Part shown: piece after piece, positions 1 through 64,000 of the stretch
How the letters are laid out: each line of letters opens with the position of its first letter
How positions within the stretch are numbered: position 1 is the stretch's first letter
DNA from: Candidatus Pacearchaeota archaeon
GTDB lineage: Archaea; Nanobdellota; Nanobdellia; Pacearchaeales; GW2011-AR1
Assembly: GCA_017609915.1 (NCBI GenBank)
Contig: JAFCDA010000001.1
Coordinates: 5,033 to 69,032, forward strand
DNA length: 64,000 nt
Direction of reading: 5' to 3'
The notes under the pieces: model-generated
Seen by the model: the letters and a program-made list of their open reading frames with translations, nothing else
What the model was told of the DNA's origin: nothing
Database searches by the model: none
Translations under genes and position numbers: made by a program

Positions 1-557
1 TTCAGGGGACTAGAAATCTAATTAATGCATGTGAAAAAAATAAAGTTAAAAAAATAATTTTTATGAGTTCATTAGATATTAAATTTAATACACCTTATGG
101 AAAATCTAAATTAAAAGCAGAAGAGATTATTAAAAACTCTAAATTAAAATATGTATTTTTAAGGCCTACTGCAATATATGGTGAAGGATTTAAAACAGGA
201 GTAAACTCTCTTGTTAAACTTGTAAAAAAAACACCTGTTTTTCCAATACCTGGTTCTGGAAAAAATCTATATCAACCACTTTATGTTAAAGATCTGATTT
301 TATTAATAAAACAAATTCTTGATAAAAATAAATTTAATAATAAAGTTTATTTTTTAGGTGGAAGTAAGATTATGAATTTAAATCAATTAGTAAATTTGAT
401 AAGTTTTAATCTTGGAAAGAAAACAATTAAAATTCATTTGCCAATTAAATCTAAAAACTTTAAATTTAATAAGATCTGCAGTAATGATAAGATCAAAAAA
501 GATTTTGATTTTGATCCTCTTCCGATAACAAAGGGGGTTCAGAAGATATTATGCTAG
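1..557 (+). CDS. NAD-dependent epimerase/dehydratase family protein, 5' partial (frame open from window edge)
   Basis: Frame open from nt 3: GTRNLINACEKNKVKKIIFMSS...YGKSKLKAE resembles the SDR sugar epimerase catalytic YxxxK region; only C-terminal part present. Confidence 0.7.
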   Translation, partial: QGTRNLINACEKNKVKKIIFMSSLDIKFNTPYGKSKLKAEEIIKNSKLKYVFLRPTAIYGEGFKTGVNSLVKLVKKTPVFPIPGSGKNLYQPLYVKDLILLIKQILDKNKFNNKVYFLGGSKIMNLNQLVNLISFNLGKKTIKIHLPIKSKNFKFNKICSNDKIKKDFDFDPLPITKGVQKILC

Positions 558-2100
558 AATAATCTGATCTATCAAACCTATAAATTATCAAACTTGGTTG
601 AGAGTTTTGTGCATCTACAAAATAAATCTTAAGAGGGTTTAAATTATTTTCTTGAGGATAAGTATAAGCCCAATCTTGATGAGGTTCATATATTGAAATC
701 ATTAAAAGAGTTATATTAGGATTAGATGCTACTAATTCTTCAAATTCTTCTTTTGTATTTGGAAGCCTTAGGGCTGTTATTTCACCATAAAATTGAATAT
801 GTGGCCAACTTTTTGTTACTATTACATCTTCTGGTTGAGAATTCTCTTTTATCCATAATCCTGCTTGTTTTACTTGCAAATAAGAATCTTTCTTTAATTT
901 AATTAAATTATCTGCGTCTTGTAATTGTAAATACCCAACTGTGCCTAAAAGAACTATTAAAAACAAAACTGCTATGAATTTGCCTTTTTTCCTTATGATC
1001 TCATATAAACTTATTATAAAAGCCCCAGCCATAGCAAAAACTACTGGAAAAATATTTATGATATATCTATCTTCGTTAAAAGCAACTGAAAAACTAACCA
1101 CAAGAATTGGTATTATTATTAATAAAATTAAAAATAAATCTTTTTTTAATTTAAAATCCTTTCCTTTAATTAACATATCAACCCCTATAAATATCTTATA
1201 TAAGGAGAATAATCCTAAGATAAAAAATATTAAAAGAGGCCATGAAAGAAGGGTTGGAAACATATGGATATAAGCCTTAAGATTAGTATATCCATTTGAA
1301 AAATATTCTCCTTCTGCAGGCGCATTCCATCCTCCTGCCTGAGTTATTACAAATCCTCCAAACTCAAAATAACCCCAAATAAGATATGGTGAAAGAATCA
1401 ATGCAAAGATTAATGCAGCTATCCATAATTCCTTTTTCTTAATAAATCTTAATCTTTCTGTTATTAAAAGATAAATTAAAAGAGAAAATAAGATTGTTGC
1501 TGTTGGTAATTTAAATAAGGTTCCGATTGCAACCATTACTGCTGCCCAGTATAATGATTTAACTGAGCCATCTTTAATATACTTATAAAGAAAAAAAGCA
1601 GAAAAAGTATAAAATGCTAAGGAAGGCACTTCAACTAAAAGTCTAAAACTGTAAAAAATATTAAGGTAAAAAACAGACATTAAAAATGTAGCTACTAAAG
1701 CTGCTTTTTTGTTATACAATTCTTTTGTAAAATAATATATTCCAAAAACAGAAGCCATTGATATAATCAACAAGAATAATCTTGGTAAAAACTCATTATA
1801 AGCTAATCTTAAAAATAATGACATGATAAAAGGAAAAAAAGCAGGCCTTACTACAAGAAATTCATATTCTAAGCCTAATGCCCAGGCTCTTGCCATACTC
1901 ATATATTCTGCCCCATCCCACCATAAAGGCTGGTTTTGGGTCATTAGAAAATAATATAAACGAATTATAAGAGCAAAGGCAATGATTAATGTAAAAATCA
2001 AATTGTGTGGTTTTTTTATCCAGTTAATTATTTTATCTGTTCTTTTTTCTATTGTTTTTTCTACATCTCCTACATCTTTTAAAAGTTCTTGTGCATCCAT
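493..2100 (-). CDS. GT-C fold membrane glycosyltransferase (GT39 / ArnT / PMT-like)
   Basis: 535 aa, about 11-13 hydrophobic helices in N-terminal two thirds plus soluble C-terminal domain, architecture of dolichyl/undecaprenyl-phosphate-sugar dependent GT-C enzymes; 65-nt convergent overlap with epimerase. Confidence 0.55.
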   Translation of the reverse strand: MDAQELLKDVGDVEKTIEKRTDKIINWIKKPHNLIFTLIIAFALIIRLYYFLMTQNQPLWWDGAEYMSMARAWALGLEYEFLVVRPAFFPFIMSLFLRLAYNEFLPRLFLLIISMASVFGIYYFTKELYNKKAALVATFLMSVFYLNIFYSFRLLVEVPSLAFYTFSAFFLYKYIKDGSVKSLYWAAVMVAIGTLFKLPTATILFSLLIYLLITERLRFIKKKELWIAALIFALILSPYLIWGYFEFGGFVITQAGGWNAPAEGEYFSNGYTNLKAYIHMFPTLLSWPLLIFFILGLFSLYKIFIGVDMLIKGKDFKLKKDLFLILLIIIPILVVSFSVAFNEDRYIINIFPVVFAMAGAFIISLYEIIRKKGKFIAVLFLIVLLGTVGYLQLQDADNLIKLKKDSYLQVKQAGLWIKENSQPEDVIVTKSWPHIQFYGEITALRLPNTKEEFEELVASNPNITLLMISIYEPHQDWAYTYPQENNLNPLKIYFVDAQNSQPSLIIYRFDRSDYSSIISSEPPLLSEEDQNQNLF

Positions 2101-2158
2101 TTTTTTATTTTATTCTTTTTCTATTATCTCTATAAACATTTAAGTTTAATTATCTAGC

Positions 2159-2183
2159 AAGGGCACATCCCTTCCGTAACCCT
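2159..2183 (-). promoter_or_regulatory. conserved 5' leader hairpin motif (coding strand AGGGTTACGGAAGGGATGTGCCCTT) 60-80 nt upstream of GT-C ATG
   Basis: Near-identical 25-mer also at 34173-34197 upstream of secF; can fold as 6-bp stem with GGAAGGGAT loop. Confidence 0.5.
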
Positions 2184-2192
2184 ATCTTTAAG

Positions 2193-2237
2193 CTTATCTT
2201 CTCAGCTGAGCATCTCTCCCTATGCTTATAAGATATT
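2193..2237 (-). promoter_or_regulatory. about 44-nt conserved promoter module ending in TATA box (cttataagatatt)
   Basis: cttatcttctcagctgagcatctctccctatgcttataagatatt; homologous copies at 31501-31544, 33107-33150, 34201-34244. Confidence 0.45.
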
Positions 2238-2289
2238 GATATTCTTTTTATCTCTTAAATGAGATTCCTTTCTATTTAAAAATTATTGT

Positions 2290-2601
2290 TTAACTAAGTA
2301 AACTAAAAATTCCTTTTTGAACTAAGAAAAGAGTCACTATAATCACCATAAATCTTGGCATTATCATCATTGTACTTAAAATAATAACTCCTGCTGAAAG
2401 AATATCTAAAACACTTGTTATATTTATTTTAATTGAAAAAATAAGTCCTTTTACTAATAAGAACAAACCTAAAAATAAAATAAATTTGTCAGAAATTATA
2501 TTAAAAATACCAAATATCCAAAAACATATTGCAATAAAAATATCCATTACTCCTAATATTTTAATTATCATCTTTATTAAGAGCCTCCAAAACCTGTTCA
2601 A
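2290..2601 (-). CDS. small hydrophobic membrane protein, hypothetical
   Basis: 103 aa ORF, 3 predicted TM segments; start may be at internal Met (2550) avoiding overlap with upstream gene. Confidence 0.3.
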   Translation of the reverse strand: MNRFWRLLIKMIIKILGVMDIFIAICFWIFGIFNIISDKFILFLGLFLLVKGLIFSIKINITSVLDILSAGVIILSTMMIMPRFMVIIVTLFLVQKGIFSLLS

Positions 2602-3676
2602 TAGAAATACTTTCTTCTAACTCAGGGACATATTGATTAATAAGAAAATATTTTTCTAATAAAGGAGAAGTTAATTTTTTAAGATTATCATAATCTTCTA
2701 TTTCCCAATCAGGAGTTGAAAAAAACAAAGAAATTATTTTTTTATTTAATGCTGAAGCAAGATGTAGTGCCATTGTGTCTCCACATATAATTGTATCACA
2801 AATATTTACAACAGAAGCAAATTCTCTTAAAGAATTATTTGGGTCATTACTCATTAAAGAAATTCCTTGTTCTTTCATTTCTTTTATTAAATTTTCTTGT
2901 TTTTCAATTTCATTTGGACCTGCTAAAATAATTATCTTATTTCCTTGCAATCTTCTTATTAATTGTTTTATTTTTTCATTATTCCAAAATTTAACCCATC
3001 TATCTGAAGAACCTATATTTATCCCAATTATTTTATCATTATCAGAAAGATTATTTTGTAGTTTAAATTTTTCTGAAAACTCAATCTCTTTATTAGTTAA
3101 ATTAAAAACAGGTCTTTCTTTAGAATAATAAGATTCTAATTCACAAGCTTCTATAGTAAGTTGCTGATAAGTTTTTCTATTCTTTATCTTAACATGATTT
3201 AAAAAAGCTGTTTCTAAATAAGGTTCTGCAAATTCATTAAAATATGAGGTTGTTCCATTATCAAAAAAATAACCTAACTTTTCATTTGCTTTTACTAAAT
3301 TTGCCAATAATGTTGCAGGAGTGTCTATTTCTAGGGCAAATAAAATATCAAATTCTTCTTGTTGAATCCTTAAAATATTTTCAGGGTTATATGCAAGAAC
3401 TTTATCTACTAAAGGATTATTTTTAAGTAAATCAACAGATTCTGGATTAGTCATCCAATAAACTAAAATATCTGGCCCATATTTTTTCTTTAGAGCTGGT
3501 AAAATGCATGTTGTTCTTAAAACATCTCCCATTTCTCCAAGTTTTATAATCAAGATTTTTTTTGAGTATTCTTGTGCAAATTTGCATTCTTCACAAGACT
3601 TGTAATTTTCAGTAGATAATGTATCACAAGCATATTTTTCATTGAAAAACCTGCATTTTTTATTCCATTTTATCAT
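2561..3676 (-). CDS. GT9 family glycosyltransferase (heptosyltransferase-like) with N-terminal Cys4 motif
   Basis: ILIIKLGEMGDVLRTTCILPALKKKYP and C-terminal Rossmann half are typical of RfaF/WaaC-type GT9; N-terminus CRFFNEKYAC...CEEC Cys cluster. Confidence 0.65.
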   Translation of the reverse strand: MIKWNKKCRFFNEKYACDTLSTENYKSCEECKFAQEYSKKILIIKLGEMGDVLRTTCILPALKKKYGPDILVYWMTNPESVDLLKNNPLVDKVLAYNPENILRIQQEEFDILFALEIDTPATLLANLVKANEKLGYFFDNGTTSYFNEFAEPYLETAFLNHVKIKNRKTYQQLTIEACELESYYSKERPVFNLTNKEIEFSEKFKLQNNLSDNDKIIGINIGSSDRWVKFWNNEKIKQLIRRLQGNKIIILAGPNEIEKQENLIKEMKEQGISLMSNDPNNSLREFASVVNICDTIICGDTMALHLASALNKKIISLFFSTPDWEIEDYDNLKKLTSPLLEKYFLINQYVPELEESISIEQVLEALNKDDN

Positions 3677-4080
3677 TTTAATTTTTCTAATTCTATTTTT
3701 AACTTTTCAATTGAGTCTATGATATGAACTTTTCCAACTATTATCACACTAATATCACTAATAGATTCTTTAATATCTCTATCTGTTTTTAATCCAATTA
3801 CTTTTTTTCCTATAGCTTGTGCATAACCCATTTCCCAAGCAGTTCCTGCTCCAACATAAATTCCATTTAAAACTCCAACCATAATCTCACATTTATTTAT
3901 CTCTTCTAAATCTCTTTCAGAAATTTCTTTAATTTTGTTTAAATCTCCATCATATAATCCAGCATCTCTATGAGGTAAAAATGTTTCAAAACCTAAATCT
4001 TTACAGATTTTATCTATTTGCTCTAAAAAATTTCTGTTTTTTTGTTCACACAAAGGGCCTGCAATATAAATCTTCACCAT
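3673..4080 (-). CDS. nucleoside 2-deoxyribosyltransferase-like protein
   Basis: KIYIAGPL N-terminus and GTAWEMGYAQAIGKKV C-terminal motif of the Nuc_deoxyrib_tr/Rcl fold. Confidence 0.5.
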   Translation of the reverse strand: MVKIYIAGPLCEQKNRNFLEQIDKICKDLGFETFLPHRDAGLYDGDLNKIKEISERDLEEINKCEIMVGVLNGIYVGAGTAWEMGYAQAIGKKVIGLKTDRDIKESISDISVIIVGKVHIIDSIEKLKIELEKLK

Positions 4081-4133
4081 AATTTTAAATAATTTAGGGC
4101 TTCTTAAAGATTATTAAGGTTGGATAGGGTATC

Positions 4134-5054
4134 TTAATCCAAACTCCTAGTGCTCTTTGTTTCTTGTTTTCTCCAACCATCTACATATTTTTGTTTTTTG
4201 AACTTTAGCTCATAAAAAGCTCTTAAATAAATGTAAAATCTTGTTGAAAAAAGAGGTATTGTGAAAAAAACTTCTCGAAGGTTTTTTGGGTAAGTTAAAG
4301 CAAAAATAGCTCCTTGTTTTATTTCATTGAAAAAAGATTTGGTTCTTGGCATATCTGGAGCAATTTTATTCAAACTTTCATGTCCTTTTATGTTTCTTAT
4401 TTTTTGTATTTTAAAATCTTTCCAGTTTTGAGGATTTATAACATAAACTTCTACTTTTGGTAAATATTTTATTTTATATCCTTGCTTATGAAATAAATAA
4501 GAAATAACACCATCTTCAGAAGATTCTAAAGGGAATCCTTGTAAAACTCCGTTTCTAATCGCAAATAAATAACCTGAACATTCAAAAAACTTTTTCTGAT
4601 TTGAAAATCTTAATCTTGTTTTATGAATCCCATCAAAGGCTACATGAGAAGCATAGCCCCAAAACTTTTCTCTAGGATTTAATAAAACAGGTCTTCCAGT
4701 TATACATCCAACTTCTTTGTCTTTAAATGCTTTCATGATTTCATTTACTGTGTTTTGTGAAACATAAACATCTCCATCAGTAAGGATGATAATGTCATCT
4801 TTGTTCTGAGAATAAATTCTTTCTAAGAAAATGTTTAAAGCATAACTTTTACCTTCTCCTGGATCTAAGAAAAAGTCTATTTTGTTTTTCTTAAACTCTT
4901 TTTTATACTTTTTATTTAGAAATTCCTCTGTTTTTAGAAAAGGGTCTATTATTGTTATTTTAAATTCTTGCTTAATATTTTGATTAAGAAAACAATCAAT
5001 TGCCCTTGAAGTTGCTTTTGGTTCTCCATAAGAGGTTATAATTATGTTAATCAT
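4134..5054 (-). CDS. GT2 family glycosyltransferase
   Basis: IIITSYGEPKATSRAIDCFLNQ...ILTDGDVYV (DxD) GT-A fold signature. Confidence 0.7.
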   Translation of the reverse strand: MINIIITSYGEPKATSRAIDCFLNQNIKQEFKITIIDPFLKTEEFLNKKYKKEFKKNKIDFFLDPGEGKSYALNIFLERIYSQNKDDIIILTDGDVYVSQNTVNEIMKAFKDKEVGCITGRPVLLNPREKFWGYASHVAFDGIHKTRLRFSNQKKFFECSGYLFAIRNGVLQGFPLESSEDGVISYLFHKQGYKIKYLPKVEVYVINPQNWKDFKIQKIRNIKGHESLNKIAPDMPRTKSFFNEIKQGAIFALTYPKNLREVFFTIPLFSTRFYIYLRAFYELKFKKQKYVDGWRKQETKSTRSLD

Positions 5055-5254
5055 TCTGTTTCAATCATATCTTCTGCTAATCTTATAACAACCACTGGCT
5101 TGTTATCTTTTAGAGATTCTGCTTCTATTCTACATTTAACTCTTCCTTGTTTAATTCCTTTTCCAGAAGTCTCTATTTTTTTAACAACTGCTTTATCTCC
5201 ATAAACAAGAATTATATCACCTTGTTTTATTTCTGAAGCTTTTTTCTGTGCCAT
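5051..5254 (-). CDS. small beta-barrel protein, eIF5A N-domain-like, hypothetical
   Basis: 67 aa; GDIILVYGDKAVVKKIETSGKGIKQGRVKC resembles KOW/SH3-like N-domain of eIF5A around the hypusine loop; 4-nt overlap with upstream GT2 suggests co-translation. Confidence 0.35.
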   Translation of the reverse strand: MAQKKASEIKQGDIILVYGDKAVVKKIETSGKGIKQGRVKCRIEAESLKDNKPVVVIRLAEDMIETE

Positions 5255-5344
5255 ACAAAAATACTACAAGCTCATTATATAAAGTTTTTTATACTCCCAA
5301 CCCTTTAAAAAAGGCTTGACCTAAATTTTAAAATCATAGAAAAT

Positions 5345-6037
5345 ATGGCTAATGCAATCATATTATGTTCTGGTGGATTAGATAGTGTTGTTTTAGCACA
5401 TTATTTGAAGAAGGTTCAAAAAATTGAAAAAATTAGGTTGGTTTTCTTAGATTATAATCAAAAAGCTTTAGAAGAGGAAAAATTTTGTGTTGAGAAATTA
5501 GCTAAAGATTTGGATGCTGATTTAAAAATTATTAATGTTAAATGGCTTGGAGAAATTAGTACTTCTTTGATTAATAAAGATGCTGATAAAAATGAAATTG
5601 ATTCTGAAGAATTAATTTCATGGTATGTTCCTTGTAGGAATTCCTTGTTTTTATTAATAGGATTATCATTAGCAGAATCTGAATTTATTTCTAAAAATGA
5701 AAAATATGATGTTTATCTTGGAATAAAATATGAAGGAGAACTTCAATTTAAAGATACTACTCCTGAATTTCTTGAACAAATGAATAAAATAACCAATTTT
5801 TCAACTCAAACAGGAGATTATAAGTTTATTGCTCCTTTTTTAAACAAAGATAAAGAAAAGGTTATTGAATTAGGTTTGGAGTTAGGAGTTGATTTAAAGA
5901 ACACTTATAGTTGTTATATTGGAAAAGGTTTTGAAAATGAGGTTCCTGTTCATTGTGGAGTTTGTAGTGCTTGTAAATCAAGAAAAAAAGCTTTTAAGTT
6001 TTCAAATAATAATGATGTTAGTGTTTATGGGTGTTAA
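5345..6037 (+). CDS. queC: 7-cyano-7-deazaguanine synthase QueC
   Basis: PP-loop ILCSGGLDSVV at N-terminus and C-terminal zinc motif SCYxG...HCGVCSACKSR characteristic of QueC. Confidence 0.8.
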   Translation: MANAIILCSGGLDSVVLAHYLKKVQKIEKIRLVFLDYNQKALEEEKFCVEKLAKDLDADLKIINVKWLGEISTSLINKDADKNEIDSEELISWYVPCRNSLFLLIGLSLAESEFISKNEKYDVYLGIKYEGELQFKDTTPEFLEQMNKITNFSTQTGDYKFIAPFLNKDKEKVIELGLELGVDLKNTYSCYIGKGFENEVPVHCGVCSACKSRKKAFKFSNNNDVSVYGC

Positions 6038-6462
6038 ACAAGATCTAAGTCACCATATACACGTAAAGACCCTGGCCCCTCATTAAGAGGGTCATATTTA
6101 TTTACATGTTCTATTAAACGTCTCTTAATCTCATATAATTTTTTTATAGGAATATTTGCCCCTATTATCTGTTTAGAATCTATTAGCTGTATTGATGGTA
6201 TTGGTTTTTCTTGATAATATCTCACATACATATTTACATCATCCATTAATCCACTAATTTCTCTTTTTAAACTATTTGTTTTAATTGCTTCATCCCAATC
6301 TTTATTATATTCACATACTTGATTAGTTTTATTTTCTCTAGAATTTTCTGAAGATTTTCCAAAAATAGTAGATGAAGTAATACCTAAGGTAGCTCCTACA
6401 AGTCCTGTTCCTTTCATAAAACTTCTTCTTGTTATATTTTGTGGTTTTTTCATATTTATCAA
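6034..6462 (-). CDS. secreted protein with twin-arginine (Tat) signal, hypothetical
   Basis: N-terminus ITRRSFMKGTGLVGATLGITSST is a Tat signal; no recognisable domain. Confidence 0.45.
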   Translation of the reverse strand: MINMKKPQNITRRSFMKGTGLVGATLGITSSTIFGKSSENSRENKTNQVCEYNKDWDEAIKTNSLKREISGLMDDVNMYVRYYQEKPIPSIQLIDSKQIIGANIPIKKLYEIKRRLIEHVNKYDPLNEGPGSLRVYGDLDLV

Positions 6463-6492
6463 TGATATATTGGGTTTTTAAGGTTTATTGTT

Positions 6493-8037
6493 TTAAACCC
6501 TATACCTAACTTTATCATACCAGACTTTAAAATCTAAAGGAAGGCTTCTATAAGTTGGTTTTAATATTCTTTCTCTTATTAAATCATAAATACTCACGAA
6601 TTTTAAAATAAATAATGTATTAGAGGGGTTTGTTAGATTTTTTTTAATTCTTTCTGGTTTAAGAAGATGGTTAATCAAAGAATTTGATATTATTCCAAAT
6701 CTTTTTTCTGTTACAACTCCCCTCATTAAATTTAAAATTAAAACTAAATACATGTTTTTTCTTTTTAATAAAATATGCGCTCCTCTGTCCCAATAATTAA
6801 GAGTAACTGCTGAATCTTTTGGAGTTTTTATTATGCCTTCATTTACAGCTCTTTCATGAAGTTTAGATCCATGAAAAAAAACTAAGTTATTAACAGATAA
6901 AAAATAAGGTTTTGGAAGCTTTTGCAATAATCTTATCATATTTATTATATCTTCTGGTTTTTCATAAGGATTGCAAGTTATGACATCATACATAACAGCT
7001 AATTTGTCCTTGTACTTGTTTAAGATTTTTGCTGCATTAATTACTTCTTTATTTGTTTGATTCCTGTGATAAACTTCTTTATTAACTCTTTCTTCTCCTT
7101 GAATTCCCATAATTATATCTGTACACCCTGCATTTACAAGAAGTTTTATTTTTTCATCTGAAACAGTATGGGGATCTGTAAGACATTTAAACCTAAGATT
7201 AACTTTTTCTTTGTATTTTTTTGTGAATTCTCTTATTTGCTCAATAGGTCTTAAAGAAAAAGTGTCATCTCTTATATCAAAATAACTTAAACTTGGAAAT
7301 TTTTCTTTTAATTTTAAAATCCCTTTAATTATATAATCCACACTATGCCATCTTACTATTTTTTTTCTTTTTCCCTTGTAAAGTTCATTTAATAAACTAT
7401 TACTACAATAATCACACCCATAAGGGCATCCTCTTCCTGTTAAGAAAAATATTGCTCCATCTAAATCTTGTTCTCTAAATCTTCTTAATCTATGATTGTC
7501 AAGAATATAATGTGTTTTTGTATCATAATCTGGAAGAGGAATAGAATCTAAATTATCTATTAAAAGTCTTACAGGGTTTTTAATTATCTTTTCCGTTTCT
7601 TTGTTTTTAATCCAAAGATTTTTTATTTTTTTAATTGATTTATTTTTTTCTATTGCATTAACTAAATCAAGAATTGTTTCTTCTCCTTCTCCAACACATA
7701 CAATATTACAATATTTAATACATTCTTTTGGTGAAATTGTTGCATGAATTCCTCCCCAAACAATTGGGATTTTTACACATGTTTTTTCTAAATATTTTAT
7801 TATCTGAATAGCTCTTGGTGCAGTTGAAACAAAAGAACTAATTCCAATTAATTCTGAATCTTTGCAAATTTGATAAAGTTGTCTTAATTCCTGTCTTTTG
7901 TAAAACTTAGAATAATCTTCACTTAGGTTCATAAAAACTAATTTAACATCATGTCCTGCTTTTTTTAAAACAGCAGAAATTGTCCTTATTCCTTGATCTG
8001 AAGGATATGTTGCTGCAGAAATTAAAGTTATTTTCAT
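6493..8037 (-). CDS. B12-binding domain radical SAM protein (class B methyltransferase-like)
   Basis: N-terminal cobalamin-binding Rossmann (KITLISAATYPSDQG...GGIHAT) followed by radical SAM CPYGCDYCS motif. Confidence 0.8.
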   Translation of the reverse strand: MKITLISAATYPSDQGIRTISAVLKKAGHDVKLVFMNLSEDYSKFYKRQELRQLYQICKDSELIGISSFVSTAPRAIQIIKYLEKTCVKIPIVWGGIHATISPKECIKYCNIVCVGEGEETILDLVNAIEKNKSIKKIKNLWIKNKETEKIIKNPVRLLIDNLDSIPLPDYDTKTHYILDNHRLRRFREQDLDGAIFFLTGRGCPYGCDYCSNSLLNELYKGKRKKIVRWHSVDYIIKGILKLKEKFPSLSYFDIRDDTFSLRPIEQIREFTKKYKEKVNLRFKCLTDPHTVSDEKIKLLVNAGCTDIIMGIQGEERVNKEVYHRNQTNKEVINAAKILNKYKDKLAVMYDVITCNPYEKPEDIINMIRLLQKLPKPYFLSVNNLVFFHGSKLHERAVNEGIIKTPKDSAVTLNYWDRGAHILLKRKNMYLVLILNLMRGVVTEKRFGIISNSLINHLLKPERIKKNLTNPSNTLFILKFVSIYDLIRERILKPTYRSLPLDFKVWYDKVRYRV

Positions 8038-8146
8038 TTTATATTGTTTATCTGGAATTTGATAAGCTCAATTTAGTTTTGAAGATGATTTGTTTAACTT
8101 AATCTTATCTTCTCCAAAGCTCTAGGTTTAATAAGATATTGATATT

Positions 8147-9307
8147 TCATTTATTGTTTTTATTGTTTATTGAGGATTCATACTCTTCCATATATCTTTT
8201 TGAAATAAGATCCCAAGCATAATCTTTAGATTTTTTAAAATTGTTTTTAGATATTTGTTTTGCTAATTTTGGATTATCTAGAATTTTTAAAATGTTTTTT
8301 TCAAGGTTTTTTATATCTCCATACTTTACTAAAAATCCATTTTCAGGCTCTTTTACCTCATATGGGACACCATTTACAGGAGATGCTACAATAGGTAAAC
8401 CAGAAGCCATTGCTTCAAATAATGTTAAAGGAAGCCCTTCTCTATAACTTGGTAAAACATAAACATCTGCTGCTTGATACATTTCTGCTATTTTTTCTTT
8501 TCCTCTAATTGCTCCAAGATATTTCATATTTTTGTGCGATTTAATTAATCTTTCTACTTCTTGTGCTTTTCCTTCATCTGGACCAACCCAAATAAAAGCT
8601 ATATCTTTTCTTTTTTTAGAAATATTAATTGCTGCTAATGCTAATTTTTCTGCTCCTTTTGTTGGATTTAATCTACCAAAAAATAAAACTAATTTTTTTT
8701 CTTTTATTTTGTGTTGTTTTTTAAAATTATTTTTCTTTACTTTTTTGTAAAGAATTTTATCTGTTCCATTTGGAATAACTTTAATCTTATTTTTGTTTTT
8801 AATATATTTATTAAGAATATCTAATTCCCAAGGAGTTATTGCTATTACTTTGTCAACTAATTTAAAAGATATTTTATTAAAAATTAGATTATTTAAAAAT
8901 AAAAATGGGCGTAAGATTAATGGGCGGAATTCTGCTCCTGTCCATGAACAATGTGTTGTATGTATATGTTTACTTTTGTTTAATTTAGAGAGTATTCCTG
9001 CAAACAAAATATAAGCATGTCCTGATACATGTGTATGGATAATATCAAATTTTCCTTTAAATCTCCAAAGTAAGGAAGGCCAAATAAACGTGCTTAAAGA
9101 TAATCTAAACCAATAAGGAAACCTATGAATATGAACTCCTTGTATAATTTCTTTTTTTAATTTTATTCTTTTGTTTTTATCAGAATCACAACAAAAAACA
9201 TGAACTTCATGCCCTTGTTTAACTTGTCTTTGAGCTAGTTCATACATTACCTGCTCAACACCTCCAAAAGTTGGTAAATAAAACATATTAATGTGAGCTA
9301 TTTTCAT
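8147..9307 (-). CDS. GT4 family glycosyltransferase
   Basis: GGVEQVMYELAQRQVKQGHEVHVF N-domain and EGLPLTLFEAMASGLPIVAS GT-B retaining signature; track ORF extends to 9517 but start at Met 9307 avoids overlap with next gene. Confidence 0.8.
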   Translation of the reverse strand: MKIAHINMFYLPTFGGVEQVMYELAQRQVKQGHEVHVFCCDSDKNKRIKLKKEIIQGVHIHRFPYWFRLSLSTFIWPSLLWRFKGKFDIIHTHVSGHAYILFAGILSKLNKSKHIHTTHCSWTGAEFRPLILRPFLFLNNLIFNKISFKLVDKVIAITPWELDILNKYIKNKNKIKVIPNGTDKILYKKVKKNNFKKQHKIKEKKLVLFFGRLNPTKGAEKLALAAINISKKRKDIAFIWVGPDEGKAQEVERLIKSHKNMKYLGAIRGKEKIAEMYQAADVYVLPSYREGLPLTLFEAMASGLPIVASPVNGVPYEVKEPENGFLVKYGDIKNLEKNILKILDNPKLAKQISKNNFKKSKDYAWDLISKRYMEEYESSINNKNNK

Positions 9308-9413
9308 GATTTTTTTGAGAAGTTGATTGTTTATAAAGTTATATTGGATATACTTAATAAATTGTTTTTTTGTTCTAGTAACATTTATATAGTTTTCCAA
9401 AGGTATTTTACTT

Positions 9414-10829
9414 ATGGCTAATAAAATAAGGAAACTCATCATTATTGGGATAGATGGGGGGACCTTTAATGTTTTAAATCCTTTATTCCAAAAAGGGTTA
9501 TTGCCTAATTTAAACAAATTTAAGAATAAACTAATACTTGAATCAACAATTCCTCCTGGAACTGCTGTTTCTTGGGCAAGTTTCTCAACAGGAAATCTAC
9601 CTGATAAAACAAATATTTATGATTTTACAATTGTTAGTGAAAATTCTTGGAAAATAAATTTTGTTAATAGGAAAATAGCTAAAGGTAAAAAATTATGGAA
9701 CTATCTTGATGAGGCAGGATTAAAAAGCTGTTTTATTAATCTTCCTTTGACTTATCCTGTTGAGGAAATAAATGGGGTTATGATTTCTGGAATTGATACA
9801 CCAAGCAAATTAAGCAATTATACTTATCCTAAAGAGATTAAAGAAGAATTAAATAAAATAGGATACGAAATAGAAGTTTCTGGTTTAAAAGAAAAATCAG
9901 AAGTAAGTGATGAAGCACTTGCAGTTTTGGATAAAAGAATAATAATTGCAAGGAAATTTTTAAAAGAAAACTTTGATTTTTTTATTGTTTTATTTAGAGG
10001 AAGTGATGTTGTTCAACATTATGCTTGGGGAGAAAATCAAGTTGAAGATGCTTACAAAAAAATAGATAAATTTATTGGAGAGGTTCAAGATTATTGTGGA
10101 AAAAATAATGCTGACTTAATGGTTATATCAGATCATGGTGAAGAAAAAGTCAATAAAGCTTTTAATATAAATTCTTGGTTAGAAAAAGAAGGATATCTTA
10201 AAACTCATATAAAGAAAAAGAATGTTCTTTCTTATCTTGGAGTTAATAGGGAAAGAATTTTCAAAATTTTAGAAAAATTACAATTACAATTTTTAGTAAG
10301 AGTTATTCCAAGAAATATTGGTAAAAAAATACCTACAAAACAAATTAATTTTGAAGAAGCAATAATTACTAAACAAATAGATTTTAATCAAACAAAAGCC
10401 ATTGCTAAACGAGCTGTTAAAACAGCACAAATTTTCATAAGTAGTGAAAAAAGAAAAGGAATTGTTAAGAAAGAGGAAATAAAAGAACTTAAACAAGAAA
10501 TTAAGAACAAATTAAAAAGATTTTTTGAAAAAGAAAAATTAGATGTTATAATTAAGACTAAAGAAGAATTATATCCAAATAGTGAAAATTTTGCTCCAGA
10601 TATTAATTTATATTTTAAAGAAAAAGGTTATGATATCACTGCTTCTTTTTCATCAAATAAGGGCTTATGGAATAATCCTCGAGAAAAAGCAACTCATAAT
10701 AGTGAAGGAATTTTATTTACAGATATAAATATAAAATCAAAATCCCAAAAAATTATTGATTTAGCACCTACAATTTTGAAATATTTTAATATAAAAAAGA
10801 AAAATTTTGATGGAGAAAGTTTAATTTAA
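9414..10829 (+). CDS. alkaline-phosphatase-superfamily phosphodiesterase / nucleotide pyrophosphatase-like protein
   Basis: IIIGIDGGTFNVL metal-site N-terminus and DHGEEKV motif typical of type I phosphodiesterase/NPP (PF01663-like) fold. Confidence 0.6.
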   Translation: MANKIRKLIIIGIDGGTFNVLNPLFQKGLLPNLNKFKNKLILESTIPPGTAVSWASFSTGNLPDKTNIYDFTIVSENSWKINFVNRKIAKGKKLWNYLDEAGLKSCFINLPLTYPVEEINGVMISGIDTPSKLSNYTYPKEIKEELNKIGYEIEVSGLKEKSEVSDEALAVLDKRIIIARKFLKENFDFFIVLFRGSDVVQHYAWGENQVEDAYKKIDKFIGEVQDYCGKNNADLMVISDHGEEKVNKAFNINSWLEKEGYLKTHIKKKNVLSYLGVNRERIFKILEKLQLQFLVRVIPRNIGKKIPTKQINFEEAIITKQIDFNQTKAIAKRAVKTAQIFISSEKRKGIVKKEEIKELKQEIKNKLKRFFEKEKLDVIIKTKEELYPNSENFAPDINLYFKEKGYDITASFSSNKGLWNNPREKATHNSEGILFTDINIKSKSQKIIDLAPTILKYFNIKKKNFDGESLI

Positions 10830-10830
10830 A

Positions 10831-11592
10831 CTAAGTATATCCTAAATCTCTTAGTCTTTGCATGATTTCTTCTCTTACTATTCCTCTTCCAGCCCTTTCA
10901 TGGGCATTTGGATCATCATTTATCTCAGTACAATGGGTACATCCCAAAGAAGTATATCCTTTAGCATAAAGGGGATTACATTTTATATCAAATTCTTTAA
11001 CATAATTTAAAACATCTTCCTGTGTCCAAAATAATAAAGGATGAATTCTAAAATGTGTATCTCTTGGTGAAACAATTGTTTCTTTTGCTCTTTCTTCATG
11101 TTCTACTCCTCTAATTCCTGCCATAAATGCTGATAATTTCAAATCTTCAATAGCTTTTTTTAAAGGAGCGATTTTATGATATCCACAACAGATTTCAGTA
11201 AAATCTGGGGTTTTCCATCCAAATTTTTCTTTTATACTTTCTAATCTATTTTCAGGAGCTTTAACTTCATGGAAATTAGTTAATCCCCATCCCTTGATAA
11301 TTTCATCAATATACTTGTAAGTTTCTTCAAATTGATGTTGAGTATTAACAAAAATTATTGGTAAATCTTTAGGGATTATTGGTAAAGCTACATGCAATAA
11401 AACAACACTATCTGTTCCACCACTAAACCCTAACCCTGTAGTAGGATATCTTTCAATAGTTTCTCTTATTATTTCTTGAGATTTTCTTATTTTTTTATGC
11501 AAAGGCAATTCTGTAAGTTTTTTAATTTCTTCACTCATTAAATCTATACATCTTTGAGTTCTATTAGCTTTTGTATATTTTTCATCTACCAT
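10831..11592 (-). CDS. PAPS/APS reductase family protein (PP-loop, CC...CxxC iron-sulfur type)
   Basis: GLGFSGGTDSVVLLHVA PP-loop, EICCGYHK and C-terminal GCTHCT cysteine pairs as in thioredoxin-dependent APS reductases. Confidence 0.65.
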   Translation of the reverse strand: MVDEKYTKANRTQRCIDLMSEEIKKLTELPLHKKIRKSQEIIRETIERYPTTGLGFSGGTDSVVLLHVALPIIPKDLPIIFVNTQHQFEETYKYIDEIIKGWGLTNFHEVKAPENRLESIKEKFGWKTPDFTEICCGYHKIAPLKKAIEDLKLSAFMAGIRGVEHEERAKETIVSPRDTHFRIHPLLFWTQEDVLNYVKEFDIKCNPLYAKGYTSLGCTHCTEINDDPNAHERAGRGIVREEIMQRLRDLGYT

Positions 11593-11665
11593 TTTTTTAT
11601 TGATTAGATTTAATTAAATATAATGACTATTTAAAGATTATTATGTTTAGATATAGATGAATCAT

Positions 11666-12874
11666 CTATTCTAAAAATTTCATAAGGTAACTATCTCCAG
11701 AATAAATATTAATAGATTCTTCAGGGTCTTTTTCTAAATCATATTCTTCTATTTTCTCATGATGGCTTGCCTTACACAAATTACAAAAATTATTTTTTGC
11801 TAAAATTAATTTTCTGTTTTTGGTTCTTACAGTTTTAATATCTTCACAAAGCCCATCAAATGAAAAAATCTTATCCCTAATTGGCTGATTAGTTTTTATT
11901 AAAGGTAAAAAAGATTTTCCATCAAATTCTTCTTGTGTTTCTAATTGAAGATAATCTAAAATACTTGGGACAATATCAATGTCTTGAACAAATTCTGTTA
12001 TTTTTTTAGATTCAAGTCCTGGAAAATGCATTACAGAGGGAATATGTATTGAATCTTCATATAATCCTGAAGAACTAAAATAAATTCCCTGCTCTGTTAA
12101 ATTTGTTCCATGATCTCCTACAATTATTAATATAGTGTCTTCCCATAAATTTTGTTCTATTAAAACCTCTTTAATCCTTTTTATTTCATTATCTATATCT
12201 TTTATTGAAGTGTCATATTTATTTATCATATCTTGGATAGTGTAAAGTTTTTTTCCTTCAATTCTCTTTTTCAAATATTCTCTCTGACTTTCATCTTTAA
12301 TATTTTCTAATGTTTTTTGAAAATCTGTTTCATTATTTTCTGATTCATATTTTGTATTTGGAAAAGGAAAATGAGTATCCCATATATGCATAAACAAGAA
12401 AAAAGACTTGTCTGTGTTTTGATTTTCTTTTATTTTAGAAATAGCTAAATCTGTCATTTCGTTTATTGGAGCAAATGGTGCTGGAGATTTTTTAAAATCA
12501 AAATTTTCTCCTTCCCCATAATAATTAAATCCTCGTTTAAACCAAAGTCCAATCCAATCTACACAAATTGTCTCATATCCTTTATTTTTCAAATATTCAG
12601 GAAACCAGAATTTTACTTTTTGAACTTTATCAATTTCTTCTTGCTTAGTATATGGGAGTTGATGAATTACTCCATGATTATTTGGATATTTTCCAGTAAA
12701 TATAGAGCTTAATGCAGGAGCAGTAGAATTTGATGCTGAAAAATAATTATCAAACCAGAGATTTTCTTTTGCAATTTCTTTTATGTTTTTATCTGTTTCC
12801 TTATGATAACCATATAAACTTAGATTTTTTCTTCTAAAAGCATCTACAAGGATGATAATTATATTCTTTTTCAT
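11666..12874 (-). CDS. sulfatase-fold (alkaline phosphatase superfamily) hydrolase/transferase lacking FGly cysteine
   Basis: IIILVDAFRR metal-binding N-terminus and GDHG motif; sulfatase signature CxPxR replaced by TAPAL (Thr nucleophile as in phosphotransferases such as EptA/LtaS). Confidence 0.6.
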   Translation of the reverse strand: MKKNIIIILVDAFRRKNLSLYGYHKETDKNIKEIAKENLWFDNYFSASNSTAPALSSIFTGKYPNNHGVIHQLPYTKQEEIDKVQKVKFWFPEYLKNKGYETICVDWIGLWFKRGFNYYGEGENFDFKKSPAPFAPINEMTDLAISKIKENQNTDKSFFLFMHIWDTHFPFPNTKYESENNETDFQKTLENIKDESQREYLKKRIEGKKLYTIQDMINKYDTSIKDIDNEIKRIKEVLIEQNLWEDTILIIVGDHGTNLTEQGIYFSSSGLYEDSIHIPSVMHFPGLESKKITEFVQDIDIVPSILDYLQLETQEEFDGKSFLPLIKTNQPIRDKIFSFDGLCEDIKTVRTKNRKLILAKNNFCNLCKASHHEKIEEYDLEKDPEESINIYSGDSYLMKFLE

Positions 12875-12922
12875 TTTACTTAATTAAATTTAATTACTGT
12901 ATTTAAAGATTTATGAGTAAAA

Positions 12923-13150
12923 CTAGTCTAAATAACCTAGGGCTTTTAATCTCTTTCTTATTGCCTCTTCTTCTTCCTTAGAAAATCCTTCTCCTTTAGT
13001 TTCTGGAGATTCAGATAATAATTGCCTTAAAATAAAGGTCACATATGCTGAAGGAGAATGCATCCCAGTTCCTTTTATCTTTTCTTTTATTTTATCTACT
13101 AATTGGGTTGGTAGAGAGATTGTACTAAATTTTGATTTTTTATTTTTCAT
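12923..13150 (-). CDS. ribbon-helix-helix (CopG/Arc-like) small protein
   Basis: 75 aa; STISLPTQLVDKIKEKI beta-strand-helix pattern of RHH; C-terminal tail RKRLKALGYLD. Confidence 0.4.
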   Translation of the reverse strand: MKNKKSKFSTISLPTQLVDKIKEKIKGTGMHSPSAYVTFILRQLLSESPETKGEGFSKEEEEAIRKRLKALGYLD

Positions 13151-13229
13151 AATTTACTTAAGAATATAGAGATTTTAAAACTTTCTTAATTAAGCATATC
13201 TTTAAAAATATGAGGTAGATTTAATTAAT

Positions 13230-13346
13230 ATGACTGAAGAAAACAATAATGAAGATAATAAAGATAAAGAAGAAGATAATGCATATACTCCTGAAGAAGA
13301 ATTAGAAGTAAAAAAAAGACTTGAGAGCTTGGGGTATTTGGATTAA
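13230..13346 (+). CDS. small acidic ORF (38 aa) ending in the same KKRLESLGYLD tail, hypothetical
   Basis: Not in ORF track (short); ATG 13230 to TAA 13346; tail matches C-terminus of neighbouring RHH protein. Confidence 0.2.
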   Translation: MTEENNNEDNKDKEEDNAYTPEEELEVKKRLESLGYLD

Positions 13347-13442
13347 ATATAACTTTCTTAGTGTCTCTAATCATAATTAGGACTTAAACTTCTCTTCTTT
13401 AAAGCATTATATTTTATAATATATAGATTAGAATTTTGGTTT

Positions 13443-15155
13443 TCACATTCTCTTTTTTAACAAATTGTCTCTGATTAATAAATAATTTCTTCTCAAAAAA
13501 TCTAATTTTTCATAATGATAAACTTCTATTTTGTATAAAAAACTTGTAATCCAAAACTGCATTCCGCATTTTCTACATGGCAACATAAATTGGTAACGAA
13601 ATTTGTTTTTAATTAAACAATTTTCATACTGAATTTTTTCATGGCAAAAAGGACATTTAACCTTAACCCTGTATCTATCTTTATTTGTTTTTTTAATTTT
13701 GAGGGGAATAACATAACGAGCATATTTTCTTCTTGCATCTACTATATCTTTTTTTAATTTCAGAATTTCATTATCTGTCATTTTATCAGTCATATTTATC
13801 CAATTAGTATGGGCTATTTTGTTTTTAATAAAAGATAATTTATCTTTAATAATTCCTTTTTTAATACAATGGTGATAAATAGCACTTCCAGGATATGGTT
13901 GAATAAATCCTATTCTAATTGAAGAATCTAAAGGAATATAACCAATGCCTTTTGTTATTTTTTTCCAATAATTAAGAGTTTTATAAGCAGTTTCTTTTGT
14001 TTCAGCAACATCTCCAAAAATAAAATTTCCTTGAATACCTATACCTACTTCTCTTGAAAGTTTTATAACATTATCAATTTGTTGAGGGGTTATTGGTTTT
14101 TTCATACTTTTAAGTACTTTTTCACTATAACTTTCAAAACCAAAACCAACAACAGTACATCCTGCATCTTTTAATGTTTTTAATAATTTTTTATCTACTC
14201 CAGCCACTACTAGTTGACAAGTCCATTTAATTTTCCAAGGTGTGTTTTTAATAAGTTTTTTTATTTTTTTACAAAACTCATATACTCTTTCTTTATTAAC
14301 TGAAAATAAATCATCATAAATTTCAATAGCATTGATTTTATATTTTTTTATTGCTATTTCAAGTTCTTTAATAACTGAATCAATTTGCCTTTCCCTATAT
14401 TTTCTTCCAATACTATGATAACAAAAAGTGCATTGAAAAGCACACCCTCTGCTGGCAAGTATTGGGTAAGACCTTGGATAATCAAATTCTCCATAGAGAA
14501 AATAAGAATTACTTTGATTTTTTAATTTTTCTTCATATCCAAATCCTTCAAAATCTGGCAAAGGCAAGGAATCTAAATCCATTATAAGCTCTCTTGGTTT
14601 TGTGAAAAAAGGTTTTTTATTTTTTGGTTTTGTGAAAAAAGGTTTTTTATTTTTTATATAACCTATTCCATTTATTTTGCTTAAGTTTCTTTTTTTTTCT
14701 AAACATTTTAATAACTCGATTATTGTTGTTTCTCCTTCACCAACTACTACAAAATCTGGGTGTAATGATTTAAGCATTAATTCTGGTTCGCTTGTTATTA
14801 ATGCTCCTCCCACAATAGTTTTTGGTTTAGAAGGATGATTTTTAGCTGCTTTTAATATTTTCTCTATTACCACATAACCTATTCCAGTATGTCCTGAACA
14901 AACAATATCATATTTCTTTTTATTTAATTGTCGAAAAACTAATTCTTCTGTTTTTCCATTTAAATGATTTAAATTTAGGCAATCTACATCATATTTTGCT
15001 TTTTTTAAAACAGCAGAAATATAACCCAATCCTAAAGGAAAATTATACTGATAATTTGTTTTATTGCTCAAATTATATCTTGGAATTACAAGCAATATTT
15101 TCATATTTTCTTTTGTATTTTTTTTAGTGTGTTTTATTAATTTTTGTTTTATCAT
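13443..15155 (-). CDS. B12-binding domain radical SAM protein with C-terminal zinc ribbon
   Basis: Cobalamin-binding N-domain, ASRGCAFQCTFCYHS radical SAM motif, C-terminal CPFCHEK...CRKC; contains in-frame 30-bp tandem duplication. Confidence 0.8.
   Translation of the reverse strand: MIKQKLIKHTKKNTKENMKILLVIPRYNLSNKTNYQYNFPLGLGYISAVLKKAKYDVDCLNLNHLNGKTEELVFRQLNKKKYDIVCSGHTGIGYVVIEKILKAAKNHPSKPKTIVGGALITSEPELMLKSLHPDFVVVGEGETTIIELLKCLEKKRNLSKINGIGYIKNKKPFFTKPKNKKPFFTKPRELIMDLDSLPLPDFEGFGYEEKLKNQSNSYFLYGEFDYPRSYPILASRGCAFQCTFCYHSIGRKYRERQIDSVIKELEIAIKKYKINAIEIYDDLFSVNKERVYEFCKKIKKLIKNTPWKIKWTCQLVVAGVDKKLLKTLKDAGCTVVGFGFESYSEKVLKSMKKPITPQQIDNVIKLSREVGIGIQGNFIFGDVAETKETAYKTLNYWKKITKGIGYIPLDSSIRIGFIQPYPGSAIYHHCIKKGIIKDKLSFIKNKIAHTNWINMTDKMTDNEILKLKKDIVDARRKYARYVIPLKIKKTNKDRYRVKVKCPFCHEKIQYENCLIKNKFRYQFMLPCRKCGMQFWITSFLYKIEVYHYEKLDFLRRNYLLIRDNLLKKRM
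14596..14655 (-). repeat. perfect 2 x 30-bp tandem duplication inside CDS (encodes KKPFFTKPKN twice)
   Basis: ggttttgtgaaaaaaggttttttatttttt repeated head-to-tail at 14596-14625 and 14626-14655. Confidence 0.9.
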
Positions 15156-15241
15156 TTTATTTAGTTTAATTTAGAATATTTAAGATTTATTAATGTATAA
15201 TCATACCTTATTGCCCCCATATTTCTAAGAATTTTACTGGT

Positions 15242-15728
15242 TCACTTTATAACTCTTAATTCAACATGAACTTGAGATACTAAACCACCAAAAAACAAAG
15301 CTAATTTTTCTCTAAGTGGTTTGAATATAAATTTTCCAATTCTTGTGGGTATTAATTCTAATTTGATTATCTCAAACTTTTTTTATTTTTTTATTTTATT
15401 TGGTCCTTCTACAAATACTTTAAATGTCGCATCTGAAAAATAATGTAAATGTTCCATATCATTAAAAGCTCCTTTACTATTATAATAGGGCACTTCAATA
15501 ATAATTACTGCATTTTGCTTACATATTCGATATAACTCATTTAATACTTTTTTGGTTTTAAATAAGATAATATTTGATTCATTAAAACATAATCATAACA
15601 ATCTGCATTTAAGGGATAAGGAAATTTATTAAAATCAAAGCTCTTGAAGATTTTTGGATTTTTTGTATATCTACATTATCCCATCCTTCTCTTATATCTG
15701 GCCCACATCCAAAATTAAGTTTTCTCAT
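15242..15728 (-). pseudogene. class I SAM-dependent methyltransferase (Methyltransf_11-like) pseudogene, two frameshifts and one in-frame stop
   Basis: Minus strand reads MRKLNFGCGPDIREGWDNVDI then continues in +1 frame (FDFNKFPYPLNADCYDYVLMNQ), then another frame (LNELYRICKQNAVIIIEVPYYNSKGAFNDMEHLHYF), stop, then in-frame KKFEIIKLELIP...; breaks lie at poly-A runs. Confidence 0.6.
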
Positions 15729-15813
15729 GATTATAATCACTTCTTATTTTAAAAATTTTTTAGAGTAAAAAGAACGCAATAATGTTTAAAAAGCTTCTTA
15801 TAAAATAAAGTAT

Positions 15814-16686
15814 ATGTTAAAAAGAATAAAAAAAAGAATAAAAAAAAGAATAAGAAAGATAATGAAAGGGTCTTTTTTACATCTAATATTTGAGTATAAA
15901 TGGTATCTTATCAATAGGGCGGCATTAAGAAGATTATTAAAAAAGAATTATAAAAAAAATTTCAAACAACTTCAACCTTCTTCAAAAGTTGCTATTCTTT
16001 TTTTAGGAACCAGGACATATGTTAATCTTTTTCCAAATTATTATAAAAATATAAAAAAATATTTTTTACCAAATATAAAAAAATATTTTTTTGTTTATAC
16101 AGACCAAGTAGATTATCCTTTTTTGTCAAAAAAAGATGTTATTGTTGTTCCTATTAAACATAGAAAATATCCTTTGCCTATGCTTTATACATTTAAATCA
16201 ATAAATAAAGCAGCTGATAAATTAAAAAAATATGACCATATAATCTGGTTTGATGCAGATATGATTGTCAATAGGGTGGTTAAAGAAGAAGAGTTTTTTT
16301 GCCATGATAAACAATTATTTGGGGTCAGACATCCAAATTTTTTAGCTAGAAAAGGAACTTTTGATAATAATCCTAAATCATTAGCTTATGTTCGACCTGA
16401 AGATAATTCTTCTATTTATTATCAAGCTTGTCTTTGGGGAGGTCAATCTAAACCTTTTCTTAAACTATTAAAAGAATTAGAAAAAAGAGTAGATATTGAC
16501 TTATCAAAGAATATTCGTTCAAGAATTTTAGATGAATCTTATTTAAATAAATATTTTATAGAAAAAAAAGATATCACACATGCATATGACCCAACCTATG
16601 CTTATCCTAAAAATCAACCTATTCCCCAACCTTTTAAAAAAAAGATTTTGCATGTTGATTTTAAAAAACATAAAATAATTAAGTGA
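15814..16686 (+). CDS. GT6 family glycosyltransferase (ABO / alpha-1,3-Gal(NAc) transferase-like), DxD type
   Basis: Colinear motifs with vertebrate ABO transferases: FFVYTDQ (HYYVFTDQ), IIWFDADM (VCVDVDM), LFGVRHPNF (LFGTLHPGF), AYVRPEDNSSIYY..LWGG (AYIPKDEGDFYYLGGFFGG), LDESYLNKY (HDESHLNKY). Confidence 0.8.
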   Translation: MLKRIKKRIKKRIRKIMKGSFLHLIFEYKWYLINRAALRRLLKKNYKKNFKQLQPSSKVAILFLGTRTYVNLFPNYYKNIKKYFLPNIKKYFFVYTDQVDYPFLSKKDVIVVPIKHRKYPLPMLYTFKSINKAADKLKKYDHIIWFDADMIVNRVVKEEEFFCHDKQLFGVRHPNFLARKGTFDNNPKSLAYVRPEDNSSIYYQACLWGGQSKPFLKLLKELEKRVDIDLSKNIRSRILDESYLNKYFIEKKDITHAYDPTYAYPKNQPIPQPFKKKILHVDFKKHKIIK

Positions 16687-16749
16687 TGTGGAATTTAATA
16701 CATATTTTAACTACATAAAAGCTTTTAAATTAAAAAGATAGTCAAAAAT

Positions 16750-17823
16750 ATGGAAGAGTATGAAAAAGAGTTTGAAAATAAAAAGATTCTTATTACTGGG
16801 GGTTTGGGTTTTATAGGAAGTAATTTAGCTCATAAATTAATTCAACTAAATCCTCAAAGAATAGTTGTTGTAGATTCTCTTATTCCAGAATGTGGAGGAA
16901 ATGAGCATAATTTAGATAAAATTAAAGAGGAAATTGATATTTTTAATGTAGATATAAGACAGACTAAAACAATGGATGCTATTATAAGATCATTAAAACC
17001 TGATTTTATATTTAATTTAGCAGGATTATTAAGTCATACAGAAAGTTTAAAAGATCCAAAAAAAGATGCAGAAATAAATGCATGGGCACAATACAATATA
17101 TTAGAACCTTGTAAAATAAATAAGAATAAAGTTAAAATAATTTATGCAGGAACCAGAGGACAATATGGAAAAGATATAAAAATAATGCCTATTACTGAGA
17201 ATTTATCTACTTTAAAACCTGCAGACCCTAATGGAATAAGTAAAAATTCAGGAGAACAAAGTTGTTTATTTTATGGTGAAAAATTTGAAAATATAAGTGT
17301 CTGTTCTTTGAGAATGACTAATACTTATGGTCCAAAACATCAAATGATTTCACCTAAACAAGGATTTTTAAATTGGTTTATAAGGTTAGCTATGGATAAT
17401 AAAGAAATTTCAGTTTATGAACCTGGAAGTCAATTAAGAGATTTTAATTATGTTGATGATGTTGTTAGAGCTTTATTAATGGCTATGGCTTCTAATAAAA
17501 CAAATAATGAGGTTTACAATCTAGGAAGTTGTTTAAATGATGGATATGAACTAAAAGAGTTATGTGGGAATATAATCTCAGTAAAAGATGTTGCAAAAAA
17601 GATAACTGAAATTTGTCATGAAGAACTTGGAGAGTCTGGCAAATTAATAATGATGCCTTATCCTGAAGAAATGAAAAAAATAGAAGTGGGAAATATTAAA
17701 ATGGACTTTACAAAATTTAATAGGGACACTGGTTGGAAGCCTTTAATTAATTTAGATGAAGGATTAAGAAAAACCATAAGATTTTACAATCAAAATAAAG
17801 AAAAATACTGGGGATTAAAATGA
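16750..17823 (+). CDS. NAD-dependent sugar-nucleotide epimerase/dehydratase (SDR family)
   Basis: KILITGGLGFIGSNLAHKL Rossmann motif, YxxxK region; 4-nt overlap with downstream aminotransferase. Confidence 0.8.
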   Translation: MEEYEKEFENKKILITGGLGFIGSNLAHKLIQLNPQRIVVVDSLIPECGGNEHNLDKIKEEIDIFNVDIRQTKTMDAIIRSLKPDFIFNLAGLLSHTESLKDPKKDAEINAWAQYNILEPCKINKNKVKIIYAGTRGQYGKDIKIMPITENLSTLKPADPNGISKNSGEQSCLFYGEKFENISVCSLRMTNTYGPKHQMISPKQGFLNWFIRLAMDNKEISVYEPGSQLRDFNYVDDVVRALLMAMASNKTNNEVYNLGSCLNDGYELKELCGNIISVKDVAKKITEICHEELGESGKLIMMPYPEEMKKIEVGNIKMDFTKFNRDTGWKPLINLDEGLRKTIRFYNQNKEKYWGLK

Positions 17824-18911
17824 TTCCTTTTGGAAATTTAAAAAAACATTATAGTTTAATAAAATCTAATATTGATAAAGCTATATCTGATGTTTTGCAA
17901 GGAGGGTGGTTTATTTTAGGAGAAACATTAAAATCATTTGAAAAAGAATTTGCAGAGTATTGTGGCAAGAAATATGGGGTTGGTGTTGGAAATGGGACAG
18001 ATGCTTTATTATTAGCATTAAAAGCGTACGGAATCAAGCAAGGTGATGAGGTGATAAGTGTTCCAAATACAGCTATTCCAACAATTTCGGCTATTGTTAG
18101 TTCTGGGGCAAAGCCTGTTTTTGTAGATGTTGGTGAAGATTATTTAATAGATGTTAATAAAATAGAGGCAGCTATAACTGAAAAAACAAAAGCAATTATG
18201 CCTGTGCATTTATATGGTCAAGTTTGTGATATGGAACCTATATTAAAAATAGCTGAAAAATATAATCTTCATGTTATAGAAGATTGTGCACAATCTCATG
18301 GAGCAGAATATAAAGAAAAAAAATCTCCTATTGGAGAAACTGGATGTTTTAGTTTTTATCCAAGTAAAAACTTAGGTGCTTTTGGAGATGCAGGAATGAT
18401 TGTGACAGATAATGAAGACTTAGCAAAAAAATTAAGAATGTTAAGAGATTATGGAAAATCAGAAAGAAATAGTGCTAAACTTCATGGATATAATAGCAGA
18501 TTAGATGATATTCAAGCAGCAATATTAAGTGTTAAATTAAAATATCTTGATATGTGGAATAATGAAAGAAGAAAAATTGCTTTTATATATGATATTTTAT
18601 TAAAAAATAATTTTAAAATCCCTATAGAAAACAAAAATAACAAACATGTTTATCATTTGTATGTTATAAAAACAGATAAAAGAGATGAATTACAAAATTT
18701 TTTGAAAAATAAAGGAATTGGAAGTGTGATCCATTACCCAATACCAATCCATTTACAACCTGCTTATGAATATTTAGGATATAAAGAAGGAGATTTTCCA
18801 AAAGCTGAGCAATATGCAAGTGAAATTCTTTCATTACCTATTTTTCCTGAATTAGAAAATGAAGAAATTCAGGAAGTTGTTAAGGTAATTAAAGAGTTTT
18901 TTGAAAATTAG
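17820..18911 (+). CDS. DegT/DnrJ/EryC1/StrS family PLP-dependent sugar aminotransferase
   Basis: GGWFILGETLKSFEKEFAEYCG..GNGTDAL and PLP-lysine region SFYPSKNLGAFGDAG. Confidence 0.85.
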   Translation: MIPFGNLKKHYSLIKSNIDKAISDVLQGGWFILGETLKSFEKEFAEYCGKKYGVGVGNGTDALLLALKAYGIKQGDEVISVPNTAIPTISAIVSSGAKPVFVDVGEDYLIDVNKIEAAITEKTKAIMPVHLYGQVCDMEPILKIAEKYNLHVIEDCAQSHGAEYKEKKSPIGETGCFSFYPSKNLGAFGDAGMIVTDNEDLAKKLRMLRDYGKSERNSAKLHGYNSRLDDIQAAILSVKLKYLDMWNNERRKIAFIYDILLKNNFKIPIENKNNKHVYHLYVIKTDKRDELQNFLKNKGIGSVIHYPIPIHLQPAYEYLGYKEGDFPKAEQYASEILSLPIFPELENEEIQEVVKVIKEFFEN

Positions 18912-19023
18912 AAGGTGAATAAACTAATATCTTATAAGTATAGGAAAGATATTCAATGAGGAGCTTAAACTTATCAGATAATAAAACTTAAGATTTATAG
19001 AGATATTTAAAATAAAATATAAA

Positions 19024-19932
19024 ATGAATGGAGAAAATTTTTTTAAAAAAAGCTTAATAAAGTCTTATAAAATAGTTAGGGATAGATTTAGTAAATATGG
19101 TTTTGGGAATTTTTATTTTGTTAGAAAAATTAATGCAACTTTTTTAAAATATGTGACGCCTAATTTAATAATAATTAAAGGACATAAAATGTTTTTAGAC
19201 CCCTCAGATTCTTTAAGGCTATCAATATATGGTAATCATGAGACAAATGAAAAAGAGATTTATAAAAAATATATTAAAAAAGGAGATGTTGTTTTAGATG
19301 TTGGAGCCAATATAGGGTATGATACTTTGATTCTTGCAAAACTTGTTGGTAAAAATGGCAGGGTTTTTGCTTTTGAACCAGGCCCGATTAATTTTCAATT
19401 ACTTGAAAAGAATATTAAAATTAATGAATATAATAATGTAACTTTAGTAAATAAAGCAGTTTCAAAAGATAATAAATCGATTAAATTATATTTAAATGAA
19501 ACTAATGGGACAGGACATAAAATAGATGATATAAGTAATTTAGGTGTTAAACTTAACAGAAAATCAATCGATATAGAGTCAATTAAATTAGATGATTTTT
19601 TAAAGAATAAAAAAATTAAAAAAATTGATTTTGTTAAAATAGATGTTGAAGGTTCAGAAAGTGAAGTAATTAAGGGAATGAATAATATTTTTAAAAACAA
19701 TAAATCTTTAAAAATGATATTAGAATTTACTCCTGGTGCACTTAAAAACTATGGAAAAGACCCTAAAAAATATTTAAAAGAATTTATTTCTAAAGGATTT
19801 AAATTATATGAGATACCAGATAAAGGTTCTTTTGATAAAGATAAAATACCAATAAATAATGATAAAGATATTCATGATTTATTAAAAAGATGGGGCAAAA
19901 GTGGAACAAATCTGTTTTGTATAAGGGATTGA
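19024..19932 (+). CDS. FkbM family methyltransferase
   Basis: VLDVGANIGYDTLILAKLVGKNGRVFAFEPGPINFQLL motif of FkbM-type MTases. Confidence 0.75.
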   Translation: MNGENFFKKSLIKSYKIVRDRFSKYGFGNFYFVRKINATFLKYVTPNLIIIKGHKMFLDPSDSLRLSIYGNHETNEKEIYKKYIKKGDVVLDVGANIGYDTLILAKLVGKNGRVFAFEPGPINFQLLEKNIKINEYNNVTLVNKAVSKDNKSIKLYLNETNGTGHKIDDISNLGVKLNRKSIDIESIKLDDFLKNKKIKKIDFVKIDVEGSESEVIKGMNNIFKNNKSLKMILEFTPGALKNYGKDPKKYLKEFISKGFKLYEIPDKGSFDKDKIPINNDKDIHDLLKRWGKSGTNLFCIRD

Positions 19933-20001
19933 GATGTATAAACGAAAAACATATATTGCTCCTAAGATAAATTTTTAAACCATTATATTTACTAACTAAT
20001 C

Positions 20002-20973
20002 ATGAAAAAAAAGGAAATTCCTGTTTCATTGGTTATGCTTACTTTTGAGATAGATAAAACTGAACCAGCAATTAGAAATGCTCTTGAACAAGATTATCCT
20101 AATAAAGAAATAATTGTTGTAAATGACAATCCAAAATTAAAAATTCCTGATTCTATACTTAAATTAGAAAAACAACGTAAAATTAAAATTGTAAATAATG
20201 TAAAAAATCTTGGTATGGCAGGAAGTTTAAATGCAGGAATCAAGGCTTCAAAAACTAATACAATATTATTTACTTGTCATGATTATTTTTTTGAAAGTAA
20301 TCAATGGATTAGACATATTGTAGAAAAACTTTATTCTGATAAAAAACTAGGAACTATTGGTTCTGTTGTTAGATTGCCTATAGAAGAATGGAAAAATTAT
20401 AGTTTCTTAAACAAACTTTTTACATTTAGGCATATGCTTAAACCATCACGTAATTTACATAGTTGTTATAAAAGAGAGGTATTTAATAAATTAGGATTAT
20501 TTGATTCAAAAAATTTTAAGCGTGGTGGAGAAGATGGAGATTTTTATTCTAAGGTTATAAAAGCCGGGTATAAAACAGGGTGTATTGAAGATAGCCTAAT
20601 CCATAAACATTATAATAAAGATGATAGTTTATTAAAAATACTTAGAAAAGAATATGAGTATGGAAGATCTCATGGAGCACGTAAAAGAAAAGATGGTCTT
20701 TTTTCAAGACTGGGTTTATTTGATTTTGAAATTCGTATTTTACTTATACTAGGATTTATAATGGGTTTATTTATTCATCCTATAATAAGTTTTCTTTATT
20801 TTTTGCCTTTCTTTTTTGTAGCTTTATTTAAGTGCATTAAAGCATATCCTCAAACAAAATGGATTCCTGGATTAATTCTTTCTCCTTTTGCAGGAGTACT
20901 TATTTTATTAATCCAAACTATTGGGGCAACAAAAGAATATTTAGTCCTTCCTAAAACTAAAAGCAAAAAATAA
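20002..20973 (+). CDS. GT2 family glycosyltransferase with C-terminal membrane helices
   Basis: VSLVMLTFEIDKTEPAIRNALEQDYPNKEIIVVNDNP GT-A N-terminus; two C-terminal TM helices. Confidence 0.7.
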   Translation: MKKKEIPVSLVMLTFEIDKTEPAIRNALEQDYPNKEIIVVNDNPKLKIPDSILKLEKQRKIKIVNNVKNLGMAGSLNAGIKASKTNTILFTCHDYFFESNQWIRHIVEKLYSDKKLGTIGSVVRLPIEEWKNYSFLNKLFTFRHMLKPSRNLHSCYKREVFNKLGLFDSKNFKRGGEDGDFYSKVIKAGYKTGCIEDSLIHKHYNKDDSLLKILRKEYEYGRSHGARKRKDGLFSRLGLFDFEIRILLILGFIMGLFIHPIISFLYFLPFFFVALFKCIKAYPQTKWIPGLILSPFAGVLILLIQTIGATKEYLVLPKTKSKK

Positions 20974-21051
20974 AAGTGTTAAAATTATCTAGATCCTAGA
21001 TATAGATTTCACAACAATAAATCTTTTAAAGGGTTTAAACAAACTTAATCT

Positions 21052-22473
21052 ATGAAAAAAGTGATATTAATGTATCCTAATTGTAGGTGGAAAAAAGGGT
21101 TTGAAAATAAAACCATATGGAACCTTCATCCTTATAATCTTTGTTTACTTTCTGCAATGATAGAACAAGATTATGAAACTAAAATAGTAGATACTAATAT
21201 TGATGATATATCTAAAGAAGATTTTGTAAAGATTATAGAAGAATATAAACCAGATATAGTTGGAATTTCAGTTCTTACAAATGAATATTTAGATTCTGGT
21301 TTAATTGCTGCAGAAATAGTTAAATCAATAAATTCTGAAATAAAAACAGTTATAGGAGGGGTTGCAACTTTTGATCCTGAATCTATAATTAAAAATGAAA
21401 ACATTGATTATGTTGTAGTGGGTGAAGGAGAATTTACTTTTAAAAAATTATGTAATCATATTTTTAGTGATGGAGATTTGCCATCTAAAGGCCTTGTTTT
21501 TAAAAAAGATGGAGAAATAATAAATCTTGGTCGTTCAGATTTTATAGAAGATTTAGATAGTCTTCCTTTTCCATCATATGATAAAGTTGATTATTTAAAA
21601 TATGCTAATTCAATTCAAAGAGAAAGTGTAGATAGCCCAAGAGAAATGCCTTATGCAAACATAATAACATCAAGAGGCTGTCCTTATAATTGTTGTTTTT
21701 GCCAGGCTGGAAAAATTTCTGGTAAAAAACCAAGGTTTCGTAGTGTAGAAAATATTCTTAAGGAAATTAGTTGGTTAAAAGAAAAATATGGAATAAAAGC
21801 TCTTATTTTTGATGATGATAATCTTCTTGTTGATAAAGAAAGAGCTAAAAATTTATTTAGGGGAATGATTGATAGAGGATTTAATCTAAAATGGAATGCT
21901 ATTGCTATGGCTGCATTTAAATTAGACGAAGAAATGATAGATTTAATGAAAAAAAGTGGATGTCAATATGTAGATATTGCTATTGAATCAGGTGTTGAAA
22001 GAGTACTTCATGATATTATTCATAAACCTTTAAATTTAGAACATGCAAGAGAAGTTCGAGATTTATTAAAAAAATATGAGATTGATTTTGCTGCAAATTT
22101 TATTATGGGATTTCCAGGAGAAACCTGGGATGAAATTAGAAAAACAATTAAATTTGCAGAAGAATTTGATGCAGATTATACTAAAATATTTATTGCAACA
22201 CCTTTACCAAACACAGAATTATATGAAGTTGCCAGAGAAAAAGGTTATTTAAAAGAAAATTTTAGTTTTGATAAACACTTATGGACTGATGGATGGATAG
22301 AAACTGAAGAATTTCGTCCAGAAGATCTAAAAATCTTAAGGGCATATGAATGGGATAGGATAAATTTCTCAAGCCCAGAAAAAATAAAAAAAATTATCTC
22401 TATGATGGACATTAGTGTAGAAAGACTTAATGAGATAAGAAAAAATACACGCAAGAGGGCAAACCCTCAATAA
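21052..22473 (+). CDS. B12-binding domain radical SAM protein
   Basis: Cobalamin-binding N-domain (VILMYPN...VGISVLT..GG) then SRGCPYNCCFCQAG radical SAM motif. Confidence 0.8.
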   Translation: MKKVILMYPNCRWKKGFENKTIWNLHPYNLCLLSAMIEQDYETKIVDTNIDDISKEDFVKIIEEYKPDIVGISVLTNEYLDSGLIAAEIVKSINSEIKTVIGGVATFDPESIIKNENIDYVVVGEGEFTFKKLCNHIFSDGDLPSKGLVFKKDGEIINLGRSDFIEDLDSLPFPSYDKVDYLKYANSIQRESVDSPREMPYANIITSRGCPYNCCFCQAGKISGKKPRFRSVENILKEISWLKEKYGIKALIFDDDNLLVDKERAKNLFRGMIDRGFNLKWNAIAMAAFKLDEEMIDLMKKSGCQYVDIAIESGVERVLHDIIHKPLNLEHAREVRDLLKKYEIDFAANFIMGFPGETWDEIRKTIKFAEEFDADYTKIFIATPLPNTELYEVAREKGYLKENFSFDKHLWTDGWIETEEFRPEDLKILRAYEWDRINFSSPEKIKKIISMMDISVERLNEIRKNTRKRANPQ

Positions 22474-22483
22474 ACTTTATAAA

Positions 22484-23134
22484 ATGAGTCCAAATTTAAA
22501 AAATCTTTCAGATGAAGAAAAAGAAATTAAGATGATTGAGTTTGTAAAAGAGATTGTTGAATTATGGGAAGCTGCAAAAATACCTTATCCTATTCATTTT
22601 AGTGGGGGAAATGAAAAAGAATTAATTAAAATCTTTTCTGAAATTAAAGAAGGAGATTATGTTTTTTCTACGCATAGGGGGCATTATCATTATTTATTAA
22701 AAGGTGGAGATTTTGAAAAGTTAAAAGAATTTATTTTAAGAGGAGATAGTATGCATATTTTTGATAAAGATTTAAAATTTCTTACATCTGCTATTGTTGC
22801 TGGAACTCCCTCTATTGCTGCAGGAGTTGCTTATGCTTTAAAAAAGAAAAATAGTGAAAATAAAGTATGGTGTTTTATTGGAGATGGGGCAGAAGATGAA
22901 GGGCATTTTTATGAAGCAGTTAGGTATGTTGATGGATGGGATTTGCCATGCACATTTATTATAGAAGATAATGATCGGTCTGTTGAAACTCCAAAAAGTG
23001 AAAGATATGGAAAATCTCAAATTCAGTGGCCATCATGTGTTAGAAGATATATGTACAAGCCAAAATATCCTCATGTAGCAACTGAAAATTGGGTTGATTT
23101 TTCAGGAATGAAAGCTGGAGGTCCTTCTTTTTAA
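22484..23134 (+). CDS. thiamine-diphosphate enzyme E1-alpha-like PP-domain protein (truncated, 216 aa)
   Basis: STHRGHYHYLLKG (YRxHG-like) and TPP-binding IGDGAEDEGHFYEAV...FIIEDNDRS (GDG-x-NN-like); stop overlaps next start (TAATG). Confidence 0.6.
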   Translation: MSPNLKNLSDEEKEIKMIEFVKEIVELWEAAKIPYPIHFSGGNEKELIKIFSEIKEGDYVFSTHRGHYHYLLKGGDFEKLKEFILRGDSMHIFDKDLKFLTSAIVAGTPSIAAGVAYALKKKNSENKVWCFIGDGAEDEGHFYEAVRYVDGWDLPCTFIIEDNDRSVETPKSERYGKSQIQWPSCVRRYMYKPKYPHVATENWVDFSGMKAGGPSF

Positions 23135-24774
23135 TGAAATATAAAGAATTAATTAGTGAAGAAATGAAAAAATTAGCAAAAAATGATAAAACTGTCTTTA
23201 TAGGATATAATATTAAAAGAGGTTCAAAAGCTTATGGGACCTTAACAGATGTTCAAGATAAATGTATTGAAATGCCCCTTGCAGAAAATTTAATGACAAG
23301 TTTTGCTATTGGCATGTCTTTAGAAGGCTATAAACCAGTAGTTTTCTTTGAGAGACAAGATTTTATTTTAAATGCCTTAGACTCTATTGTTAATCATTTA
23401 GATAAAATTAAAGAAATGTCTAAAGGAGAATTTGAAACTCCTATAATAATCAGAGCCCCTGTAGGCGGCAAAAAACCTTTAGATCCTGGGATGCAGCATA
23501 CTCAAGATTTTAGTGAGGTATTGAAAAAAATTATTAAATTTCCAGTTTATGAATTAAAAACTGAAGAAGATTTTGCTAATTATTCTAAAATTATTCAAAA
23601 TATAAAAGAACCAACCCTTTTTATAGAGTATAAGGACCTTTATGGAAAAGAAATTGAGCAAAAAGAAAAAATAATTCTTGATAGTCATAAATTAATCTGG
23701 CATACAGAAAGAGTTAATGCATGGTTAAGAGGAGAAAGAATTGCTCCTATAACAATAGATTGCGCATTAACCAGGAGATGTAATTATAGATGTACTTATT
23801 GTTATGGACAATTACAAGCAAATGATGAAAAAAAGATGACTTTAGAGGTAATTCAAAGATTTTTAAAAGATGCTTCTGAAATAGGGGTAAAAGCTGTAAG
23901 TTTTGTAAGTGATGGAGAAAGTTCATGCTCTCCTCATCTTTATGATTCAATAATTTATGGGAAAAAACAAGGACTAGATATGGCTCTTGGAACAAATGGG
24001 TCTTTGCTTAAAAAAGAAGGGCTTAAAGAAGCAATAGAGTGCTTAACCTATCTTAGATTTAATATTTCTGCTGGAGAAAAAGAACGATATAAAGAAATAC
24101 ATGGATGTTCTGATTTAGATTATGATAAAACAATTGAAAATATTAAAGAATGTGTAAAAATAAAAAAAGAAAATAATTTAGATGTTACAATTGGTTTACA
24201 AATGGTTCTCATGTCTGAATTTAAAGACCAAATAATTCCTTTAACAAAATTAGGAAAAGAACTAGGAGTTGATTATTTAGTTATTAAACATTGTAGTGAT
24301 GATGAAGAAGGTAGTTTAGGAATAGATTATGATAAATATTTTGATAAAGATTTAATTGAAAAAATAAAAGAAGCTGAATCTTATTCAGATGAAAATTACT
24401 TAGTTAAAGCAAAATGGTCAAAAATCTTAAGTGGGGGAAAAAGAAATTATTCACGATGTTTTGGACCTCCTTTTATCTTACAGATGTCTGGTTCTGGATT
24501 AGTTGCTCCTTGCGGAATGTTTTTTAATGATAAATATGAAAAATATCATATTGGAAATATAGCTGAAAAATCTTTTAAAGAGATTTGGGAAAGCGATAGA
24601 TATTGGGAAGTTATGGATTTAATTGCTTCTGAAGATTTTGATGCAAAAACAATGTGTGGAACTTTATGCTTGCAGCATAAAGTAAATGAATATCTCTGGG
24701 ATTTAAAAGATAAAGGGGTAACTAATATAGATGTACCAGAAGGAGAAGCTCCAATGCATCTTAATTTTATTTGA
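23134..24774 (+). CDS. fusion protein: E1-beta/transketolase Pyr-domain-like N-terminus + radical SAM/SPASM domain
   Basis: N-terminal ~190 aa match E1-beta Pyr domain (CIEMPLAENLMTSFAIGMSLEGYKPVVFF...IIRAPVGG); then CALTRRCNYRCTYCYG radical SAM and C-terminal Cys-rich SPASM-like region (CFGPPF...APCG). Confidence 0.7.
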   Translation: MKYKELISEEMKKLAKNDKTVFIGYNIKRGSKAYGTLTDVQDKCIEMPLAENLMTSFAIGMSLEGYKPVVFFERQDFILNALDSIVNHLDKIKEMSKGEFETPIIIRAPVGGKKPLDPGMQHTQDFSEVLKKIIKFPVYELKTEEDFANYSKIIQNIKEPTLFIEYKDLYGKEIEQKEKIILDSHKLIWHTERVNAWLRGERIAPITIDCALTRRCNYRCTYCYGQLQANDEKKMTLEVIQRFLKDASEIGVKAVSFVSDGESSCSPHLYDSIIYGKKQGLDMALGTNGSLLKKEGLKEAIECLTYLRFNISAGEKERYKEIHGCSDLDYDKTIENIKECVKIKKENNLDVTIGLQMVLMSEFKDQIIPLTKLGKELGVDYLVIKHCSDDEEGSLGIDYDKYFDKDLIEKIKEAESYSDENYLVKAKWSKILSGGKRNYSRCFGPPFILQMSGSGLVAPCGMFFNDKYEKYHIGNIAEKSFKEIWESDRYWEVMDLIASEDFDAKTMCGTLCLQHKVNEYLWDLKDKGVTNIDVPEGEAPMHLNFI

Positions 24775-24938
24775 ATAAAAAATAATCTTAAAATATTAAA
24801 AGGTAACTAAATAATATCCATATCTTGATAAGAATAACGAGTGAGAAAAAGATTTGTAAAGCTTTAAAATGAGTAGAGATTCAAGATGGTTTGCATAACT
24901 TAAAGATATAATAAGATTCCAGTAAATAATATAAAAAA

Positions 24939-25997
24939 ATGGCAGTAGATAGTAAAATTGACGGGCATAAATTAATCCTGCATCCAAAAAGGGTGGCTGA
25001 ATGGAAAGAAAAAGGAGATTGTTATCCAATATATATTGAGATAGGTCCTACAAATATATGTAATCATAGATGTATTTTTTGTGCTTTAGATTATCTTGGA
25101 CATGAAGGATTTAATATAGACACAGAACTTATGATTAATACCTTAAAAGAAATCGGGGAAAAGGGTGTTAAATCTATAATGTTTGCCGGAGAAGGAGAAC
25201 CTCTTGCGCATAAAGATATTGGATTATTTGTTCAAACAGCAAAACAATCTGGAATAGATGTTTCTATTACAACAAATGGGGTATTATTTAATAAAGAAAA
25301 AGCAGAACAATTTCTTCATCATTTATCTTGGATAAGGTTTAGTATTGATGCTGGAACTTCTGAAACTTATAATAAAGTTCATAGAGGGGGAGAAAATGAT
25401 TTTAACAAAGTTATAGAAAACATAAAAAATGCTGTTGAAATTAAAAAAGCAAAAAATCTAAACACTGTGATTGGAATTCAGTTTTTAATGATTCCTGATA
25501 ATCTAAATGATGTTCTTAAACTTGCTCAAATAGCAAAAGATATTGGGGCAGATAATTTGCAAATAAAACCTTATTCTCAGCATCCAAAAAGTGAAAATAG
25601 TTTAGTACTATATTATGAAGATTATGCGCATTTAGAAAAAGAACTTGAAAAGTTTAATTCACCTGATTTTAAAATCTTCTTTAGAAAACAGACAATGCAA
25701 AGAGTTGAACAAGGAATCAATTATTCTGGATGTCATGGGCTTCCATTTTTTGCTCTAATAGATGCAAAAGGAAACATAATTCCATGCAATCTTTTTTATG
25801 ATATTCCAGAATTTACATATGGAAATTTACATGAAAACAGTTTTTCAGAAATTTGGAAAAGTGAAAAAAGACAACAAGTTTTACAAAGAATAAGAGAAAA
25901 AGGAATTGAAGATTGCAGACATGCATGTAGATTAGATGTTATTAACAGATATTTACAAAGATTAAAAAATCCTCAATCACATGATAATTTTGTGTGA
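24939..25997 (+). CDS. radical SAM/SPASM domain protein (paralog of C-terminal half of preceding gene)
   Basis: IEIGPTNICNHRCIFCALDY radical SAM motif; C-terminal GCHGLPFFALIDAKGNIIPCNLFYD..ENSFSEIWKSE parallels SPASM region of 23134..24774. Confidence 0.8.
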   Translation: MAVDSKIDGHKLILHPKRVAEWKEKGDCYPIYIEIGPTNICNHRCIFCALDYLGHEGFNIDTELMINTLKEIGEKGVKSIMFAGEGEPLAHKDIGLFVQTAKQSGIDVSITTNGVLFNKEKAEQFLHHLSWIRFSIDAGTSETYNKVHRGGENDFNKVIENIKNAVEIKKAKNLNTVIGIQFLMIPDNLNDVLKLAQIAKDIGADNLQIKPYSQHPKSENSLVLYYEDYAHLEKELEKFNSPDFKIFFRKQTMQRVEQGINYSGCHGLPFFALIDAKGNIIPCNLFYDIPEFTYGNLHENSFSEIWKSEKRQQVLQRIREKGIEDCRHACRLDVINRYLQRLKNPQSHDNFV

Positions 25998-26067
25998 TTG
26001 AGTTAACAAATCATAACTACGGAAAATTTTTAAATGAGGTATCAATTAAATAAAAATAATAAAAAAG

Positions 26068-27015
26068 ATGATGAATAAAGTATTAATTATAAAAACTGGG
26101 TATTCTGAGGTTTTAGATAGAAGAAATAATTCAAGAGTAGTAAGTTTTGGAGATGTATTAAGAACAACTCCATTATTACATCTTTATAAAGACAATCATA
26201 TAACTTGGGTCACAGATGAAAAAGCGATTCCATTACTTAAACACAACCATTTAATTAATCGTCTACTCGTTTTAGATTTTATTTCAATATCTCAATTACA
26301 AACAGAAGAATTTGATGTTGTGATAAATCTTGAAAAAATTCCTGGAATATGTGCACTTGCAGACAAAATAAGAGCAAGAAGAAATAGATATGGATTTACT
26401 TTTAATAGTCAAACTGGAGAAGCAGAAGCATATGATAAATCCCATGATATCCTTAGCCTGAGTACAAATCAAGAATTAAAAAGAAGTAATAAAAAAACTG
26501 CCCAAGAACTTTTATTTGAAATAGTTGGGGAAGAATGGAAAGGGGAAGAATATGTTCTTGGATATCAACCTAAAACAGAGGAAAAATACACTGTTGGTTT
26601 AAACAGCATTGTAGGACTTAAATGGCCAACTAAAGCCTGGCCAGCAGAAAATTGGGATGAATTAACTGAAATATTAAAAAATGGAGGGATAGTAGTAAGC
26701 AGACAAGACCAACAACCTAAAGAAACATTAACAGACCTCTTTAAGTATATGGATTGGATAAATTCTTGTAAATTAATTGTTAGCAATGATAGTCTTGGAA
26801 TGCATTTGGGAATAGCATTAAAGAAAAAAATTTTAGGATTATTTGGAGCAACATCTCCTTATGAAGTGCATTTTTATGGTGATGGAAAACCAATTATGCC
26901 AAATCCTATCCCAAGTTGTTTACCTTGTTTTAGAGGTTCTTGTGAAAGAAGAAAAAATTGTATAAATGAGATTACTCCTGAAAAAGTATATCAAGAGATT
27001 AGGAAGCTTATATAA
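26068..27015 (+). CDS. GT9 family glycosyltransferase (heptosyltransferase-like) with C-terminal Cys4 motif
   Basis: KVLIIKTGYSEVLDRR...FGDVLRTTPLLH GT9 N-terminus; C-terminal CLPCFRGSCERRKNC. Confidence 0.65.
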   Translation: MMNKVLIIKTGYSEVLDRRNNSRVVSFGDVLRTTPLLHLYKDNHITWVTDEKAIPLLKHNHLINRLLVLDFISISQLQTEEFDVVINLEKIPGICALADKIRARRNRYGFTFNSQTGEAEAYDKSHDILSLSTNQELKRSNKKTAQELLFEIVGEEWKGEEYVLGYQPKTEEKYTVGLNSIVGLKWPTKAWPAENWDELTEILKNGGIVVSRQDQQPKETLTDLFKYMDWINSCKLIVSNDSLGMHLGIALKKKILGLFGATSPYEVHFYGDGKPIMPNPIPSCLPCFRGSCERRKNCINEITPEKVYQEIRKLI

Positions 27016-27066
27016 AATATATTCAATAAGAATCATCTTTAAAAACAAATCTTTTTTGCAATAAGA

Positions 27067-28032
27067 ATGAATAAAAAAGATTTAGAAACATATGGTTCTG
27101 GTTTATTAGATTTTCATACTCATTCAACTTTCTCTGATGGGGGAGATACCCCAACACAACTTGTAGAAAGAGCTAAAAAACAGGGGGTTACTGCAATGGC
27201 TTTAACAGACCATCATGGTCATAAAGGATTACCTGAATTTATAGCTGCATGTAAGCAATATGATATATTTCCAATACCTTTTGGAGTTGAAATTGCTGCA
27301 GAACTTCCTGAAAAAGTTTTAACACCACAAGATATGTCTTCTCCTGATTTAATTATTCTTGGAAAAAATCCAAATGTAAAACCTATGAAAGGATATCAAG
27401 AAATATATTTTAATGATTTGGAAAAAAGGCATTTACCTGAAATATTAGCTGGATTAAGAAAGGTTGGTTTTGAATTACCTGTTGTAAATCTAAAAGAACA
27501 ATGTGCTTCTTTTCATGCTCCTCCAGATATACTTCATGATTTTGTTCATTATAAAAAAAATATGCAAGTTTTAAAAAATTATGTTAAAACAAAGGATTCA
27601 AATGTTAGTGATGCAGACATTGAAAAAAAACCAATAGCATTTGCTAATAGATGGTTATATGCTGTAGGTATGCCTGCTTATACAGCAAGATTTAAAGGTT
27701 TTAGCCTTGATAGTGCACTTCAATTAGTTGAAGAGATGAACTGTAAACTATTTATTGCACACCCTGGAGGAGATTATGGGTTTTTAACAGATGCTATGTT
27801 AAATTATTTTACTGAGAAGAAAATCCATGGAATTGAGATAAGAAGTTATCTTAACAGCCCTGAACAAAATGCTAAATTTGATAAATTAGCTAAAGAACAC
27901 AATCTAATAAGATCTGGAGGTTCTGATTGTCATGGTGCCAAGGGGCCTTTTAGAATGGGAATATATGATCGTCCACAAAATCAACTTCCTAAAGATGTTT
28001 TAGAAGAGCTTATGGACTGGTTGCCTTCTTAA
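27067..28032 (+). CDS. PHP domain metal-dependent phosphoesterase
   Basis: LDFHTHSTFSDGGDTPTQLVERAKKQGVTAMALTDHH PHP motif I/II. Confidence 0.7.
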   Translation: MNKKDLETYGSGLLDFHTHSTFSDGGDTPTQLVERAKKQGVTAMALTDHHGHKGLPEFIAACKQYDIFPIPFGVEIAAELPEKVLTPQDMSSPDLIILGKNPNVKPMKGYQEIYFNDLEKRHLPEILAGLRKVGFELPVVNLKEQCASFHAPPDILHDFVHYKKNMQVLKNYVKTKDSNVSDADIEKKPIAFANRWLYAVGMPAYTARFKGFSLDSALQLVEEMNCKLFIAHPGGDYGFLTDAMLNYFTEKKIHGIEIRSYLNSPEQNAKFDKLAKEHNLIRSGGSDCHGAKGPFRMGIYDRPQNQLPKDVLEELMDWLPS

Positions 28033-28224
28033 TTATTAGTTTAAATTCTTTCTTCAACATTATTCTCTAAAATATATATCTTTCCTACAATAGTTTTTTT
28101 AAAGGAGTTTTTATAATCTTTAATATCCTTAATTTAAAACTATCACATATAAAACTTAAAGTTCCACACCTCAATTGTGTATAACTTGATTATGTAAAGA
28201 TATTGAATTAATAAAATAAAAAAG

Positions 28225-29136
28225 ATGGACCCAATACAAATCCCTCAAGGTTACAATTATATATCTGCATTTTTAACAATGAGATGCAATCTTAATTGTA
28301 GTTTTTGCTTAAATTCAATTGACAAAAGCAGAGAATTTAATAGGACAAAATTTAAAGAGCTTTCTGGAGAGCAATGGGTTAAAGCATTAAATAGGATTGA
28401 ATCACGTCCAGAAGTTCCAGTAACCTTTTCAGGAGGAGAGCCTTTTTTACATCCAGATTTTCTTTATATCCTTAAGAATCTTAAAAAAGATTTAAACATA
28501 GATATTTTAACTAATTTATCTTTTGAAGTAGCTGTTGAAAAATTTTTAAAAGAAATAGACCCAGAAAGAATAAAGAGAAATGTTCCTTATGCTTGTATTC
28601 GTGTTTCTTATCATCCAGAACAAATGGGAAATGGTGCAGAACTTATTGAAACAGTTAAAAAACTAAAAGATGCTGGATTTAGTATTGGTGTATGGAGTGT
28701 TTTATATCCTTCTTTTGAAAATCTCTCTGCAATAAATCAAATGCAATTTAGATGTATAGATGCAGGAATTGATTTTAGATTAAAAGAATATACTGGAACC
28801 TATAAGGGAGACTTATATGGAGATTATTCTAAATATTCTAACTCAGTTTTATCAAATAAATTAAAAAAATGCTTATGTAAGGGCTCTGAATTATTAATAG
28901 CTCCAAATGGAAATATTTACAAATGTCACAGTGATTTATTTAGTGAAGAATTTCCTATAGGAAATATTCTTGACCCTAATTTCCAAATTAAAAACGAATT
29001 TAGAAAATGTGAGAAATATGGTCAGTGCCATCCATGTGATGTAAAACTTAAGACAAATTATAAACAAGAATTAGGGAATACCTCTGTTGAAATAAAAGAA
29101 ATAGAAGATAATTCTCAACCGAAAGTTATAGTTTAA
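28225..29136 (+). CDS. radical SAM protein with SPASM-like C-terminal Cys cluster
   Basis: ISAFLTMRCNLNCSFCLNS CxxxCxxC motif; C-terminal CKGSELLIAPNGNIYKCHSD...CEKYGQCHPCD. Confidence 0.75.
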   Translation: MDPIQIPQGYNYISAFLTMRCNLNCSFCLNSIDKSREFNRTKFKELSGEQWVKALNRIESRPEVPVTFSGGEPFLHPDFLYILKNLKKDLNIDILTNLSFEVAVEKFLKEIDPERIKRNVPYACIRVSYHPEQMGNGAELIETVKKLKDAGFSIGVWSVLYPSFENLSAINQMQFRCIDAGIDFRLKEYTGTYKGDLYGDYSKYSNSVLSNKLKKCLCKGSELLIAPNGNIYKCHSDLFSEEFPIGNILDPNFQIKNEFRKCEKYGQCHPCDVKLKTNYKQELGNTSVEIKEIEDNSQPKVIV

Positions 29137-29223
29137 ATTTTTTGGTATTTATAAAAATATGATGAGATAAAGAAGAGGGATTAAGTTATTCAGATAATAT
29201 CTCTTGATTGAGCTTATAAAATA

Positions 29224-30840
29224 TTAAAATGTTTTTTTTATAGATTTTTTAACTAATTTTAAATCCTTAAATAATTTTTTTATAACTGATTTTATCACCA
29301 TTAAATCCTCTTTATCAAGAGAATGTGAAATAATTATTAAAGACAAGTAAAGTAAAATAAACAAAGAGGTTAAAATTATAATTGAAAAAACATTAATTGT
29401 AACTTTTTCTATTAAATAAAATAAAACTCCTGTTGGGATTATTGAAACTAAGATTATAGTAAACATCTTTCTTTTTAAAGGTATAAATGAAAGATGTTTT
29501 TTTGTTTGTATAATCAAAAGGGTATTTAAAAAGATTATAGATAAAACAGTTGCAAGAGAAGCTCCGATTAAACCATTTGAATTATCTAAAGAAAACAAAA
29601 CAGGTATTGGAACTAATATTGAATTTAATATTAAATTAACAATTGCAGATATAGATATATTAAACAAGATTAACTTAGATTTACCTAACATTGAAATAAG
29701 ATTTGTTGAAATCATAAATAATGCAGAAATAAATGTTCCAATTAGCAAAAATTTAAGGGCAATTTGTGCAATAACATATTGACTTCCAAAAAGGATATTT
29801 AATGATGCTCCTGAAAAAAAGAATATTAAAATAAAAATTGGAAGAATTGCCATAAATATCCATTTATTTACTTGTTTACTAAGCTGTTTGATTAAAGCAT
29901 TATTTTTTGCAGAATATTGTCTTGTTATAAGTGGAAAAAATAACTGCATAAATAATTGTGGGACAATCATTATAAGCATTGCAATTGGCACAGCTGCATT
30001 ATAAAACCCAACTTCTACTGCAGATTTATAATAACCTAAAGAAATAGTATCAATCCAATGAAAAATAATAGATATAGCTGCAAAAAATAATAATGGCCAG
30101 GAATATTGAAAAAACTCTTTACTAATCTTTGAATAATCTTTTTTCTCATAAGAACCAAAGATTTTATTTATTTTATTTTTACAAACTAAATAAGCAGCAA
30201 ATAATGTAAGAATTGAACCAGATATGTAAGACCAAACAACAGCATTTCCTCCTGAATTAAAACCTATGAAAATAAGAATTATAAGCACACCTACACGGAC
30301 TAAATTTTGAAAAATATTAAAAATAAAAGAATACCATCCAATCTTTTCAAACCCTCTAAGCACTGTGAGAAATATACTTGCAAGCATTACAGCAAGAATT
30401 GAAAAACTCATTATTTTTAGAAAAATAGAAAGGCTTGGATTATGAAATATTTGTATTGAAATAAAATCTGATAAACCAATTAAAACTATTGAAGCAATTA
30501 TCCCAGAGATTAAATAAAATCTCAGTGTTTTTCTAAATAAATACCTCATCTCATTAATCTTTTTTCTCTCTCTTAATAATGGGACAAATCTTAATAATCC
30601 ATCTACAAAACCAAAAGAAGCAATTGTGATAAAAAGAGGGATTACAGATAAAACAAGAGAAAATAATCCATAAATTTCTGGGCCATAATAACGAGCAATA
30701 ATTATCCTATAAGCATACATTAAAACTTTTGATAAAAAAAGTCCAATAAAAACAATAAAAGAAGATTTCATAATTAGTTTAAGAGATTTATTAAGCTGAT
30801 TTTCTCTTGTAATATGTTCCTGATTTTTCAAATGTTCCAT
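29224..30840 (-). CDS. polysaccharide/oligosaccharide flippase (MOP/Wzx family)
   Basis: 538 aa, about 14 TM helices, MATE-like Wzx architecture, located in glycan locus. Confidence 0.65.
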   Translation of the reverse strand: MEHLKNQEHITRENQLNKSLKLIMKSSFIVFIGLFLSKVLMYAYRIIIARYYGPEIYGLFSLVLSVIPLFITIASFGFVDGLLRFVPLLRERKKINEMRYLFRKTLRFYLISGIIASIVLIGLSDFISIQIFHNPSLSIFLKIMSFSILAVMLASIFLTVLRGFEKIGWYSFIFNIFQNLVRVGVLIILIFIGFNSGGNAVVWSYISGSILTLFAAYLVCKNKINKIFGSYEKKDYSKISKEFFQYSWPLLFFAAISIIFHWIDTISLGYYKSAVEVGFYNAAVPIAMLIMIVPQLFMQLFFPLITRQYSAKNNALIKQLSKQVNKWIFMAILPIFILIFFFSGASLNILFGSQYVIAQIALKFLLIGTFISALFMISTNLISMLGKSKLILFNISISAIVNLILNSILVPIPVLFSLDNSNGLIGASLATVLSIIFLNTLLIIQTKKHLSFIPLKRKMFTIILVSIIPTGVLFYLIEKVTINVFSIIILTSLFILLYLSLIIISHSLDKEDLMVIKSVIKKLFKDLKLVKKSIKKTF

Positions 30841-30904
30841 AAAGAAGATAAGAATTTGTTTTTTTTAAAGCTATATGTAGGAATTATATGTTTTTTAATC
30901 TAAT

Positions 30905-31333
30905 TCAAAAATATTTGTTTGGATATTTTTCTCTTAATACTAAATGTCTTATTAAACTAAATTCCCTAACATAAAGCATATTTTTATGCCCAAAGTATAA
31001 TAAATCTAATATTGAATGAAATATCATTCCAATTAAAGCAAAATAAAATCCTCTCCAGAAAAAAGATAAAATAAAAACAAGAATTAAAAATTCTATTGTG
31101 TGGAAAACCATCATTATTGGTTTTTTTAAATTTTTACTTAGTTTTTCAAGATAATTATAAGAATTTTTTAAATCCCAATCTTTTTTTCTTGCTACATACC
31201 ATAAGTAATGGTCAAAGTCTATTAAAATAGAACTTAAAAAAACTAAAAGAGTTTGGAAGATAGTTAATGAAAATAACCAATATAATAATGCTGAAAATAT
31301 TGCTCCTAATATGATGTGGTGTTTTGGCAGCAT
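30905..31333 (-). CDS. membrane protein, possible YdjM/DUF457-like membrane-bound hydrolase
   Basis: 142 aa, 4 TM, MLPKHHIILGAIFS N-terminus with conserved His residues. Confidence 0.35.
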   Translation of the reverse strand: MLPKHHIILGAIFSALLYWLFSLTIFQTLLVFLSSILIDFDHYLWYVARKKDWDLKNSYNYLEKLSKNLKKPIMMVFHTIEFLILVFILSFFWRGFYFALIGMIFHSILDLLYFGHKNMLYVREFSLIRHLVLREKYPNKYF

Positions 31334-31500
31334 TTTTACCTCTTTTTTATGTTTCTTTTTTTATCTCTATAATCTTAGGTTTAATTATCTGAGTTTTTCT
31401 TAATCCCAGTAGAACAAATCTCCCTATACTTATAAATTATTTGTATAAAATATTTATATTCTTATTGTATTTTTAAGCTATGCTCTTCTTTTCTTTAAAT

Positions 31501-31544
31501 CTTAATCTCATCATAACATCTTTTCTTATGCTTATAAGATATTT
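31501..31544 (-). promoter_or_regulatory. copy of 44-nt promoter module
   Basis: cttaatctcatcataacatcttttcttatgcttataagatattt. Confidence 0.4.
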
Positions 31545-31556
31545 GTTTTTAATAGA

Positions 31557-33062
31557 TTAATCTCTCAAAATCTTTTTTACCATTTCTGAGAATGCAGGAC
31601 GAGTAATAAATACTCCTGCTGAGATTCCAATTATTGTTGTGATTGCAAATCCTTTTAATAAACCTGCTCCTGCCCACATAAGAGGAAGCAAAGCAAATAA
31701 TGTAGTTACATATGTTCCTAAAATAATAAACAAAGCTCTTTTAATTCTCTGTTTTAATGAAAGAATATGACTCATTTGAGATTCATCTAAGATAATTATT
31801 TGTGAATCAACCCCTGTTCCAATTGCTGCTATAATTCCTGCAATTGCTGGTAAATCTAAATTTCTTTTAAATAATGCTGAAATTCCTAAAATTATTAAAA
31901 CTTCACACAAACTTGTTAATAAAACTGCTAAAGATAATTTTATTTTTCTATATCTTAAAAAAATCATTAAACCTACTGCAAGAATTGCAGCAGCTCCTGC
32001 AATTAAAATTGTGTTAATAAATTTTTTCCCAAGTAATGGAGAAATTGTATCTAATTTTTCTATTTGTAATTTAAAAGGTAGAGAGCCTGTTTTTAGAACT
32101 GTTTGTAATCTATTCATCTCAATTTTAGTATTTTCTATTGCTTCATTCCTTGTTTCTCCAGACCCAGATCCGCTAATTTGAATCTGAGTTGTTGTACTCC
32201 CCCTCAATCCTTCAGAAATAGATAAAGAACTAAATAATTCATCATCTAAATATAAATCTATTTTTTTATCTAATGATTGTGGATTTTCAGGGTCTAATCC
32301 CAACCCTTTTGTTATCTTTGCAAATCTTTCTGCAGCTTCTGGGCTTAAGGTTATTCCAAATCTAAAGTTACAAAATTCTTCTTCTTGAGTGGTTCTACAA
32401 TCATAAATTCCTGCCTGTTCTCCTGTTTTTGCAACATAAGTTATATCCCTATTCCCACCAATAAATACAGTTTTGTTTCCGATTTTTGCTTCAAATTTTC
32501 CTTGTTGAGAAATTAAATTTCCAAGTTCTTCACGGGTTGAACCAGCTATTTCAATTAACATATAATTATTTCCAGAAAGGTCTGTAACAGGCCTAATTAT
32601 AATATCTTTTAGTCCATAAACATTTAATCTCTGGCTTGTTATGTCTATAAGATCTTGCAACTCCTGAACATTTAATTTTTTATCCTTAGCTACAACTAAT
32701 GCTCTTGATCCACCTGATAAATCTAATCCTGTTTTGATTCTTGTTTTATCTATATTTGCAACACTTATTTGTGGAGCTTTATTTGTAAATAAAATAAATT
32801 CTCCTTTTTTAGTTGTTATTGTTATTTTTTGATTTTCACTTAAAAAAACTTTTGAATTAATTATTTCTTTATAATCTTCAAAACTTAATATTTTTTGCCC
32901 ATCAATATGGGTAATTATCTGTCCTTGCCTTAATCCTTGTTCATAAGCTGTTGAATTTTGTTCTATTGAAATAATTTCAACTCCTTTTTCAAAATTTAAA
33001 GGAACCATAGCTAATATAGAACCTAAAACTACAAATATTAATAACCAAATTTTCCAGTTCAT
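31557..33062 (-). CDS. secD: protein-export membrane protein SecD
   Basis: N-terminal TM, large periplasmic-type domain, C-terminal six-TM SecD/SecF domain (LAVLLTSLCEVLIILGISALF...IAGIIAAIGTGVDSQIII). Confidence 0.8.
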   Translation of the reverse strand: MNWKIWLLIFVVLGSILAMVPLNFEKGVEIISIEQNSTAYEQGLRQGQIITHIDGQKILSFEDYKEIINSKVFLSENQKITITTKKGEFILFTNKAPQISVANIDKTRIKTGLDLSGGSRALVVAKDKKLNVQELQDLIDITSQRLNVYGLKDIIIRPVTDLSGNNYMLIEIAGSTREELGNLISQQGKFEAKIGNKTVFIGGNRDITYVAKTGEQAGIYDCRTTQEEEFCNFRFGITLSPEAAERFAKITKGLGLDPENPQSLDKKIDLYLDDELFSSLSISEGLRGSTTTQIQISGSGSGETRNEAIENTKIEMNRLQTVLKTGSLPFKLQIEKLDTISPLLGKKFINTILIAGAAAILAVGLMIFLRYRKIKLSLAVLLTSLCEVLIILGISALFKRNLDLPAIAGIIAAIGTGVDSQIIILDESQMSHILSLKQRIKRALFIILGTYVTTLFALLPLMWAGAGLLKGFAITTIIGISAGVFITRPAFSEMVKKILRD

Positions 33063-33106
33063 TTTTTGTTTTTCATTTTTATTTAATTTTTAATTATCTT
33101 ATATCC

Positions 33107-33150
33107 TTAATCTTCTCATCTGAATCTCGTTCTATGCTTATAAGATATTA
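33107..33150 (-). promoter_or_regulatory. copy of 44-nt promoter module upstream of secD
   Basis: cttaatcttctcatctgaatctcgttctatgcttataagatatt. Confidence 0.45.
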
Positions 33151-33168
33151 ATTATTTTCCTCCATAAT

Positions 33169-34122
33169 TTAATCCCTCTCCTTCTTTTCCAAATACCATT
33201 TTAATATTGAAGCATTTGTAATCCATGTATTAAGAATATCAAAACCTAAACCAATTAACAAGATAGTGAATATTTGTTTTAAAACAGGTGAAAATGATTG
33301 AGTGATAATTAAAGCTACACTAAGTGCAATTATAGAAGTTAGAGTCATTGTTATCCCTGTTTTAAATGCATCTTTAAGTTTTGTGTTTATTTGCCCTTGT
33401 CTTTTTAATAGACGTGTTGTAAGCATAATATCAGTATCTACACTATAACCAATTAACATTAAAAATGCAATAATTCCTGCACTTGAAACTCTTATTCCTA
33501 ATATATTTACTAAAGCTAAAGTCATCATAATATCTGCAAAAGCAGAAAGAACAACTGCCATACTTGGTGCAAAAGTTCTAAAAATAATAAAAACAACTAT
33601 TGCCATTAAAATAAAAGATATTAAAATTGCAAATTGTAATTGTTTGTAAAAAGACTCTCCTAAAGTTGAGCCTGTTGAGACCACGCTTGAATTTTCACTT
33701 GTTAAGTCATAACCTAAGAAATCTTCTATTGAAGAAGTTATGGTTTTATACTCTTCAGAAGTTGATTCTATTGGAATTTCAATAATAATTGCTTCTTGTT
33801 TTCCTGTTCTAAAATTAGATAGTTCTCTGATATTAAAATCATCTATTTTCTGAGATAATCTGTTTGTTAAATCATTTATATTTATTTCTTCTTGTTCAGA
33901 AAAAATAGTTATTGTTGTTCCTCCTGTTAAAGAAACATCTCTTTTTATGAAGTCGTTGTTTTGCTGGTGGAAATATGCTATATAACCTAATGATAGGATT
34001 AATAAAATTAAGGGGATTAAAAGTAGTAACTTATAGTTTTTATTATAAAATTTTAGGGCTTTTCTTCCTAATTTCTTTTCTTCTTGTTCTATTTCATTGA
34101 GGATGTTGTTTTCTTGTTCCAT
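33169..34122 (-). CDS. secF: protein-export membrane protein SecF
   Basis: VSLTGGTTITIF motif and C-terminal SecD/SecF TM bundle; start set at MEQENN (34122) rather than track start 34182, which would overlap the conserved leader motif. Confidence 0.75.
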   Translation of the reverse strand: MEQENNILNEIEQEEKKLGRKALKFYNKNYKLLLLIPLILLILSLGYIAYFHQQNNDFIKRDVSLTGGTTITIFSEQEEININDLTNRLSQKIDDFNIRELSNFRTGKQEAIIIEIPIESTSEEYKTITSSIEDFLGYDLTSENSSVVSTGSTLGESFYKQLQFAILISFILMAIVVFIIFRTFAPSMAVVLSAFADIMMTLALVNILGIRVSSAGIIAFLMLIGYSVDTDIMLTTRLLKRQGQINTKLKDAFKTGITMTLTSIIALSVALIITQSFSPVLKQIFTILLIGLGFDILNTWITNASILKWYLEKKERD

Positions 34123-34172
34123 ATTTTGTTTTATCTGGTATCTTAATATCTTAAGCTGAATTGATGAGTGGC

Positions 34173-34197
34173 AAGGGTACATCCCTTCCGTAACCCT
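34173..34197 (-). promoter_or_regulatory. second copy of conserved 5' leader hairpin motif, upstream of secF
   Basis: aagggtacatcccttccgtaaccct versus aagggcacatcccttccgtaaccct at 2159-2183. Confidence 0.5.
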
Positions 34198-34200
34198 TTT

Positions 34201-34244
34201 CTTAATCTTCTCATCTGAGTATCTCTCTATGCTTATAAAATATT
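34201..34244 (-). promoter_or_regulatory. copy of 44-nt promoter module upstream of secF leader
   Basis: cttaatcttctcatctgagtatctctctatgcttataaaatatt. Confidence 0.45.
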
Positions 34245-34272
34245 AGTTTTTTATTTGATTTTTATTATTAAA

Positions 34273-34343
34273 TGCGCGGACTGGGAATCGAACCCAGGTT
34301 TTCTGGTTGGAAGCCAGAAGTTCTACCACTAAACTATCCACGC
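34273..34343 (-). tRNA. tRNA-Gly (anticodon TCC)
   Basis: Cloverleaf GCGTGGA-TA-GTTT-AGTGGTA-GAAC-T-TCTGG-CTTCCAA-CCAGA-AAAC-CTGGG-TTCGATT-CCCAG-TCCGCGC-A; no encoded CCA. Confidence 0.85.
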
Positions 34344-34392
34344 ATGATTTCACTAATTTCTAAGGGTTTTTAAAGATTATTAAGCCTTATGA

Positions 34393-34466
34393 TGCTCCTG
34401 ACAGGACTCGAACCTGCGACCCCTTCCTTAGGAGGGAAGTGCTCTATCCAACTGAGCTACAGGAGC
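34393..34466 (-). tRNA. tRNA-Arg (anticodon CCT)
   Basis: GCTCCTG-TA-GCTC-AGTTGGATA-GAGC-A-CTTCC-CTCCTAA-GGAAG-GGGTC-GCAGG-TTCGAGT-CCTGT-CAGGAGC-A. Confidence 0.85.
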
Positions 34467-34539
34467 TTACTTGAGTAATACATTACATTATACCAATTAT
34501 CTTTATAAACTTTAAATATTCGGATAATATATTACAAAA

Positions 34540-35223
34540 ATGGCGGCACAAACAAAATGGCAAAGTTTTGAGGAATTTTTAGTTAATCAACCAATCCAAG
34601 TAGATTATTTTTATTTGATAATTGCTTTACTAATAGCTGCATTACTTTCATTTATATTAGGTAAACTTTATGTGAAATATGGGACTTCTATTTCAAATAG
34701 GAGAAAATTTTCATCTAATTTTGTCTTGGTTACAACTACTACTACTTTAATTATAATGATTGTTAAATCATCTCTTGCACTTTCATTAGGGCTTGTTGGA
34801 GCATTATCAATTGTAAGATTTAGGGCAGCAATAAAAGAACCTGAAGAACTAGCTTTCTTGTTTCTCACAATTTCAATTGGATTAGGATTAGGTGCAGGAC
34901 AATTATTAACAACAATTATAGCTTTTTTTATAATTTCTTTATTAATTTGTGGGCGTCATTTTTATTATAAAAAAGAAGAAAATCAAAATCTATATTTAAC
35001 TGTTTCTGGAAAAAATATTAAACTAAAAGATATAGTTGATGCATTAAACAAACATTGCTCATCTGTTCATTTAAAACGTTTTGACCAATTAGAAGAAGGA
35101 TTAGAAGCCTCTTTTTTAGTTGATTTTGATTCTTTCCAAAAATTAGAAAAAACAAAAAGAGAGTTAAATTCTCTTTCAAAAGAAGTTAATATAACATACC
35201 TTGATAAATCGGGCTTAGATTAA
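34540..35223 (+). CDS. membrane protein, DUF4956-like (N-terminal TM helices, soluble C-terminal domain)
   Basis: 227 aa; 3-4 TM helices then soluble tail; placement immediately 5' of CotH and VTC genes mirrors bacterial DUF4956-VTC-CotH neighbourhoods. Confidence 0.4.
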   Translation: MAAQTKWQSFEEFLVNQPIQVDYFYLIIALLIAALLSFILGKLYVKYGTSISNRRKFSSNFVLVTTTTTLIIMIVKSSLALSLGLVGALSIVRFRAAIKEPEELAFLFLTISIGLGLGAGQLLTTIIAFFIISLLICGRHFYYKKEENQNLYLTVSGKNIKLKDIVDALNKHCSSVHLKRFDQLEEGLEASFLVDFDSFQKLEKTKRELNSLSKEVNITYLDKSGLD

Positions 35224-35225
35224 AA

Positions 35226-37982
35226 ATGAAATTAAAAGAAAGGAAAGAAGGTAATTTTTTTTATTATTTAAAGAAAAGTTTAAAATTTATTTCTAGAGGT
35301 ATATTTAATAAAAAAACAAAAATCATTTTCTGGATTTTAATTCTGATTGTTCTTTTTTCAATGGGAACGCTTTTTGGATTATTAATTTCTGGTTTTTTTG
35401 GGACATTTGATGAGCCCTCACAAAGAGTTATAGATTTATTGCATTCTAAAGGCATAATAGGGCTTAAAAATATTAAACGCCAAATGGAAGGGGTTATTAG
35501 TGAAAATTTCAAGATTCCAATTAATTACATAGCAGGCCAATTTTCAAAACCTAAGAAAATCTTTATTGATATTGGTCTTGATAATTATAAAAGAATAGAG
35601 TATAAACGTGAACAAGCATTAGATATTGGGGTGCTTGTTACTTCTGGAGAAGATTATGTTCCTGCAGAGATTAGATATAAAGACCAGGTAGTTAATGTAA
35701 ACTTAAGATTAAAAGGAGATTGGGTGGATCATCTTGAAGGAGATAAATGGTCTTTTAGAATTAAAACAAAAGGAGATACGCTTTTTGGAATGAAAACTTT
35801 TTCAATACAAGACCCAAAAACTAGAAATTATTTAAATGAATGGTTGTATCATCAGGCTCTTGAAAGAGAAGATGTCTTATCTCTTAAGTATGATTTTGTA
35901 GAGGTTGTTATAAATGGAGAAAATAAAGGCATATATGCTTTAGAAGAACATTTTGAAAAACAATTAATTGAACGAAATAATAGGAGAGAAGGATTGATTA
36001 TTAAATTTAATGAAGATCCTATGTGGGATGAAATTGTAAAAATAAATAATTATTATACTCATCCTCTTGAATTAATTAGTGCTTTAGATAATAAATCTTT
36101 AGATTGGTTTTATAGTAGCAGTATAGAAACTTTTACTAATGAAAAATCTTTAAAAGATCCTTATTTAGCTAAACAATTTGAAGAAGCTAGTAGTTTATTA
36201 GAATCTTTTAGAAGAGGTTCATTAGGAGTTTCAGAAGTTTTTGATACAGATAAACTTGCAAAATATTTTGCTATTAATACATTAATGGGAACTGGACATG
36301 CTTCTACATGGAATAATATTAGATTTTATTATAATCCTATAACTTCCCGTTTAGAACCAATTGGTTTTGATGCAAATTGTGATGTTGAGGCCCCATATAA
36401 TGTTATCGGAGATTATATTCCTCCTTGTTTATCTAATGAAAACAATTGTTCTCAAAAAATAGAATCTTTTTCTGATTTATTTCTCAGGGATAAAGAATTT
36501 TTTGAAAAATATATGAAAGAATTAGATAAATTTTCTCAAAAATCTTATTTAGATAGCTTATTTTTAGATTTGGGTGATGACCTTGAAAAAAATTTAAACA
36601 TTATTCATAAGAATTATCCCTTTTATTGTTTTTCCATCCAATCTTTTTATGAAAGACAGAAACGAATAAGAGAAGGATTAACCCCTTTGAAAAGTATAAA
36701 TGCATATTTTCAGAAAAGTTTACCTTCTCAAAATGAACTTGTTTTATATATTGGAAATGTGAAGTTCATCCCTTTAGAAATTGAAAATTTAGTTTATAAT
36801 GATTCTGTTATCTTTCACTTAATTGAAGGTGATAAACTTCTTCAACCAAAAATAGCTTCTGAGCCTGTAGATTATCAAAAGTTTAATTTTAAAATTCCTG
36901 CTGGTTTTTCATGGAATGACAGCTTTGCTTCAGATTTAAAGATTAATTATAAAATCTTGGGAATTGAGGGGATAAAAGAAGAGATTGTTTCTCCCTGGTC
37001 TTATGTTGAAGAAAACTTCTTAGAAGAAGATTTTATAAGGCAAGAAACAAATATTAGTTCTTTTGAATTATTAATAATAGAAGAAGATACTAAATCAATA
37101 TTTATTCAAAAAGGGTCGTGGATTTTAAATCAAAGTATGACTATTCCTCCAGGATTTAGTGTGTATTGTAATGAAGGAACAAGTATTAATCTTATGAATG
37201 GTGCAACAATACTTTCTTATTCAGACTTACAATTTTCTGGATCAGACGAAAATCCAATTAAAATCTTTTCATCTGATAGAACTGGGCAAGGCCTTACATT
37301 ATTAAATGTCGAACGTGTTTCTAATCTTAAACATGTTATTTTTAATGATTTGACAAGTCCAATTAAAAAAGGCTGGGAACTTTCTGGAGCAATCAACTTT
37401 TATAAATCTCCTGTTAAATTAGAGAATATTATTATCAAAGATATTAATTCAGAAGATGGTTTAAATATAATTGACTCTGAATTTGAAATTAGAGATTCTC
37501 ATTTTGAAAATTGTATTTCAGATTGTTTTGATGGTGATTTTGTAGAAGGTCCTATAAAATCTTCTTCATTTATTGGTTGTGGAAATGATGGTTTAGATTT
37601 TTCAGGAAGTTTTGTTGATATAGAAAATATTGATATTTTAAATGTAGGAGACAAAGGGATAAGTGTTGGAGAAGATAGTAATGTAACAATAGAGAATGCA
37701 AAGATAAATGGAGATAAGTTAAATAAAGGTTATATTGGAATTGCAAGTAAGGATAAATCACAAGTTTTTATTAAAAATAGTGAAATTTCAAATGTTGAGT
37801 ATGGTCTTGCAGTTTATGAAAAAAAATCTGAATTTGGAGCTGCTTCAATAAATGCTATCAATATTAATTTTTCTAATATAAATAATAGTTATATTATTGA
37901 AAAAGAATCATCTCTTTTAATTGATGATGTTATGATGCTTAATAAAGAAGAAGAAGTTTATAAAAAATTATATGAATTATGA
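35226..37982 (+). CDS. CotH kinase-like domain protein with C-terminal right-handed parallel beta-helix repeats
   Basis: N-terminal TM anchor; CotH-like block LRLKGDWVDHLEGDKWSFRIKTKGD...FVEVVINGENKGIYALEEHF...WNNIRFYYNPITSRLEPIGFDAN; C-terminus with GxDG/NxxI beta-helix repeats. Confidence 0.6.
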   Translation: MKLKERKEGNFFYYLKKSLKFISRGIFNKKTKIIFWILILIVLFSMGTLFGLLISGFFGTFDEPSQRVIDLLHSKGIIGLKNIKRQMEGVISENFKIPINYIAGQFSKPKKIFIDIGLDNYKRIEYKREQALDIGVLVTSGEDYVPAEIRYKDQVVNVNLRLKGDWVDHLEGDKWSFRIKTKGDTLFGMKTFSIQDPKTRNYLNEWLYHQALEREDVLSLKYDFVEVVINGENKGIYALEEHFEKQLIERNNRREGLIIKFNEDPMWDEIVKINNYYTHPLELISALDNKSLDWFYSSSIETFTNEKSLKDPYLAKQFEEASSLLESFRRGSLGVSEVFDTDKLAKYFAINTLMGTGHASTWNNIRFYYNPITSRLEPIGFDANCDVEAPYNVIGDYIPPCLSNENNCSQKIESFSDLFLRDKEFFEKYMKELDKFSQKSYLDSLFLDLGDDLEKNLNIIHKNYPFYCFSIQSFYERQKRIREGLTPLKSINAYFQKSLPSQNELVLYIGNVKFIPLEIENLVYNDSVIFHLIEGDKLLQPKIASEPVDYQKFNFKIPAGFSWNDSFASDLKINYKILGIEGIKEEIVSPWSYVEENFLEEDFIRQETNISSFELLIIEEDTKSIFIQKGSWILNQSMTIPPGFSVYCNEGTSINLMNGATILSYSDLQFSGSDENPIKIFSSDRTGQGLTLLNVERVSNLKHVIFNDLTSPIKKGWELSGAINFYKSPVKLENIIIKDINSEDGLNIIDSEFEIRDSHFENCISDCFDGDFVEGPIKSSSFIGCGNDGLDFSGSFVDIENIDILNVGDKGISVGEDSNVTIENAKINGDKLNKGYIGIASKDKSQVFIKNSEISNVEYGLAVYEKKSEFGAASINAININFSNINNSYIIEKESSLLIDDVMMLNKEEEVYKKLYEL

Positions 37983-38014
37983 AATATCAGATTAAAAACT
38001 AATATCTTGATTGA

Positions 38015-38028
38015 GCTTATAAAATATA
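38015..38028 (+). promoter_or_regulatory. TATA box 22 nt upstream of VTC gene ATG
   Basis: gcttataaaatata; 23-nt block tcttgattgagcttataaaatat duplicated at 29202-29224. Confidence 0.4.
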
Positions 38029-38049
38029 GGTTAATAGAATAACACAAAA

Positions 38050-38736
38050 ATGAAAAATAATGATTTAAAGAGATTTAGATATGAAAGAAAATTTGTTATA
38101 TCTGAATTAAATTCTTATGAAATAGAACATTTAATCAGACATAATCCTGCAATTTTTTCTGAAATATTTTATGAAAGAATGGTTAATAATATTTATTTAG
38201 ATTCTATAGATTTGAAAAATTATAATGAAAATTTAATTGGAATTTCTAATAGAATAAAAATTAGAATTAGATGGTATGGGGGTGTTTTTGGAATTATTAA
38301 AAAGCCTGTATTAGAATTAAAAGTAAAAAATAATGAATTAGGGAGAAAACTATCTTTTCCATTAAAGGGATTTATTTTAGATAAAAAATTTTCCTTAAAT
38401 TTATTACAAAAAGTTTTCTCAAAATCAAATCTTCCAAAGTGGTTAGTTGAAAGATTAAAATTATATTCTCCAAGTCTTCTTAATTCTTATAAGAGAAAAT
38501 ATTTTATTTCTGCTAATAAAAAATATAGGATTACTTTAGATAAAGATCAAATTTTTTATAAAATAAAAAATAGAAATAATTTCTTTAAGGAAAAAATTAC
38601 AAATAAAAAAATCTGTATTTTAGAAATAAAATATGCTTTAGAAGATTATAAAAGAGCAGCCAATATAACTAGATATTTTCCATTTAGATTAATAGCAAAC
38701 TCCAAATATGTTAATGGAATGGATTTGTTTGGTTAG
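38050..38736 (+). CDS. VTC domain (polyphosphate polymerase / CYTH-like) protein
   Basis: FRYERKFVISELNSYEIEHLIRHNPAIFSEIFYERMVNNIYLDS...IKIRIRWYG pattern of VTC domain. Confidence 0.55.
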   Translation: MKNNDLKRFRYERKFVISELNSYEIEHLIRHNPAIFSEIFYERMVNNIYLDSIDLKNYNENLIGISNRIKIRIRWYGGVFGIIKKPVLELKVKNNELGRKLSFPLKGFILDKKFSLNLLQKVFSKSNLPKWLVERLKLYSPSLLNSYKRKYFISANKKYRITLDKDQIFYKIKNRNNFFKEKITNKKICILEIKYALEDYKRAANITRYFPFRLIANSKYVNGMDLFG

Positions 38737-38764
38737 TTTGTTTAATCACTAAGGTAGATTTCAT

Positions 38765-39592
38765 TTAACTTAAATTTATTCTCATTTTAGAGAGGCCTAA
38801 TCTTAAAGCAAAATAAAATGCGTGTTTTGTAAAACCACTATAAGAAATTTCTTGTTTATCATTTAACCAATCGTTGTGTTCTCTAATTTTTTCATCAAGA
38901 GATTTATTTAGTTTTTCAGGATTTTGATTACAATCAATTTCAGATAAAACAGAATAAGAACGTCCAATTTCAAAAGGAGAATGAGCATCAGAAGATGAAA
39001 GGGCCCCAATATTTTTATTTTCACAGAATTTTTTATAAAATTTCTGGGCTTTTTTATTTCCTACAATAGCTTCTCCATCATGAACCATTATTGCAGAAAA
39101 AAAATCTAATATTTCTGGATTTTTTAATAAATAATCTCCAAGTTTTGACATAAAAAAGATGTGACTTGCTTCAGCAGGGCACCCTTTAGCTTTTGTTTCT
39201 CTAAGAGACTCTGTTATTTTTCTTTGTTTAAGATTTGTTCCATAAGGAAGTCCTAAAACTAAAATATGTCCTTCAGGAAATTCCATTTCCTGGGTTTTTA
39301 ATATATGAACTCCATAGGGATTAACATGAAACATATTGCTTTTATCAATAGAAGGTCCATTAACTTCAATTTTTCTATATCCAAATTCTTTTAAGCAAGT
39401 TTTAAAAAATAATTCATATCTATAATCATAATCTGGTTTTCTATCAAAAGTTTTTCCCCATTGACTATTTGCAATTCCAAAAACCCCATTAGGCCCTAAC
39501 CTTTGTTCAGCAATTTCTAAAATATGCTTGGCACTAGTTGGGCAATGTTGTCTTTCATATGCATGATTATGTAAATCTGCTCTTATTTCCAT
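38765..39592 (-). CDS. PHP family metal-dependent phosphoesterase
   Basis: MEIRADLHNHAYE (DLHxH) N-terminus and later His/Asp metal ligands. Confidence 0.6.
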   Translation of the reverse strand: MEIRADLHNHAYERQHCPTSAKHILEIAEQRLGPNGVFGIANSQWGKTFDRKPDYDYRYELFFKTCLKEFGYRKIEVNGPSIDKSNMFHVNPYGVHILKTQEMEFPEGHILVLGLPYGTNLKQRKITESLRETKAKGCPAEASHIFFMSKLGDYLLKNPEILDFFSAIMVHDGEAIVGNKKAQKFYKKFCENKNIGALSSSDAHSPFEIGRSYSVLSEIDCNQNPEKLNKSLDEKIREHNDWLNDKQEISYSGFTKHAFYFALRLGLSKMRINLS

Positions 39593-39625
39593 TTTAATTT
39601 ATTATCAGAACTCTTTTTAAATTTA

Positions 39626-39709
39626 TGCAGAGGATAGGATTCGAACCTATGAAGGCACTAAGCCACAAGATCTTGAGTCTTGCCCGTTTGACCACTCCGG
39701 AACCTCTGC
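39626..39709 (-). tRNA. tRNA-Leu (anticodon CAA), type II with long variable arm
   Basis: GCAGAGG-TT-CCG-GAGTGGTCAAA-CGG-G-CAAGA-CTCAAGA-TCTTG-TGGCTTAGTGCCTTCA-TAGGT-TCGAATC-CTATC-CTCTGC-A. Confidence 0.8.
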
Positions 39710-39780
39710 TTAAATATTATGAAAAAGCCAATAATTGTTTATATAAAAACCTTTATAAAGAGTTATTTTTAAGTTATATT

Positions 39781-39894
39781 GGAGACGACCATAATAATCT
39801 GGTCACACCTGATCCGATTTCCAACTCAGAAGTTAAGCAGATTATGTTTAAGGTATTAGTTTCAGAGATGAAGTGAAGCCATAAAGTTGTCTTC
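39781..39894 (+). rRNA. 5S ribosomal RNA (stand-alone)
   Basis: GGAGACGACC...CCGATTTCCAACTCAGAAGTTAAGC (loop B / helix III signature) ...GTTGTCTTC closing helix pairs with 5' end; 114 nt. Confidence 0.7.
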
Positions 39895-39931
39895 TTTATA
39901 TTCCAAACAACTTTATATAAAAAGCCAGTAT

Positions 39932-39944
39932 CTTATAAAATATA
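39932..39944 (+). promoter_or_regulatory. TATA box (cttataaaatata) 21 nt upstream of rpoN ATG, leaderless-type promoter
   Basis: Matches recurring cTTATAArATAT element found 20-25 nt upstream of many ATGs in this window. Confidence 0.4.
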
Positions 39945-39964
39945 AATAAACATAAAAATAAAAA

Positions 39965-40162
39965 ATGATAATACCTCTTCGTTGCATATCTTGTGGAAAG
40001 CCAATTGGTCATTTGTGGCAGGATTTTAAAGAAAGAACTGAAAAAGGAGAAGATTCTAAAAAAGTCTTAGATGAATTAGGTTTAGAAAGATATTGCTGCA
40101 GAGCTATGTTTTTAGGGCAAGTTGATATATTAGAGTTAGTTAATAAGTTTAAGAAGTTCTGA
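39965..40162 (+). CDS. rpoN: DNA-directed RNA polymerase subunit N (Rpo10)
   Basis: MIIPLRCISCGKPIGHLW...ERYCCRAMF zinc-binding motif of RpoN/Rpb10. Confidence 0.85.
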   Translation: MIIPLRCISCGKPIGHLWQDFKERTEKGEDSKKVLDELGLERYCCRAMFLGQVDILELVNKFKKF

Positions 40163-40332
40163 TATTTCATTATATTAATAGCCTATAAGCTTAATTAAGA
40201 GATTATCTGAGTAGCTTAAAAAACTCCTCTTCTAAACTTCAAATTTTATAGAGATATTAATATATTGTATTAACTCCTTAGAAGTAACAAACAAGAAACA
40301 TTTATAAGGGGGTTTTTCTTGGGGAAATTAAG

Positions 40333-40659
40333 ATGAAAACAAAGAAACATATCCAAAAAGTTAGAAATGCAATCAATAAATTTGATATAGTTACTACTGA
40401 TTTATTTGCTCAAAGCGTGATACAAAGAGCTAAGGCCTTAGAGGAATCTGTGGATGAGGGTTGGTTTATACCTTTTCTTAAAATATCTGAGGTAACTGGA
40501 GCAAGCGTAGCTACCTATGGAGCTTTAACAAATAAACCTTATGTGATTGGGGCTGGGGCAGGATTTGCTTTAATGGCAGGAATTTATCATTTATTAATAA
40601 ATAGAGTTGTGAAAAAACAAAATGAAACAGACAATAATTCAATTAAAAAACGTACATAA
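40333..40659 (+). CDS. hypothetical protein with C-terminal hydrophobic segment
   Basis: 108 aa ORF leading the ABC-transporter cluster; no recognisable domain. Confidence 0.35.
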   Translation: MKTKKHIQKVRNAINKFDIVTTDLFAQSVIQRAKALEESVDEGWFIPFLKISEVTGASVATYGALTNKPYVIGAGAGFALMAGIYHLLINRVVKKQNETDNNSIKKRT

Positions 40660-41296
40660 AGACTATAAAATAGGGGATACTATAATCCCTGCTGTTGATG
40701 GTGTAGATTTAGAAATAAAACAAGGAGATTTTATTGCTATTGTTGGACCTTCTGGAAGTGGTAAAAGTACCATGATGAATCTTGTTGGGGCATTAGATTT
40801 AGCTACAAAAGGAGATATTTTTCTAGATGATGTTAATATTGAACATTTACATGAATCTGAATTAGCTCAACTAAGAGGAAAGAAAATAGGATTTGTATTT
40901 CAAACATTTAATTTAATTCCTACACTTACAGCACTTGAAAATGTTATGTTACCTATGATTTTTCAAAATGTTGAATTAGAAGAAAGAAAAGAAAGAGCTA
41001 CTAAGCTTTTAGCAGATTTGGGATTAGGTGAAAGATTAAAACACCTTCCAAGTGAATTATCAGGTGGAGAAAGACAAAGAGTTGCACTTGCTCGTGCACT
41101 TGCAAATGATCCTGAAGTTATTTTAGCTGATGAACCTACAGGTAATCTTGATTCAAAAAGAAGCAAAGAAATTGCTGAAATGTTTGTTAAATTAAGCAAA
41201 CAAGGAAAGACAATAATCCTTGTTACACATGATTTAGATATAGCAAAGTATGCTAGTAAAGTTTATAAACTAAAAGATGGGAGGATAAGTAAGTAA
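40622..41296 (+). CDS. ABC transporter ATP-binding protein (MacB/LolD/FtsE-like)
   Basis: Walker A GPSGSGKST, signature LSGGERQRVALARAL, Walker B ILADEPTGNLD. Confidence 0.9.
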   Translation: MKQTIIQLKNVHKDYKIGDTIIPAVDGVDLEIKQGDFIAIVGPSGSGKSTMMNLVGALDLATKGDIFLDDVNIEHLHESELAQLRGKKIGFVFQTFNLIPTLTALENVMLPMIFQNVELEERKERATKLLADLGLGERLKHLPSELSGGERQRVALARALANDPEVILADEPTGNLDSKRSKEIAEMFVKLSKQGKTIILVTHDLDIAKYASKVYKLKDGRISK

Positions 41297-41297
41297 A

Positions 41298-41501
41298 ATG
41301 GAATATAGACAAAATAAATTAGGATCTTTGTTAACTACAATGGGATTACTTATGGTAGTTGCTTTTGGAACAGTGAGGGGTTATAAAAGATGCCAAAGAG
41401 AATGCGAACAAATTACAAGAAATTTTGAAGTATCAGATATAAATGTTAAAGATATTGATAAAGGTGGTTTAAACGATATTATTAAATTTGGAAATAGATA
41501 A
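41298..41501 (+). CDS. small membrane protein, hypothetical
   Basis: 67 aa, one N-terminal TM helix. Confidence 0.3.
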   Translation: MEYRQNKLGSLLTTMGLLMVVAFGTVRGYKRCQRECEQITRNFEVSDINVKDIDKGGLNDIIKFGNR

Positions 41502-41721
41502 AATGACAGAAAAATTAACTGAAAAATTGAACTTTTCATTTACAACAGATCATAATGGGAAAACATATGGAGTTATACCTAAAGGCAATGAAGGACATCT
41601 TGATTGGAGCAAGAGTGATGTTTATGAAATAATTAATGAAAAAACAAACCAGTATGTTGAAGTAATGGGCCCTATAAAATCTCAAATAATGGAAAAATTT
41701 GATAATGCAAGGAAAAAATAA
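41488..41721 (+). CDS. small hypothetical protein
   Basis: 77 aa ORF in ABC cluster. Confidence 0.3.
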   Translation: MEIDKMTEKLTEKLNFSFTTDHNGKTYGVIPKGNEGHLDWSKSDVYEIINEKTNQYVEVMGPIKSQIMEKFDNARKK

Positions 41722-41766
41722 AATGAAAACTAAAATAATTGTTAAATTGGATGATAAGTAAGTAAA

Positions 41767-42117
41767 ATGGGAATAAAAACAGTAAAAAACTTTTTAAATC
41801 CTATATATCATATGATCAATTATATTGATCTTGACAATAGAGGGTTGTCTGATGCAAAATTTGTTGTAAAAGGCTGTGCATCTATTTTATTAGGGGGTTT
41901 AGAATCTGTATTATACGGAAGTTTATTAGGTGGAGTAAGTGTAGCTGTTTTTGGTGGAGATTCTAAAAAAATAATTATAGGCTCTGCTGTGGGGGCAGTT
42001 GCTGGGGTCGGTGCTTGGGCAACTAAAGGAATACAATTAGGAATCATGGAAAATGAAAATCCTAAGAAATATAAACAATATTTAGCAAAAATAAAATACA
42101 AAACAAAATTAAAATGA
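41767..42117 (+). CDS. glycine-zipper membrane protein, hypothetical
   Basis: GGxxxG/AxxxG rich hydrophobic core (LLGGLESVLYGSLLGGVSVAVFGG...GSAVGAVAGVGAWA). Confidence 0.35.
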   Translation: MGIKTVKNFLNPIYHMINYIDLDNRGLSDAKFVVKGCASILLGGLESVLYGSLLGGVSVAVFGGDSKKIIIGSAVGAVAGVGAWATKGIQLGIMENENPKKYKQYLAKIKYKTKLK

Positions 42118-43031
42118 AAACTCAAACACTAACACTAATAACCGCATTATTCATCATTCTTAGTTTAGCAAGTATTCAAGCTTTAGTAATTGATTCTGTA
42201 AAAATGTATCCTAGTGAAATAGCACCTGGTGAAACAGCTGTTATAACTGTGGGTATTGAAAATGATGGAGATGAAGATGTTACAAATGTTGCAGTTATTT
42301 TAGATTTAACAGGGATTATTGAATCAGACATTCCTGGAGCACCTTTAACAGCTTTAGATATCCCTTTTGCGCCTTATGAATCAAGTTCAGAACATAGTTT
42401 TGATGAAATTGAAGAAGATGAAACAGATTATGCTGAATTTGAAATCATAGCATTAGGTGATGCTAAATCAGGAGTATATAAAATTCCTTTAAGAATAAGT
42501 TATACAGAAGATGATGAATTAAAAACTAGAAATTCTTTAATTGGGGTTACTGTTAATTCAAAACCTATAATTGGAGTTAATATTGAAGATGGCTTATTGT
42601 TAAAACCTCAAGAAAATGAAATAGATATTAAAGTAATAAATAAAGGATTATCAGATGTAAGATTTTTAGAAGTTGAAATTGGAAGCTCTACTTATTTTGA
42701 TGTATTATCTAATAAACAAGTTTATATTGGAGATATTGATAGTGATGATTTTGATACTGCTGATTTTAAGATTTATTTTAAGAGCAATGCTCCAAGTACT
42801 TTAACTCTTCCTATAAGTATTACATATAAAGATGCTGTTAATAATGAATATAATGAAGATTTTGATATACAAGTAAAAGTTTATACAAGAGATAAAGCTA
42901 TTGAGCTTGGTTTATTGGAAAGAAGTTATACTAGTATATATGTGGGTGTTGTTGTTGGTGTTATAATCCTTTGGATAATTTATAGGAAAATAAAGAAAAG
43001 AAGAAAGTTGAAAAAGAGGAAGGAGGGTTAA
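42114..43031 (+). CDS. cell-surface protein with signal peptide, beta-rich ectodomain (CARDB/DUF11-like) and C-terminal TM anchor with basic tail
   Basis: Signal peptide LITALFIILSLASIQA; C-terminal TM + RKIKKRRKLKKRKEG, typical archaeal surface anchor. Confidence 0.5.
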   Translation: MKTQTLTLITALFIILSLASIQALVIDSVKMYPSEIAPGETAVITVGIENDGDEDVTNVAVILDLTGIIESDIPGAPLTALDIPFAPYESSSEHSFDEIEEDETDYAEFEIIALGDAKSGVYKIPLRISYTEDDELKTRNSLIGVTVNSKPIIGVNIEDGLLLKPQENEIDIKVINKGLSDVRFLEVEIGSSTYFDVLSNKQVYIGDIDSDDFDTADFKIYFKSNAPSTLTLPISITYKDAVNNEYNEDFDIQVKVYTRDKAIELGLLERSYTSIYVGVVVGVIILWIIYRKIKKRRKLKKRKEG

Positions 43032-43034
43032 AAG

Positions 43035-43307
43035 ATGGGATTCGATTGTTATATTACCATTTTAAGAGATAATAGAGGTTTAATTGATTGGTTGAGAAAG
43101 GATTATAATCAAGAAGAAATAGATAAATTTGGTGATTTGGATGTTATCGAAATATTTAGAGGTGATTTAAAGAGTGTTCAAGAAAAAGCACATGATTATA
43201 TAGAACAACATAAAGGAAAAGAGAAAGATTTAAAGGCATTAAATAGAATAGAAATTTCAAGTAGATTAGAACAATTATCTAAAACGCAAGCAGAAGTGTC
43301 TGCTTAG
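43035..43307 (+). CDS. hypothetical protein
   Basis: 90 aa ORF. Confidence 0.3.
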   Translation: MGFDCYITILRDNRGLIDWLRKDYNQEEIDKFGDLDVIEIFRGDLKSVQEKAHDYIEQHKGKEKDLKALNRIEISSRLEQLSKTQAEVSA

Positions 43308-43316
43308 GAGCTCAAA

Positions 43317-43568
43317 ATGAAAGATGAAAAATATATAGATCATATAAAAAAATTTGTCGCTGAAAAACAAGGAGGATATAATAAAATAGGCTTAGTTAAA
43401 GAATTAAGAACCTATGGATTAATAAAAGATTCAAGAGATCCAGGACTTATACCTGCTAAAAATATTGTAGAAAGAATGATTCAAGAGGGGATATTAGAAA
43501 TGAAAACTCAAGAAGTAGGGGCATTTTTACAAATGAATTTACCTAAAAGGGCATTTGTTGGGTGGTAA
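43317..43568 (+). CDS. hypothetical protein (possible winged-helix)
   Basis: 83 aa ORF. Confidence 0.3.
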   Translation: MKDEKYIDHIKKFVAEKQGGYNKIGLVKELRTYGLIKDSRDPGLIPAKNIVERMIQEGILEMKTQEVGAFLQMNLPKRAFVGW

Positions 43569-44785
43569 TCAAAATGATTAAAGATTTCTTTGTATTGGGT
43601 TTAAACAATTTGAAAAGGCGTAGACTTAGAAGCTGGCTTACTATGATTGGAATTTTTATTGGAATTGCTGCTGTTGTTGCGCTGATATCATTAGGGCAAG
43701 GACTTCAAGATTATATTTCAGAGGAATTTGAAAAATTAGGTGCTGATAAAATAATTATTCAACCAAGAGGTATGGGGCCTCCTGGAACAGCAGGACCCAG
43801 CTTAATTTTGACGAGTGATGATTTAGAAACTATTGAAAAAGTTCGGGGTGTTAAATGGGCTATAGGTTTCTTAATTAAACAAGGACAAGCTATGTATAAA
43901 GATGAAGCAGGAATTGGTTTTGCAATTGGTTCTAATCCAGAAGATTTAGAACTTATGTCTGAAATACAAAGTTTTGAAATCTTTGATGGAAGAGATTTAA
44001 AACATGGAGACAAGTACAAATTAGTTGTAGGTTATAATCATATTTATGGAGATATTTGGGAAAAACCAATGCAAATAGGAAGCACAATAGAGGTTGAAGG
44101 TTATGATTTTAAAGTTATTGGAGTTTTAGATAAAATAGGAAATCCTATTGATGATAGTTCTCTTTATATGTCAAAAGATGTTTTAAAAGAAATTTTAGAC
44201 ATAGAAGATGAGGAAAGTCAAATTATGGTTAAAACAGCAGAAGGATTTAATCCTGAAGAAGTTGCAGATACAATTGAAAGAAAATTAAGAAAATCAAGAG
44301 GAGAAAAAGAAGATCAAGAAACATTTAATGTTCAAACTTCTGAACAATTATTAGAAACTTTTCAAAGTATTTTTGCTGTTGTTCAAGGAGTTTTAGTTGG
44401 AATAGCTGCTATTTCTCTTTTAGTTGGAGGAATAGGGATTATGAATACAATGTATACTTCTGTAATAGAAAGAACAAAAGAGATTGGAACTATGAAAGCT
44501 ATTGGTGCTAAAAATTCTCATGTTTTATTATTATTCTTATTAGAATCAGGATTATTAGGATTAGTAGGGGGTTTAATTGGTGTTGGAATAGGTGTAGGTT
44601 TAGCTAAAAGTGCAGAATACTTGGCAGCAGTTGCAATTGGAACAGATTTATTACAAGCATCTATGAGTCCTGTAATATTAGGTGGAGCATTAGCATTTTC
44701 ATTTGTAATAGGAACATTATCAGGAATCTTACCTGCATTACAAGCATCAAAACTTAAACCTGCTGATGCATTGAGATTTGAGTGA
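43562..44785 (+). CDS. ABC transporter permease, FtsX/MacB family with MacB-type periplasmic core domain
   Basis: N-terminal TM, large extracytoplasmic domain, C-terminal FtsX 3-TM bundle (GIAAISLLVGGIGIMNTMYTSVIERTKEIGTMKAIGA). Confidence 0.85.
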   Translation: MVIKMIKDFFVLGLNNLKRRRLRSWLTMIGIFIGIAAVVALISLGQGLQDYISEEFEKLGADKIIIQPRGMGPPGTAGPSLILTSDDLETIEKVRGVKWAIGFLIKQGQAMYKDEAGIGFAIGSNPEDLELMSEIQSFEIFDGRDLKHGDKYKLVVGYNHIYGDIWEKPMQIGSTIEVEGYDFKVIGVLDKIGNPIDDSSLYMSKDVLKEILDIEDEESQIMVKTAEGFNPEEVADTIERKLRKSRGEKEDQETFNVQTSEQLLETFQSIFAVVQGVLVGIAAISLLVGGIGIMNTMYTSVIERTKEIGTMKAIGAKNSHVLLLFLLESGLLGLVGGLIGVGIGVGLAKSAEYLAAVAIGTDLLQASMSPVILGGALAFSFVIGTLSGILPALQASKLKPADALRFE

Positions 44786-44833
44786 ATTTTTTAGAAAAAT
44801 ATTTAAACCAAAGTAATTGTATATTATTTTAAA

Positions 44834-44989
44834 ATGAAGCGGTGTATTTATTGTAAATGTGGTTTATCTGAAGAATCTGTTATTGATTTTTGTGAAAGAT
44901 GTGGACATGGTGCTTTTGGAGAAAAAATGTTTAAGGTGATTGTTCAAAACATGAAAGACGCCAAGGAAAGAGGGGACTTACATCAATAA
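44834..44989 (+). CDS. small zinc-ribbon protein (51 aa), not in ORF track
   Basis: MKRCIYCKCG...DFCERCGHG two CxxC pairs. Confidence 0.35.
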   Translation: MKRCIYCKCGLSEESVIDFCERCGHGAFGEKMFKVIVQNMKDAKERGDLHQ

Positions 44990-45164
44990 GAAACCTTTTT
45001 AAAGCTCTTATTTTTAAGGATTTTATATTAAACTAAACTAATACCCAAAAAAATCAAATAGATTTTTTGGGCCTAGAAAACCATAAAAATTTTCTTAGGT
45101 CTTATAAAACTTTAAGTTATGCCCCATTAAGATTTAACTACTCAGATAATCAAAATCTCATGAG

Positions 45165-45177
45165 CTTATAAGATATA
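45165..45177 (+). promoter_or_regulatory. TATA box (cttataagatata) 23 nt upstream of rpl21e ATG
   Basis: Consensus cTTATAArATAT element; spacing implies leaderless transcript. Confidence 0.4.
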
Positions 45178-45199
45178 GATAAACAAATTAAAACAAAAA

Positions 45200-45463
45200 A
45201 TGATAAAAAGAAAAAGACAAAGAGAACACGGGAAAATTAAACTTGGAAGATATTTTCAAGATTTTAAAAAAGGAGACAAAGTAGGTGTTATAAGAGAATT
45301 ATCTGTTCAACCTAAGTTCCCTAAACAGCTCCAAGGGAGATCTGGAGTTATAGAAGGTAAAAGAGGGAATAGTTATGTTGTTAAAATAAAGGATTTAAAT
45401 AAGGAAAAGACTTATATAATACATCCTGTACACTTAAAAAGATTAAAACAAACTAAAAAATGA
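45200..45463 (+). CDS. rpl21e: 50S ribosomal protein L21e
   Basis: GDKVGVIREL...QGRSGVIEGKRGNSYVVKI...IIHPVHLKRL pattern of L21e. Confidence 0.75.
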   Translation: MIKRKRQREHGKIKLGRYFQDFKKGDKVGVIRELSVQPKFPKQLQGRSGVIEGKRGNSYVVKIKDLNKEKTYIIHPVHLKRLKQTKK

Positions 45464-45762
45464 TATTAGAAAGAACGCCCTTAAATTTAGAAGAAGTAAA
45501 AGAAATACTTGAGAGTATTGAAGATAGTGATAAAAAAGAAGAAATGAAAACATACTTGAAGAAGTTTTTAAAAACCAAACCAGAAAAAGTAAAAAAGATT
45601 AAAGAAGAACTAAGAAAATTAGATTTATTAAAAATGAAAAGGGAACACCTAGTCAAAATTGTTGATTTAGTCCCAGAAGATGCAACAGATTTAAATAAAA
45701 TTTTTACTGATGTTAGTTTAAACGAAGAAGAAACTAATAAAATACTCAATGTCGTTAAATAG
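45460..45762 (+). CDS. DNA-directed RNA polymerase subunit F/Rpo4-like (Rpb4 family)
   Basis: 100 aa helical protein immediately after L21e (conserved archaeal L21e-RpoF-DUF655 order); EEVKEILESIED...EHLVKIVDLVPED. Confidence 0.55.
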   Translation: MILERTPLNLEEVKEILESIEDSDKKEEMKTYLKKFLKTKPEKVKKIKEELRKLDLLKMKREHLVKIVDLVPEDATDLNKIFTDVSLNEEETNKILNVVK

Positions 45763-45770
45763 GAAAAACA

Positions 45771-46310
45771 ATGGAAAAAGAAGAATATTCAATAATCTTA
45801 GATTCCCTGCCTTATGGTTATCCTTTAGAACAGAAAATGATGCCTATAGCTCAAGCTATAGGGCTTAAGAATTTTACATTGCTTCAATTAGTTCCTAGGA
45901 GGGGGATAAAACTAGAAGTTGGAGAAAAAGTATATATTGGAGAAGGTAAAAGGGATAAAATATATTATATTCTTGGAAAACTTCAGGAAGAAAAGCTTAC
46001 TGAAACTACAAAAGAACAATTACAAGAATTTATTAGGGAACAGATTAAAGAAACCGAAGAAAAATTCATTGATTTTTTTAATAAAGCAGAAGCGATAAAT
46101 ACTAGATTACATCAATTTGAACTTCTTCCAGGATTTGGAAAAAGACATACAGAAGCAATTTTAGAAGAAAGAAATAAAACACTTTTTAAATCTTTGGAAG
46201 ATTTAAAGAAAAGAGTTTCTAACCTTCCAGACCCTAAAAAAGCAATTGAAAAAAGAATTTTTGATGAAATAATTGGTAAGGAAAGATATTATTTATTTAT
46301 AAATAAATAA
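45771..46310 (+). CDS. DUF655-family RNA-binding protein (S1-like + helix-hairpin-helix)
   Basis: PIAQAIGLKNFTLLQLVPRRGIKLEVGEKVYIGEG and HQFELLPGFGKRHTEAILEERN HhH motif. Confidence 0.6.
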   Translation: MEKEEYSIILDSLPYGYPLEQKMMPIAQAIGLKNFTLLQLVPRRGIKLEVGEKVYIGEGKRDKIYYILGKLQEEKLTETTKEQLQEFIREQIKETEEKFIDFFNKAEAINTRLHQFELLPGFGKRHTEAILEERNKTLFKSLEDLKKRVSNLPDPKKAIEKRIFDEIIGKERYYLFINK

Positions 46311-46387
46311 AATGTGTTATCAGAACCAAATATCTAAAAAAATAAAGATTTAAAAACCCAATTATTGATTATTTAATAAGCTCAATG

Positions 46388-46402
46388 CCTTATAAAATAT
46401 TA
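46388..46402 (+). promoter_or_regulatory. TATA box upstream of rps13
   Basis: ccttataaaatatta about 14-28 nt upstream of ATG 46416. Confidence 0.35.
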
Positions 46403-46415
46403 TATAGATAAAAAA

Positions 46416-46958
46416 ATGCAAGAACAAACACAAGAAATCAAAGAAAATAACATTTCTTCTTTAGAAAAGAAGACAAGATTGAACAAAGAAGAAACTAAGG
46501 AAGAATACTTTTCTATAATTAGGATTCTACAAACAGATATTCCTGGGAATAAAAAAACTTTGGTTGGTTTAACATATATTAAAGGAGTTTCTTGGGCTAT
46601 TTCTAATGCTTTATGTAAAATTCTTAATTTAGATCCTGAAAAAAAAATTCTAGATTTAGATAAAAAAGAAATAAAAATAATAGAGGATTTTTTAAAAAAT
46701 CCTCAAAACTTGCCTGAATTTTTAAAAAATAGAAGAAATGAATTTGAAACAGGAGAAGATTCTCATTTAGTTGGAGCTGAACTTGATATGAAAAAAGAGT
46801 TTGATATTAGAAGATTAAAAAAAATAAGATCTTACAGGGGATTAAGACATGCTTTTGGACATCCTACAAGAGGGCAAAGAACAAGAAGCCATTTTAGGGC
46901 TAAAGGAAAGAAAAAAGCAATTGGAGTTAAAACAAAGAAAGTAGGAAAGAAAGGATAA
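46416..46958 (+). CDS. rps13: 30S ribosomal protein S13 (uS13) with about 30-aa N-terminal extension
   Basis: IRILQTDIPGNKKTLVGLTYIKGV...RGLRHAFGHPTRGQRTRS. Confidence 0.9.
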   Translation: MQEQTQEIKENNISSLEKKTRLNKEETKEEYFSIIRILQTDIPGNKKTLVGLTYIKGVSWAISNALCKILNLDPEKKILDLDKKEIKIIEDFLKNPQNLPEFLKNRRNEFETGEDSHLVGAELDMKKEFDIRRLKKIRSYRGLRHAFGHPTRGQRTRSHFRAKGKKKAIGVKTKKVGKKG

Positions 46959-47020
46959 AAACAACCCCTTAAAAAAGGCTTGACCCAAACCAATAAAAAT
47001 AAACCATCAAAATATTAAAA

Positions 47021-47668
47021 ATGCCAAAAAGAAAACGTAAAAAATATTCAAGACCGCAAAGGCCTTTTGATAAAGCAAGAATACAAGAAGAAAATCTTCT
47101 TAGAGACAAATATGGACTTAAAAATAAAAAAGAAATATGGAAAGCAGATGCTGCAATAGCAAGGATTAGAAATCTTGTAAAACAATTAATTACAAAACCT
47201 GAAGAAGAGAAAAAAGCATTTGTTAAAAAACTCCAAACAAAAGGATTTAAAGTTAATAATATTGCAGATTCTTTAGCTTTAGATAAAGAAGATTGGTTAA
47301 AAAGAAGATTACAAACAATAGTGTTTAGTAAAAAATTAGCAAGAACACCTAAACAAGCAAGACAATTAGTTGCTCATAAACAAGTATCTATTGGAAATAA
47401 AACAATTAATATTCCTTCATACCAAGTTAGTTTAGAACAAGAGCCTGAAATAAAATTAAATATTGTATTAAAAAAACCTAAAAATTCTAAAAAAGATTCT
47501 AAAGAAAAAATAGAAGAAGCTAAAAGTGAAGAGATTAAACCTGTTGAAGAGATTGCTGAAAAAACTGAAACTAAAGAACAAACCCCTAAACCTATAGAAA
47601 AACAACCTGAACAACCAATAACAAATACTAATAAAATAGAAAAAGTTAAAGAGAAAGAAAATGCCTAA
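47021..47668 (+). CDS. rps4: 30S ribosomal protein S4 (uS4) with K/E-rich C-terminal extension
   Basis: MPKRKRKKYSRPQRPFDKARI...LARTPKQARQLVAHKQVSIGNK; low-complexity tail after residue about 160. Confidence 0.9.
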   Translation: MPKRKRKKYSRPQRPFDKARIQEENLLRDKYGLKNKKEIWKADAAIARIRNLVKQLITKPEEEKKAFVKKLQTKGFKVNNIADSLALDKEDWLKRRLQTIVFSKKLARTPKQARQLVAHKQVSIGNKTINIPSYQVSLEQEPEIKLNIVLKKPKNSKKDSKEKIEEAKSEEIKPVEEIAEKTETKEQTPKPIEKQPEQPITNTNKIEKVKEKENA

Positions 47669-47897
47669 AAATCTTAAAAAAATAATCGGAACAGGAATAC
47701 TCTTATTAGCTTTAGGTGGAAATATGAATAAAAACCTTAATCCTATTCAAACAGGGGTTGCTCAAAAAAGATATATTAAACAACCAAATAATGTTGAAAA
47801 AGCAATCTATATGGGGGCTTTTGTAGGAACTTCCCTATTAGCAACTTTAGGAATTCATAAACTTCTAACTAAATATAGAACTAATGAAAATGCCTAA
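47661..47897 (+). CDS. small two-TM ORF between rps4 and rps11, hypothetical
   Basis: 78 aa, two hydrophobic helices; sits in a position normally without genes in archaeal S13-S4-S11 operons. Confidence 0.2.
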   Translation: MPKNLKKIIGTGILLLALGGNMNKNLNPIQTGVAQKRYIKQPNNVEKAIYMGAFVGTSLLATLGIHKLLTKYRTNENA

Positions 47898-48444
47898 AAA
47901 AGAAACTAAAGAAAAAATTGAGAAAGAAAAACCAAAGGTAGAAGTTAAAAAAAATAAATCAACTAATATCTCTCAAAAATCTGAAGAAAAGCCTATTGAA
48001 GATAAAAAATTAATGGGTAAAGATCCTGAAGAGAAAAAAGAGACAAAAATTGAAAAAAGAAAAGAGAAAAAAGATAGAATAGGTATTCTTAATATTTATA
48101 CTACTTTTAATAATACAATTATGAATCTAACAGACTTATCTGGAAAAAGTATTGCTAAATTTGGTGGAGGACAATCAACAAAACAAGATAGATTAAAAGC
48201 TAATCCAACAATAGCAATGTTTGTTTCTCAAAGAATAGCTGAAGAAGCAAGAGACAATGGAATAACAGGGTTTTATGTTAAAGTAAGGGCTAAAACAGGG
48301 CAAAACAACCCTGGACCAGGAGCTCATGCAGCAATTAAATCACTTACAAGAGCAGGGTTTAGAATTTTAAGTATTATGGATACTACAAAGATTCCTAGAG
48401 GAGGGCCTAAAAAGAAAGGAGGAAGAAGAGGAAGAAGACCATAA
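47884..48444 (+). CDS. rps11: 30S ribosomal protein S11 (uS11) with K/E-rich N-terminal extension
   Basis: GILNIYTTFNNTIMNLTDLSGK...GPGAHAAIKSLTRAGFRI; real start may be internal Met (about 48013). Confidence 0.85.
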   Translation: MKMPKKETKEKIEKEKPKVEVKKNKSTNISQKSEEKPIEDKKLMGKDPEEKKETKIEKRKEKKDRIGILNIYTTFNNTIMNLTDLSGKSIAKFGGGQSTKQDRLKANPTIAMFVSQRIAEEARDNGITGFYVKVRAKTGQNNPGPGAHAAIKSLTRAGFRILSIMDTTKIPRGGPKKKGGRRGRRP

Positions 48445-48478
48445 ATAGGTTTAAAAATGATAAAAATTACTCAATAAA

Positions 48479-49144
48479 ATGATAAAAATACAAAATTATG
48501 ATAAAGAAAAGCAAAAGATGGGTTTTATAACAGACATGTCTTTTAATCTAGCTAATGCTATTAGGCGGAGTGTTTTAGAAATTCCAACCATGGCAATTGA
48601 TGAAGTTCAAATCTCTAAAAATGATTCTGCATTATATGATGAAATAATCGCTCATAGAATTGGTTTGGTTCCCATAAAAACAAATAAAATATCTAAAGAA
48701 ACAAAATTCAAATTAAAAGAAAAAGGACCAAAAACAGTTTATTCAACAGATATAAGCCCATCTATAGGTGTAGATTATAAATTGCCTATTGTGATTTTAG
48801 ATGAAGGGCAAGAAATTGAGATGGTTATAAATGCAAAATTAGGTAAGGGAATTGAACATATTAAATATTCTCCTGGCTTACTTTATTATTCTTATAATTT
48901 AGAACCTGAAGTTTTAGATTTCACTAATGTGAATGAAAAAGGGAAAATTAGTTATGATGAAAAAGAAATAAGAAAAGATAAATTATCAGAAGAGCAAATA
49001 AATAAAATAAAAAAATTAGATAATGTTAAAGAATTAATCATAAATATTGAATCTTGGAAACAAATAGAAGTTAAGGATATTTTTCTAAGAGCTATTGAAG
49101 TTTTAGATAGTAATTTAAGTGAATTAGGTAAGGCTGTAAAATAG
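48479..49144 (+). CDS. rpoD: DNA-directed RNA polymerase subunit D (Rpo3)
   Basis: ANAIRRSVLEIPTMAIDEVQI...IIAHRIGLVPI dimerisation motif; short form without Fe-S domain. Confidence 0.8.
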   Translation: MIKIQNYDKEKQKMGFITDMSFNLANAIRRSVLEIPTMAIDEVQISKNDSALYDEIIAHRIGLVPIKTNKISKETKFKLKEKGPKTVYSTDISPSIGVDYKLPIVILDEGQEIEMVINAKLGKGIEHIKYSPGLLYYSYNLEPEVLDFTNVNEKGKISYDEKEIRKDKLSEEQINKIKKLDNVKELIINIESWKQIEVKDIFLRAIEVLDSNLSELGKAVK

Positions 49145-49191
49145 TAAAATAATAACAATTATAAACCAAATTCTCTGCTTAATTCATATAA

Positions 49192-49275
49192 GCGGAGATG
49201 CCGGAGCGGTCAAACGGGCTTGGTTAAGGTCCAAGTGGCTTAGTGCCTACGAGGGTTCGAATCCTTCTCTCCGCA
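49192..49275 (+). tRNA. tRNA-Leu, type II; anticodon loop TTAAGGT gives apparent anticodon AAG
   Basis: GCGGAGA-TG-CCG-GAGCGGTCAAA-CGG-G-CTTGG-TTAAGGT-CCAAG-TGGCTTAGTGCCTAC-GAGGG-TTCGAAT-CCTTC-TCTCCGC-A. Confidence 0.75.
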
Positions 49276-49281
49276 TAAAAA

Positions 49282-49644
49282 ATGAGAATCACAAAAACAC
49301 AACTCAGCAAAAGAATAAAGAAAAAAACAAATCCAGAATTAGTTGAAACTATTAAATTAGCTAAGAAAAATAATCTTTTAGAATTAGGAAAAAGACTTTC
49401 TAAACCTACAAGATTACAAAAAAAAATCAATTTAGATGAACTTAATAAATTAAAAGAAGAAAAAGTTCTTATTGTTGGCAAAGTTCTTAGTAAAGGAGAG
49501 ATTAATAAAAAAATGAAGATTGCTGCATTGGGTTTTTCAGAAAAAGCTAAAGAAAAACTAGAAAAAGCAGGATGTAAAATATTTACAATAAAACATGCAA
49601 TTGAAAAAAATAATAATTTAGATGGTGTTAAAATATTAGATTAA
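49282..49644 (+). CDS. rpl18e: 50S ribosomal protein L18e
   Basis: TNPELVETIKLAKKNN...KVLIVGKVLSKGEI pattern of L18e. Confidence 0.8.
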   Translation: MRITKTQLSKRIKKKTNPELVETIKLAKKNNLLELGKRLSKPTRLQKKINLDELNKLKEEKVLIVGKVLSKGEINKKMKIAALGFSEKAKEKLEKAGCKIFTIKHAIEKNNNLDGVKILD

Positions 49645-49645
49645 A

Positions 49646-50056
49646 ATGGCAGACAAAAAAATAATAATTGATGGAAATGGAGCAATTTTTGGAAGAATAT
49701 GTAGTTTTGCTGCTAAAAAAGCATTAGAAGGAAATGAGATAGTGATTATTAATTCTGAAAAAGTTATTATTAGTGGGAATAAAAAAGATGTTCTTAAAAA
49801 ACACAAGAGAATTAGAGAGGTTGGAGGACATTCTTTAAAGGGCCCAAAATATTCAACAATTGCTTATAAAATATTAAAAAGAGGAGTAAAAGGCATGCTC
49901 CCTGATTTTAGAAAAGGAATTGGAAAACAAACTCTTTTAAGAATCAAATGTTATAATGGAGTTCCTAAAGAATTTGAAAATGAAAAAATGATTAAATCAA
50001 AAAAAACAAAACCTGGAAAATATATTAGATTAAAAGAATTAAGTGAAAAGCTTTAA
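49646..50056 (+). CDS. rpl13: 50S ribosomal protein L13 (uL13)
   Basis: IIIDGNGAIFGRICSFAAKKALEGNEIVIIN...GMLP. Confidence 0.9.
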   Translation: MADKKIIIDGNGAIFGRICSFAAKKALEGNEIVIINSEKVIISGNKKDVLKKHKRIREVGGHSLKGPKYSTIAYKILKRGVKGMLPDFRKGIGKQTLLRIKCYNGVPKEFENEKMIKSKKTKPGKYIRLKELSEKL

Positions 50057-50193
50057 AAATAAATAATAATATAAACCCATATCTTATAAGGCCGTCTTTT
50101 AGAAAAAGATGGTGACAAAAATTATAGAGATGTTATGAGAAGATTAAGTAATTCATCTTCAAAACTCAAGATTAAGAGATATCAAATAAAAAA

Positions 50194-50607
50194 ATGCCGA
50201 AAATTGATAAAAATTTAACAGTAAGTGGAAAAAGAAAAACAGCAATAGCAAAAGCTACAATAAAAAAAGGTGAAGGGAAAATTTTGGTTAATAAAAAACC
50301 TTATGAAAACTTAGATTTTTTTAAAAAATTGACAATAAAAGAACCTATTGAAATTGCTAAAAAGGTTTTAGGAGTGTTTGATTTTGATATTAGTATTAAT
50401 ATTAAAGGAGGGGGAAGTGAAAGTCAAATTTTTGCTGCAAGATTAGCTCTTGCTAGAGCTTTAGTTAAATTTACAAAATCTGATGAATTAAAAACAGCTT
50501 TTACTAAATATGATAAAAACCTATTAGTTGCCGATACTAGAAGAAAAGAACCTAATAAGCCAGGAGATAGTAAGGCTAGAAAAAAGAGACAAAAAAGTTT
50601 TAGATAA
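50194..50607 (+). CDS. rps9: 30S ribosomal protein S9 (uS9)
   Basis: SGKRKTAIAKATIKKGEGKILVN...DTRRKEPNKPGDSKARKKRQKSFR. Confidence 0.9.
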   Translation: MPKIDKNLTVSGKRKTAIAKATIKKGEGKILVNKKPYENLDFFKKLTIKEPIEIAKKVLGVFDFDISINIKGGGSESQIFAARLALARALVKFTKSDELKTAFTKYDKNLLVADTRRKEPNKPGDSKARKKRQKSFR

Positions 50608-50774
50608 AAGTATATTTTATTTTTTAGTATCTTATTGTATTTTTAAGATATGCTAAACTGTTCTTTATCTCTCATCTTCAAAACTTAATATTTTACAAGA
50701 TATGGAGAAAATCCATAACATTTATTAATTCTTAATTATAATCATTAATATAAAAAGAGGTAAAGTTTTGTAAA

Positions 50775-51431
50775 ATGCTATTTGAATCAGTTGTAAGTTT
50801 TTTTGAAGGATTAATAAATTCAGTTCCTACAGAATATCGAATATTAGTGAGTCTTTTTATTTACACCTTTTTTATTGCAATATATGCTATCTTTATTTGG
50901 AAATTTTATAAATTTCTTGCAAGTAGAGATATTATTGAACTAAATCTAAAACAATATAATCATTCAAAATATCCTGGATTAGAGAAATTTTTTGCAGTTC
51001 TTCTTTATACTGTTGAATATATGATTATTTTGCCTTTTTTAGTATTATTTTGGTTTGCAATCTTTTCTATGTTTTTATTAATCTTATCTGAATCACAAAG
51101 TGCTCAACAAATACTTTTAATTTCTGCAGCAATTATTGCCTCAACAAGAATAAGTGCTTATATTAGTGAAGATTTATCAAAAGATATTGCAAAAATTCTT
51201 CCATTTACTGTTTTAGCAATGTTTATTTTAGGTAATCAATTTTTTAATTTAGAAACTATCTTCTTAAAAATCTATCAAATTCCTTCATTGTTTAATAATG
51301 TTGTAATGTTTATTATATTTATTTTTATAACAGAGTTTGTTCTTAGAGGAATTCATTCTATTATTCAATTAATTTATTCTTCTTCAGGAAGCTCTGGAAC
51401 TGGTGGAGGAACTTCAGTTAAGGAAGGTTGA
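50775..51431 (+). CDS. polytopic membrane protein, hypothetical
   Basis: 218 aa, about 6 TM helices, Gly/Ser-rich C-terminus. Confidence 0.4.
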   Translation: MLFESVVSFFEGLINSVPTEYRILVSLFIYTFFIAIYAIFIWKFYKFLASRDIIELNLKQYNHSKYPGLEKFFAVLLYTVEYMIILPFLVLFWFAIFSMFLLILSESQSAQQILLISAAIIASTRISAYISEDLSKDIAKILPFTVLAMFILGNQFFNLETIFLKIYQIPSLFNNVVMFIIFIFITEFVLRGIHSIIQLIYSSSGSSGTGGGTSVKEG

Positions 51432-52210
51432 GAATTAAATAAATCACAATTACTTCTAAATTCACACCATTTACATAATTTACTTGGTGTTGGAGGAAAC
51501 TCTGTTGTAGATTCAATTTTATCAATTAACCTTATGATTTCTTGTTTTAAGTTTTCAAGCTCTTGCTCTGTTCTTTTTGAGACTATTTTCTTATTAAAAG
51601 CAAGAAAATGCCAAACCAGATGCACATCATTAACATTATCAAAACTGTTTTTTATACCAATTGCATATAATGCTAATTGCCTATCTTTATCTAATTCTTC
51701 TTGAGATTTTAGAAATCCTCCTGTCTTATAGTCATGAATCTCATAAATGTTGTTATCTTTATTGTGAACTAATCTATCAATATATCCTTGAAGTTTATAT
51801 TTTCCTTCAGAATCTAAATTAATAATTATTCTTTTTTCTGTTGCAATAGTATTATCTTTGAATGGGGAATGTTTTAAAAAATAATCTATTAAAAACTTGA
51901 TTCCTTGATTAAAATAATGTTCTGCATTATATTCTTTTTTTGTTATTTGGATTTTATTATTAAAATCTTTATTCCAAAGATCAATAAAATATCTAAGAAC
52001 ATCATCTAACTGGAAGATTCTTCCTATAATAACTTGGTCATAAATAAATCTTAGAGTTTCATGGACTTTGTGCCCAAGAAAAGCTTCTATTGTCTCTTCT
52101 ATATCTGGTCTAATTCTATCAATATATCTAAATTTAAATTTAAGAGCACATTGTTCAAATGAAGCTAATCTTGAATGAGAGTAAATCACCATTTTTAAGT
52201 ATAAACTCAA
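51374..52210 (-). CDS. Cas4-like PD-(D/E)XK nuclease with four-Cys cluster (RecB-family, DUF83-like), stand-alone
   Basis: N-terminal Cys (SFEQCALKF), PD-(D/E)XK core IHDYKTG, C-terminal CKWCEFRSNC triad as in Cas4/AddB Fe-S nucleases; no cas genes or CRISPR nearby. Confidence 0.6.
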   Translation of the reverse strand: MSLYLKMVIYSHSRLASFEQCALKFKFRYIDRIRPDIEETIEAFLGHKVHETLRFIYDQVIIGRIFQLDDVLRYFIDLWNKDFNNKIQITKKEYNAEHYFNQGIKFLIDYFLKHSPFKDNTIATEKRIIINLDSEGKYKLQGYIDRLVHNKDNNIYEIHDYKTGGFLKSQEELDKDRQLALYAIGIKNSFDNVNDVHLVWHFLAFNKKIVSKRTEQELENLKQEIIRLIDKIESTTEFPPTPSKLCKWCEFRSNCDLFNSQPSLTEVPPPVPELPEEE

Positions 52211-52323
52211 ATAAATAGTCTATTAAAAAGATTTCTGTGGTGGAAATCGAGAAATCTTTTTTGTTTTTTTAGTATCTAAAAATTTTCAGTTAAGTTTTTA
52301 AAAATCATTTTCCTAATCCTTGT

Positions 52324-52590
52324 ATGGTAAATTTTGTTATGTTAAAAAATGGGTTAGGTTTTGGTCTTAAAGGATTTGGATTTTTTTGGGGGATTGCAGA
52401 TAGGTTTTTATGTAATTGGTTATGTATTGGAAATTCTTGCTCAACAAATCAGCCAGGAACATGTTCATTTTTATTTCTTCTTGTAGCTATTATTTTTGTT
52501 GTATGTGGATATGCAATAGTCCATTTACCTAAGAAAGAAAGAGAAAAAGTACAAAAAGTTGTAGAAACAGACATAGAAAAAGAGAAGTGA
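52324..52590 (+). CDS. small Cys-rich membrane protein, hypothetical
   Basis: 88 aa, two hydrophobic helices. Confidence 0.3.
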   Translation: MVNFVMLKNGLGFGLKGFGFFWGIADRFLCNWLCIGNSCSTNQPGTCSFLFLLVAIIFVVCGYAIVHLPKKEREKVQKVVETDIEKEK

Positions 52591-52599
52591 ACATAATCT

Positions 52600-53343
52600 T
52601 TACTCATTTTTAATATCTAAAATATCTGCATAAGTTACTATCTCCTTATTTTGCCTTAGCTCATTAATAGCATTTAAGGTTAATTGAAAAAATCCAGATT
52701 CTATGTCTTGAGGGTGGATTGCAACACGTGCGATTCTTTGATTTTTAAATTTTCTTTTGATTAAGTGTTGATTATACCATTCAAATCCTTTATTAATCAA
52801 ACCGCCTCCAGAAGTAAAAACAACTATATTTGAAGATTCTTTTTTGTATGGTGAAAAAAATTCAATATTACTAAAACTTGTAGTATATTGAAAATCTTCT
52901 TTTAATGCTTTTTCTGATTCTGGGTTTAATAACCAGGCAGGTGCAACAAAACCTACTGCTCCAAATCCATTAGCTTTAAAAATTTCTTTTCCTTTCCAAA
53001 TTTTTTCTTTTGCTTCTTTATAAGAAATATTTTGAAATTCCCCACAACCCTGAGCTATTTGTTCTCCAATAAATTTTTCTAAAAAAGAAGGATAATTATG
53101 ATTTGTTGAAATATGCTCAAGCCCATGTTGAACAATTTCATTTCCTTTATCTTGCAAAGAATGCAACCATTCAATAAATTCACCAGATTGGGAAATACTG
53201 TTTTTTCCAAGATAATCTGGAATAACTAAAATACTTTTTTTATTTACTCCTATTTTATCTAACTCAGATATAATTTTTGTTAATTGACTATTGAAATTAG
53301 GTGTAACATCATGAATTGAAACCACTAAATATTTATTTTTCAT
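52600..53343 (-). CDS. DUF2334-like predicted polysaccharide deacetylase-fold protein
   Basis: YLVVSIHDVTPNFNS N-terminus typical of DUF2334; start set at internal Met (53343) to avoid overlap. Confidence 0.5.
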   Translation of the reverse strand: MKNKYLVVSIHDVTPNFNSQLTKIISELDKIGVNKKSILVIPDYLGKNSISQSGEFIEWLHSLQDKGNEIVQHGLEHISTNHNYPSFLEKFIGEQIAQGCGEFQNISYKEAKEKIWKGKEIFKANGFGAVGFVAPAWLLNPESEKALKEDFQYTTSFSNIEFFSPYKKESSNIVVFTSGGGLINKGFEWYNQHLIKRKFKNQRIARVAIHPQDIESGFFQLTLNAINELRQNKEIVTYADILDIKNE

Positions 53344-53344
53344 T

Positions 53345-54058
53345 TTATTGAACTTTTTCCCCAATATATAAGAATTGTTTTGGATTTTTTCCCCAAGGAG
53401 TTTGAATTTCATAAGATACTAAGTCTAATTCTTTTAACCCTAAGCTCTCAAAAATTTCAAGGTAATCTTTTCTTCCAAGGGCTGTGTGATTTTTTATACA
53501 GTTCACTTCAATCACAGTATTATCTCTTTTATTTTTTATTAAATCTATTCCATTTTCCATTCCTAAAACTGCACACTCATTATCTTCTATAAATAAATAC
53601 TTTGAGAAATTTTCTCTAATAGTTGAAACGTTCCAATTTTTTTCCTTAGCTAAATCTAAAAACCAAGGCAAATCATAATCTACACAACAAAACTTTCCTC
53701 CAACACTTACTTTTTCAAGTGATTTCCTTAGGCTTCTTTTTGGACCTTTTAGTTCATGTAATGTGAAAAGAGCAAGTGCAAAATCGTAAGGAGGCCTTAA
53801 TTTTTTATGTGAAGTAATAACATCTAAATTATTAATTCTTTCTACTTCTGGACTTACTTTATCAATCCTAATACTATCTTCTCTAAAATGATCAAATTGT
53901 GAATTTGGATACCACTTAGCAAGTCTTTCAACAGCTTTTGGAGGTTTGTATCCTGCAAGATCTAAAACATTATTTGGTTCAGAACCTAAACGAAATCTAA
54001 CTATTTTTATCATATCTAATAAACTTTCTCCTTTTCTACCATATTTTTTAGTTTTCAT
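53345..54058 (-). CDS. putative class I SAM-dependent methyltransferase-like protein (degenerate motif I)
   Basis: VLDLAGYKPP (motif I-like), DFALALFTLHEL, GGKFCCVDYD (motif III-like). Confidence 0.35.
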   Translation of the reverse strand: MKTKKYGRKGESLLDMIKIVRFRLGSEPNNVLDLAGYKPPKAVERLAKWYPNSQFDHFREDSIRIDKVSPEVERINNLDVITSHKKLRPPYDFALALFTLHELKGPKRSLRKSLEKVSVGGKFCCVDYDLPWFLDLAKEKNWNVSTIRENFSKYLFIEDNECAVLGMENGIDLIKNKRDNTVIEVNCIKNHTALGRKDYLEIFESLGLKELDLVSYEIQTPWGKNPKQFLYIGEKVQ

Positions 54059-54109
54059 CCTAATGTAATTTTTAAAACTTATTTAATAAATTTAATCATG
54101 ATGGGATAG

Positions 54110-54877
54110 TTATTTTTTATTGTTTTTTGAGAGCTCAGGGTATAGATTAACCATATAAATTTCATAGTCTTTTAAAACATTTCTTTTTATTTTATCTAAT
54201 ATTCCTCTTCCAAAAAGCCATTCAAAAGGTCCAAGAGTTCCTTTTAATGAACCATAGTATGCTGTTATGGCCTTACAATGTTTGTCATGATATTCTTTAT
54301 ATTCTTTAGATGAAAAAGTATTTTTAACTAAACTATTAACAGATTGCTCTACATTTATTGTTGGATAAGTCTTTAAATTATTTTTTAATAATTTAATGTA
54401 ATATAGTGTGTTTGTTTTAATAATTTCTGCTTGTGTTTTAAGAACTTTTTTTGCTGTAGGGTTTACTGCGCTTTTATCAAATTTTTTACTTTCTGTACCT
54501 AATTTCTTTGCAATAGTAAGATAATTTTTATTTGAAATTAACTCTGGTTTTTGTGTTTTCAGATATTTTTGAGCTAAATCAATACAATATAATCTTTCTG
54601 TTATATTATGTTCAAGAGTTTTTTGAAATCCGTGTTTTTTAATTTGCTCTTTAAATGGTGTTCCTGACTTATGTTTTTTTATAAAACTTGAGGTTGATCT
54701 TAAAATATCTAATTTAAAAAGTTCTGAAGCAGAAACTTTTTGTTCTAAAGAAACTTGTTTTGTAAGGGTAGATTTTTTAGGGGCTTCTTGTGCTTTTGAA
54801 ATAGCATTTAAATTTTGAAATGTTAAACTAGTAACTAATAAACTTGTCAACAATTTATATTTAAATTTTGATTTCAT
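54110..54877 (-). CDS. secreted protein with signal peptide, hypothetical
   Basis: N-terminal signal peptide LLTSLLVTSLTFQNLNA; helical K-rich body. Confidence 0.45.
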   Translation of the reverse strand: MKSKFKYKLLTSLLVTSLTFQNLNAISKAQEAPKKSTLTKQVSLEQKVSASELFKLDILRSTSSFIKKHKSGTPFKEQIKKHGFQKTLEHNITERLYCIDLAQKYLKTQKPELISNKNYLTIAKKLGTESKKFDKSAVNPTAKKVLKTQAEIIKTNTLYYIKLLKNNLKTYPTINVEQSVNSLVKNTFSSKEYKEYHDKHCKAITAYYGSLKGTLGPFEWLFGRGILDKIKRNVLKDYEIYMVNLYPELSKNNKK

Positions 54878-55707
54878 CTTTTATTTAAAATTTGATTTAT
54901 ACTTCTAATATATTGTGGGGCAAATCTATTTTCAAGAGGGGTTAAATGATGACCTCTAAGATGATGATTTCTAAACGTTGTTTTAAAATTAGCAAAATCA
55001 CTTTTCCTAAGTTTTCTCCCTTCATAAGGTCCATCTGTGACATAGTTTTCAACATGAATAACATTAGAAGGAATTGTAAAATTATTAAACAATCCATCAA
55101 CAATTGGGGGGAAATATTCTTCTGATTTCAAGTGGGTTGAATCAACAAGCATAAGCCCAACAGGCACATTTACTTTTTCTAAAACTTTTGTTGCTTTAAT
55201 TGCATTACTTCCTCCACCACTATGACCTATTAAAATTATTGGACTTTGTTTAAAATATTGGTGTTTAATTTTTTCCAAAGAATCCCTCCAATCCTCAAAA
55301 TTAAAAACCTGATAATCTGAATGTTCTATGTTTAAGGCTATATTATCTGTCATTCTAAAAATTTGATTGTTATTATTTAAATCCCATCCTCCAAAACAAT
55401 AAAAAGCAGGATTAAAATCAAAATTATTAATTTGAGGTTGTAAATTATGAAAATTTCTTTGGTACGCTTGCCAATTAAAGTTTGTTGGGCTTTGAGAAGG
55501 TTTAGCACCTAATGCAGAAAAGAGTACTATAAAGATGTCTTCAACTGGAGAAGACCCTTTTACCACTTTTTGGTCTTGAGGTGTCTTTAAAAGTCTAGGA
55601 TTTCTTTGGTAAACTGGAGCACAGCCTGTAACAGCCATTAATGCTACTAATCCCATTACTTTTGCTTTATTTTTAAATCTAATTTTTTCCATGTCTAAAA
55701 CTTTCAA
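54874..55707 (-). CDS. alpha/beta hydrolase (lipase/esterase-like) lipoprotein
   Basis: Lipobox-like LMAVTGC signal; nucleophile elbow IGHSGGG. Confidence 0.55.
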   Translation of the reverse strand: MKVLDMEKIRFKNKAKVMGLVALMAVTGCAPVYQRNPRLLKTPQDQKVVKGSSPVEDIFIVLFSALGAKPSQSPTNFNWQAYQRNFHNLQPQINNFDFNPAFYCFGGWDLNNNNQIFRMTDNIALNIEHSDYQVFNFEDWRDSLEKIKHQYFKQSPIILIGHSGGGSNAIKATKVLEKVNVPVGLMLVDSTHLKSEEYFPPIVDGLFNNFTIPSNVIHVENYVTDGPYEGRKLRKSDFANFKTTFRNHHLRGHHLTPLENRFAPQYIRSINQILNKR

Positions 55708-56923
55708 ATCCTTTTTTAATATATTTAACTGCTGTTTCTATAGGGTCTGGCTCTGCATTTATTTGTTCTGAAATTCTTTTTGTAACCTTTTTAAACTTGG
55801 GGTCAATTAATAATCTGTAAACTTGTTCCCTAAGTGTTTGTGGATTTCTTTGACTTTTAGATAAACTTAAACCTGCACTTAATCTTTCAAGGGTTATACA
55901 AGTAGCAGCTTGTTCAAGATGGTTAGCCATGCCTAAAATAGGTTTTCCTGCTTTTAATGAAAAATAAGTAGACCCTAAACCCCCTTGAATTACTACTGCA
56001 TCAACTAAAGGCAACACGCTATTAAAATTAAAATAATTTCCACCATAGAAATTTTCAGGCATTTCTTTTGGGATGTTTTTAGTATGCAATGCTACTGCTA
56101 ATCCACTATCTTTAAATGTTTTTATAAAAAAATCAGATTTACTATACTTTCCAGTTGACCCTTCTGAAATAAGAACTTTTTTTTGATTATCATTTTTAAA
56201 ATCTAAAATCCAATCTGGAGCAGCCCCATTATTAGGGATTAATAAGGGACCCATATATTTGTAACTTTCAGGTTTTTCTTTTAATTTAAAGACACTTTCT
56301 GAATCACATAAAAGTGTTAAGTCAGGAGCAACCCCTTCATAACTCCTTTCATTTACCCCTAAACCAAGGTTTCTACATTCAGTATAAAGATTTTTAGATG
56401 TAGATCTCCTAATATTTTTCTCTAAGCTTCCGATTCTATTTAAAATCGATTCAGGTAATCTTTCAAAAAAATTTGCGATTATACTAGGGACATTAGGAGG
56501 GATAAAATCAAATTCAAAAAAAGGGCAAACATTAACTTGACCTAAAAAAACATCAAAAATTCCTTGTTTTTTCGCATGTATTCCTGCTAAATCTCTAAAA
56601 TTATCTCTGATAATTATGTCTGGTTTTTGTGTTTTTAAAAGCTCCTCTTCTATTTTTGAGAAATATTCCACCATTTTTGGAGTATATAATCTTGGGATAA
56701 ATGTGCTCATAGATTTTGAAATAAGTTCTGGTTTAACCCCTGGAGTATAAATAAATTCAAATCCCTGATTCCTTATTAATCCTTCATGATGATTTTCTCC
56801 TGCTATGGTGATATCATGCTCCCCTGTATTTTTTAATCCTTCACAAATTGCAAGAACCCTTACTAAATGGCTTGTCCCTAAATTTCCACTATAAGGCAAA
56901 CCTAAAACTTTCTGTTTTTCCAT
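55679..56923 (-). CDS. GT1/GT28-like UDP-glycosyltransferase (MGT/MurG-like GT-B)
   Basis: C-terminal GGLGSTYFSLKAGKPILGMANHLEQ nucleotide-sugar binding motif; N-terminal acceptor domain. Confidence 0.65.
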   Translation of the reverse strand: MEKQKVLGLPYSGNLGTSHLVRVLAICEGLKNTGEHDITIAGENHHEGLIRNQGFEFIYTPGVKPELISKSMSTFIPRLYTPKMVEYFSKIEEELLKTQKPDIIIRDNFRDLAGIHAKKQGIFDVFLGQVNVCPFFEFDFIPPNVPSIIANFFERLPESILNRIGSLEKNIRRSTSKNLYTECRNLGLGVNERSYEGVAPDLTLLCDSESVFKLKEKPESYKYMGPLLIPNNGAAPDWILDFKNDNQKKVLISEGSTGKYSKSDFFIKTFKDSGLAVALHTKNIPKEMPENFYGGNYFNFNSVLPLVDAVVIQGGLGSTYFSLKAGKPILGMANHLEQAATCITLERLSAGLSLSKSQRNPQTLREQVYRLLIDPKFKKVTKRISEQINAEPDPIETAVKYIKKGFESFRHGKN

Positions 56924-56981
56924 TTTACTAGACTAAACTAATTAAAATTTAGCATATATAAAGACAATACACATTAGATAA

Positions 56982-57425
56982 GTGTTAATAAAAAATATAT
57001 CTACAAAAACATATATCTCTAAGAATAGATTTATTTTTAAACCATGGGATAATTTAAGACATATGAATAAACTAAAAAGAGAATTGATTTGGATTACTTT
57101 ATCCCTTCTTGCCATTTCTGGATGTGAAAATTCAATGATTGGGGGGAAAAATTATGTTTGTTTATGTAAGTCTCGTCATGCAGATTCTTATCTTAAAAAA
57201 TCAAAATTAATTGAGAAAAAATTAGAAGATTTTCCCACTTTAGAAGATAAAAAAGAAGCAGTCCATATTTATGGGCTTTTAGGAAAAACAGAATTAATGG
57301 ATAAATACATTAAAGAAATAATTGAAGAATCAAAGGTTTTAGATGGAGAGCTTTATGATTGGATAGGAGAACAATATCGTAAAGCACACAAGAAATGCGA
57401 TAGTCAAATAAGATTTTTAAGATAA
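56982..57425 (+). CDS. hypothetical protein with N-terminal hydrophobic segment and possible lipobox (ISGC)
   Basis: 147 aa ORF. Confidence 0.35.
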   Translation: MLIKNISTKTYISKNRFIFKPWDNLRHMNKLKRELIWITLSLLAISGCENSMIGGKNYVCLCKSRHADSYLKKSKLIEKKLEDFPTLEDKKEAVHIYGLLGKTELMDKYIKEIIEESKVLDGELYDWIGEQYRKAHKKCDSQIRFLR

Positions 57426-57579
57426 ATTCTAAAAATAACTATCACCACTTTGAAATTACTTGTAACTACTTTTAAGATTTGCAGTATTTAAACACTATCA
57501 GACTAAAATATATATTTTAGTATATAAGTTTATATTTAAAAGAATTTTTGCTATTTTTAATGTAAAGTGGTGAAAGACA

Positions 57580-57744
57580 ATGATAATTGAGATATCTTTT
57601 GGATTAGTAGGGGGATTAAATTTTGGATTAGAAAAATCTTTAGGATTAATAAAAAATTTAACTATAAAATATCCTCATGCTGTTTGGAAAAAAGTTGTAG
57701 ATGTAAGACGAGGAATTGGTAAATATATTGTAGAGATTGATTAG
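57580..57744 (+). CDS. small ORF (54 aa), hypothetical, not in ORF track
   Basis: ATG 57580 to TAG 57744; Gly/Leu-rich N-terminus. Confidence 0.15.
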   Translation: MIIEISFGLVGGLNFGLEKSLGLIKNLTIKYPHAVWKKVVDVRRGIGKYIVEID

Positions 57745-57804
57745 TTCTTAATAGAATATTCCTAAAAACAAAAAATCTAAAAACCCTTAGAATTTATATA
57801 TAAA

Positions 57805-58326
57805 ATGGTAAAACTTTATGTTTGTAAAATATGCGGAGAACCTTATATTGGAGGAGAAGCCCCAGATGACTGCCCTTTTTGTGGAGCCCCTAAAAATTAT
57901 TTAAGGCCTGTAGAGGAATTTAATGAATTGTGGAAACAAGAATTAAATGAACAAGAAAAAAAAGATATGCAAGAAACTCTTGATTTAGAGATTAATGCTA
58001 CAGCATATTATCAAAAAGTAAGCGACAATCATGAAAAATATTCAAAACAAAATAGGTTATTTAAACAACTAACTAGGGTTGAAAAAGAACATGCAGAAAT
58101 AGCAGCAAAATTTCTTAATATAGAAATGCCTGAAATTAAAGGAGAAGATCCAAAAGGTTCTGTTGAAAAAGATTTAGAAAGAACAAAAGAACTTGAAAAA
58201 GGATCTATTGAAAAATATCAACAATTTCTTAAAAATGCAGATAATAGTGAGGTGAAAAACCTTTATGTTGCATTAATACATGCAGAGCAAGGGCATCATG
58301 ATATTGCTTCAAAAGAACTTGAATAA
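57805..58326 (+). CDS. rubrerythrin-family protein with N-terminal rubredoxin-like zinc ribbon
   Basis: CKICGEPY...CPFCGAP then ferritin-like EKEHAEIAAKF and HAEQGHHD diiron ligands. Confidence 0.65.
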   Translation: MVKLYVCKICGEPYIGGEAPDDCPFCGAPKNYLRPVEEFNELWKQELNEQEKKDMQETLDLEINATAYYQKVSDNHEKYSKQNRLFKQLTRVEKEHAEIAAKFLNIEMPEIKGEDPKGSVEKDLERTKELEKGSIEKYQQFLKNADNSEVKNLYVALIHAEQGHHDIASKELE

Positions 58327-58331
58327 CTTAT

Positions 58332-59150
58332 TTATAAATCATCTAATGGATTTTTAATAGATTTAAGTTGTTCATGACTTATATGAGTATAAATCTGAGT
58401 TGTTGCAATACTTGAATGCCCAAGTAATTCTTGGATTTTTCTTAAATCTGTTCCCTTATCTAAAAGATGTGTGGCAAAAGAATGGCGTAAGGTGTGTGGA
58501 TGGACTGATTTATCAATACCTGCTCTTTGAGCTGTTTTTTGAACAATTTTTTGAATATTTCTTGTAGTCAAGGGTTTATTTTTTGAAAAAACATATATCC
58601 AATCTGAATTTTTTTTAATAAATTTATCAAGTTTTTTTGATAGTTTTTTTGATAAAATAAGCATCCTATCTTTTCCCCCTTTACCAGAACGAACCCAACC
58701 AATATTTTCATTAAAATCTAAATTTGTTGGTTTTAAATTAACTATTTCAGAAACCCTAAGTCCAGAAGAATATAATAATTGAATAATTAATTTGCTTTTT
58801 AGATTATTTGAACTTTCAATTAAGTCAGTTGTTTCTTGTCTAGTTAAAACAATTGGTATTTTATTTTCTTTTTTTGGGCGTTTAACTCCTGCTGTAGGAT
58901 CTTTTCCTAAAACATTAGAATATGCAAATTTAATTGAAGCTAAAAATAAAATAATTGAACTTGAAGCCCTATCTGTCATTTTATCTGCAAGAAAATATTT
59001 TACATCTTGTTGCTCAATTTGTTCTGGTTGTTTTTTTGCATGATTTAATAATTGATTATTAAGTTCTAAATAGTTTTTCAAAGTATAAGGTGATAATTTA
59101 GAAATTTTAATTTCTGTTTCAAGATGTTTTAGAAATTCTTGCTTATCCAT
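58332..59150 (-). CDS. xerA: tyrosine recombinase XerA/XerC/XerD family
   Basis: LRVSEIVNL (R), HTLRHSFATHLL (HxxR), LLGHSSIATTQIYTH (catalytic Tyr); start set at Met 59150 not track start 59216. Confidence 0.85.
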   Translation of the reverse strand: MDKQEFLKHLETEIKISKLSPYTLKNYLELNNQLLNHAKKQPEQIEQQDVKYFLADKMTDRASSSIILFLASIKFAYSNVLGKDPTAGVKRPKKENKIPIVLTRQETTDLIESSNNLKSKLIIQLLYSSGLRVSEIVNLKPTNLDFNENIGWVRSGKGGKDRMLILSKKLSKKLDKFIKKNSDWIYVFSKNKPLTTRNIQKIVQKTAQRAGIDKSVHPHTLRHSFATHLLDKGTDLRKIQELLGHSSIATTQIYTHISHEQLKSIKNPLDDL

Positions 59151-59191
59151 GATATAGATAGTGCGAACTTCTTTAAAAGGTTTTTTATAAT

Positions 59192-59671
59192 TTAAGAAAA
59201 AATACTTGCTATCCAAATTCCAGTATAATGTGTTGCAAAAATAACCAAAACAGTTATAACCAAATGCTCTGAAATAGCCTTAAAAGCAGAGGTTTTTTTC
59301 CATTTAGAAGTATAATAACTTAAGATAGTTATTAATAATAATCCCCAGATTATACTAATAATTATTGCGCTTCTTAGATTTAAAAATATAAATGGAATTA
59401 AAAAAGTTAAGGAAAATAAAAGTTTAGATAAAAAAGTTGCACCTGTTGATTCCCAAATTTCTTTTTTAGTTGTTTTCCTATTTCCTGATTCTTCAGAAAT
59501 ATGAATCCCTAATGAATCTGAAAAAGCATCTGCAATTGCAATTGTTAAAATTCCTCCAAGAATAATCATTTTAGAATGTGTGCTTGAATTTAACCCTATA
59601 ATTAATCCAAGAGTTGTTATTATTCCAGAAGTTAATCCAAAGCTCATCCCTTTTCTTATTGATATCTTCAT
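59192..59671 (-). CDS. VIT1/CCC1-family-like membrane protein (TM half only)
   Basis: GMSFGLTSGIITTLGLIIGL and DAFSDSLG motifs resemble VIT1 TM core; only 159 aa. Confidence 0.45.
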   Translation of the reverse strand: MKISIRKGMSFGLTSGIITTLGLIIGLNSSTHSKMIILGGILTIAIADAFSDSLGIHISEESGNRKTTKKEIWESTGATFLSKLLFSLTFLIPFIFLNLRSAIIISIIWGLLLITILSYYTSKWKKTSAFKAISEHLVITVLVIFATHYTGIWIASIFS

Positions 59672-59790
59672 AAGTTCTTTAAGGTTTTTTATATTATAAA
59701 CCTATTTAATCTAACTAGTATCTTATAAAATATAGATAAAAATAAGTTTAAAAACAAAAACTTAATAAATATTACTTCCTTTTATATGAA

Positions 59791-60018
59791 ATGGTAAAAA
59801 GGTGGATTCAAAAAACTAAAATTAAAAAAGGAGCATTACATAAACAATTAGGGGTTCCTGAAGAGAGAAAAATTCCCATTACATTATTAAACAAAATTAT
59901 ATCTGCAGAAGTAGGAAAGGTTATTAAAAACTCTTCTAAATCAAGTAAAAAAATGATTAAGGTTACATCTTTACTTAAAAAAAGAGCTAATTTAGCTAAA
60001 AACTTAAAGAAGATATAA
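59791..60018 (+). CDS. small basic protein, hypothetical
   Basis: 75 aa, KGALHKQLGVPEERKIP motif, lysine-rich. Confidence 0.3.
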   Translation: MVKRWIQKTKIKKGALHKQLGVPEERKIPITLLNKIISAEVGKVIKNSSKSSKKMIKVTSLLKKRANLAKNLKKI

Positions 60019-60430
60019 CTAGGCCCTATTGAAGTTATGGACTGCCTTAAACCATTATAAATAGCATCCTATCCAATAAAGGCCTAGTTTAATTCTTCCT
60101 ATCTGTTAGGGAGGGTCTTGATCTTTCATTTTACAGCGGTTTAATTTTAATGTTTTTGAATAATGGATTAGTTTTGGAAAAAGAGTTTTAAAGGGAAGTT
60201 ATCAGCAAGATATTTGAAAAATCAGCCATCATATTGTGATAACCTTTTTGCATTATCAAAAACAAAAAATATGAAATTGGGTTCCTCCTTTTTTATTATT
60301 AAATTTATAAATATATTAAAGAAAAGTTATTTATAAACAGTCAGAAGTAAACATAAATATATTAGATATATAGCAATCCTCTATATTATTGAATATAAAA
60401 CCTTAAATAAACAAAAAAAATTCCAATAAT

Positions 60431-61102
60431 ATGTACTCTGAAATATATACCTTCCTCTCACAAAATAGAGAATTATTTAGATTCTTATACTCTATTTTAA
60501 TAGCATTTATTTGCCTTATTATTGTGTTAAAAACAGATAGATTATTTAGAATTAGTTCTCATCAAGGGATTAGGTATTTTAGAAATGCTTTCTTTTTTTA
60601 TGGTATTGCATTTGTTTTTAGATATCTTCTTGGGAACCCTATTTATTTTAATGAAATGCGGGTAGTATTTGAATTTTTCATGATTATTGGAGGATTTTGT
60701 TTATTTTATAGTTTAATATGGAAAAAATTTGAAAAATTTAATGAAACAAGTTCATTGTTTAATCCTAGAATAATCATCCTTTATGTTTTAGCATTTATAA
60801 TTGCTTTTTTAGATTATTTATGGATTTGTTATAATTTTCTATTTTTCTCACAGATTATCATATTCTTTTTTGCAACTATAATAAGCTATAATAATTATAA
60901 AAAAGGCGGGAAACAGCATAAATTCTTAAAACTATATTTTGTTATAATGTTGTTAAATCTTATTGCGTGGGTCCTAAATTATGCTTTTGTGCTCTTCTTA
61001 GACTGGAGATTAAGATGGGTAGCAAATATTTATATTATTAATGTTGTTGTATTCTTAATCTTTTTATATGGGGTTGTTAAATTAACAAAAAGAGGCAGAT
61101 AA
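60431..61102 (+). CDS. polytopic membrane protein (about 7 TM), hypothetical
   Basis: 223 aa, hydrophobic throughout, preceded by 410-bp non-coding region. Confidence 0.4.
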   Translation: MYSEIYTFLSQNRELFRFLYSILIAFICLIIVLKTDRLFRISSHQGIRYFRNAFFFYGIAFVFRYLLGNPIYFNEMRVVFEFFMIIGGFCLFYSLIWKKFEKFNETSSLFNPRIIILYVLAFIIAFLDYLWICYNFLFFSQIIIFFFATIISYNNYKKGGKQHKFLKLYFVIMLLNLIAWVLNYAFVLFLDWRLRWVANIYIINVVVFLIFLYGVVKLTKRGR

Positions 61103-61113
61103 TAAAATAAAAA

Positions 61114-61386
61114 ATGGCTAAAAAAAGAGAAAGATTAAAGGTAATAAAAGATATTCTTAATTCAATTAAAGATAATAGAAATATTAAACCTACAAGATTA
61201 TTATATGCTTCTAATCTGTCTCCTCAAATGTTTAAAGATTATATTAATGAACTAATCTCTAAAGGATTTATTAGTTTAGATATTGATAAAAAAGATAAAA
61301 AAACTTTTTCATTGACTTCAAAAGGTTATGAGTTTTTAGAAGAATATAAAGTAATTGAAAACTTTGTTGAAAACTTTGGGTTATAA
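61114..61386 (+). CDS. small winged-helix DNA-binding protein, hypothetical
   Basis: 90 aa, LKVIKDILNSIKDN...LSPQMFKDYINELISKGFISL pattern of wHTH regulators. Confidence 0.4.
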   Translation: MAKKRERLKVIKDILNSIKDNRNIKPTRLLYASNLSPQMFKDYINELISKGFISLDIDKKDKKTFSLTSKGYEFLEEYKVIENFVENFGL

Positions 61387-61521
61387 CACAAAACTTTGAA
61401 CAGTGTAATTCTATTTTAATAAATAATATCGCTATCTTATTAAGAATTCAGCTACACAATAAAAGACTAATCTCCTCATAGCAAAGCTTAAGATTTATCA
61501 AGATATTAAAAGACATTAAAA

Positions 61522-61623
61522 AAGCCTTATTTGAGTTTTACAGCAGTACCATATGCTAACATCTCTTCTCGATGCACATAAGCCTTATTTGAGTTTTACA
61601 GCAGTACCATATGCTAACATCTC
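61522..61623. repeat. 44-bp direct repeat, two copies 58 bp apart; second copy is the 3' end of the YbjQ-like gene
   Basis: aagccttatttgagttttacagcagtaccatatgctaacatctc at 61522-61565 and 61580-61623. Confidence 0.9.
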
Positions 61624-61908
61624 GGCTGCACCTTGCATTATCATTGATGTTGCAAATCTTATAGTGATAATTGCATCTGCCTTAAGTTCAATAGCTTGAT
61701 TAACCATTCTATTAAATGCTTCTTCTCTTGCATGAGTAGTCATATCTGTATAGCTTTTTATTTCTCCACCAACAATGTTTTTGAATCCTGCTGCAATATC
61801 TCTTCCAACATGTCGTGCTCTTATTGTGTTTCCTTTTACAACCCCTAAAATCTCTACTACTTTTTTTCCAGGTATTTCAGATGTTGTACTGGTTATTATT
61901 TCTACCAT
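61585..61908 (-). CDS. YbjQ/UPF0145 (DUF74) family protein
   Basis: IPGKKVVEILGVVKGNTIRARHVGRDIAAGFKNIVGGE...ADAIITIRF matches YbjQ fold signature. Confidence 0.7.
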   Translation of the reverse strand: MVEIITSTTSEIPGKKVVEILGVVKGNTIRARHVGRDIAAGFKNIVGGEIKSYTDMTTHAREEAFNRMVNQAIELKADAIITIRFATSMIMQGAAEMLAYGTAVKLK

Positions 61909-61909
61909 G

Positions 61910-62119
61910 TTATTTCTTTGATTTCTTTTCTTTTAAATCTTTTCTTTGTTCAATTTTATCTTCTGCCTTATACATAAGAACTAATGCAATTCCAATTCCT
62001 ATTGAGAATAAAGGATAAATTAATACCCAAATAGGAGTTTCTGAAGAAAGTGTTTTAAAAATGCCCCAAGCACCTAATAAAATAAGTGCTATTCCAATAT
62101 AAATTGCGCCTTTTCCCAT
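61910..62119 (-). CDS. small two-TM membrane protein, hypothetical
   Basis: 69 aa. Confidence 0.3.
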   Translation of the reverse strand: MGKGAIYIGIALILLGAWGIFKTLSSETPIWVLIYPLFSIGIGIALVLMYKAEDKIEQRKDLKEKKSKK

Positions 62120-62125
62120 TTTGAT

Positions 62126-62287
62126 TTATTCCTCACATTCATCTGCAGTTATCAGATAAATTTTTTCATATTCTTTTTTTCTCTGAGCAGAACATTTCTC
62201 ACAATATTTTCTAGGATATCTTGTATTTGTTTTTGCTTCAAACCCTTTTCCACAGTCCTTACATTTTTTTTTGATTGTTTTAGGCAT
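62126..62287 (-). CDS. small zinc-ribbon protein
   Basis: CKDCGKGF...CEKCSAQ two CxxC pairs; start set at MPKT (62287) rather than track start 62335. Confidence 0.4.
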   Translation of the reverse strand: MPKTIKKKCKDCGKGFEAKTNTRYPRKYCEKCSAQRKKEYEKIYLITADECEE

Positions 62288-62475
62288 AATTAAAATAAAT
62301 ATAAGCACTTTATAAGATTTTCTCCATCTCTTCAAACAACAAAGTTATAGCCCTGTTCTTTAAAGCTATACTCGCCTCATCTTCAAAAGCTATTATTGAG
62401 CTTTTAAGATAATATTAAACTTATTAAAAAAATAAAAAATAAAAAAATAAGGCTAAAGCCAATTATATTGCTTTA

Positions 62476-62880
62476 TTAAAATTCTTCGTTAGATTCATCA
62501 GAATTATCTTCTTTAGGTTTTTCAGATCCTCCAAAGTTTCCTTGTTTTTGGTCTTGAAAACATTCATTACAAAAAACATCTCTGCCTTCTGTTGGTCTAA
62601 AAGGAACCTCGCAATCTTTCTTACATTTAGCACAAACTGCTTTATGCTTTTCTTGCGGTCTTCTATCAAATCTTCGTCCACCAAAACCTCCTCTATTAAA
62701 GCCTCCTCTATTGCTTCTTTGAGGTCTGTTTTTTCTAAAACAATCTTGACATCTGACATCTTTACCTGGTGTTGGCTTAAAGGGAACTGTACATTCAGCT
62801 CCACAATCAGAACAAATTGCTTTATGCTTTTCTCTATCGTCCATATTATCGTCCATATTCTCGCTGTTCTTATCCTCCAT
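62476..62880 (-). CDS. tandem zinc-ribbon protein with central RGG/RGGF repeat and acidic termini (putative RNA-binding)
   Basis: Two copies of EKHKA[IV]C..C...C.VPF.PT.G.DV.C..CF separated by RGGFNRGGFGGRRF. Confidence 0.5.
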   Translation of the reverse strand: MEDKNSENMDDNMDDREKHKAICSDCGAECTVPFKPTPGKDVRCQDCFRKNRPQRSNRGGFNRGGFGGRRFDRRPQEKHKAVCAKCKKDCEVPFRPTEGRDVFCNECFQDQKQGNFGGSEKPKEDNSDESNEEF

Positions 62881-62923
62881 TCTACTATTCTTCTTTCCTA
62901 ATTTCTAGGTAAATTGAGGAGAT

Positions 62924-63403
62924 TTAGAAGGTATTTAAAGGTATGTTTTTACCAGGAATAAATCTTATTAGCATGGGTTTCCCTTTACTCATAACAACTT
63001 CTCCAAGAAATGGTTGTTCAGAATTTGCTACTTTTATCAAAACATTGCAAATACGTATTGCTTCTTTTCTTGCTTTTGCTAAAGCATAAGTTTTTCCTAA
63101 AGTATTTCCACTTTCAGGCAGAGGTTTTCCTGCATTTTTTTTATTACAAATTATTTTAATTAATTTAGAAGTTCTTGGGCCTCCTCCAAAAGTATGCTTA
63201 GTTACAGTATAATGATGTGGTTGTTTTAATTTATTTTCTTCTGATCCATAAAGAGCGTCTGTTGCATAAGATACCTCCCATGTAGCACCCATAACCCCGT
63301 TTTGATGATATTGAACTTCATAATCACCACTAATAGACGCTTCTGGAGAAAATAATAAAAGTCCTGTTTCTTTTTCTCTTGTTGTAGTAACTAGTTCTTC
63401 CAT
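62924..63403 (-). CDS. hypothetical protein
   Basis: 159 aa ORF, no domain recognised by eye. Confidence 0.4.
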   Translation of the reverse strand: MEELVTTTREKETGLLLFSPEASISGDYEVQYHQNGVMGATWEVSYATDALYGSEENKLKQPHHYTVTKHTFGGGPRTSKLIKIICNKKNAGKPLPESGNTLGKTYALAKARKEAIRICNVLIKVANSEQPFLGEVVMSKGKPMLIRFIPGKNIPLNTF

Positions 63404-63489
63404 AGTAAATCAAAATTTGATGCCTATTTAAGGTTTATGATGATTAAATAAATAAATTTAAAATAAAGAGATGTATAAAATTATAGAAA

Positions 63490-63696
63490 ATGAGTGTAAT
63501 TCAAATAGGGAAAGGTTTAAGTGTTAGACTTTTTTATAATTTTTTTGATTGTCCTTTGAGGGGGAATTGTGATGGTCAAGAAGCTAGGGAGGCTGGGTTA
63601 ATGAAACATCGTTGCTCTTTTAATCCTAGTATATATAAATGTAAATACTACCCAGAATTTAATTCAAAAAAAATGCTTCAAAAGTTTATTCCTTAA
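63490..63696 (+). CDS. hypothetical small Cys-containing protein
   Basis: 68 aa ORF. Confidence 0.2.
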   Translation: MSVIQIGKGLSVRLFYNFFDCPLRGNCDGQEAREAGLMKHRCSFNPSIYKCKYYPEFNSKKMLQKFIP

Positions 63697-63756
63697 ATTG
63701 TTTATAGATTGTTTATTAAAAGATAAATTTAAATAAGTTTTTTTCTTAAGTTAAAA

Positions 63757-64000
63757 ATGAAATTCACAACATTAATCTTAATAATTCTTTTAATTTCTTT
63801 TGGGGCTGTGTTAATTGTTTATACTTTAGAAGGCAAACCTAAACAAACAGCATGTACAGAAGAAGCTAAATTATGTCCTGATGGTTCTGCTGTTGGTAGA
63901 ACAGGGCCTGATTGTGAATTTGAACCCTGCCCTGTTAGCAAGAGATGTATTAGAAATAGCGATTGTGTTGTTTTTGGACAAGATGGGGATTGTAATTGTG
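63757..64000 (+). CDS. secreted Cys-rich protein, 3' partial
   Basis: Signal/TM LILIILLISFGAVLIVYT then CTEEAKLCPDG...CEFEPC...CIRNSDC Cys-rich modules; runs off window. Confidence 0.4.
   Translation, partial: MKFTTLILIILLISFGAVLIVYTLEGKPKQTACTEEAKLCPDGSAVGRTGPDCEFEPCPVSKRCIRNSDCVVFGQDGDCNC

Follow-up and report, generated by a model that had tools for sequence, protein, structure and literature searches.

Introduction

Whether the glycosyltransferase family of the ABO blood-group enzymes (GT6) extends to the archaea is the question raised by an open reading frame (ORF) of 290 aa at 15814-16686 (plus strand, stop codon included) of the window, that is, of the whole stretch of 64,000 nucleotides that was analysed here. 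The family has been stated as not found in archaea (PMC3961637), and a full-text literature search turned up no archaeal member reported since then. The ORF is such an unreported archaeal member of a known family and, as far as can be read from its sequence, very probably a functional enzyme of the DXD type belonging to a low-GC, DPANN-type archaeon.

Family membership and fold

The assignment to GT6, which an earlier note on this DNA had made from the letters of the sequence, is borne out by profile, structure database and model alike. The Pfam family PF03414 (Glyco_transf_6) matches residues 59-288 over model positions 77-310 of 313 with 57.6 bits (E=1.1e-15; gathering score 25 bits), and the same family is precomputed on 73 of 73 homologues. 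The best solved relatives in the PDB are BoGT6a of Bacteroides ovatus (E=7e-16, 26% identity) and the human ABO transferases (E about 1e-12), and BLASTP against human GTA aligns 219 aa with 22% identity (E=4e-16). The AF2 model (pLDDT 92.4, pTM 0.87) superimposes in Foldseek on BoGT6a with a TM score of 0.88 and an rmsd of 2.2 A and on the GTA and GTB structures with TM scores of 0.65-0.70 (about 0.66), and all of the best 50 PDB matches of this model are GT6 structures. The BLASTP and HMM comparisons that the note had proposed return GT6 proteins as top matches and a Pfam score above threshold, with no other GT-A family on top in PDB or Foldseek. The NCBIfam model NF041524 ("family 6 glucosyltransferase") covers residues 58-280 with 159.7 bits (E=7.7e-47), which does not reach its cut-off of 250; the protein is homologous, yet stands outside that curated subfamily. 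Judged from its sequence and its predicted structure, the protein is a true CAZy GT6 enzyme with the GT-A/GT6 fold. Besides BoGT6a and the cyanophage enzymes, GT6 takes in the ABO, alpha-1,3-Gal and Forssman transferases.

Catalytic motifs and substrate-binding residues

The motifs FFVYTDQ, FDADM, LFGVRHPNF, AYVRPEDNSSIYYQACLWGG and LDESYLNKY are all present in the translation and align column by column with YYVFTDQ, VDVDM, LFGTLHPGF, AYIPKDEGDFYYLGGFFGG and HDESHLNKY of human GTA, so that the motif-for-motif match to the vertebrate enzymes holds as first described; given the E values obtained with GTA, Pfam and BoGT6a, it is far above chance. The metal- and UDP-binding motif, D147-A-D149 (gat gca gat; 16252-16260, plus strand), stands opposite N95-A-N97 of BoGT6a and D211-V-D213 of GTA, in agreement with its initial reading as DXD and not NXN, and both Asp residues are invariant in protein alignment A1. 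D240-E241-S242 (16531-16539, plus strand) corresponds to D302-E303-S304 of GTA and D191-E192-S193 of BoGT6a, with E241, likewise invariant in A1, as the catalytic Glu; in BoGT6a the E192Q mutant has low activity (PMC3961637). The His of the HDES motif is replaced by Leu (L239) in the ORF protein and its two closest relatives. As the His and Asp contacts with the donor sugar run through backbone atoms in the published table of the BoGT6a complex (PMC3961637), this change may be tolerated. The other subfamily invariants in A1 are kept as well (Y69, K90, G209, G210 and H280, of which Y69, G209 and G210 align with Y126, G271 and G272 of GTA), and substrate-binding residues of GTA and BoGT6a have their aligned counterparts in H173, P174, T182, the W/F-G-G loop and D240-E241.

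Positions 266 and 268 of the ABO enzymes have a role in the selectivity for Gal or GalNAc as donor sugar. In the hmmalign columns L266-G267-G268 of GTA corresponds to Q204-A205-C206 of the ORF protein (16423-16431, plus strand), which differs from both the GalNAc type (L-G-G, A-G-G) and the Gal type (M-G-A); Q-G-C or Q-A-C is found there in most prokaryotic and phage DXD forms. No Asp is aligned at the position of GTA D326, which we take to be an acceptor contact. The UDP diphosphate is bound in GT6 enzymes by a C-terminal Lys (K359 of alpha3GT, K231 of BoGT6a) and a second basic residue. The C-terminal tail of the ORF protein is basic (K275-K277, then K284-K285-H286-K287-I-I-K290), and its K-x-H-x3-K spacing resembles K346-N-H348-x3-R352 of GTA, with the alignments to GTA and BoGT6a ending before the tail.

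The N-terminal extension and repeats within the gene

The catalytic domain is preceded by an extension of residues 1-57 (15814-15984, plus strand), for which AF2 predicts two helices (2-19 and 22-46). Residues 1-45 carry a net charge of +16 and residues 1-18 have a hydrophobic moment (muH) of 0.81; no transmembrane segment was found, the maximum of the Kyte-Doolittle profile in a 19-residue window being 0.71. The protein ends 9 residues past the last aligned position of the catalytic domain; its extension is N-terminal, and a C-terminal basic-hydrophobic-basic (BHB) domain is absent. About 40 relatives, 285-317 aa in length, share the extension; the phage, bacterial and vertebrate forms lack it. 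All named proteins that possess it come from metagenome-assembled genomes (MAGs) of Pacearchaeota, Woesearchaeota and Nanoarchaeota, these taxon labels being the ones assigned to the binned MAGs. The clade is marked by this length, by DXD, by a cationic helical extension of about 45-60 residues and by a Y..Y...R..L...L pattern ahead of the catalytic domain, all of which are found in the ORF protein. Identity to extension-bearing relatives reaches 72-86%. With about 40 relatives in DPANN MAGs, the archaeal GT6 is a conserved feature and not a curiosity.

From the composition of the N-terminus we infer the role of a peripheral membrane anchor. The amphipathic helix, rich in Lys and Arg, would tether an otherwise soluble catalytic domain to the anionic membrane and could be the counterpart of both the transmembrane stem of vertebrate enzymes and the C-terminal BHB domain of the bacterial NXN enzymes.

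The gene contains two short repeats, both noticed earlier. The 12-nt repeat, placed at about 15826-15861 in three copies, is real; TRF locates it a few nucleotides away at 15819-15857 (plus strand), with 3.2 copies of AAAAAGAATAAA (period 12, score 71, 96% matches) that encode KRIK-KRIK-KRIR. Its copy number differs among strains: the 85% identical sister contig L043 is short by exactly 12 nt at the repeat, the in-frame 12-nt gap is also present in L044, and protein P0002 is 4 aa shorter at the KRIK repeat. Each unit of four residues (12 nt) would add about one helix turn while keeping the Ile stripe at i, i+4 and i+8. A start at M17, which would leave the repeat untranslated, was considered and ruled out, since the strains differ by an in-frame indel of exactly 12 nt and since P0002 and P0003 conserve the basic N-terminus at the protein level. 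The other repeat (16048-16091, plus strand), which had been described as a duplication of KKYF at about 16051-16095, consists of exact copies of the 20-nt, A/T-only AATATAAAAAAATATTTTTT at 16048-16067 and 16072-16091 that encode NIKKYF twice. The exact repeat stands, and its interpretation as an inserted duplication is ruled out by A1: there is no length difference from the homologues at this place, where P0002 shows KKMKKYFLPNTKKDFF, which makes it a direct repeat within conserved sequence.

Distribution of GT6 and of its DXD forms

An exhaustive HMMER search yielded 1805 representatives of GT6 clusters (50% identity, E<=1e-3), with genome matches in many bacterial phyla; the family thus reaches well beyond the vertebrates, the few Bacteroides and E. 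coli strains and the cyanophages of the earlier claim. The accompanying idea that DXD marks the animal and phage enzymes and NXN the bacterial ones has to be given up too. The DXD motif is present in hmmalign alignments of 96 of the 150 best representatives, among them proteins of Omnitrophota, Saprospiraceae and Spongiihabitans that are 41-45% identical to the ORF protein, and the metal-dependent Parachlamydia enzyme characterised in 2012 is also of the DXD type (PMC3516806). Relatives occur on at least 328 viral contigs of IMG/VR, with identities of up to 43%; the cyanophage enzymes are 31-41% identical (E down to 1e-38) and in some of these phages paired with a GT11, and they are closer to the ORF protein than the Bacteroides and human enzymes, which are 22-26% identical. 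Viral and bacterial sequences reach at most about 47% identity, and the archaeal-type N-terminal extension was found in none of the 80 viral contigs examined.

Genomic context

The window contains an S13-S4-S11-Rpb3/RpoD-L18e-L13-S9 operon as well as Rpb4 and DUF655, which confirms the archaeal host proposed before. These ribosomal and RNA-polymerase genes lie about 30 kb from the GT6 gene on a single contig of uniform GC (0.22-0.32), and the contig is archaeal.

The gene is enclosed by an island for surface-glycan biosynthesis (493-30840), recognised from Pfam scans and synteny. Its other glycosyltransferases by Pfam are a GT-C enzyme (PMT_2), two of GT9, two of GT2 and one of GT4, accompanied by four B12-binding radical SAM proteins (B12rSAM), further radical SAM/SPASM proteins, a sulfatase, a PAPS-reductase-like protein, an FkbM methyltransferase, a TPP E1-like pair and a Wzx-type flippase. 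Upstream of the GT6 gene, an A/T box read from the sequence (TTTAAAAA; 15785-15792, plus strand) is located 22-29 nt 5' of the ATG and is possibly an archaeal TATA box giving rise to a leaderless or short-leader transcript; the intergenic region is almost identical in L043. The divergent neighbour on this side (15245-15728, minus strand) is a pseudogene of a class-I SAM methyltransferase (MTase) with two frameshifts and one in-frame stop, as seen from tblastn matches of the L043 and L044 methyltransferases in three frames plus a stop; these orthologues, which also adjoin GT6, are intact. An integrase is encoded elsewhere in the window, about 42 kb from the GT6 gene.

Downstream and co-directional with GT6 (both plus strand), Pfam identifies an SDR of the NDP-sugar 4,6-dehydratase/epimerase type (16750-17823) and a DegT/PseC-type sugar aminotransferase (17820-18911). 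All NCBIfam scores of the two remain under the equivalog cut-offs, with the SDR matching best as a 4,6-dehydratase. Taken by their sequences, these neighbours suggest an amino-dideoxy-sugar pathway rather than a supply of UDP-Gal(NAc), and a search of the window for a clear UDP-Gal/GalNAc 4-epimerase found none. Characterised GT6 enzymes act on an H-type acceptor, which a GT11 fucosyltransferase would make; a scan of window ORFs of at least 100 aa, which took in all such ORFs of the island, found no GT11.

Synteny, composition and phylogeny

The gene order is shared with several loci of Woesearchaeota and Pacearchaeota. The series GT9-NDT-GT2-QueC-B12rSAM-GT4-GT6 is collinear in L003, and B12rSAM-GT4...GT6 recurs in L006 and L008, with between-locus identities of 66-73% for GT4 and 64-65% for B12rSAM. 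The adjacency of GT6 and SDR is also found in the Woesearchaeota locus L006 and probably in L043, which in addition keeps the rSAM-MTase-GT6 order. The composition of the gene is typical of the window: its GC is 0.242 against a mean of 0.273 +/- 0.025, its GC3 is 0.131 against 0.134, and it has a codon-usage distance of 0.29, where the mean is 0.33. This composition, together with the synteny kept among DPANN genomes, lends no support to the earlier hint of a recent transfer, and the gene would have been inherited within this DPANN group and not recently imported.

In a bootstrapped neighbour-joining tree on Kimura distances the archaeal-type sequences group with weak support (bootstrap 18%), and the NXN sequences fall apart from the ORF protein. 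As the deep nodes have no support, no conclusion is drawn on how the archaeal and vertebrate clades are related.

Proposed function and alternative explanations

The enzyme is proposed to be retaining and Mn2+/Mg2+-dependent, and it would transfer an alpha-linked hexose from a UDP-sugar, either UDP-Gal or UDP-GalNAc, to a terminal galactose-type acceptor. Metal dependence is expected by analogy, as the DXD enzyme PaGT6 of Parachlamydia acanthamoebae, which moves GalNAc to H-antigen or 2'-fucosyllactose, needs Mg2+/Mn2+ (PMC3516806), whereas the NXN enzyme BoGT6a is metal-independent (PMC3961637). The reaction would take place on the cytoplasmic side of the membrane, with a lipid-linked oligosaccharide as substrate, and the product could then be flipped by the Wzx-type flippase of the island to become part of the cell-surface glycans.

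This proposal has to be weighed against a GT6 fold with diverged chemistry, in which the donor would be another one (such as UDP-Glc or an amino-dideoxy sugar produced by the adjoining genes) or the acceptor an unfucosylated or non-galactose one, so that "ABO-like" would describe the ancestry and not the product. Such a divergence is possible, if on the whole unlikely. It would account for a Q204-A205-C206 triplet unlike that of every characterised enzyme, for L239, for the lack of a GT11 among the ORFs scanned and for the adjoining 4,6-dehydratase-type SDR and PseC/ArnB-type aminotransferase, and it is in keeping with the name of the NCBI subfamily model and with the annotation of one phage homologue as "glucosyltransferase". 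However, all GT6 enzymes characterised so far, including PaGT6, transfer Gal or GalNAc in alpha-1,3 linkage (PMC3516806), substrate-binding residues of GTA and BoGT6a have aligned counterparts, among them H173 and D240-E241, and the backbone contacts in BoGT6a (PMC3961637) lessen the weight of the lost His. That same His, the methyltransferase pseudogene next door and the slippage-type repeats within the gene could also be taken as signs that the locus is decaying and the protein an inactive relic or pseudo-enzyme. This is scarcely credible for a full-length ORF with every subfamily invariant retained, an in-frame 12-nt indel, a highly confident AF2 model and orthologues at 86% and 72% identity that keep the same features.

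Concerning the origin of the gene, its nearest non-archaeal relatives are viral and bacterial DXD enzymes (those of cyanophages and of Omnitrophota, Saprospiraceae and Spongiihabitans), relatives abound on IMG/VR contigs, horizontal transfer is thought to be part of GT6 history (PMC3516806), and both a degraded methyltransferase next to the gene and an integrase at some distance are present. That the gene was acquired recently, from a bacterium or from a virus of the cyanophage kind, and so falls outside the long-standing gene set of the archaeon, is nevertheless quite improbable in view of the window-like GC, GC3 and codon usage, the gap between at most about 47% identity to viral and bacterial sequences and 72-86% to the extension-bearing relatives, the absence of the extension from the viral contigs examined and the same collinear island position in several independent DPANN MAGs. 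The organism is uncultured and the related loci carry MAG bin labels, which brings up the further explanation that a bacterial or viral GT6 fragment was joined to an archaeal contig during assembly or binning. Such an artefact is highly improbable, as the archaeal ribosomal and RNA-polymerase genes are on the same contig of uniform GC, both flanks of GT6 (B12rSAM upstream, SDR downstream) are repeated in the independent assembly L043, and at least three further MAGs, which come from different studies, show the wider gene order again. Inheritance of the GT6 gene within the DPANN group remains the preferred reading.

Implications

With a DXD-type GT6 gene that is catalytically intact by sequence and physically linked to ribosomal and RNA-polymerase genes of an archaeon, the ABO family is now known from the third domain of life as well. 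The archaeal DXD branch offers prokaryotic material, expected to be metal-dependent, for studying the divergence of DXD and NXN forms and the horizontal transfers that have been put forward for the vertebrate genes, and it may be a pointer to capping of the alpha-Gal/GalNAc type in the surface glycans, as yet barely known, of episymbiotic DPANN archaea. This significance is tempered by a catalytic domain that is ordinary, a family that is widespread in environmental bacteria and viruses, and sequences that are already public with a Pfam GT6 assignment. A broader scenario, distinctly doubtful as a whole, would be a long-resident ABO-family lineage of DPANN archaea (Woesearchaeota/Pacearchaeota) that makes alpha-Gal or alpha-GalNAc surface caps and is tethered to the membrane by a cationic, amphipathic N-terminal helix peculiar to the lineage and tuned in length by 12-nt slippage. 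If true, such "blood-group-like" caps could serve the attachment to, or the mimicry of, host cells, and if the lineage is ancient, a third domain joins the history of GT6, which bears on the source of the metal-dependent ancestor from which the vertebrate ABO genes arose.

Comparison with known GT6 systems

Three groups of known enzymes can be set beside the ORF protein. Outside the archaea, this protein is most similar (31-43% identity, E down to 1e-38) to the minimal DXD clade of cyanophage P-SSM2-type enzymes, marine-metagenome homologues and PaGT6, with which it has the DXD, Q-[GA]-C and DES core in common; the prokaryotic and viral minimal DXD enzymes form clade 1 of Thiyagarajan et al. 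2012 (PMC3516806). While these are bare catalytic domains of about 238 aa, the ORF protein adds a cationic two-helix extension of about 57 residues, and it differs further in its archaeal host, in the Leu that replaces the HDES His and in the absence of an adjacent GT11, which some phages have.

The vertebrate enzymes (GTA/GTB and bovine alpha-1,3-galactosyltransferase) share with it the DXD, the catalytic Glu, the motifs and the GT-A fold, but identity is only 22-24%. As type II Golgi proteins they have a transmembrane anchor and a stem; the ORF protein lacks any transmembrane segment. The donor triplet of the vertebrate enzymes is L-G-G or M-G-A, in contrast to Q-A-C.

BoGT6a and the other NXN enzymes of the E. 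coli O86 WbnI type have the same fold, the same catalytic Glu (E192 against E241) and the same minimal size of the catalytic domain. The membrane module of the BoGT6a type is a C-terminal BHB domain (PMC3516806). Both kinds can be likened as cytoplasmic surface-glycan enzymes that need a module for membrane association, which for the ORF protein is presumed from its sequence; BoGT6a combines NAN with its C-terminal BHB domain, whereas the archaeal protein combines DAD with an N-terminal basic amphipathic helix.

Family membership and active site

The open reading frame assigned by an earlier note to GT6, the CAZy family of the ABO transferases, lies at exactly 15814-16686 on the forward strand and encodes 290 aa. 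Its membership of GT6 is secure because Pfam, PDB/BLASTP and Foldseek matches all point to this family. PF03414 (Glycosyltransferase family 6) covers residues 59-288, its 57.6 bits exceeding the gathering score of 25, and the NCBIfam GT6 subfamily model gives a strong score of 159.7 bits, yet one below its cut-off of 250. The top solved-structure matches in the PDB are the Bacteroides ovatus NXN enzyme BoGT6a (E=7e-16), along with dozens of entries for human ABO transferases (E~1e-12). With BLASTP, identity to the human A-type transferase GTA is 22% across 219 residues (E=4e-16), the GTA reference being identical to the PDB 4y62 sequence apart from the engineered positions 266 and 268. All ABO-like motifs quoted earlier occur in the translation and pair with GTA in this alignment: FFVYTDQ with YYVFTDQ, FDADM with VDVDM, LFGVRHPNF with LFGTLHPGF, YYQACLWGG with YYLGGFFGG, and LDESYLNKY with HDESHLNKY. 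The AlphaFold2 model, built from a 23-sequence alignment, has a mean pLDDT of 92.4 and a pTM of 0.87; its top Foldseek matches in the PDB are all GT6 structures, with BoGT6a at a TM of 0.88 and an rmsd of 2.2 Å.

The assignment to the DXD type holds as well, as D147-A-D149 (nt 16252-16260) shares alignment columns with N95-A-N97 of BoGT6a and D211-V-D213 of GTA. The catalytic glutamate is E241 (E303 in GTA, E192 in BoGT6a), and this protein, like its two closest relatives, has Leu where His usually precedes D-E-S. Q204-A205-C206 are equivalent to the donor-selectivity residues L266-G267-G268 of GTA, a position at which Q-G-C or Q-A-C is normal in prokaryotic and viral DXD forms.

Distribution and phylogeny

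A word-indexed search returned 73 homologues, including a Nanoarchaeota MAG protein (NCBI) as one cluster member; the first ~42 carry DXD and more distant ones FNANM. The most similar homologues (45-86% identity, 285-317 aa) have in common an N-terminal extension of ~45-60 residues. Scanning GTDB species representatives gave 39 GT6 loci, the nine closest of which (41-47% identity) all have DXD; six of these are archaeal (two Pacearchaeota, four Woesearchaeota) and three are multidomain proteins of bacteria (Omnitrophota, Spongiihabitans, Saprospiraceae). Among the 27 other bacterial loci examined, 24 are NXN and three have a partial or unrecognised variant (D-S-N, N-G-D). An exhaustive HMMER search of sequences clustered at 50% identity yielded 1805 representatives at E<=1e-3, of which 926 also pass E<=1e-10. 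Many of the representatives are long fusion proteins, and the best 150 include 96 DXD and 46 NXN forms. The emphasis formerly placed on rarity and on a DXD "like animals" therefore overstated the surprise.

GT6 relatives occur in 72 records of isolated phages, nearly all cyanophages (31-41% identical), and in at least 328 IMG/VR viral contigs, with identity reaching 43% at most. Among the 80 of these contigs that were examined, a DXD is recognisable in 76 and the archaeal-type extension in none; the median length is 238 aa, with a subset of 555-aa fusions. This recurrent viral fusion of 555-556 aa (L045, L060-L062, L071, L074, L076, L077 and others) has a C-terminal DXD GT6 domain and a conserved N-terminal half starting MK[IV]AIVGPGIMPIPPTGWGAVE.

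In a neighbour-joining tree (135 sequences, 224 columns, 100 bootstraps), the protein and its homologues P0002 and P0003 form a group with 100% bootstrap. The extension-bearing proteins, named archaeal ones included, form one group with a bootstrap of just 18%. The phage enzymes are placed with the 238-aa DXD forms and human GTA among NXN bacteria, and deep nodes are unresolved. A second archaeal GT6 architecture is found in the Woesearchaeota MAG MP5_1_678 (L005, 6380-8188), where a 603-aa protein has an N-terminal DXD GT6 domain and a further C-terminal region; it is without the cationic extension and groups with bacterial fusion proteins.

Host and gene neighbourhood

The claim of a GT6 gene in an archaeon is correct: S13, S4, S11, an Rpb3/RpoD-type RNA-polymerase subunit, L18e, L13 and S9 are encoded in archaeal order on this contig, along with DUF655 and an Rpb4-like subunit. 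A 5S rRNA gene (39781-39895, forward strand) stands alone beside tRNA-Leu(CAA) (region 39626-39895), and no 16S or 23S gene occurs anywhere in the 64-kb window, which is consistent with unlinked rRNA genes.

GT6 belongs to a glycan-biosynthesis island (493-30840) identified by Pfam/NCBIfam scans. The island encodes one PMT_2-type GT-C, two GT9, two GT2 and one GT4 glycosyltransferases, four B12-binding radical SAM proteins (B12rSAM) and further radical SAM/SPASM proteins, a sulfatase, a PAPS-reductase-like protein, a DegT/PseC-type aminotransferase, an FkbM methyltransferase, a TPP E1-like pair and a Wzx-type flippase. A 4,6-dehydratase-type SDR lies immediately downstream of GT6, and no GT11 fucosyltransferase was found among the window ORFs scanned (100 aa or longer). 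The order GT9-NDT-GT2-QueC-B12rSAM-GT4-GT6 recurs in a Woesearchaeota locus (L003), B12rSAM-GT4...GT6-SDR in another (L006) and B12rSAM-GT4...GT6 in a Pacearchaeota locus (L008), with between-locus identities of 66-73% for GT4 and 64-65% for rSAM. GT6 is thus a conserved island component in several DPANN genomes.

This conserved position argues for inheritance within the DPANN group and against both a chimeric assembly and recent transfer. Composition, which the earlier note had proposed as a check on transfer, gives no sign of recent import. Window GC is 0.22-0.32 from end to end, and the gene is typical of it in GC (0.242 vs a mean of 0.273 +/- 0.025), GC3 (0.131 vs 0.134 +/- 0.023) and codon-usage distance (0.29 vs 0.33 +/- 0.17).

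The richness of the island in radical SAM genes (6493-8037, 13443-15155, 21052-25997, 28225-29136) is unusual; several are SPASM types, and in one the radical SAM part is joined to a transketolase-like TPP E1 beta domain, beside an E1 alpha fragment. Together with the sulfatase and PAPS-reductase-like genes, this suggests sugars that are heavily C-methylated or otherwise modified, possibly sulfated. Divergent from GT6, a class-I SAM methyltransferase gene (15245-15728, reverse strand) has two frameshifts and one in-frame stop, and its orthologues beside GT6 are intact on the contigs L043 (162 aa) and L044 (163 aa); the breaks reflect either genuine pseudogenisation or homopolymer sequencing errors. 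Elsewhere, three genes at 34540-38736 (forward strand) encode DUF4956, a CotH-kinase-like protein of 918 aa with a beta-helix, and a VTC-domain protein.

Repeats

Tandem Repeats Finder places the previously noted 12-nt repeat at 15819-15857 (forward strand; 3.2 copies, 96% matches). As it encodes KRIK-KRIK-KRIR and exactly 12 nt, one unit, are missing in L043 (an independent contig from SRR21285564, ~85% identical) and likewise in L044, the repeat exists, is translated and varies in copy number. The reported KKYF duplication stands as an exact 20-nt A/T-only word found by exact match search at 16048-16067 and 16072-16091 (forward strand). Its reading as an insertion was rejected, since homologues are equally long there in the protein alignment; what remains is a local direct repeat within conserved sequence.

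A perfect 30-nt in-frame tandem duplication (14594-14653) encodes KNKKPFFTKP twice within a B12-binding radical SAM gene (13443-15155, reverse strand); taken with the 12-nt repeat, it suggests frequent in-frame duplication of the slippage type in this AT-rich genome. A direct repeat of 44 nt with perfect copies (61522-61565 and 61580-61623, starts 58 nt apart) overlaps a YbjQ-family gene (61585-61908, reverse strand) at the 3' end of that gene and is ~2.3 kb from a tyrosine recombinase gene (58332-59216). It may be the attachment-site duplication of an integrated element.

Proposed mechanism

Family and fold, the residues for catalysis and metal binding, genomic context and conservation are observed. 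Beyond these, established GT6 biochemistry points to a retaining, divalent-metal-dependent transfer from a UDP-sugar, because the DXD enzyme PaGT6 of Parachlamydia acanthamoebae is reported to need Mg2+/Mn2+ and to transfer GalNAc onto H-antigen (Thiyagarajan et al. 2012, PMC3516806) and NXN is tied to metal independence (Pham et al. 2014, PMC3961637). The product would be an alpha-linked Gal or GalNAc, the Q-A-C triplet not telling which. By analogy, the putative acceptor is a terminal galactoside of a lipid-linked oligosaccharide, and the reaction would take place on the cytoplasmic side of the membrane, ahead of flipping.

The N-terminal extension lacks a transmembrane segment (KD19 no higher than 0.71); its hydrophobic moment is 0.81 for residues 1-18, its net charge is +16 over residues 1-45, and AlphaFold2 predicts two helices (2-19 and 22-46). 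It is proposed as a peripheral membrane anchor, whose role may be akin to that of the C-terminal basic-hydrophobic-basic domain in NXN bacterial GT6 (PMC3516806) and of the vertebrate transmembrane stem. Each 4-residue repeat would lengthen the helix by about one turn, with Ile kept at i, i+4 and i+8.

Comparison with known GT6 systems

GT6 was stated in 2014 not to have been found in archaea (Pham et al. 2014, PMC3961637), and full-text literature searches turned up no later report. Archaeal GT6 sequences are already public, some as "hypothetical protein", with a precomputed Pfam GT6 assignment. The family does reach into the archaea, an extension that appears to be unreported.

In some cyanophages GT6 adjoins or lies near GT11, the alpha-1,2-fucosyltransferase family (Synechococcus phage ACG-2014f, L042, 1-1726; phages B3 and B23; S-CAM9, L041), and in S-CAM9 a UDP-glucose 4-epimerase is encoded two genes upstream. 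This set forms a self-sufficient toolkit for an H-antigen/A-B-like epitope; neither of these partners was found among the scanned ORFs (100 aa or longer) of the archaeal window. GT6 has been divided into three clades (Thiyagarajan et al. 2012, PMC3516806). The protein lies outside the NXN clade and the vertebrate enzymes because the features that define each, including type II architecture for the latter, were looked for and are absent. The closest system is the "minimal DXD" clade of prokaryotes and phages, like whose members the protein would be expected to work, and from which it differs in its host domain, an archaeon, and in its N-terminal module.

Follow-up and report, generated by a model that had tools for sequence, protein, structure and literature searches.

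A ThDP and radical SAM gene cassette in a DPANN-archaeal surface-glycan island, best read as a compacted version of a widespread sugar-tailoring cassette

Two-carbon branching of sugars by thiamine diphosphate (ThDP) enzymes has been proposed for the E1-alpha/beta-like pairs AviB1/AviB2 and Pau11/Pau12 and demonstrated for YerE (PMC4753412), and in G. sulfurreducens the genes gmhB-hldE-GSU2086-gmhA-GT2 form a sugar operon (PMC5585712; PMC3495685). Here we describe a surface-glycan island of a DPANN archaeon in which ThDP subunits, radical SAM enzymes (rSAMs) and glycosyltransferases (GTs) are encoded together, in a window (the whole stretch of DNA that was analysed) of 64,000 nucleotides. The region is best read as the compacted form that a widespread and uncharacterised cytoplasmic sugar-tailoring cassette takes in a DPANN archaeon. 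A literature search found no paper describing the module, to our knowledge none of the core enzymes has been characterised to date, and none of them reached an NCBIfam equivalog cut-off.

The original prediction described positions 20002-29136 as an operon of nine co-directional genes with short or overlapping junctions. We find eight open reading frames there, matching the eight items that the prediction itself listed, all on the plus strand and together covering about 94% of the interval. The gaps between them are, in order, 78, 10, -1 (an overlap), 164, 70, 51 and 192 nt, so that the description of the junctions holds for five of the seven. The genes are indeed co-directional, but the block is larger than was claimed: it comprises 12 genes and begins at 15814, with four additional genes upstream (GT6-like, SDR, DegT and FkbM), and its 3' end converges on a Wzx-type flippase gene. 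The features are as follows, 23134-24774 being a single reading frame that encodes a two-part fusion protein.

13443..15155, minus strand: B12-binding radical SAM enzyme, 570 aa (Pfam B12-binding and Radical_SAM), divergent from the plus-strand run
15814..16686, plus strand: GT6-like glycosyltransferase, first gene of the run (Pfam Glyco_transf_6, 57.6 bits)
16750..17823, plus strand: SDR-family NDP-sugar epimerase/dehydratase (Pfam Epimerase 165 bits, GDP_Man_Dehyd 150 bits)
17820..18911, plus strand: DegT/DnrJ/EryC1-type NDP-keto-sugar aminotransferase (PF01041, 403 bits), with a 4-nt overlap with the SDR gene
19024..19932, plus strand: FkbM-family SAM methyltransferase (Pfam Methyltransf_21; TIGR01444 113.5 bits, above cut-off)
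20002..20973, plus strand: GT2 glycosyltransferase (Pfam Glycos_transf_2, 63.5 bits)
21052..22473, plus strand: B12-binding radical SAM enzyme (Pfam B12-binding 75.7 bits, Radical_SAM 98.5 bits; CPYNCCFC motif)
22484..23134, plus strand: short E1-alpha-like ThDP (PP-domain) subunit, 216 aa (Pfam E1_dh, 71.4 bits)
23134..23673, plus strand: E1-beta-like PYR domain, N-terminal part of the fusion protein (Transket_pyr 40.2 bits, residues 2-171)
23674..24774, plus strand: 'anchor' radical SAM domain, C-terminal part of the fusion (Pfam Radical_SAM and SPASM; four-Cys auxiliary-cluster domain)
24939..25997, plus strand: paralog radical SAM, 352 aa (Pfam Radical_SAM 84.8 bits, SPASM 38.8 bits)
26068..27015, plus strand: GT9 (heptosyltransferase-family) glycosyltransferase (Pfam Glyco_transf_9, 60 bits)
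27067..28032, plus strand: PHP-domain metal-dependent phosphoesterase (Pfam PHP, 53.4 bits)
28225..29136, plus strand: 303-aa radical SAM enzyme with six C-terminal Cys (Pfam Radical_SAM, 49.7 bits)
29224..30840, minus strand: Wzx/MOP-type polysaccharide flippase (Pfam Polysacc_synt 89.6 bits, Polysacc_synt_3), convergent with the run

The domains originally assigned all score above the Pfam gathering score except the SPASM domain of the last gene, which is marginal (Pfam 20.5 bits against a cut-off of 21.5; TIGR04085 28.1 against 27) and is annotated, in precomputed data, in one of the 120 closest relatives of that enzyme. Catalytic motifs are intact, and every rSAM has the CxxxCxxC motif. 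Same-strand runs are by themselves weak evidence for a functional unit; it is the conservation of the core across genomes, together with gene fusions, which argues that this arrangement is not due to chance.

The core, consisting of the short E1-alpha, the E1-beta-anchor fusion, the paralog rSAM, GT9 and the 303-aa rSAM, is conserved as a unit. Its most conserved gene is the anchor, relatives of which occur in 585 species of many phyla, archaeal and bacterial ones being about 70% identical; among 1.84 billion, only 347 cluster representatives match at E<=1e-30, and the carrier organisms are all uncultured MAGs. Stand-alone proteins of 367 aa from Nitrospirota, Planctomycetota, Omnitrophota, Desulfobacterota, Patescibacteria and others are 70-77% identical to the anchor. 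The original prediction named scattered homologs as the outcome that would count against it; homologs of the core are instead syntenic in dozens of genomes of many phyla, in sister DPANN loci and in phages, GT9 and the 303-aa rSAM being found in one version only. Gene order and strand are fixed, the sister DPANN loci have the same gene set in shuffled order, and 19 tailed-phage contigs carry the same cassette partners. Co-occurrence was counted for genes lying no more than 6 kb from the anchor. Of 41 well-flanked genome loci, 37 have a ThDP PP-subunit, 34 both ThDP subunits and 33 the paralog rSAM. The paralog of the window is 43% identical to the anchor, and 52 of 83 loci have a separate ortholog of it (about 43% identity), encoded some 3.9 kb upstream of the anchor and in the same direction. 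GT9 orthologs adjoin the paralog rSAM in bacteria (45-51% identity) and reach 61-62% in DPANN loci; the 303-aa rSAM is present in all nine GT9 loci, and its orthologs in DPANN loci are 52-63% identical, while bacterial ones reach about 50% and phage ones 40-45%.

Independent gene fusions tie the parts of the cassette together. At least 12 proteins combine E1-beta with the anchor, and P0012 is a triple fusion of E1-alpha, E1-beta and anchor. Other fusions join the paralog rSAM to Transket_pyr (P0122), to a methyltransferase (P0183, P0220, P0229 and P0234) or to GT9 (locus L106, 7263-9290), and rSAMs of this clade to an ALS/YerE-type ThDP enzyme (P0465) or to a DegT domain lying between two of them (P0447); a CTP_transf_like cytidylyltransferase is fused to an rSAM in P0445 and P0451. 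The E1-beta, Transket_pyr and ALS/YerE-type fusions point to physical coupling of ThDP and radical SAM enzymes, and the CTP_transf_like, DegT and GT9 fusions, along with the GmhA-like, HldE-like and GSU2086-family genes that are linked to the cassette in related loci, point to a nucleotide-sugar substrate. We suggest, with about half of our belief, that a twitch-type rSAM makes a keto or deaminated nucleotide-sugar to which the ThDP enzyme adds two carbons from pyruvate, giving a branched or extended sugar of a surface glycan.

An alternative, also named in the original prediction, is that the SPASM-type rSAMs mature a peptide or protein, for example the sulfatase encoded at 11666-12874, and that the glycan genes are mere neighbours. 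The sulfatase gene does lie within the window, Pfam gives SPASM matches, NCBIfam models of PapB, StsB, WgkB, PqqE and tungsten-enzyme maturases match weakly, and the maturases SuiB, SkfB, anSME and CteB are Foldseek matches at about 1e-11. The closest fold to the anchor, however, is the nucleotide-sugar enzyme DesII (4e-15), and BlsE, viperin and MoaA also rank high. Maturase cut-offs are all missed widely (anSME, 34 against 349), the fusion partners are all sugar or ThDP enzymes, and the sulfatase is unlinked to the module in other loci. No small plus-strand ORF occurs in the gaps, and none is conserved over the 100+ loci examined. Moreover the anchor (Cys pattern CX3CX2C + CX17C...CX3C) has only four C-terminal Cys, a pattern common to the paralog, as against the seven of the SPASM motif. 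Peptide maturation is therefore largely refuted, and we regard it as very improbable. The glycan-type cluster originally proposed, coupling GTs to ThDP and sugar-acting rSAM enzymes, is supported by this result and by the synteny of the core.

The four-Cys region of the anchor resembles the BtrN twitch domain (E=0.014) and, with the DesII-like fold, supports keto-sugar chemistry. What were originally distinguished as three rSAM flavours comprise two close twitch-like four-Cys paralogs, a distinct 303-aa enzyme and a B12 type; the analogy drawn with GenK, Fom3 and AprD4 holds at superfamily level only (AprD4, 101 bits against a cut-off of 500). The original observation is thus partly confirmed, being real once corrected, and its interpretation partly supported.

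The E1-alpha-like subunit matches positions 7-172 of the 300 of the E1_dh profile, and this short length is genuine because orthologs of 209-241 aa (66-75% identity) lie directly upstream of the fusion in loci L084, L105, L106 and L107; the ThDP-Mg motif GDGA-X26-EDND is kept. The PYR domain, which has no Transketolase_C domain, keeps the cofactor-activating Glu (in MPLAEN), forms a separate domain in the AF2 model with a disordered linker at residues 172-180, and matches PDH/BCKDH E1-beta in Foldseek (1w85_B, 1um9_B, 3exe_B). Such E1 subunits, cut down to a bare PP and PYR core with no E2/E3 nearby, could instead be a built-in electron source that leaves the sugar alone and oxidatively decarboxylates pyruvate, as pyruvate:ferredoxin oxidoreductase does. 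Electrons of the hydroxyethyl-ThDP enamine would then reach the radical-SAM cluster by way of the auxiliary Fe-S cluster, making the rSAMs independent of host flavodoxin or ferredoxin. A generic service role of this kind is suggested by ThDP domains on either paralog and by another ThDP family on rSAMs of the clade. ThDP linkage is also near-universal regardless of sugar-entry genes, and a self-sufficient reductant would be useful in the reduced-genome DPANN/CPR organisms and phages that carry the cassette. However, no known E1- or ALS-type enzyme reduces an Fe-S cluster of a partner protein, OFOR-type enzymes have their own clusters beside ThDP but the E1 parts of this system show no sign of one, and the bacterial versions are full-length PDH-like E1 pairs (E1-beta above the PRK09212 subfamily cut-off). 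The idea also leaves the fate of acetyl-ThDP unexplained, and the carboligase precedent of AviB1/B2 and YerE is simpler; we consider an electron source quite unlikely.

Three ThDP families (E1, short transketolase-like and ALS-like) occupy the same slot, E1 giving way to a short Transketolase_N/Transket_pyr pair in roughly a quarter to a third of the loci. This replacement would also suit a transketolase that moves a glycolaldehyde unit from one sugar phosphate to another, or else the ThDP enzyme might decarboxylate a 2-keto-acid sugar (a Kdo-/NeuB-type ulosonic acid). In either case a shortening or rearrangement of the carbon skeleton would precede or follow the radical steps. Decarboxylation of 2-oxo acids is natural to E1 enzymes, sedoheptulose-7-P is, as is well established, a substrate of both GmhA-like isomerases and classical transketolase, and NeuB-type synthases lie directly upstream of the module in six loci. 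Yet just one of the 41 well-flanked loci has NeuB within 6 kb, ulosonic acids exist largely in cyclic form and are not known to serve as E1 substrates, and the ALS/YerE-type fusion suits carboligation at least equally, so that this explanation too appears unlikely.

Outside the conserved unit, the PHP, GT2 (20002) and B12-rSAM (21052) genes are lineage-specific accessories. None of the related loci contains a PHP homolog; the enzyme is possibly a phosphatase of the sugar-activation route or a pAp/nucleotide phosphatase (best NCBIfam match 3',5'-nucleoside bisphosphate phosphatase, 78.9 against a cut-off of 400), and in sister loci lacking it an HD phosphohydrolase adjoins the fusion gene. GT2, with a C-terminal hydrophobic stretch at about residues 240-310, has one weak match in related loci; it is possibly the functional counterpart of the short 258-aa GT2 found beside the anchor in bacteria (63 loci by clustering; 33 of 41 within 6 kb). 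The B12-rSAM is probably a class B C-methyltransferase or rearranging enzyme (best NCBIfam matches HpnJ, 193.7 against 577.6, and Sden_1168, 193 against 575), and 12 of the 41 loci have B12-rSAMs no further than 6 kb from the anchor, at 23-31% identity to this one. The divergent B12-rSAM at 13443..15155, which reached no NCBIfam cut-off, is probably a tailoring methylase of the same island; in L105 and L106, two sister DPANN loci, its orthologs (51-52% identity) adjoin the fusion gene. FkbM, probably for O-methylation of the sugar, is not conserved among related loci, and the GT6-like gene has no homologs there and is therefore lineage-specific. The flippase has an ortholog of 42% identity in sister locus L084, and a flippase also adjoins the triple-fusion gene; GT2, GT9, Wzx and PMT_2 all occur among cassette loci, a further pointer to a nucleotide-sugar substrate.

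According to the two-carbon-addition model, an invariant core of a two-subunit ThDP enzyme (PP + PYR) and two paralogous rSAMs, with one auxiliary Fe-S cluster each, would act on a nucleotide-activated sugar; domain content, intact motifs, synteny, co-occurrence and fusions are observed, and we infer the substrate, order of steps and product. In bacteria the substrate is probably a heptose-type sugar from the linked GmhA-like, HldE-like and cytidylyltransferase genes. These are absent from the window, where it may be a 4-amino/4-keto-6-deoxy sugar from the upstream SDR and DegT enzymes. Of 83 related loci, 26 have a homolog of the SDR somewhere inside the fetched flanks; DegT homologs (about 42% identity) occur in 20 related loci and also on phage contigs. 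Within 6 kb, SDR genes are found in 13 and DegT genes in nine of the 41 loci, so that a DesI/DesII-like entry is not general. Xylose-isomerase-like TIM-barrel genes, which also favour keto-sugar chemistry, are present within 6 kb in seven of the 41. A twitch-type rSAM would oxidise or deaminate the sugar to a keto-sugar without O2 or NAD, as DesII or BtrN do, and the ThDP enzyme would decarboxylate pyruvate and transfer the two-carbon (acetyl/hydroxyethyl) unit to the carbonyl, yielding a C-branched or chain-extended sugar, with the E1-beta-rSAM fusion perhaps channelling the unstable keto-sugar. Epimerisation, reduction or methylation by the second rSAM, the 303-aa rSAM, the B12-rSAMs and FkbM could follow, before the GT9 and GT2 enzymes attach the sugar to an acceptor, either a protein or lipid-linked, for export by the Wzx flippase to the cell surface.

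Some points count against this model. Similarity to the DesII fold is at 14-16% identity, and the E-values of the peptide maturases SuiB, SkfB, anSME and CteB are only about 1000-fold worse. Anchor identities of 70-93% across phyla exceed what is expected of a peripheral glycan-tailoring enzyme, the mechanism assigns no specific role to having two paralogous rSAMs, and we know of no glycan with such a branched or extended sugar from any carrier organism. Known AviB1/B2-type systems, moreover, need no rSAM, because a NAD-dependent 4,6-dehydratase supplies their ketone. The most likely product of the cassette is an unusual branched or extended sugar built without oxygen.

The left half of the window, from 1 to 31 kb, is a surface-glycan island, and within it lies a cassette in which the two subunits of a ThDP enzyme (E1-alpha, the PP subunit, and E1-beta, the PYR subunit) are linked to two related radical SAM (rSAM) enzymes, here called the anchor and the paralog. 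The individual domain families are already known, as are glycan clusters with rSAM tailoring; the conserved and often fused ThDP-rSAM-rSAM core is new. The original prediction described a co-directional operon of nine genes at 20002-29136. The genes there do all lie on the plus strand, although the ORFs number eight, and Pfam backs the domain calls, the SPASM match of the last gene being sub-threshold:

20002-20973, plus strand, GT2
21052-22473, plus strand, B12-binding and Radical_SAM protein (B12-rSAM)
22484-23134, plus strand, short E1_dh protein of 216 aa
23134-24774, plus strand, Transket_pyr, Radical_SAM and SPASM fusion of 546 aa, the rSAM part of which (23674-24774) is the anchor
24939-25997, plus strand, Radical_SAM and SPASM protein (the paralog)
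26068-27015, plus strand, Glyco_transf_9 (GT9)
27067-28032, plus strand, PHP
28225-29136, plus strand, Radical_SAM protein with a sub-threshold SPASM match (the 303-aa rSAM)

Five of the junctions are short or overlapping, as had been claimed for all of them (78, 10, -1, 70 and 51 nt); the other two are gaps of 164 and 192 nt, neither of which contains a plus-strand ORF of 20 aa or more. The co-directional run truly starts at 15814, its upstream part encoding a GT6-like transferase, an SDR epimerase/dehydratase, a DegT aminotransferase and an FkbM methyltransferase, and it is closed by a convergent gene for a Wzx-type flippase (29224-30840). The island also encodes PMT_2, another GT9, GT2 and GT4 enzymes, two more B12-rSAMs, a sulfatase, a PAPS-reductase-like protein and a phosphodiesterase. 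Scans of 15200-31500 for sigma-70 promoters (105 sites against 104.7 expected, with a model that is not archaeal) and for intrinsic terminators (2 found against 4.4 expected) were uninformative. The GC content of the window is about 26%. Its S13-S4-S11-RpoD (Rpb3-type, 221 aa)-tRNA-...-L13 gene order is archaeal, as is its DUF655, and the closest relatives of the cluster proteins carry Nanoarchaeota or Pacearchaeota labels.

Several neighbouring genes deserve mention in their own right. A third B12-rSAM of the island, at 6493-8037 (minus strand), has a 49% identical ortholog in the sister DPANN locus L084, and a nucleoside 2-deoxyribosyltransferase-like protein is encoded at 3673-4080 (minus strand). 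The PAPS-reductase-like protein (10831-11592, minus strand) and the sulfatase-family protein (11666-12874, minus strand) might be connected to the PHP protein, if the latter is a 3',5'-bisphosphate (pAp) phosphatase. To the right of the island is a SecD/SecF-like pair (31557-33062 and 33169-34182, both minus strand), the 501-aa member of which has an N-terminal PDZ domain; the same pair adjoins the cassette on the contig of the relative protein P0012. It is followed by a DUF4956 protein (34540-35223, plus strand) and a 918-aa protein (35226-37982, plus strand), with counterparts in the Nanoarchaeota locus L106, a DUF4956 gene (67% identity) and a CotH gene (51%), after which a VTC-domain gene comes; this pair is a conserved neighbour block beside the glycan island. 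A solitary 5S rRNA gene (39781-39895, plus strand) lies beside tRNA-Leu (39626-39709, minus strand), and the 64-kb window has no 16S or 23S gene.

The four rSAM proteins of the run, together with the one encoded at 13443-15155 (minus strand), score 49.7-98.5 bits against PF04055 (cut-off 29.5) and keep the CX3CX2C (CxxxCxxC) cluster motif. None of the eight proteins encoded at 20002-29136 reached an NCBIfam equivalog cut-off. The SPASM subfamily is defined by two auxiliary 4Fe-4S clusters and a C-terminal seven-cysteine motif, CX9-15GX4C...CX2CX5CX3C...C. Anchor and paralog pass the Pfam SPASM model (32.5 and 38.8 bits), yet each has only four C-terminal cysteines in a twitch-like CX17C...CX3C arrangement; the 303-aa rSAM has six cysteines and scores 20.5 against the cut-off of 21.5. 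The four-cysteine region aligns weakly with BtrN (E=0.014), the alignment being localised to the twitch domain. Judged from sequence, these features suggest that the C-terminal domain of anchor and paralog would hold one auxiliary cluster and be BtrN-like rather than a full SPASM domain. The anchor has two further invariant cysteines, C265 and C387 in the numbering of the fusion, which the paralog lacks.

A search of PDB sequences with the anchor profile returned nothing closer than MoaA/PqqE (about 4e-5). In the AlphaFold model of the fusion (mean pLDDT 84.4), a disordered linker at residues 172-180 is present; Foldseek matches the N-terminal domain to PDH/BCKDH E1-beta and the rSAM domain best to DesII (E=4e-15), followed at about 1e-11 to 1e-9 by SuiB, SkfB, anSME, BlsE, CteB, viperin, PqqE and MoaA. 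The original prediction had named a precursor peptide nearby, and closer kinship with the SPASM families of RiPP maturation, as what would speak against sugar chemistry. Neither was found: the gaps hold no small plus-strand ORF, no small ORF is conserved across the more than 100 loci examined, and scores against RiPP maturases (PapB, StsB, WgkB, PqqE and others) all fall far below their cut-offs. Every fusion partner, moreover, is a sugar or ThDP enzyme. Peptide maturation by the cassette rSAMs is thus largely excluded. Anaerobic sulfatase maturation, considered in view of the sulfatase in the window, was rejected, with 34 bits against an anSME cut-off of 349 and with the sulfatase unlinked to the module elsewhere.

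The cassette is widespread in uncultured lineages. Stand-alone 367-aa proteins from very different phyla share 70-77% identity with the anchor, and a scan with one genome per species found relatives in 585 species of at least 10 phyla, CPR and DPANN included, each represented by a MAG or single-cell assembly; among the groups are Nitrospirota, Planctomycetota (with anammox genera), Omnitrophota, Desulfobacterota, Patescibacteria, Nanoarchaeia, Elusimicrobiota, Latescibacterota and Gammaproteobacteria. When 1.84 billion representative proteins were searched exhaustively, only 347 matched at E<=1e-30; the top tier of these, about 15-20 clusters, are true anchor orthologs. Clustering of each neighbouring ORF in 83 loci yielded a canonical order on one strand: [GSU2086-family - cytidylyltransferase - HldE-like - SIS] - paralog rSAM - ThDP PP-subunit - ThDP PYR-subunit - short GT2 - anchor - [two small paralogous membrane proteins - B12-rSAM]. 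Of the loci, 41 are flanked by 6 kb or more on each side; among them the PP-subunit lies within 6 kb of the anchor in 37, both ThDP subunits in 34, the paralog in 33, the short GT2 likewise in 33, and both ThDP subunits together with the paralog in 29. Whether the block is conserved as a unit or scattered in related genomes had been posed as a test of the original prediction, and the syntenic core decides for a unit. A cassette was recognised by an anchor ortholog with more than 50% identity, matched to its own C-terminus, with a ThDP PP and PYR pair and a paralog rSAM on the same strand within a few kb. The window anchor, whose median identity to its bacterial orthologs is 70%, is fused to E1-beta, has E1-alpha next to it and is followed after 164 nt by the paralog.

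The 303-aa rSAM is present in all 9 of the well-flanked loci that have a GT9, and these two genes are mutually exclusive with the HldE-like kinase/nucleotidyltransferase (23 of the 41 loci), with no overlap; therefore two alternative versions of the cassette exist, and that of the window is the GT9/303-aa rSAM version. The GT9 adjoins the paralog in the window and in about a fifth of the loci. In the sister DPANN loci (L084, L105, L106 and L107) the same genes recur at 52-77% identity in shuffled order, and three of the four have an HD phosphohydrolase in the corresponding position. The window PHP has no homolog in any related locus examined, the GT2 at 20002 has essentially none, and counterparts of the B12-rSAM at 21052 are only 23-31% identical; these three genes are accessories. 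A tblastn search of the remaining window for HldE, SIS, the short GT2, the u172/u174 membrane proteins, GSU2086, NeuB and PMT2-type genes matched only the E1 parts. In bacterial loci (such as L003, 9813-10868, L009, L022 and L073) the two small membrane proteins, of about 172 and 174 aa, nearly always stand between anchor and B12-rSAM; they are paralogous (hhalign probability 95%), belong to no Pfam family, and might together make a heterodimeric component of a flippase-like or scaffold type. The window lacks both.

Unlike the core, the B12-rSAMs are a variable part of the cassette. The original prediction had likened the operon with its three flavours of rSAM to pathways with GenK, Fom3 and AprD4; the protein at 21052 does have the B12-binding and Radical_SAM architecture in a sugar context, whereas every named family is widely missed (HpnJ 193.7 against 577.6, Sden_1168 193 against 575, PhpK 134.7 against 600, AprD4 101.2 against 500). 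GenK, Fom3 and PhpK are class B (B12-dependent) rSAM methyltransferases from sugar or phosphonate pathways, and AprD4 is a related diol dehydratase. Phosphonate biosynthesis, an idea taken from the similarity to Sden_1168 and PhpK, was rejected, since neither the window nor the set of recurrent neighbour families includes a PEP mutase.

The thiamine enzyme of the window departs from a PDH E1, which has an E1-alpha of about 320-330 aa, an E1-beta with PYR and Transketolase_C domains, and E2/E3 partners. The window E1-alpha of 216 aa covers profile positions 7-172 of 300, the E1-beta part is a PYR domain only, scores are 89.8 against 393.85 (TIGR03182) and 66 against 321 (PRK09212), and the window contains no E2/E3 genes. 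It nevertheless has the motif GDGA-X26-EDND, and its PYR domain keeps the cofactor-activating glutamate; it is therefore a ThDP enzyme. A truncated pseudogene was ruled out by the same 209-241 aa form of E1-alpha in four sister loci.

Natural fusions tie the same activities together. E1-beta is fused to the anchor in at least 12 proteins, and in P0012 E1-alpha, E1-beta and anchor form one chain, adjoining paralog rSAM, SDR, flippase and B12-rSAM genes. The paralog is fused to a GT9 (L106, 7263-9290, a continuous 675-aa ORF), to Transket_pyr (P0122) and to a class-I methyltransferase (P0183, P0220, P0229, P0234). Further fusions join an rSAM to an ALS/YerE-type ThDP enzyme with a TPP_enzyme_N/M/C module (P0465), to a cytidylyltransferase-like domain (P0445, P0451), or to DegT followed by a second rSAM (P0447). 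Three ThDP families (E1, short transketolase-like and ALS-like) thus fill the same slot, and therefore the selected trait is ThDP chemistry beside an rSAM and nothing specific to E1. That the ThDP enzyme acts as a decarboxylase or transketolase we think improbable; that it serves the rSAM as a PFOR-like electron donor seems to us more doubtful still. From the nucleotidyltransferase, DegT and GT9 fusions one would expect a nucleotide-activated sugar with keto or amino intermediates.

Two other arrangements were seen among the relatives. In L105 (670-2739) and L107 (465-2555) a B12-binding rSAM is joined in one protein to the E2 catalytic (acyltransferase) domain of a 2-oxoacid dehydrogenase, and its neighbours are a phosphopantetheinyl transferase, FkbH_N, a MaoC dehydratase and an 80-aa ORF that is possibly a carrier protein; this fusion is a further tie between 2-oxoacid-dehydrogenase parts and rSAM enzymes. 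In addition, inteins (with Hint, Intein_splicing and LAGLIDADG domains) split P0391, P0406 and P0368 of the anchor/paralog clade; the usual sites of such elements are highly conserved, important proteins.

The anchor is also encoded on 19 IMG/VR contigs (L086-L104) at 45-68% identity, which PHROGs identify as tailed phages: a large terminase and a portal/adaptor gene are directly beside it in L091 (4008-9370), tape-measure proteins occur in L086 (14944-17100) and L088, and a portal in L103 (1162-3102). The fuller phage contigs have the ThDP pair and various of the paralog, 303-aa rSAM, SIS, HldE-like, SDR and DegT genes. Phage carriage fits the patchy phyletic spread and high conservation, and implies a role for the product at the cell surface in the course of infection.

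The best-supported model for the cassette is as follows. A twitch-type rSAM would turn a nucleotide-sugar into a keto-sugar by a DesII/BtrN-like radical oxidation or deamination, and the ThDP enzyme would then add a pyruvate-derived two-carbon unit to it. Other rSAMs and methyltransferases would tailor the product, and GT9/GT2 enzymes and the Wzx flippase would bring it to the surface. Two-carbon addition has been proposed for AviB1/AviB2 and Pau11/Pau12 and shown for YerE (PMC4753412). With GmhA-like, HldE-like and GSU2086 genes linked to it, the bacterial cassette may use a heptose-type substrate, and the upstream SDR and DegT suggest a DesIV/DesI/DesII-like entry in the window.

Radical SAM and ThDP enzymes are two of the main biological routes to difficult C-C and C-H transformations. 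It is conceivable, if unlikely, that here they act as one hybrid catalyst with chemistry that neither does alone: a sugar radical generated by 5'-dA might be captured by the hydroxyethyl-ThDP enamine (radical-polar C-C bonding), or ThDP oxidation of pyruvate might pass an electron through the auxiliary cluster to SAM cleavage, making a self-contained, pyruvate-powered rSAM. Such a hybrid would be a new enzyme class, spread horizontally, phages included, through anaerobic bacteria, CPR and DPANN. In the model of keto-sugar formation and two-carbon addition, the cassette would make branched or extended sugars with neither oxygen nor NAD, and many uncultured anaerobes would be predicted to display a sugar as yet unknown, which could bear on DPANN/CPR host-symbiont recognition, phage-host interactions and biomarker use. 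The literature searched contains no description of the cassette or of a dedicated ThDP-rSAM partnership on sugars, its useful precedents being only AviB1/AviB2 with YerE and the G. sulfurreducens heptose operon. The core genes of the cassette are without names, although relatives of the anchor occur in 585 species and tailed phages carry the cassette. We regard it as a probable nucleotide-sugar tailoring cassette that stands a real chance of bringing new enzymology, for which the natural fusions (ThDP~rSAM, GT9~rSAM, cytidylyltransferase~rSAM, rSAM~DegT~rSAM) are ready biochemical constructs with clear substrate hypotheses.

Among known systems, the ADP-heptose pathway comprises GmhA, HldE and GmhB with the GT9 heptosyltransferases WaaC/WaaF. 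Bacterial modules are embedded between GmhA-like, HldE-like, cytidylyltransferase and GSU2086-family genes, yet the SIS (101 against 209) and HldE-like proteins (156 against 521) are far below the equivalog cut-offs, and in the latter the domains come in the opposite order to those of E. coli HldE. The window GT9 passes Pfam (60 bits against 22) and misses the heptosyltransferase I/II/III equivalogs (45 against 185). GmhA/HldE-like genes, sub-threshold, occur in 23 of the 41 related loci, never in those with a GT9, and the window has none; its host, a DPANN archaeon, is without LPS. The linked bacterial GmhA-like, HldE-like and GSU2086 genes match the gmhB-hldE-GSU2086-gmhA-GT2 envelope operon of G. 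sulfurreducens, GSU2084-2088 (PMC5585712, PMC3495685).

AviB1/AviB2 of avilamycin and Pau11/Pau12 of paulomycin biosynthesis are pairs resembling PDH-E1 alpha and beta, and the proposal is that they use pyruvate to put an acetyl branch on C-4 of an NDP-keto-sugar (PMC4753412). The cassette shares with AviB1/AviB2 a two-subunit E1-type enzyme inside a sugar cluster, without E2/E3; bacterial cassettes carry full-length E1 pairs, and sugar genes lie all round the pair of the window. This likeness comes from gene context, and the cassette pair differs in being always linked, and sometimes fused, to rSAMs; its window form is reduced to an E1-alpha of 216 aa and the PYR domain of E1-beta. The hosts differ also, actinomycete antibiotic producers as against anaerobic uncultured lineages and phages. 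YerE, cited in PMC4753412, is the ALS-family ThDP flavoenzyme that adds the two-carbon branch in the making of yersiniose; it likewise performs a ThDP-dependent C2 addition to a nucleotide-keto-sugar, and an ALS/YerE-type module is fused to an rSAM in P0465; the window enzyme, however, is E1-type, and YerE is not known to have an rSAM partner.

The likeness to BtrN lies in the C-terminal CX(17-18)C...CX(2-3)C domain with its one predicted auxiliary cluster. BtrN is 2-deoxy-scyllo-inosamine dehydrogenase, the archetypal twitch-domain rSAM with a carbohydrate-like substrate, and by analogy an anaerobic oxidation of OH to C=O would supply the ketone needed by the ThDP enzyme; the similarity is marginal, and the anchor exceeds BtrN by about 100 aa and possesses the further cysteines C265 and C387. 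DesII, the TDP-4-amino-4,6-dideoxyglucose deaminase / TDP-quinovose dehydrogenase that acts with DesIV and DesI, is the best structural match of the anchor rSAM, yet at only 14-16% identity. The anchor has the extra four-cysteine auxiliary-cluster domain, DegT is missing from most bacterial loci of the cassette, and with the DesII model (TIGR04426) the paralog reaches 47.4 bits where the cut-off is 450. The DesIV - DesI - DesII gene logic is nonetheless mirrored by the SDR - DegT - rSAM of the window, and DegT stands between two rSAMs in the clade fusion P0447: the cassette rSAM is not a member of the DesII family, but one that may work like it.

Follow-up and report, generated by a model that had tools for sequence, protein, structure and literature searches.

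The window, that is, the whole stretch of 64,000 nucleotides analysed here, carries three consecutive genes on the forward strand at 22484..23134, 23134..24774, and 24939..25997. The first encodes a minimal E1-alpha-type ThDP (PP-domain) subunit of 216 aa. The second encodes a fusion protein of 546 aa in which, according to Pfam, an E1-beta pyrimidine-binding (Pyr) domain lacking the TK_C domain of a normal E1-beta (residues 1-175, 23134..23658) is joined through a linker, the KEIEQKEK region (23659..23682), to a radical SAM core and an auxiliary domain (residues 184-546, 23683..24774), together called rSAM_B. The third encodes a separate protein paralogous to rSAM_B, called rSAM_A (352 aa; Pfam Radical_SAM 9.9e-24, SPASM 1.1e-9). 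Further genes on the same strand accompany these three. A B12-binding radical SAM gene (21052..22473; Pfam B12-binding 3.6e-21, Radical_SAM 6.3e-28) has its stop codon 10 nt upstream of the alpha gene, and its top NCBIfam matches, HpnJ and P-methyltransferase, are both far under the cut-offs. Downstream are a GT9 (heptosyltransferase-family) glycosyltransferase (26068..27015; Glyco_transf_9 2.8e-16), a PHP-domain phosphoesterase that may be a companion (27067..28032; PHP 5.1e-14), and rSAM_C, a third, more distant radical SAM/SPASM-type protein (28225..29136; Radical_SAM 6.1e-13) that shares only 24% identity with rSAM_B. The window contains two GT9 genes; a search of it for kinase, nucleotidyltransferase, and SIS genes found none, and no heptose-activation genes, GmhA or HldE among them, are present.

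The preliminary description had called the alpha subunit a truncated E1-alpha-like protein. Its E1-alpha affinity holds (Pfam E1_dh, 8e-20; NCBIfam PDH E1-alpha, 1.5e-25), although the E1_dh match spans only profile positions 7-172 of 300 and the C-terminal third of E1-alpha is absent. The protein is nevertheless not truncated but minimal by design, since it is a member of a large family in which every one of the best 120 clusters matching it is 204-249 aa long and its AF2 model is a complete domain (pLDDT 91.2, pTM 0.89). The ThDP-Mg binding motif GDG...N, read from the sequence (G133-N163, 22880..22972; GDG at residues 133-135, 22880-22888, and N163 at 22970-22972), shows no variation among the E1-type alphas (28/28) of the module described below or in the 54-sequence alignment A5, and from such motifs we assume that the minimal alpha is active.

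The stop codon of the alpha gene (TAA, 23132-23134) and the start codon of the fusion gene (ATG, 23134-23136) have one A in common, forming the TAATG overlap noted earlier. The proposed N-terminal Pyr domain was recovered by domain search as Transket_pyr over residues 2-171 (3.6e-10), with matches to E1-beta in NCBIfam (2.3e-18) and the PDB (5.9e-12), and Glu51 of beta is kept in 29/29 sequences; the two genes thus encode a split E1 alpha/beta pair, as had been suggested. After a linker of about 10 residues, Radical_SAM matches residues 212-363 (1.8e-16), including C216-x3-C220-x2-C223 (23779-23802), and SPASM matches residues 442-509 (1e-7). In the AF2 model of the fusion (pLDDT 87.5, pTM 0.66), each domain is confident, residues 176-180 are disordered (pLDDT <50), and the docking of Pyr on rSAM is without confidence.

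The beta-rSAM_B fusion is genuine and not an artefact. The frame runs uninterrupted from the Pyr half to the rSAM half, and no ATG, GTG, or TTG from which a separate rSAM could start is available at the junction. The same fusion, sought in other genomes as the preliminary description had proposed, is present in 11 other 90%-identity clusters (P0002-P0012; 60-69% identical) whose junctions and linkers differ in length and sequence; P0002 shows it in each of two independent assemblies, and P0012 is a triple fusion of alpha, beta, and rSAM_B. The A-rich junction does contain A5 and A6 runs, and the related locus L089 has a frameshifted alpha gene and no rSAM_B. In view of these observations on the fusion, and with every catalytic motif intact and both domains modelled with high confidence, a frameshift error or decay of the genes is nevertheless an extremely improbable origin. 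L010 is an unfused relative in which, at the point equivalent to the junction, the stop codon of the Pyr gene and the start codon of rSAM_B share an ATGA, and in the tree the fused proteins are intermingled with unfused ones. The fusion is a lineage-specific, minority form, found in a DPANN clade, of a widespread unfused module.

rSAM_A aligns end to end with the rSAM_B half (31% identity, E 3e-57), which bears out their description as paralogs. Its conserved cysteines are C41/C45/C48 and C265/C283/C326/C330, and rSAM_B has the CX3CX2C motif and four auxiliary cysteines in 80/80 sequences, along with an extra conserved Cys387. The radical SAM assignment made earlier therefore stands, but the SPASM-like assignment does not extend to a 7-Cys SPASM arrangement: because only four cysteines of the C-terminal domain are invariant, it fits a single, twitch-like auxiliary cluster in proteins of the rSAM_A/rSAM_B type. 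They have two signatures in common, DxHKLxxHxxRVxxW at the N-terminal end and HxNF(I/V) at the C-terminal end, and rSAM_B is 58-77% identical across domains of life. Among solved structures, BlsE and DesII have the folds closest to that of the rSAM half. A profile search of the PDB reaches both from rSAM_A (1.8e-12 and 6.7e-10, respectively), and the sequence similarity of rSAM_B to them in a profile search is weak (DesII 5e-4, BlsE 2e-3). Neither paralog reached any NCBIfam family, and our literature search for a ThDP-radical SAM fusion or module found no published description, in line with the earlier remark that the architecture was unfamiliar. The fusion reveals an undescribed enzyme set that occurs across many microbial phyla.

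Conservation of this set was assessed in 60 species-level loci anchored on rSAM_B that have enough flanking sequence, with neighbours counted within 6 kb. A ThDP alpha gene is near rSAM_B in 53/60 loci, a Pyr gene in 51/60, and rSAM_A in 42/60. The alphas are E1-like in 27 loci and split-transketolase-like in 26, and the two types never occur together within 6 kb. Reverse sampling by the minimal alpha or beta gene returned three loci, two with rSAM_A, alpha, beta, and an overlapping rSAM_B, and one a degraded copy. Parts of the module are also joined in other ways, as beta+GT2 (L020), GT2+rSAM_B (P0025, L077), and beta+SDR (P0276); together with alpha+beta+rSAM_B and beta+rSAM_B, these form a gene-fusion network that links the parts and that we counted in favour of the module. 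Homologs of the companion genes recur as well. The B12-binding radical SAM gene and rSAM_C have counterparts inside the module of L010, L083, L087, and L088, the former also within 6 kb of rSAM_B in 14/60 loci, and a GT9 homolog adjoins the module in L010, L083, and L089. The position of the PHP gene is taken elsewhere by NUDIX (L010 and A. oryzae, directly downstream of rSAM_B) or HD (L083) phosphohydrolases.

The genomic context is that of a nucleotide-sugar pathway, and the sugar locus of the preliminary description is confirmed. Neighbours among the 60 loci include GT2 (35), HldE-like (26), SDR (23), GmhA-like SIS (19), DegT (15), and GT9 (14) genes, and L011 encodes a LegB-type 4,6-dehydratase scoring over the NCBIfam cut-off. 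The module is present in Azospirillum and Desulfobacterota. Azospirillum oryzae KACC 14407 encodes its E1 alpha/beta pair as HUE56_RS00825/RS00820 and rSAM_B as HUE56_RS00800, and A. oryzae has no rSAM_A at all. In A. oryzae, L011, and the P0012 contig, SDR dehydratases could provide a keto sugar, so the roles of the radical SAM enzymes may be less fixed there.

The domain content of beta changes with its position. A Pyr-only beta ends less than 150 nt upstream of rSAM_B in 23/28 cases, in contrast to 0/35 for full-length betas (Fisher p 1e-12 overall, with loci uncorrected for phylogeny). The effect is significant inside the E1 and TK lineages separately, likewise uncorrected for phylogeny, and TK_C is also lost in most TK-type betas of the module.

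We consider these three genes the core of a conserved four-protein sugar-tailoring module (rSAM_A, ThDP-alpha, ThDP-beta, and rSAM_B) whose probable function is the transfer of a C2 unit to an activated sugar. ThDP-mediated C2 addition coupled to radical steps is, judging from the sequences, the best reading, at a probability of roughly 0.55. It is favoured by the use of E1-type or split-transketolase-type pairs, lineages known or proposed to carry out acetyl or hydroxyacetyl C2 branching of keto sugars (PMC12247030), by co-occurrence with heptose-activation, SDR, NUDIX, and glycosyltransferase genes, and by the proximity of the rSAM fold to DesII and BlsE. The comparative evidence thus leans toward the branching of a nucleotide sugar raised in the preliminary description, still unproven, while the rearrangement offered beside it gains no specific support. 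The architecture, the intact motifs, the genuine fusion, the conservation of the module, and the fold affinities are observed, whereas the identity of donor and acceptor, the sequence of steps, and a physical complex are what we infer. The PP domain of alpha and the Pyr domain of beta would form a pared-down ThDP active site, which, being E1-type here, would decarboxylate pyruvate to hydroxyethyl-ThDP. This C2 acyl-anion equivalent would then be added to a carbonyl carbon of the activated sugar, giving a branch or a chain extension. The acceptor would be nucleoside-diphosphate-linked and, in most lineages, probably heptose-derived. The two one-auxiliary-cluster radical SAM paralogs may act before and after the addition: through oxidation of the DesII/BtrN type or dehydration of the AprD4 type, one most likely turns an unactivated sugar carbon into the carbonyl or deoxy-keto acceptor, and the other would work on the branched product. 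rSAM_B may dock at the former site of the lost TK_C domain, and the DPANN-clade fusion would let a labile keto-sugar intermediate move directly between both active sites. The product would pass to the neighbouring GT9/GT2 glycosyltransferases and a Wzx flippase and become part of a cell-surface glycan.

The ThDP pair might instead act upstream on sugar phosphates, like transketolase or DXS, with its product, sedoheptulose-7-phosphate or a 1-deoxy-ketose phosphate, feeding a GmhA/HldE heptose pathway, the radical SAM enzymes acting later and independently, and the fusion being no more than a side effect of neighbouring operon genes whose stop and start codons overlap. Common neighbours do include GmhA-like and HldE-like genes, the transketolase histidines are kept in TK-type alphas, and TK-type betas retain residues that we assign, by position, to H473 and R520 of E. 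coli. The fusion would also be mutationally cheap, because the unfused genes overlap by 4 nt, and the interleaving of fused and unfused forms in the tree fits this origin. We nevertheless regard such precursor supply as unlikely. An E1-type enzyme using pyruvate would yield a 1-deoxy ketose that GmhA could not isomerise, yet SIS/HldE genes are present at E1-type loci as at TK-type loci. The window, L010, and L083 have the ThDP pair and the radical SAM enzymes but no SIS or kinase. Moreover, TK_C loss tracks rSAM_B adjacency in two independent ThDP lineages, and the enzymes to which beta is also fused, SDR and GT2, are expected to act on nucleotide-activated sugars.

Two further alternatives would couple the ThDP and radical chemistries directly. 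A 5'-deoxyadenosyl radical on rSAM_B could take hydrogen from an unactivated sugar carbon, and, in an active site common to both cofactors, the sugar radical could couple directly with the ThDP-bound enamine (Breslow intermediate), a one-electron acylation needing no carbonyl acceptor, with the auxiliary cluster accepting the extra electron. The repeated covalent fusion of beta to rSAM_B in the TK_C position, the unusually high conservation of rSAM_B, its one auxiliary cluster with the extra Cys387, and the absence of an obvious keto-sugar-making dehydratase from many loci are all compatible with this. We know of no natural precedent, however, which counts against it, as do the unconfident docking in the AF2 model, full-length E1 alpha/beta pairs that can be as much as about 4 kb away from rSAM_B, frequently separated from it by a GT2 gene, and the SDR dehydratases in 23/60 loci; this hybrid is quite improbable. 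Alternatively, the minimal pair could oxidise pyruvate (or a ketol) as pyruvate:ferredoxin oxidoreductase (PFOR) does and feed the radical SAM cluster with electrons relayed by the auxiliary cluster, a private reductant in organisms of reduced metabolism. PFOR is built on homologous PP and Pyr domains, and the partner fused to the ThDP domain here has two FeS clusters, with TK_C, which binds E2 in dehydrogenase complexes, and the C-terminal third of E1-alpha both absent. Auxiliary clusters are able to relay electrons that reactivate a radical SAM cluster (PMC10470005). But the conserved cysteines of the ThDP subunits, which we take to be ordinary E1 positions such as 'LPC', form no FeS-binding motif, and hosts such as Azospirillum and Desulfobacterota are expected to own general ferredoxin or flavodoxin systems. 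Full-length E1 pairs also serve in the module, as do transketolase-type pairs with their ketol-binding histidines retained, and it is to rSAM_B, not to other radical SAM genes of the locus, that the ThDP pair is linked. A dedicated electron donor is very doubtful.

Among known systems, the ADP-heptose pathway (GmhA, HldE, GmhB, GT9) resembles the module in its frequent GmhA-like SIS, HldE-like, and GT9 neighbours, although the known pathway has no ThDP or radical SAM step, the window has GT9 but neither GmhA nor HldE, and the module's HldE-like proteins score under the family cut-offs and have their domains in the opposite order to the E. coli-type HldE model. A parallel to the two-carbon reading is found in the actinomycete 'alpha-KADH2' enzymes, including KbDH-alpha/beta (kibdelomycin) and those of aldgamycin, paulomycin, avilamycin, and trioxacarcin, which transfer a presumed pyruvate-derived C2 unit to a sugar carbonyl, C2 branching by KbDH-alpha/beta having been demonstrated in vitro (PMC12247030). 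Like the present pair, these are two-subunit E1 alpha/beta ThDP enzymes encoded within sugar-biosynthesis clusters, and in L011 and A. oryzae this place in the module is taken by full-length E1 alpha/beta genes. Unlike the actinomycete enzymes, the window's pair has a 216-aa alpha and a Pyr-only beta with a radical SAM enzyme fused to it. The module further differs in its two dedicated twitch-type radical SAM paralogs, its likely heptose-derived acceptor, and its setting, since it belongs to loci for surface glycans in uncultured anaerobes and in DPANN archaea rather than to Streptomyces secondary metabolism.

The split-gene transketolases of miharamycin and amipurimycin, for which hydroxyacetyl branching of a keto sugar has been proposed, are known from Streptomyces only, with none characterised in vitro and no radical SAM partner mentioned (PMC12247030). 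Split TK-type pairs, likewise in sugar clusters, occupy the same position in 26/53 module loci, although most of their betas have lost TK_C and the window's own pair is E1-type. For the radical SAM half, the relevant comparisons are DesII, a TDP-4-amino-4,6-dideoxyglucose deaminase/dehydrogenase, and BlsE, a cytosylglucuronate decarboxylase, both of which act on nucleoside- or nucleotide-linked sugars. They share only 14-15% identity with it in structural alignments; rSAM_A is far under both NCBIfam cut-offs, neither model is among the best 25 for rSAM_B, and the DxHKLxxHxxRVxxW and HxNF(I/V) signatures are rSAM_A/rSAM_B's own. To our knowledge, neither enzyme associates with a ThDP enzyme. 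BtrN and other twitch-domain dehydrogenases have, as proposed for rSAM_A and rSAM_B, one auxiliary [4Fe-4S] cluster bound by four cysteines in a shortened SPASM ('twitch') domain, and BtrN's twitch region aligns with the C-terminus of rSAM_B. The reaction of BtrN, conversion of a secondary alcohol of a cyclitol to a ketone, is of the type that making the acceptor would require.

The three ORFs at the core of the locus lie on the plus strand at 22484-23134, 23134-24774 and 24939-25997, just where the preliminary description had placed them, and the TAATG overlap between the first stop and the next start reads at 23132-23136. The first ORF is indeed E1-alpha-like, as that description had it: its 216-aa product (alpha) matches Pfam E1_dh at 8e-20, above the gathering score, and NCBIfam PDH E1-alpha at 1.5e-25, and it carries the intact ThDP-Mg motif GDG-x(~27)-N (GDG at residues 133-135, N163), which is kept in 28/28 sequences. 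It is not a full-length E1-alpha (PF00676/TIGR03182), since only positions 7-172 of the 300 in the E1_dh profile are matched and the NCBIfam score of 89.8 is well under the cut-off of 393.85. Standard E1-alpha subunits are ~320-370 aa, the C-terminal part comprising loops and the His for reductive acylation of lipoyl-E2. The view of alpha as a truncated protein has to be given up, because the short length is conserved in the 120 best-matching clusters (all 204-249 aa) and AF2 models alpha as a complete, compact single domain (pLDDT 91.2, pTM 0.89). Most of the best 120 matches to the beta subunit are ~173-181 aa. This reduced ThDP form (alpha ~210 aa, beta ~175 aa) is a large and well-conserved family; at ~210 + 175 aa it is the smallest E1-type ThDP heterodimer of which we know, and it may be of interest to biocatalysis.

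The second ORF encodes a 546-aa fusion protein. Its N-terminal part is a TPP pyrimidine-binding (Pyr) domain, as had been proposed, with Transket_pyr covering residues 2-171 (3.6e-10) and further matches to NCBIfam E1-beta (2.3e-18) and to PDB E1-beta chains (to 5.9e-12). The glutamate that activates the ThDP aminopyrimidine is present as E51, kept in 29/29 sequences of the E1 type. The C-terminal Transketolase_C domain (TK_C), which is the E2-binding domain of E1-beta, is missing: the fusion has no PF02780 match, and a radical SAM domain follows after residue 180. Long E1-beta relatives within the same module do carry TK_C. The predicted radical SAM half (rSAM_B) is borne out by Radical_SAM at residues 212-363 (Pfam 1.8e-16) and by CNYRCTYC at 23779-23802; a SPASM-model match spans residues 442-509, and the fold of this half agrees with known radical SAM structures. 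Conserved Cys in the ThDP subunits were considered as FeS ligands and dismissed as what look like ordinary E1 positions. The fusion and alpha were modelled separately. In the fusion, both domains are confident in AF2 (mean pLDDT 87.5), and the linker is disordered, with a pTM of only 0.66, so that the model leaves the domain orientation loose. An alignment for the triple fusion P0012 was dropped; MAFFT had placed its alpha rows partly at the N-terminus and partly in the radical SAM region, because one sequence alone bridges them.

The same fusion is found elsewhere. A check that had been suggested, a protein search with the whole fusion (546 aa), returned 11 other 90%-identity clusters combining Pyr and radical SAM domains. 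These fused relatives are 546-577 aa with 65-69% identity to the window fusion, apart from P0012 (802 aa), in which E1-alpha is fused on too (alpha+beta+rSAM_B); the linkers range from ~10 to ~45 residues. One cluster, P0002, is fused in two independent assemblies with identical neighbours. The window junction reads KDLYGKEIEQKEKIILDSHKL, with both halves in one frame, and no ATG, GTG or TTG for a separate radical SAM start is present there. That the junction is A-rich would suit a frameshift artefact (or a pseudogene), but the 11 further fused clusters, the two P0002 assemblies and the continuous frame without an alternative start make this very unlikely, and we set it aside. In an archaeal contig of 375 kb (L010), the module is unfused and the Pyr gene (174 aa) overlaps the rSAM_B gene (371 aa) as ATGA. 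In a neighbour-joining tree, all 12 fused proteins and 16 unfused ones intermingle within a single 28-member clade, which is that of the minimal E1 subunits. The fused state has probably toggled more than once, as read from a weakly resolved tree.

The third ORF encodes a 352-aa protein with radical SAM and SPASM domains (rSAM_A; Pfam Radical_SAM 9.9e-24). It had been called a paralog of the radical SAM half of the fusion, and the two align end to end at 31% identity (E 3e-57). The CX3CX2C motif, which in the radical SAM superfamily (PF04055) holds the SAM-cleaving [4Fe-4S] cluster within a partial TIM barrel, is kept in 80/80 rSAM_B (C216/C220/C223) and 50/51 rSAM_A sequences (C41/C45/C48), and both families share an N-terminal DxHKLxxHxxRVxxW and, at the extreme C-terminus, a nearly invariant HxNF(I/V). 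Enzymes of the SPASM subgroup have a seven-Cys motif and two auxiliary [4Fe-4S] clusters, and the twitch domain is a shortened version with four Cys. The twitch domain houses one auxiliary cluster and SPASM two (PMC10470005). The earlier label of a SPASM-like domain stands insofar as the Pfam SPASM match is above threshold, but the seven-Cys motif is absent and exactly four C-terminal Cys are invariant in each family (C442, C460, C508 and C512 in rSAM_B; C265, C283, C326 and C330 in rSAM_A), with the same CX17C...CX3C spacing. With exactly four auxiliary Cys, a single cluster fits better than the two of a full SPASM domain, and the auxiliary domains of both proteins therefore appear twitch-like by sequence. 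The C-terminus of rSAM_B also aligned with the twitch region of BtrN at E 2.6e-4. A fifth conserved Cys of rSAM_B, C387 (24292-24294) in "KHCSDDE", is kept in 78/80 sequences and is lacking in rSAM_A.

Neither radical SAM protein reaches any NCBIfam family, the best match, W_rSAM_matur, being far under its cut-off. For rSAM_A, the scores against DesII (TIGR04426; 47.4 vs. a cut-off of 450) and BlsE (TIGR04466; 54.6 vs. 400) fall short, and neither model is among the 25 best NCBIfam matches of rSAM_B; the likeness to these two enzymes is one of fold only. Foldseek of the fusion model ranks DesII at the top (2.8e-14), then SkfB, SuiB, anSME and BlsE. In profile searches of PDB sequences, BlsE, MoaA, CteB and DesII lead for rSAM_A, and MoaA, SkfB, PqqE, BtrN (twitch region) and DesII for rSAM_B. 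These affinities, distant as they are, indicate that the substrates are sugars linked to a nucleoside or nucleotide. They are compatible with a keto sugar being made by radical-based dehydration or oxidation, and do not fix the reaction. A third radical SAM protein of the window, rSAM_C (28225-29136), is only distantly related to rSAM_B.

The radical SAM half of the fusion shares 72-77% identity with stand-alone proteins of ~367 aa, and rSAM_B is present at 52-74% identity in many groups of the one-genome-per-species contigs. Its bacterial hosts include Omnitrophota, Elusimicrobia, Nitrospirota, Desulfobacterota, Planctomycetota (including anammox), Campylobacterota (Sulfurimonas), Lachnospiraceae, Patescibacteria and Dehalococcoidia, and its archaeal hosts Nano-/Woesearchaeota, Methanosarcinales and Thermoplasmatota; Azospirillum and Pacearchaeota also host the module. 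We screened 80 rSAM_B loci by tblastn with proteins of the window and of the related locus L003, and counted genes within 6 kb of rSAM_B in the 60 loci with at least 4.5 kb upstream of it. A ThDP alpha subunit is present in 53/60, a Pyr-domain gene in 51, the rSAM_A paralog in 42 and a small GT2 in 35, followed by an HldE-like kinase/nucleotidyltransferase (26), SDR (23), GmhA-like SIS (19) and DegT (15), with GT9, rSAM_C and B12-rSAM in 14 each. The commonest order is rSAM_A, alpha, beta, [GT2], rSAM_B. Reverse sampling set out from a minimal alpha or beta protein in each of three groups (Phycisphaerae, Erysipelotrichia, Firestonebacteria); the module is intact in two of the three loci and degraded in the third. 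In the Firestonebacteria MAG (L089), the minimal alpha is split by a frameshift (6239-6996) and rSAM_B is missing, with rSAM_A, Pyr and GT2 remaining; this is either a decaying copy or an assembly error. In 13-14 of the 60 loci, rSAM_B is followed by two consecutive ~160-176-aa proteins that match neither Pfam nor NCBIfam (e.g., L003 9813-10868 and L011 11084-12087); the window lacks both. A 41%-identity rSAM_B relative on plasmid pDCAR1 of Solidesulfovibrio carbinolicus (L086, 8959-10056) lies in a different glycan locus beside methyltransferases and a TIGR04372 glycosyltransferase, with no ThDP genes; we set this distant paralog aside as uninformative on the module, and the wider radical SAM family is thus not always linked to ThDP genes.

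Two types of ThDP pair alternate in the module, E1-like in 27 loci and split-transketolase-like (TK) in 26, and they never occur together within 6 kb. The best match is transketolase for the L003 alpha (1.8e-61) and PDH E1-alpha for that of the window; TK-type alphas keep the transketolase histidines, and the cofactor-activating Glu of TK-type betas (E56) is kept in 35/35. Full-length E1 subunits (343 + 345 aa, the beta with TK_C) occupy the slot in Elusimicrobia (L011) and Azospirillum oryzae. The parts are tied together by independent gene fusions: beta+rSAM_B in the window clade, alpha+beta+rSAM_B (P0012), full-length beta+GT2 (L020), GT2+rSAM_B (P0025, L077) and beta+SDR (P0276). A Pyr-only beta ends <150 nt upstream of rSAM_B in 23/28 loci and a full-length beta in 0/35 (Fisher p, kinship ignored: 1e-12 overall, 3e-4 in the E1 lineage, 1.6e-5 in TK). 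Seen in each of two separate ThDP lineages, this pattern suggests a replacement of TK_C by rSAM_B, of which the window fusion is the literal form.

The window itself is a glycan locus of 25-30% GC, whose proteins have their closest homologs labelled Nano-, Pace- or Woesearchaeota. The idea of a sugar locus agrees with its GT2, GT9, DegT, SDR and Wzx genes, and related loci additionally carry HldE, SIS, SDR and NUDIX genes. Upstream of the core are SDR, DegT, FkbM methyltransferase and GT2 genes and a B12-rSAM (21052-22473, plus strand); downstream are a GT9 (26068-27015, plus strand), a PHP phosphoesterase (27067-28032), rSAM_C and a Wzx-type flippase (29224-30840, minus strand). With two further B12-binding radical SAM genes (6493-8037 and 13443-15155, both minus strand), six radical SAM genes lie in ~23 kb. 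A second GT9 of the 'heptosyltransferase' family is encoded at 2561-3676 (minus strand), so that an apparent DPANN archaeon has two such genes without GmhA or HldE in the window. Among the glycosyltransferases are also a nucleoside 2-deoxyribosyltransferase-like gene (3673-4080, minus strand) and a QueC (7-cyano-7-deazaguanine synthase) gene (5345-6037, plus strand). Genes at 9414-12874, beside the glycan genes, encode a type I phosphodiesterase/AlkP-like protein (plus strand), a PAPS-reductase-like protein and a sulfatase (both minus strand); they could be a sign that sulfated glycans are made or turned over here. At 34540-38736 lies a trio of DUF4956, a 918-aa CotH-kinase/beta-helix protein and a VTC-domain protein. 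PDZ-SecD and SecF (31557-34182, minus strand) flank the Wzx end here and in the 190-kb P0012 contig, so synteny reaches beyond the module.

A plasmid search identified rSAM_B at 58% identity in A. oryzae KACC 14407 (plasmid NZ_CP054615.1), where HUE56_RS00800 is rSAM_B and HUE56_RS00825/RS00820 are E1 alpha/beta. The operon there runs SDR, SDR, HldE-like, SIS, SDR, full-length E1-alpha and E1-beta, two DegT aminotransferases, a hypothetical protein, rSAM_B and NUDIX, followed by glycosyltransferase genes. In the archaeal L010, too, the gene right after rSAM_B is NUDIX, in favour of a nucleoside-diphosphate-linked substrate. In A. oryzae the operon lacks rSAM_A and has SDRs able to make a keto group, so the roles of the radical SAM enzymes may differ between lineages. 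The phosphohydrolase near rSAM_B varies, being PHP in the window (27067-28032), NUDIX in L010 (11055-11513) and A. oryzae (L085, 13091-13666), and HD in L083 (10209-10886); the switch of family may be a non-orthologous replacement in one pathway step.

Alongside the observed architecture, intact motifs, conserved module and fold affinities, we infer, with a probability of roughly 0.55, that the ThDP heterodimer would add a C2 unit to the carbonyl of an activated sugar, while the twitch-type radical SAM enzymes, with rSAM_B physically attached to beta, would generate the acceptor, process the product, or do both. For the E1 type present here, the C2 unit would be an acetyl equivalent from pyruvate; the sugar acceptor, the order of the steps and the formation of a complex are likewise putative. 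It is conceivable that the ThDP pair instead acts ahead of GmhA and supplies it with a ketose phosphate as precursor. GmhA-like and HldE-like genes accompany rSAM_B in 19/60 and 26/60 related loci, but the window differs from an ADP-heptose locus in having neither, and tblastn at a relaxed threshold (E 1e-2) identified no GmhA, HldE or nucleotidyltransferase in its 64 kb; we regard this alternative as unlikely.

A slim chance belongs to a natural radical/ThDP hybrid. Here the Breslow intermediate on ThDP would directly acylate a sugar radical made by the radical SAM enzyme, the two meeting in a composite active site. Given rSAM_B at the former place of TK_C, one-electron chemistry could conceivably form a C-C bond to an unactivated carbon of the sugar, and it is equally doubtful that the chemistry of the module is itself unprecedented. 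To our knowledge, such one-electron ThDP C-C chemistry is so far confined to engineered or photo-driven ThDP enzymes. Slimmer still is the chance that the pair oxidizes pyruvate as a private electron donor for the radical SAM enzyme.

The preliminary description did not recognize the architecture as a described one, and no description of the module was found in a non-exhaustive literature search, with most subscription journals outside it. The ingredients are each of a known kind, ThDP C2-branching enzymes and sugar-modifying radical SAM enzymes. As far as our searches show, it is new that the two are obligately paired, that alpha and beta are reduced to a minimal form, that a radical SAM enzyme replaces TK_C, and that the module is widespread among DPANN archaea and uncultured anaerobes, in their surface-glycan loci. 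It would be the first ThDP sugar C2-branching enzyme of which we know to depend on radical SAM partners, and rSAM_A and rSAM_B represent two new radical SAM families. If our reading is correct, the enzyme module brought to light by a DPANN gene fusion is conserved across >10 bacterial phyla and several archaeal lineages. ThDP C2 branching, so far tied to a few antibiotic pathways of Streptomyces, would then reach the primary cell-surface glycans of a large share of uncultured anaerobes. A cultured Azospirillum strain carries the module, which makes the question directly testable.

In C2-branching clusters, the keto-sugar acceptor normally comes from an NDP-sugar 4,6-dehydratase. The window SDR at 16750-17823 matches dTDP-glucose 4,6-dehydratase at 5.5e-40, with a score of 137 vs. 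a cut-off of 365, and the radical SAM enzymes may stand in place of the keto-sugar-generating dehydratase. In the known systems, E1-type "alpha-KADH2" pairs attach pyruvate-derived acetyl branches to keto sugars, as in aldgamycin, kibdelomycin (KbDH-alpha/beta, with in vitro proof), paulomycin, avilamycin and trioxacarcin, and split-gene transketolases are proposed to carry out hydroxyacetyl branching in miharamycin and amipurimycin (2025 review, PMC12247030). The window likewise has an E1 pair inside a sugar cluster, and the two ThDP lineages that alternate in the module are the same two that are tied to C2 addition to sugar carbonyls, which is the strongest argument for its function.
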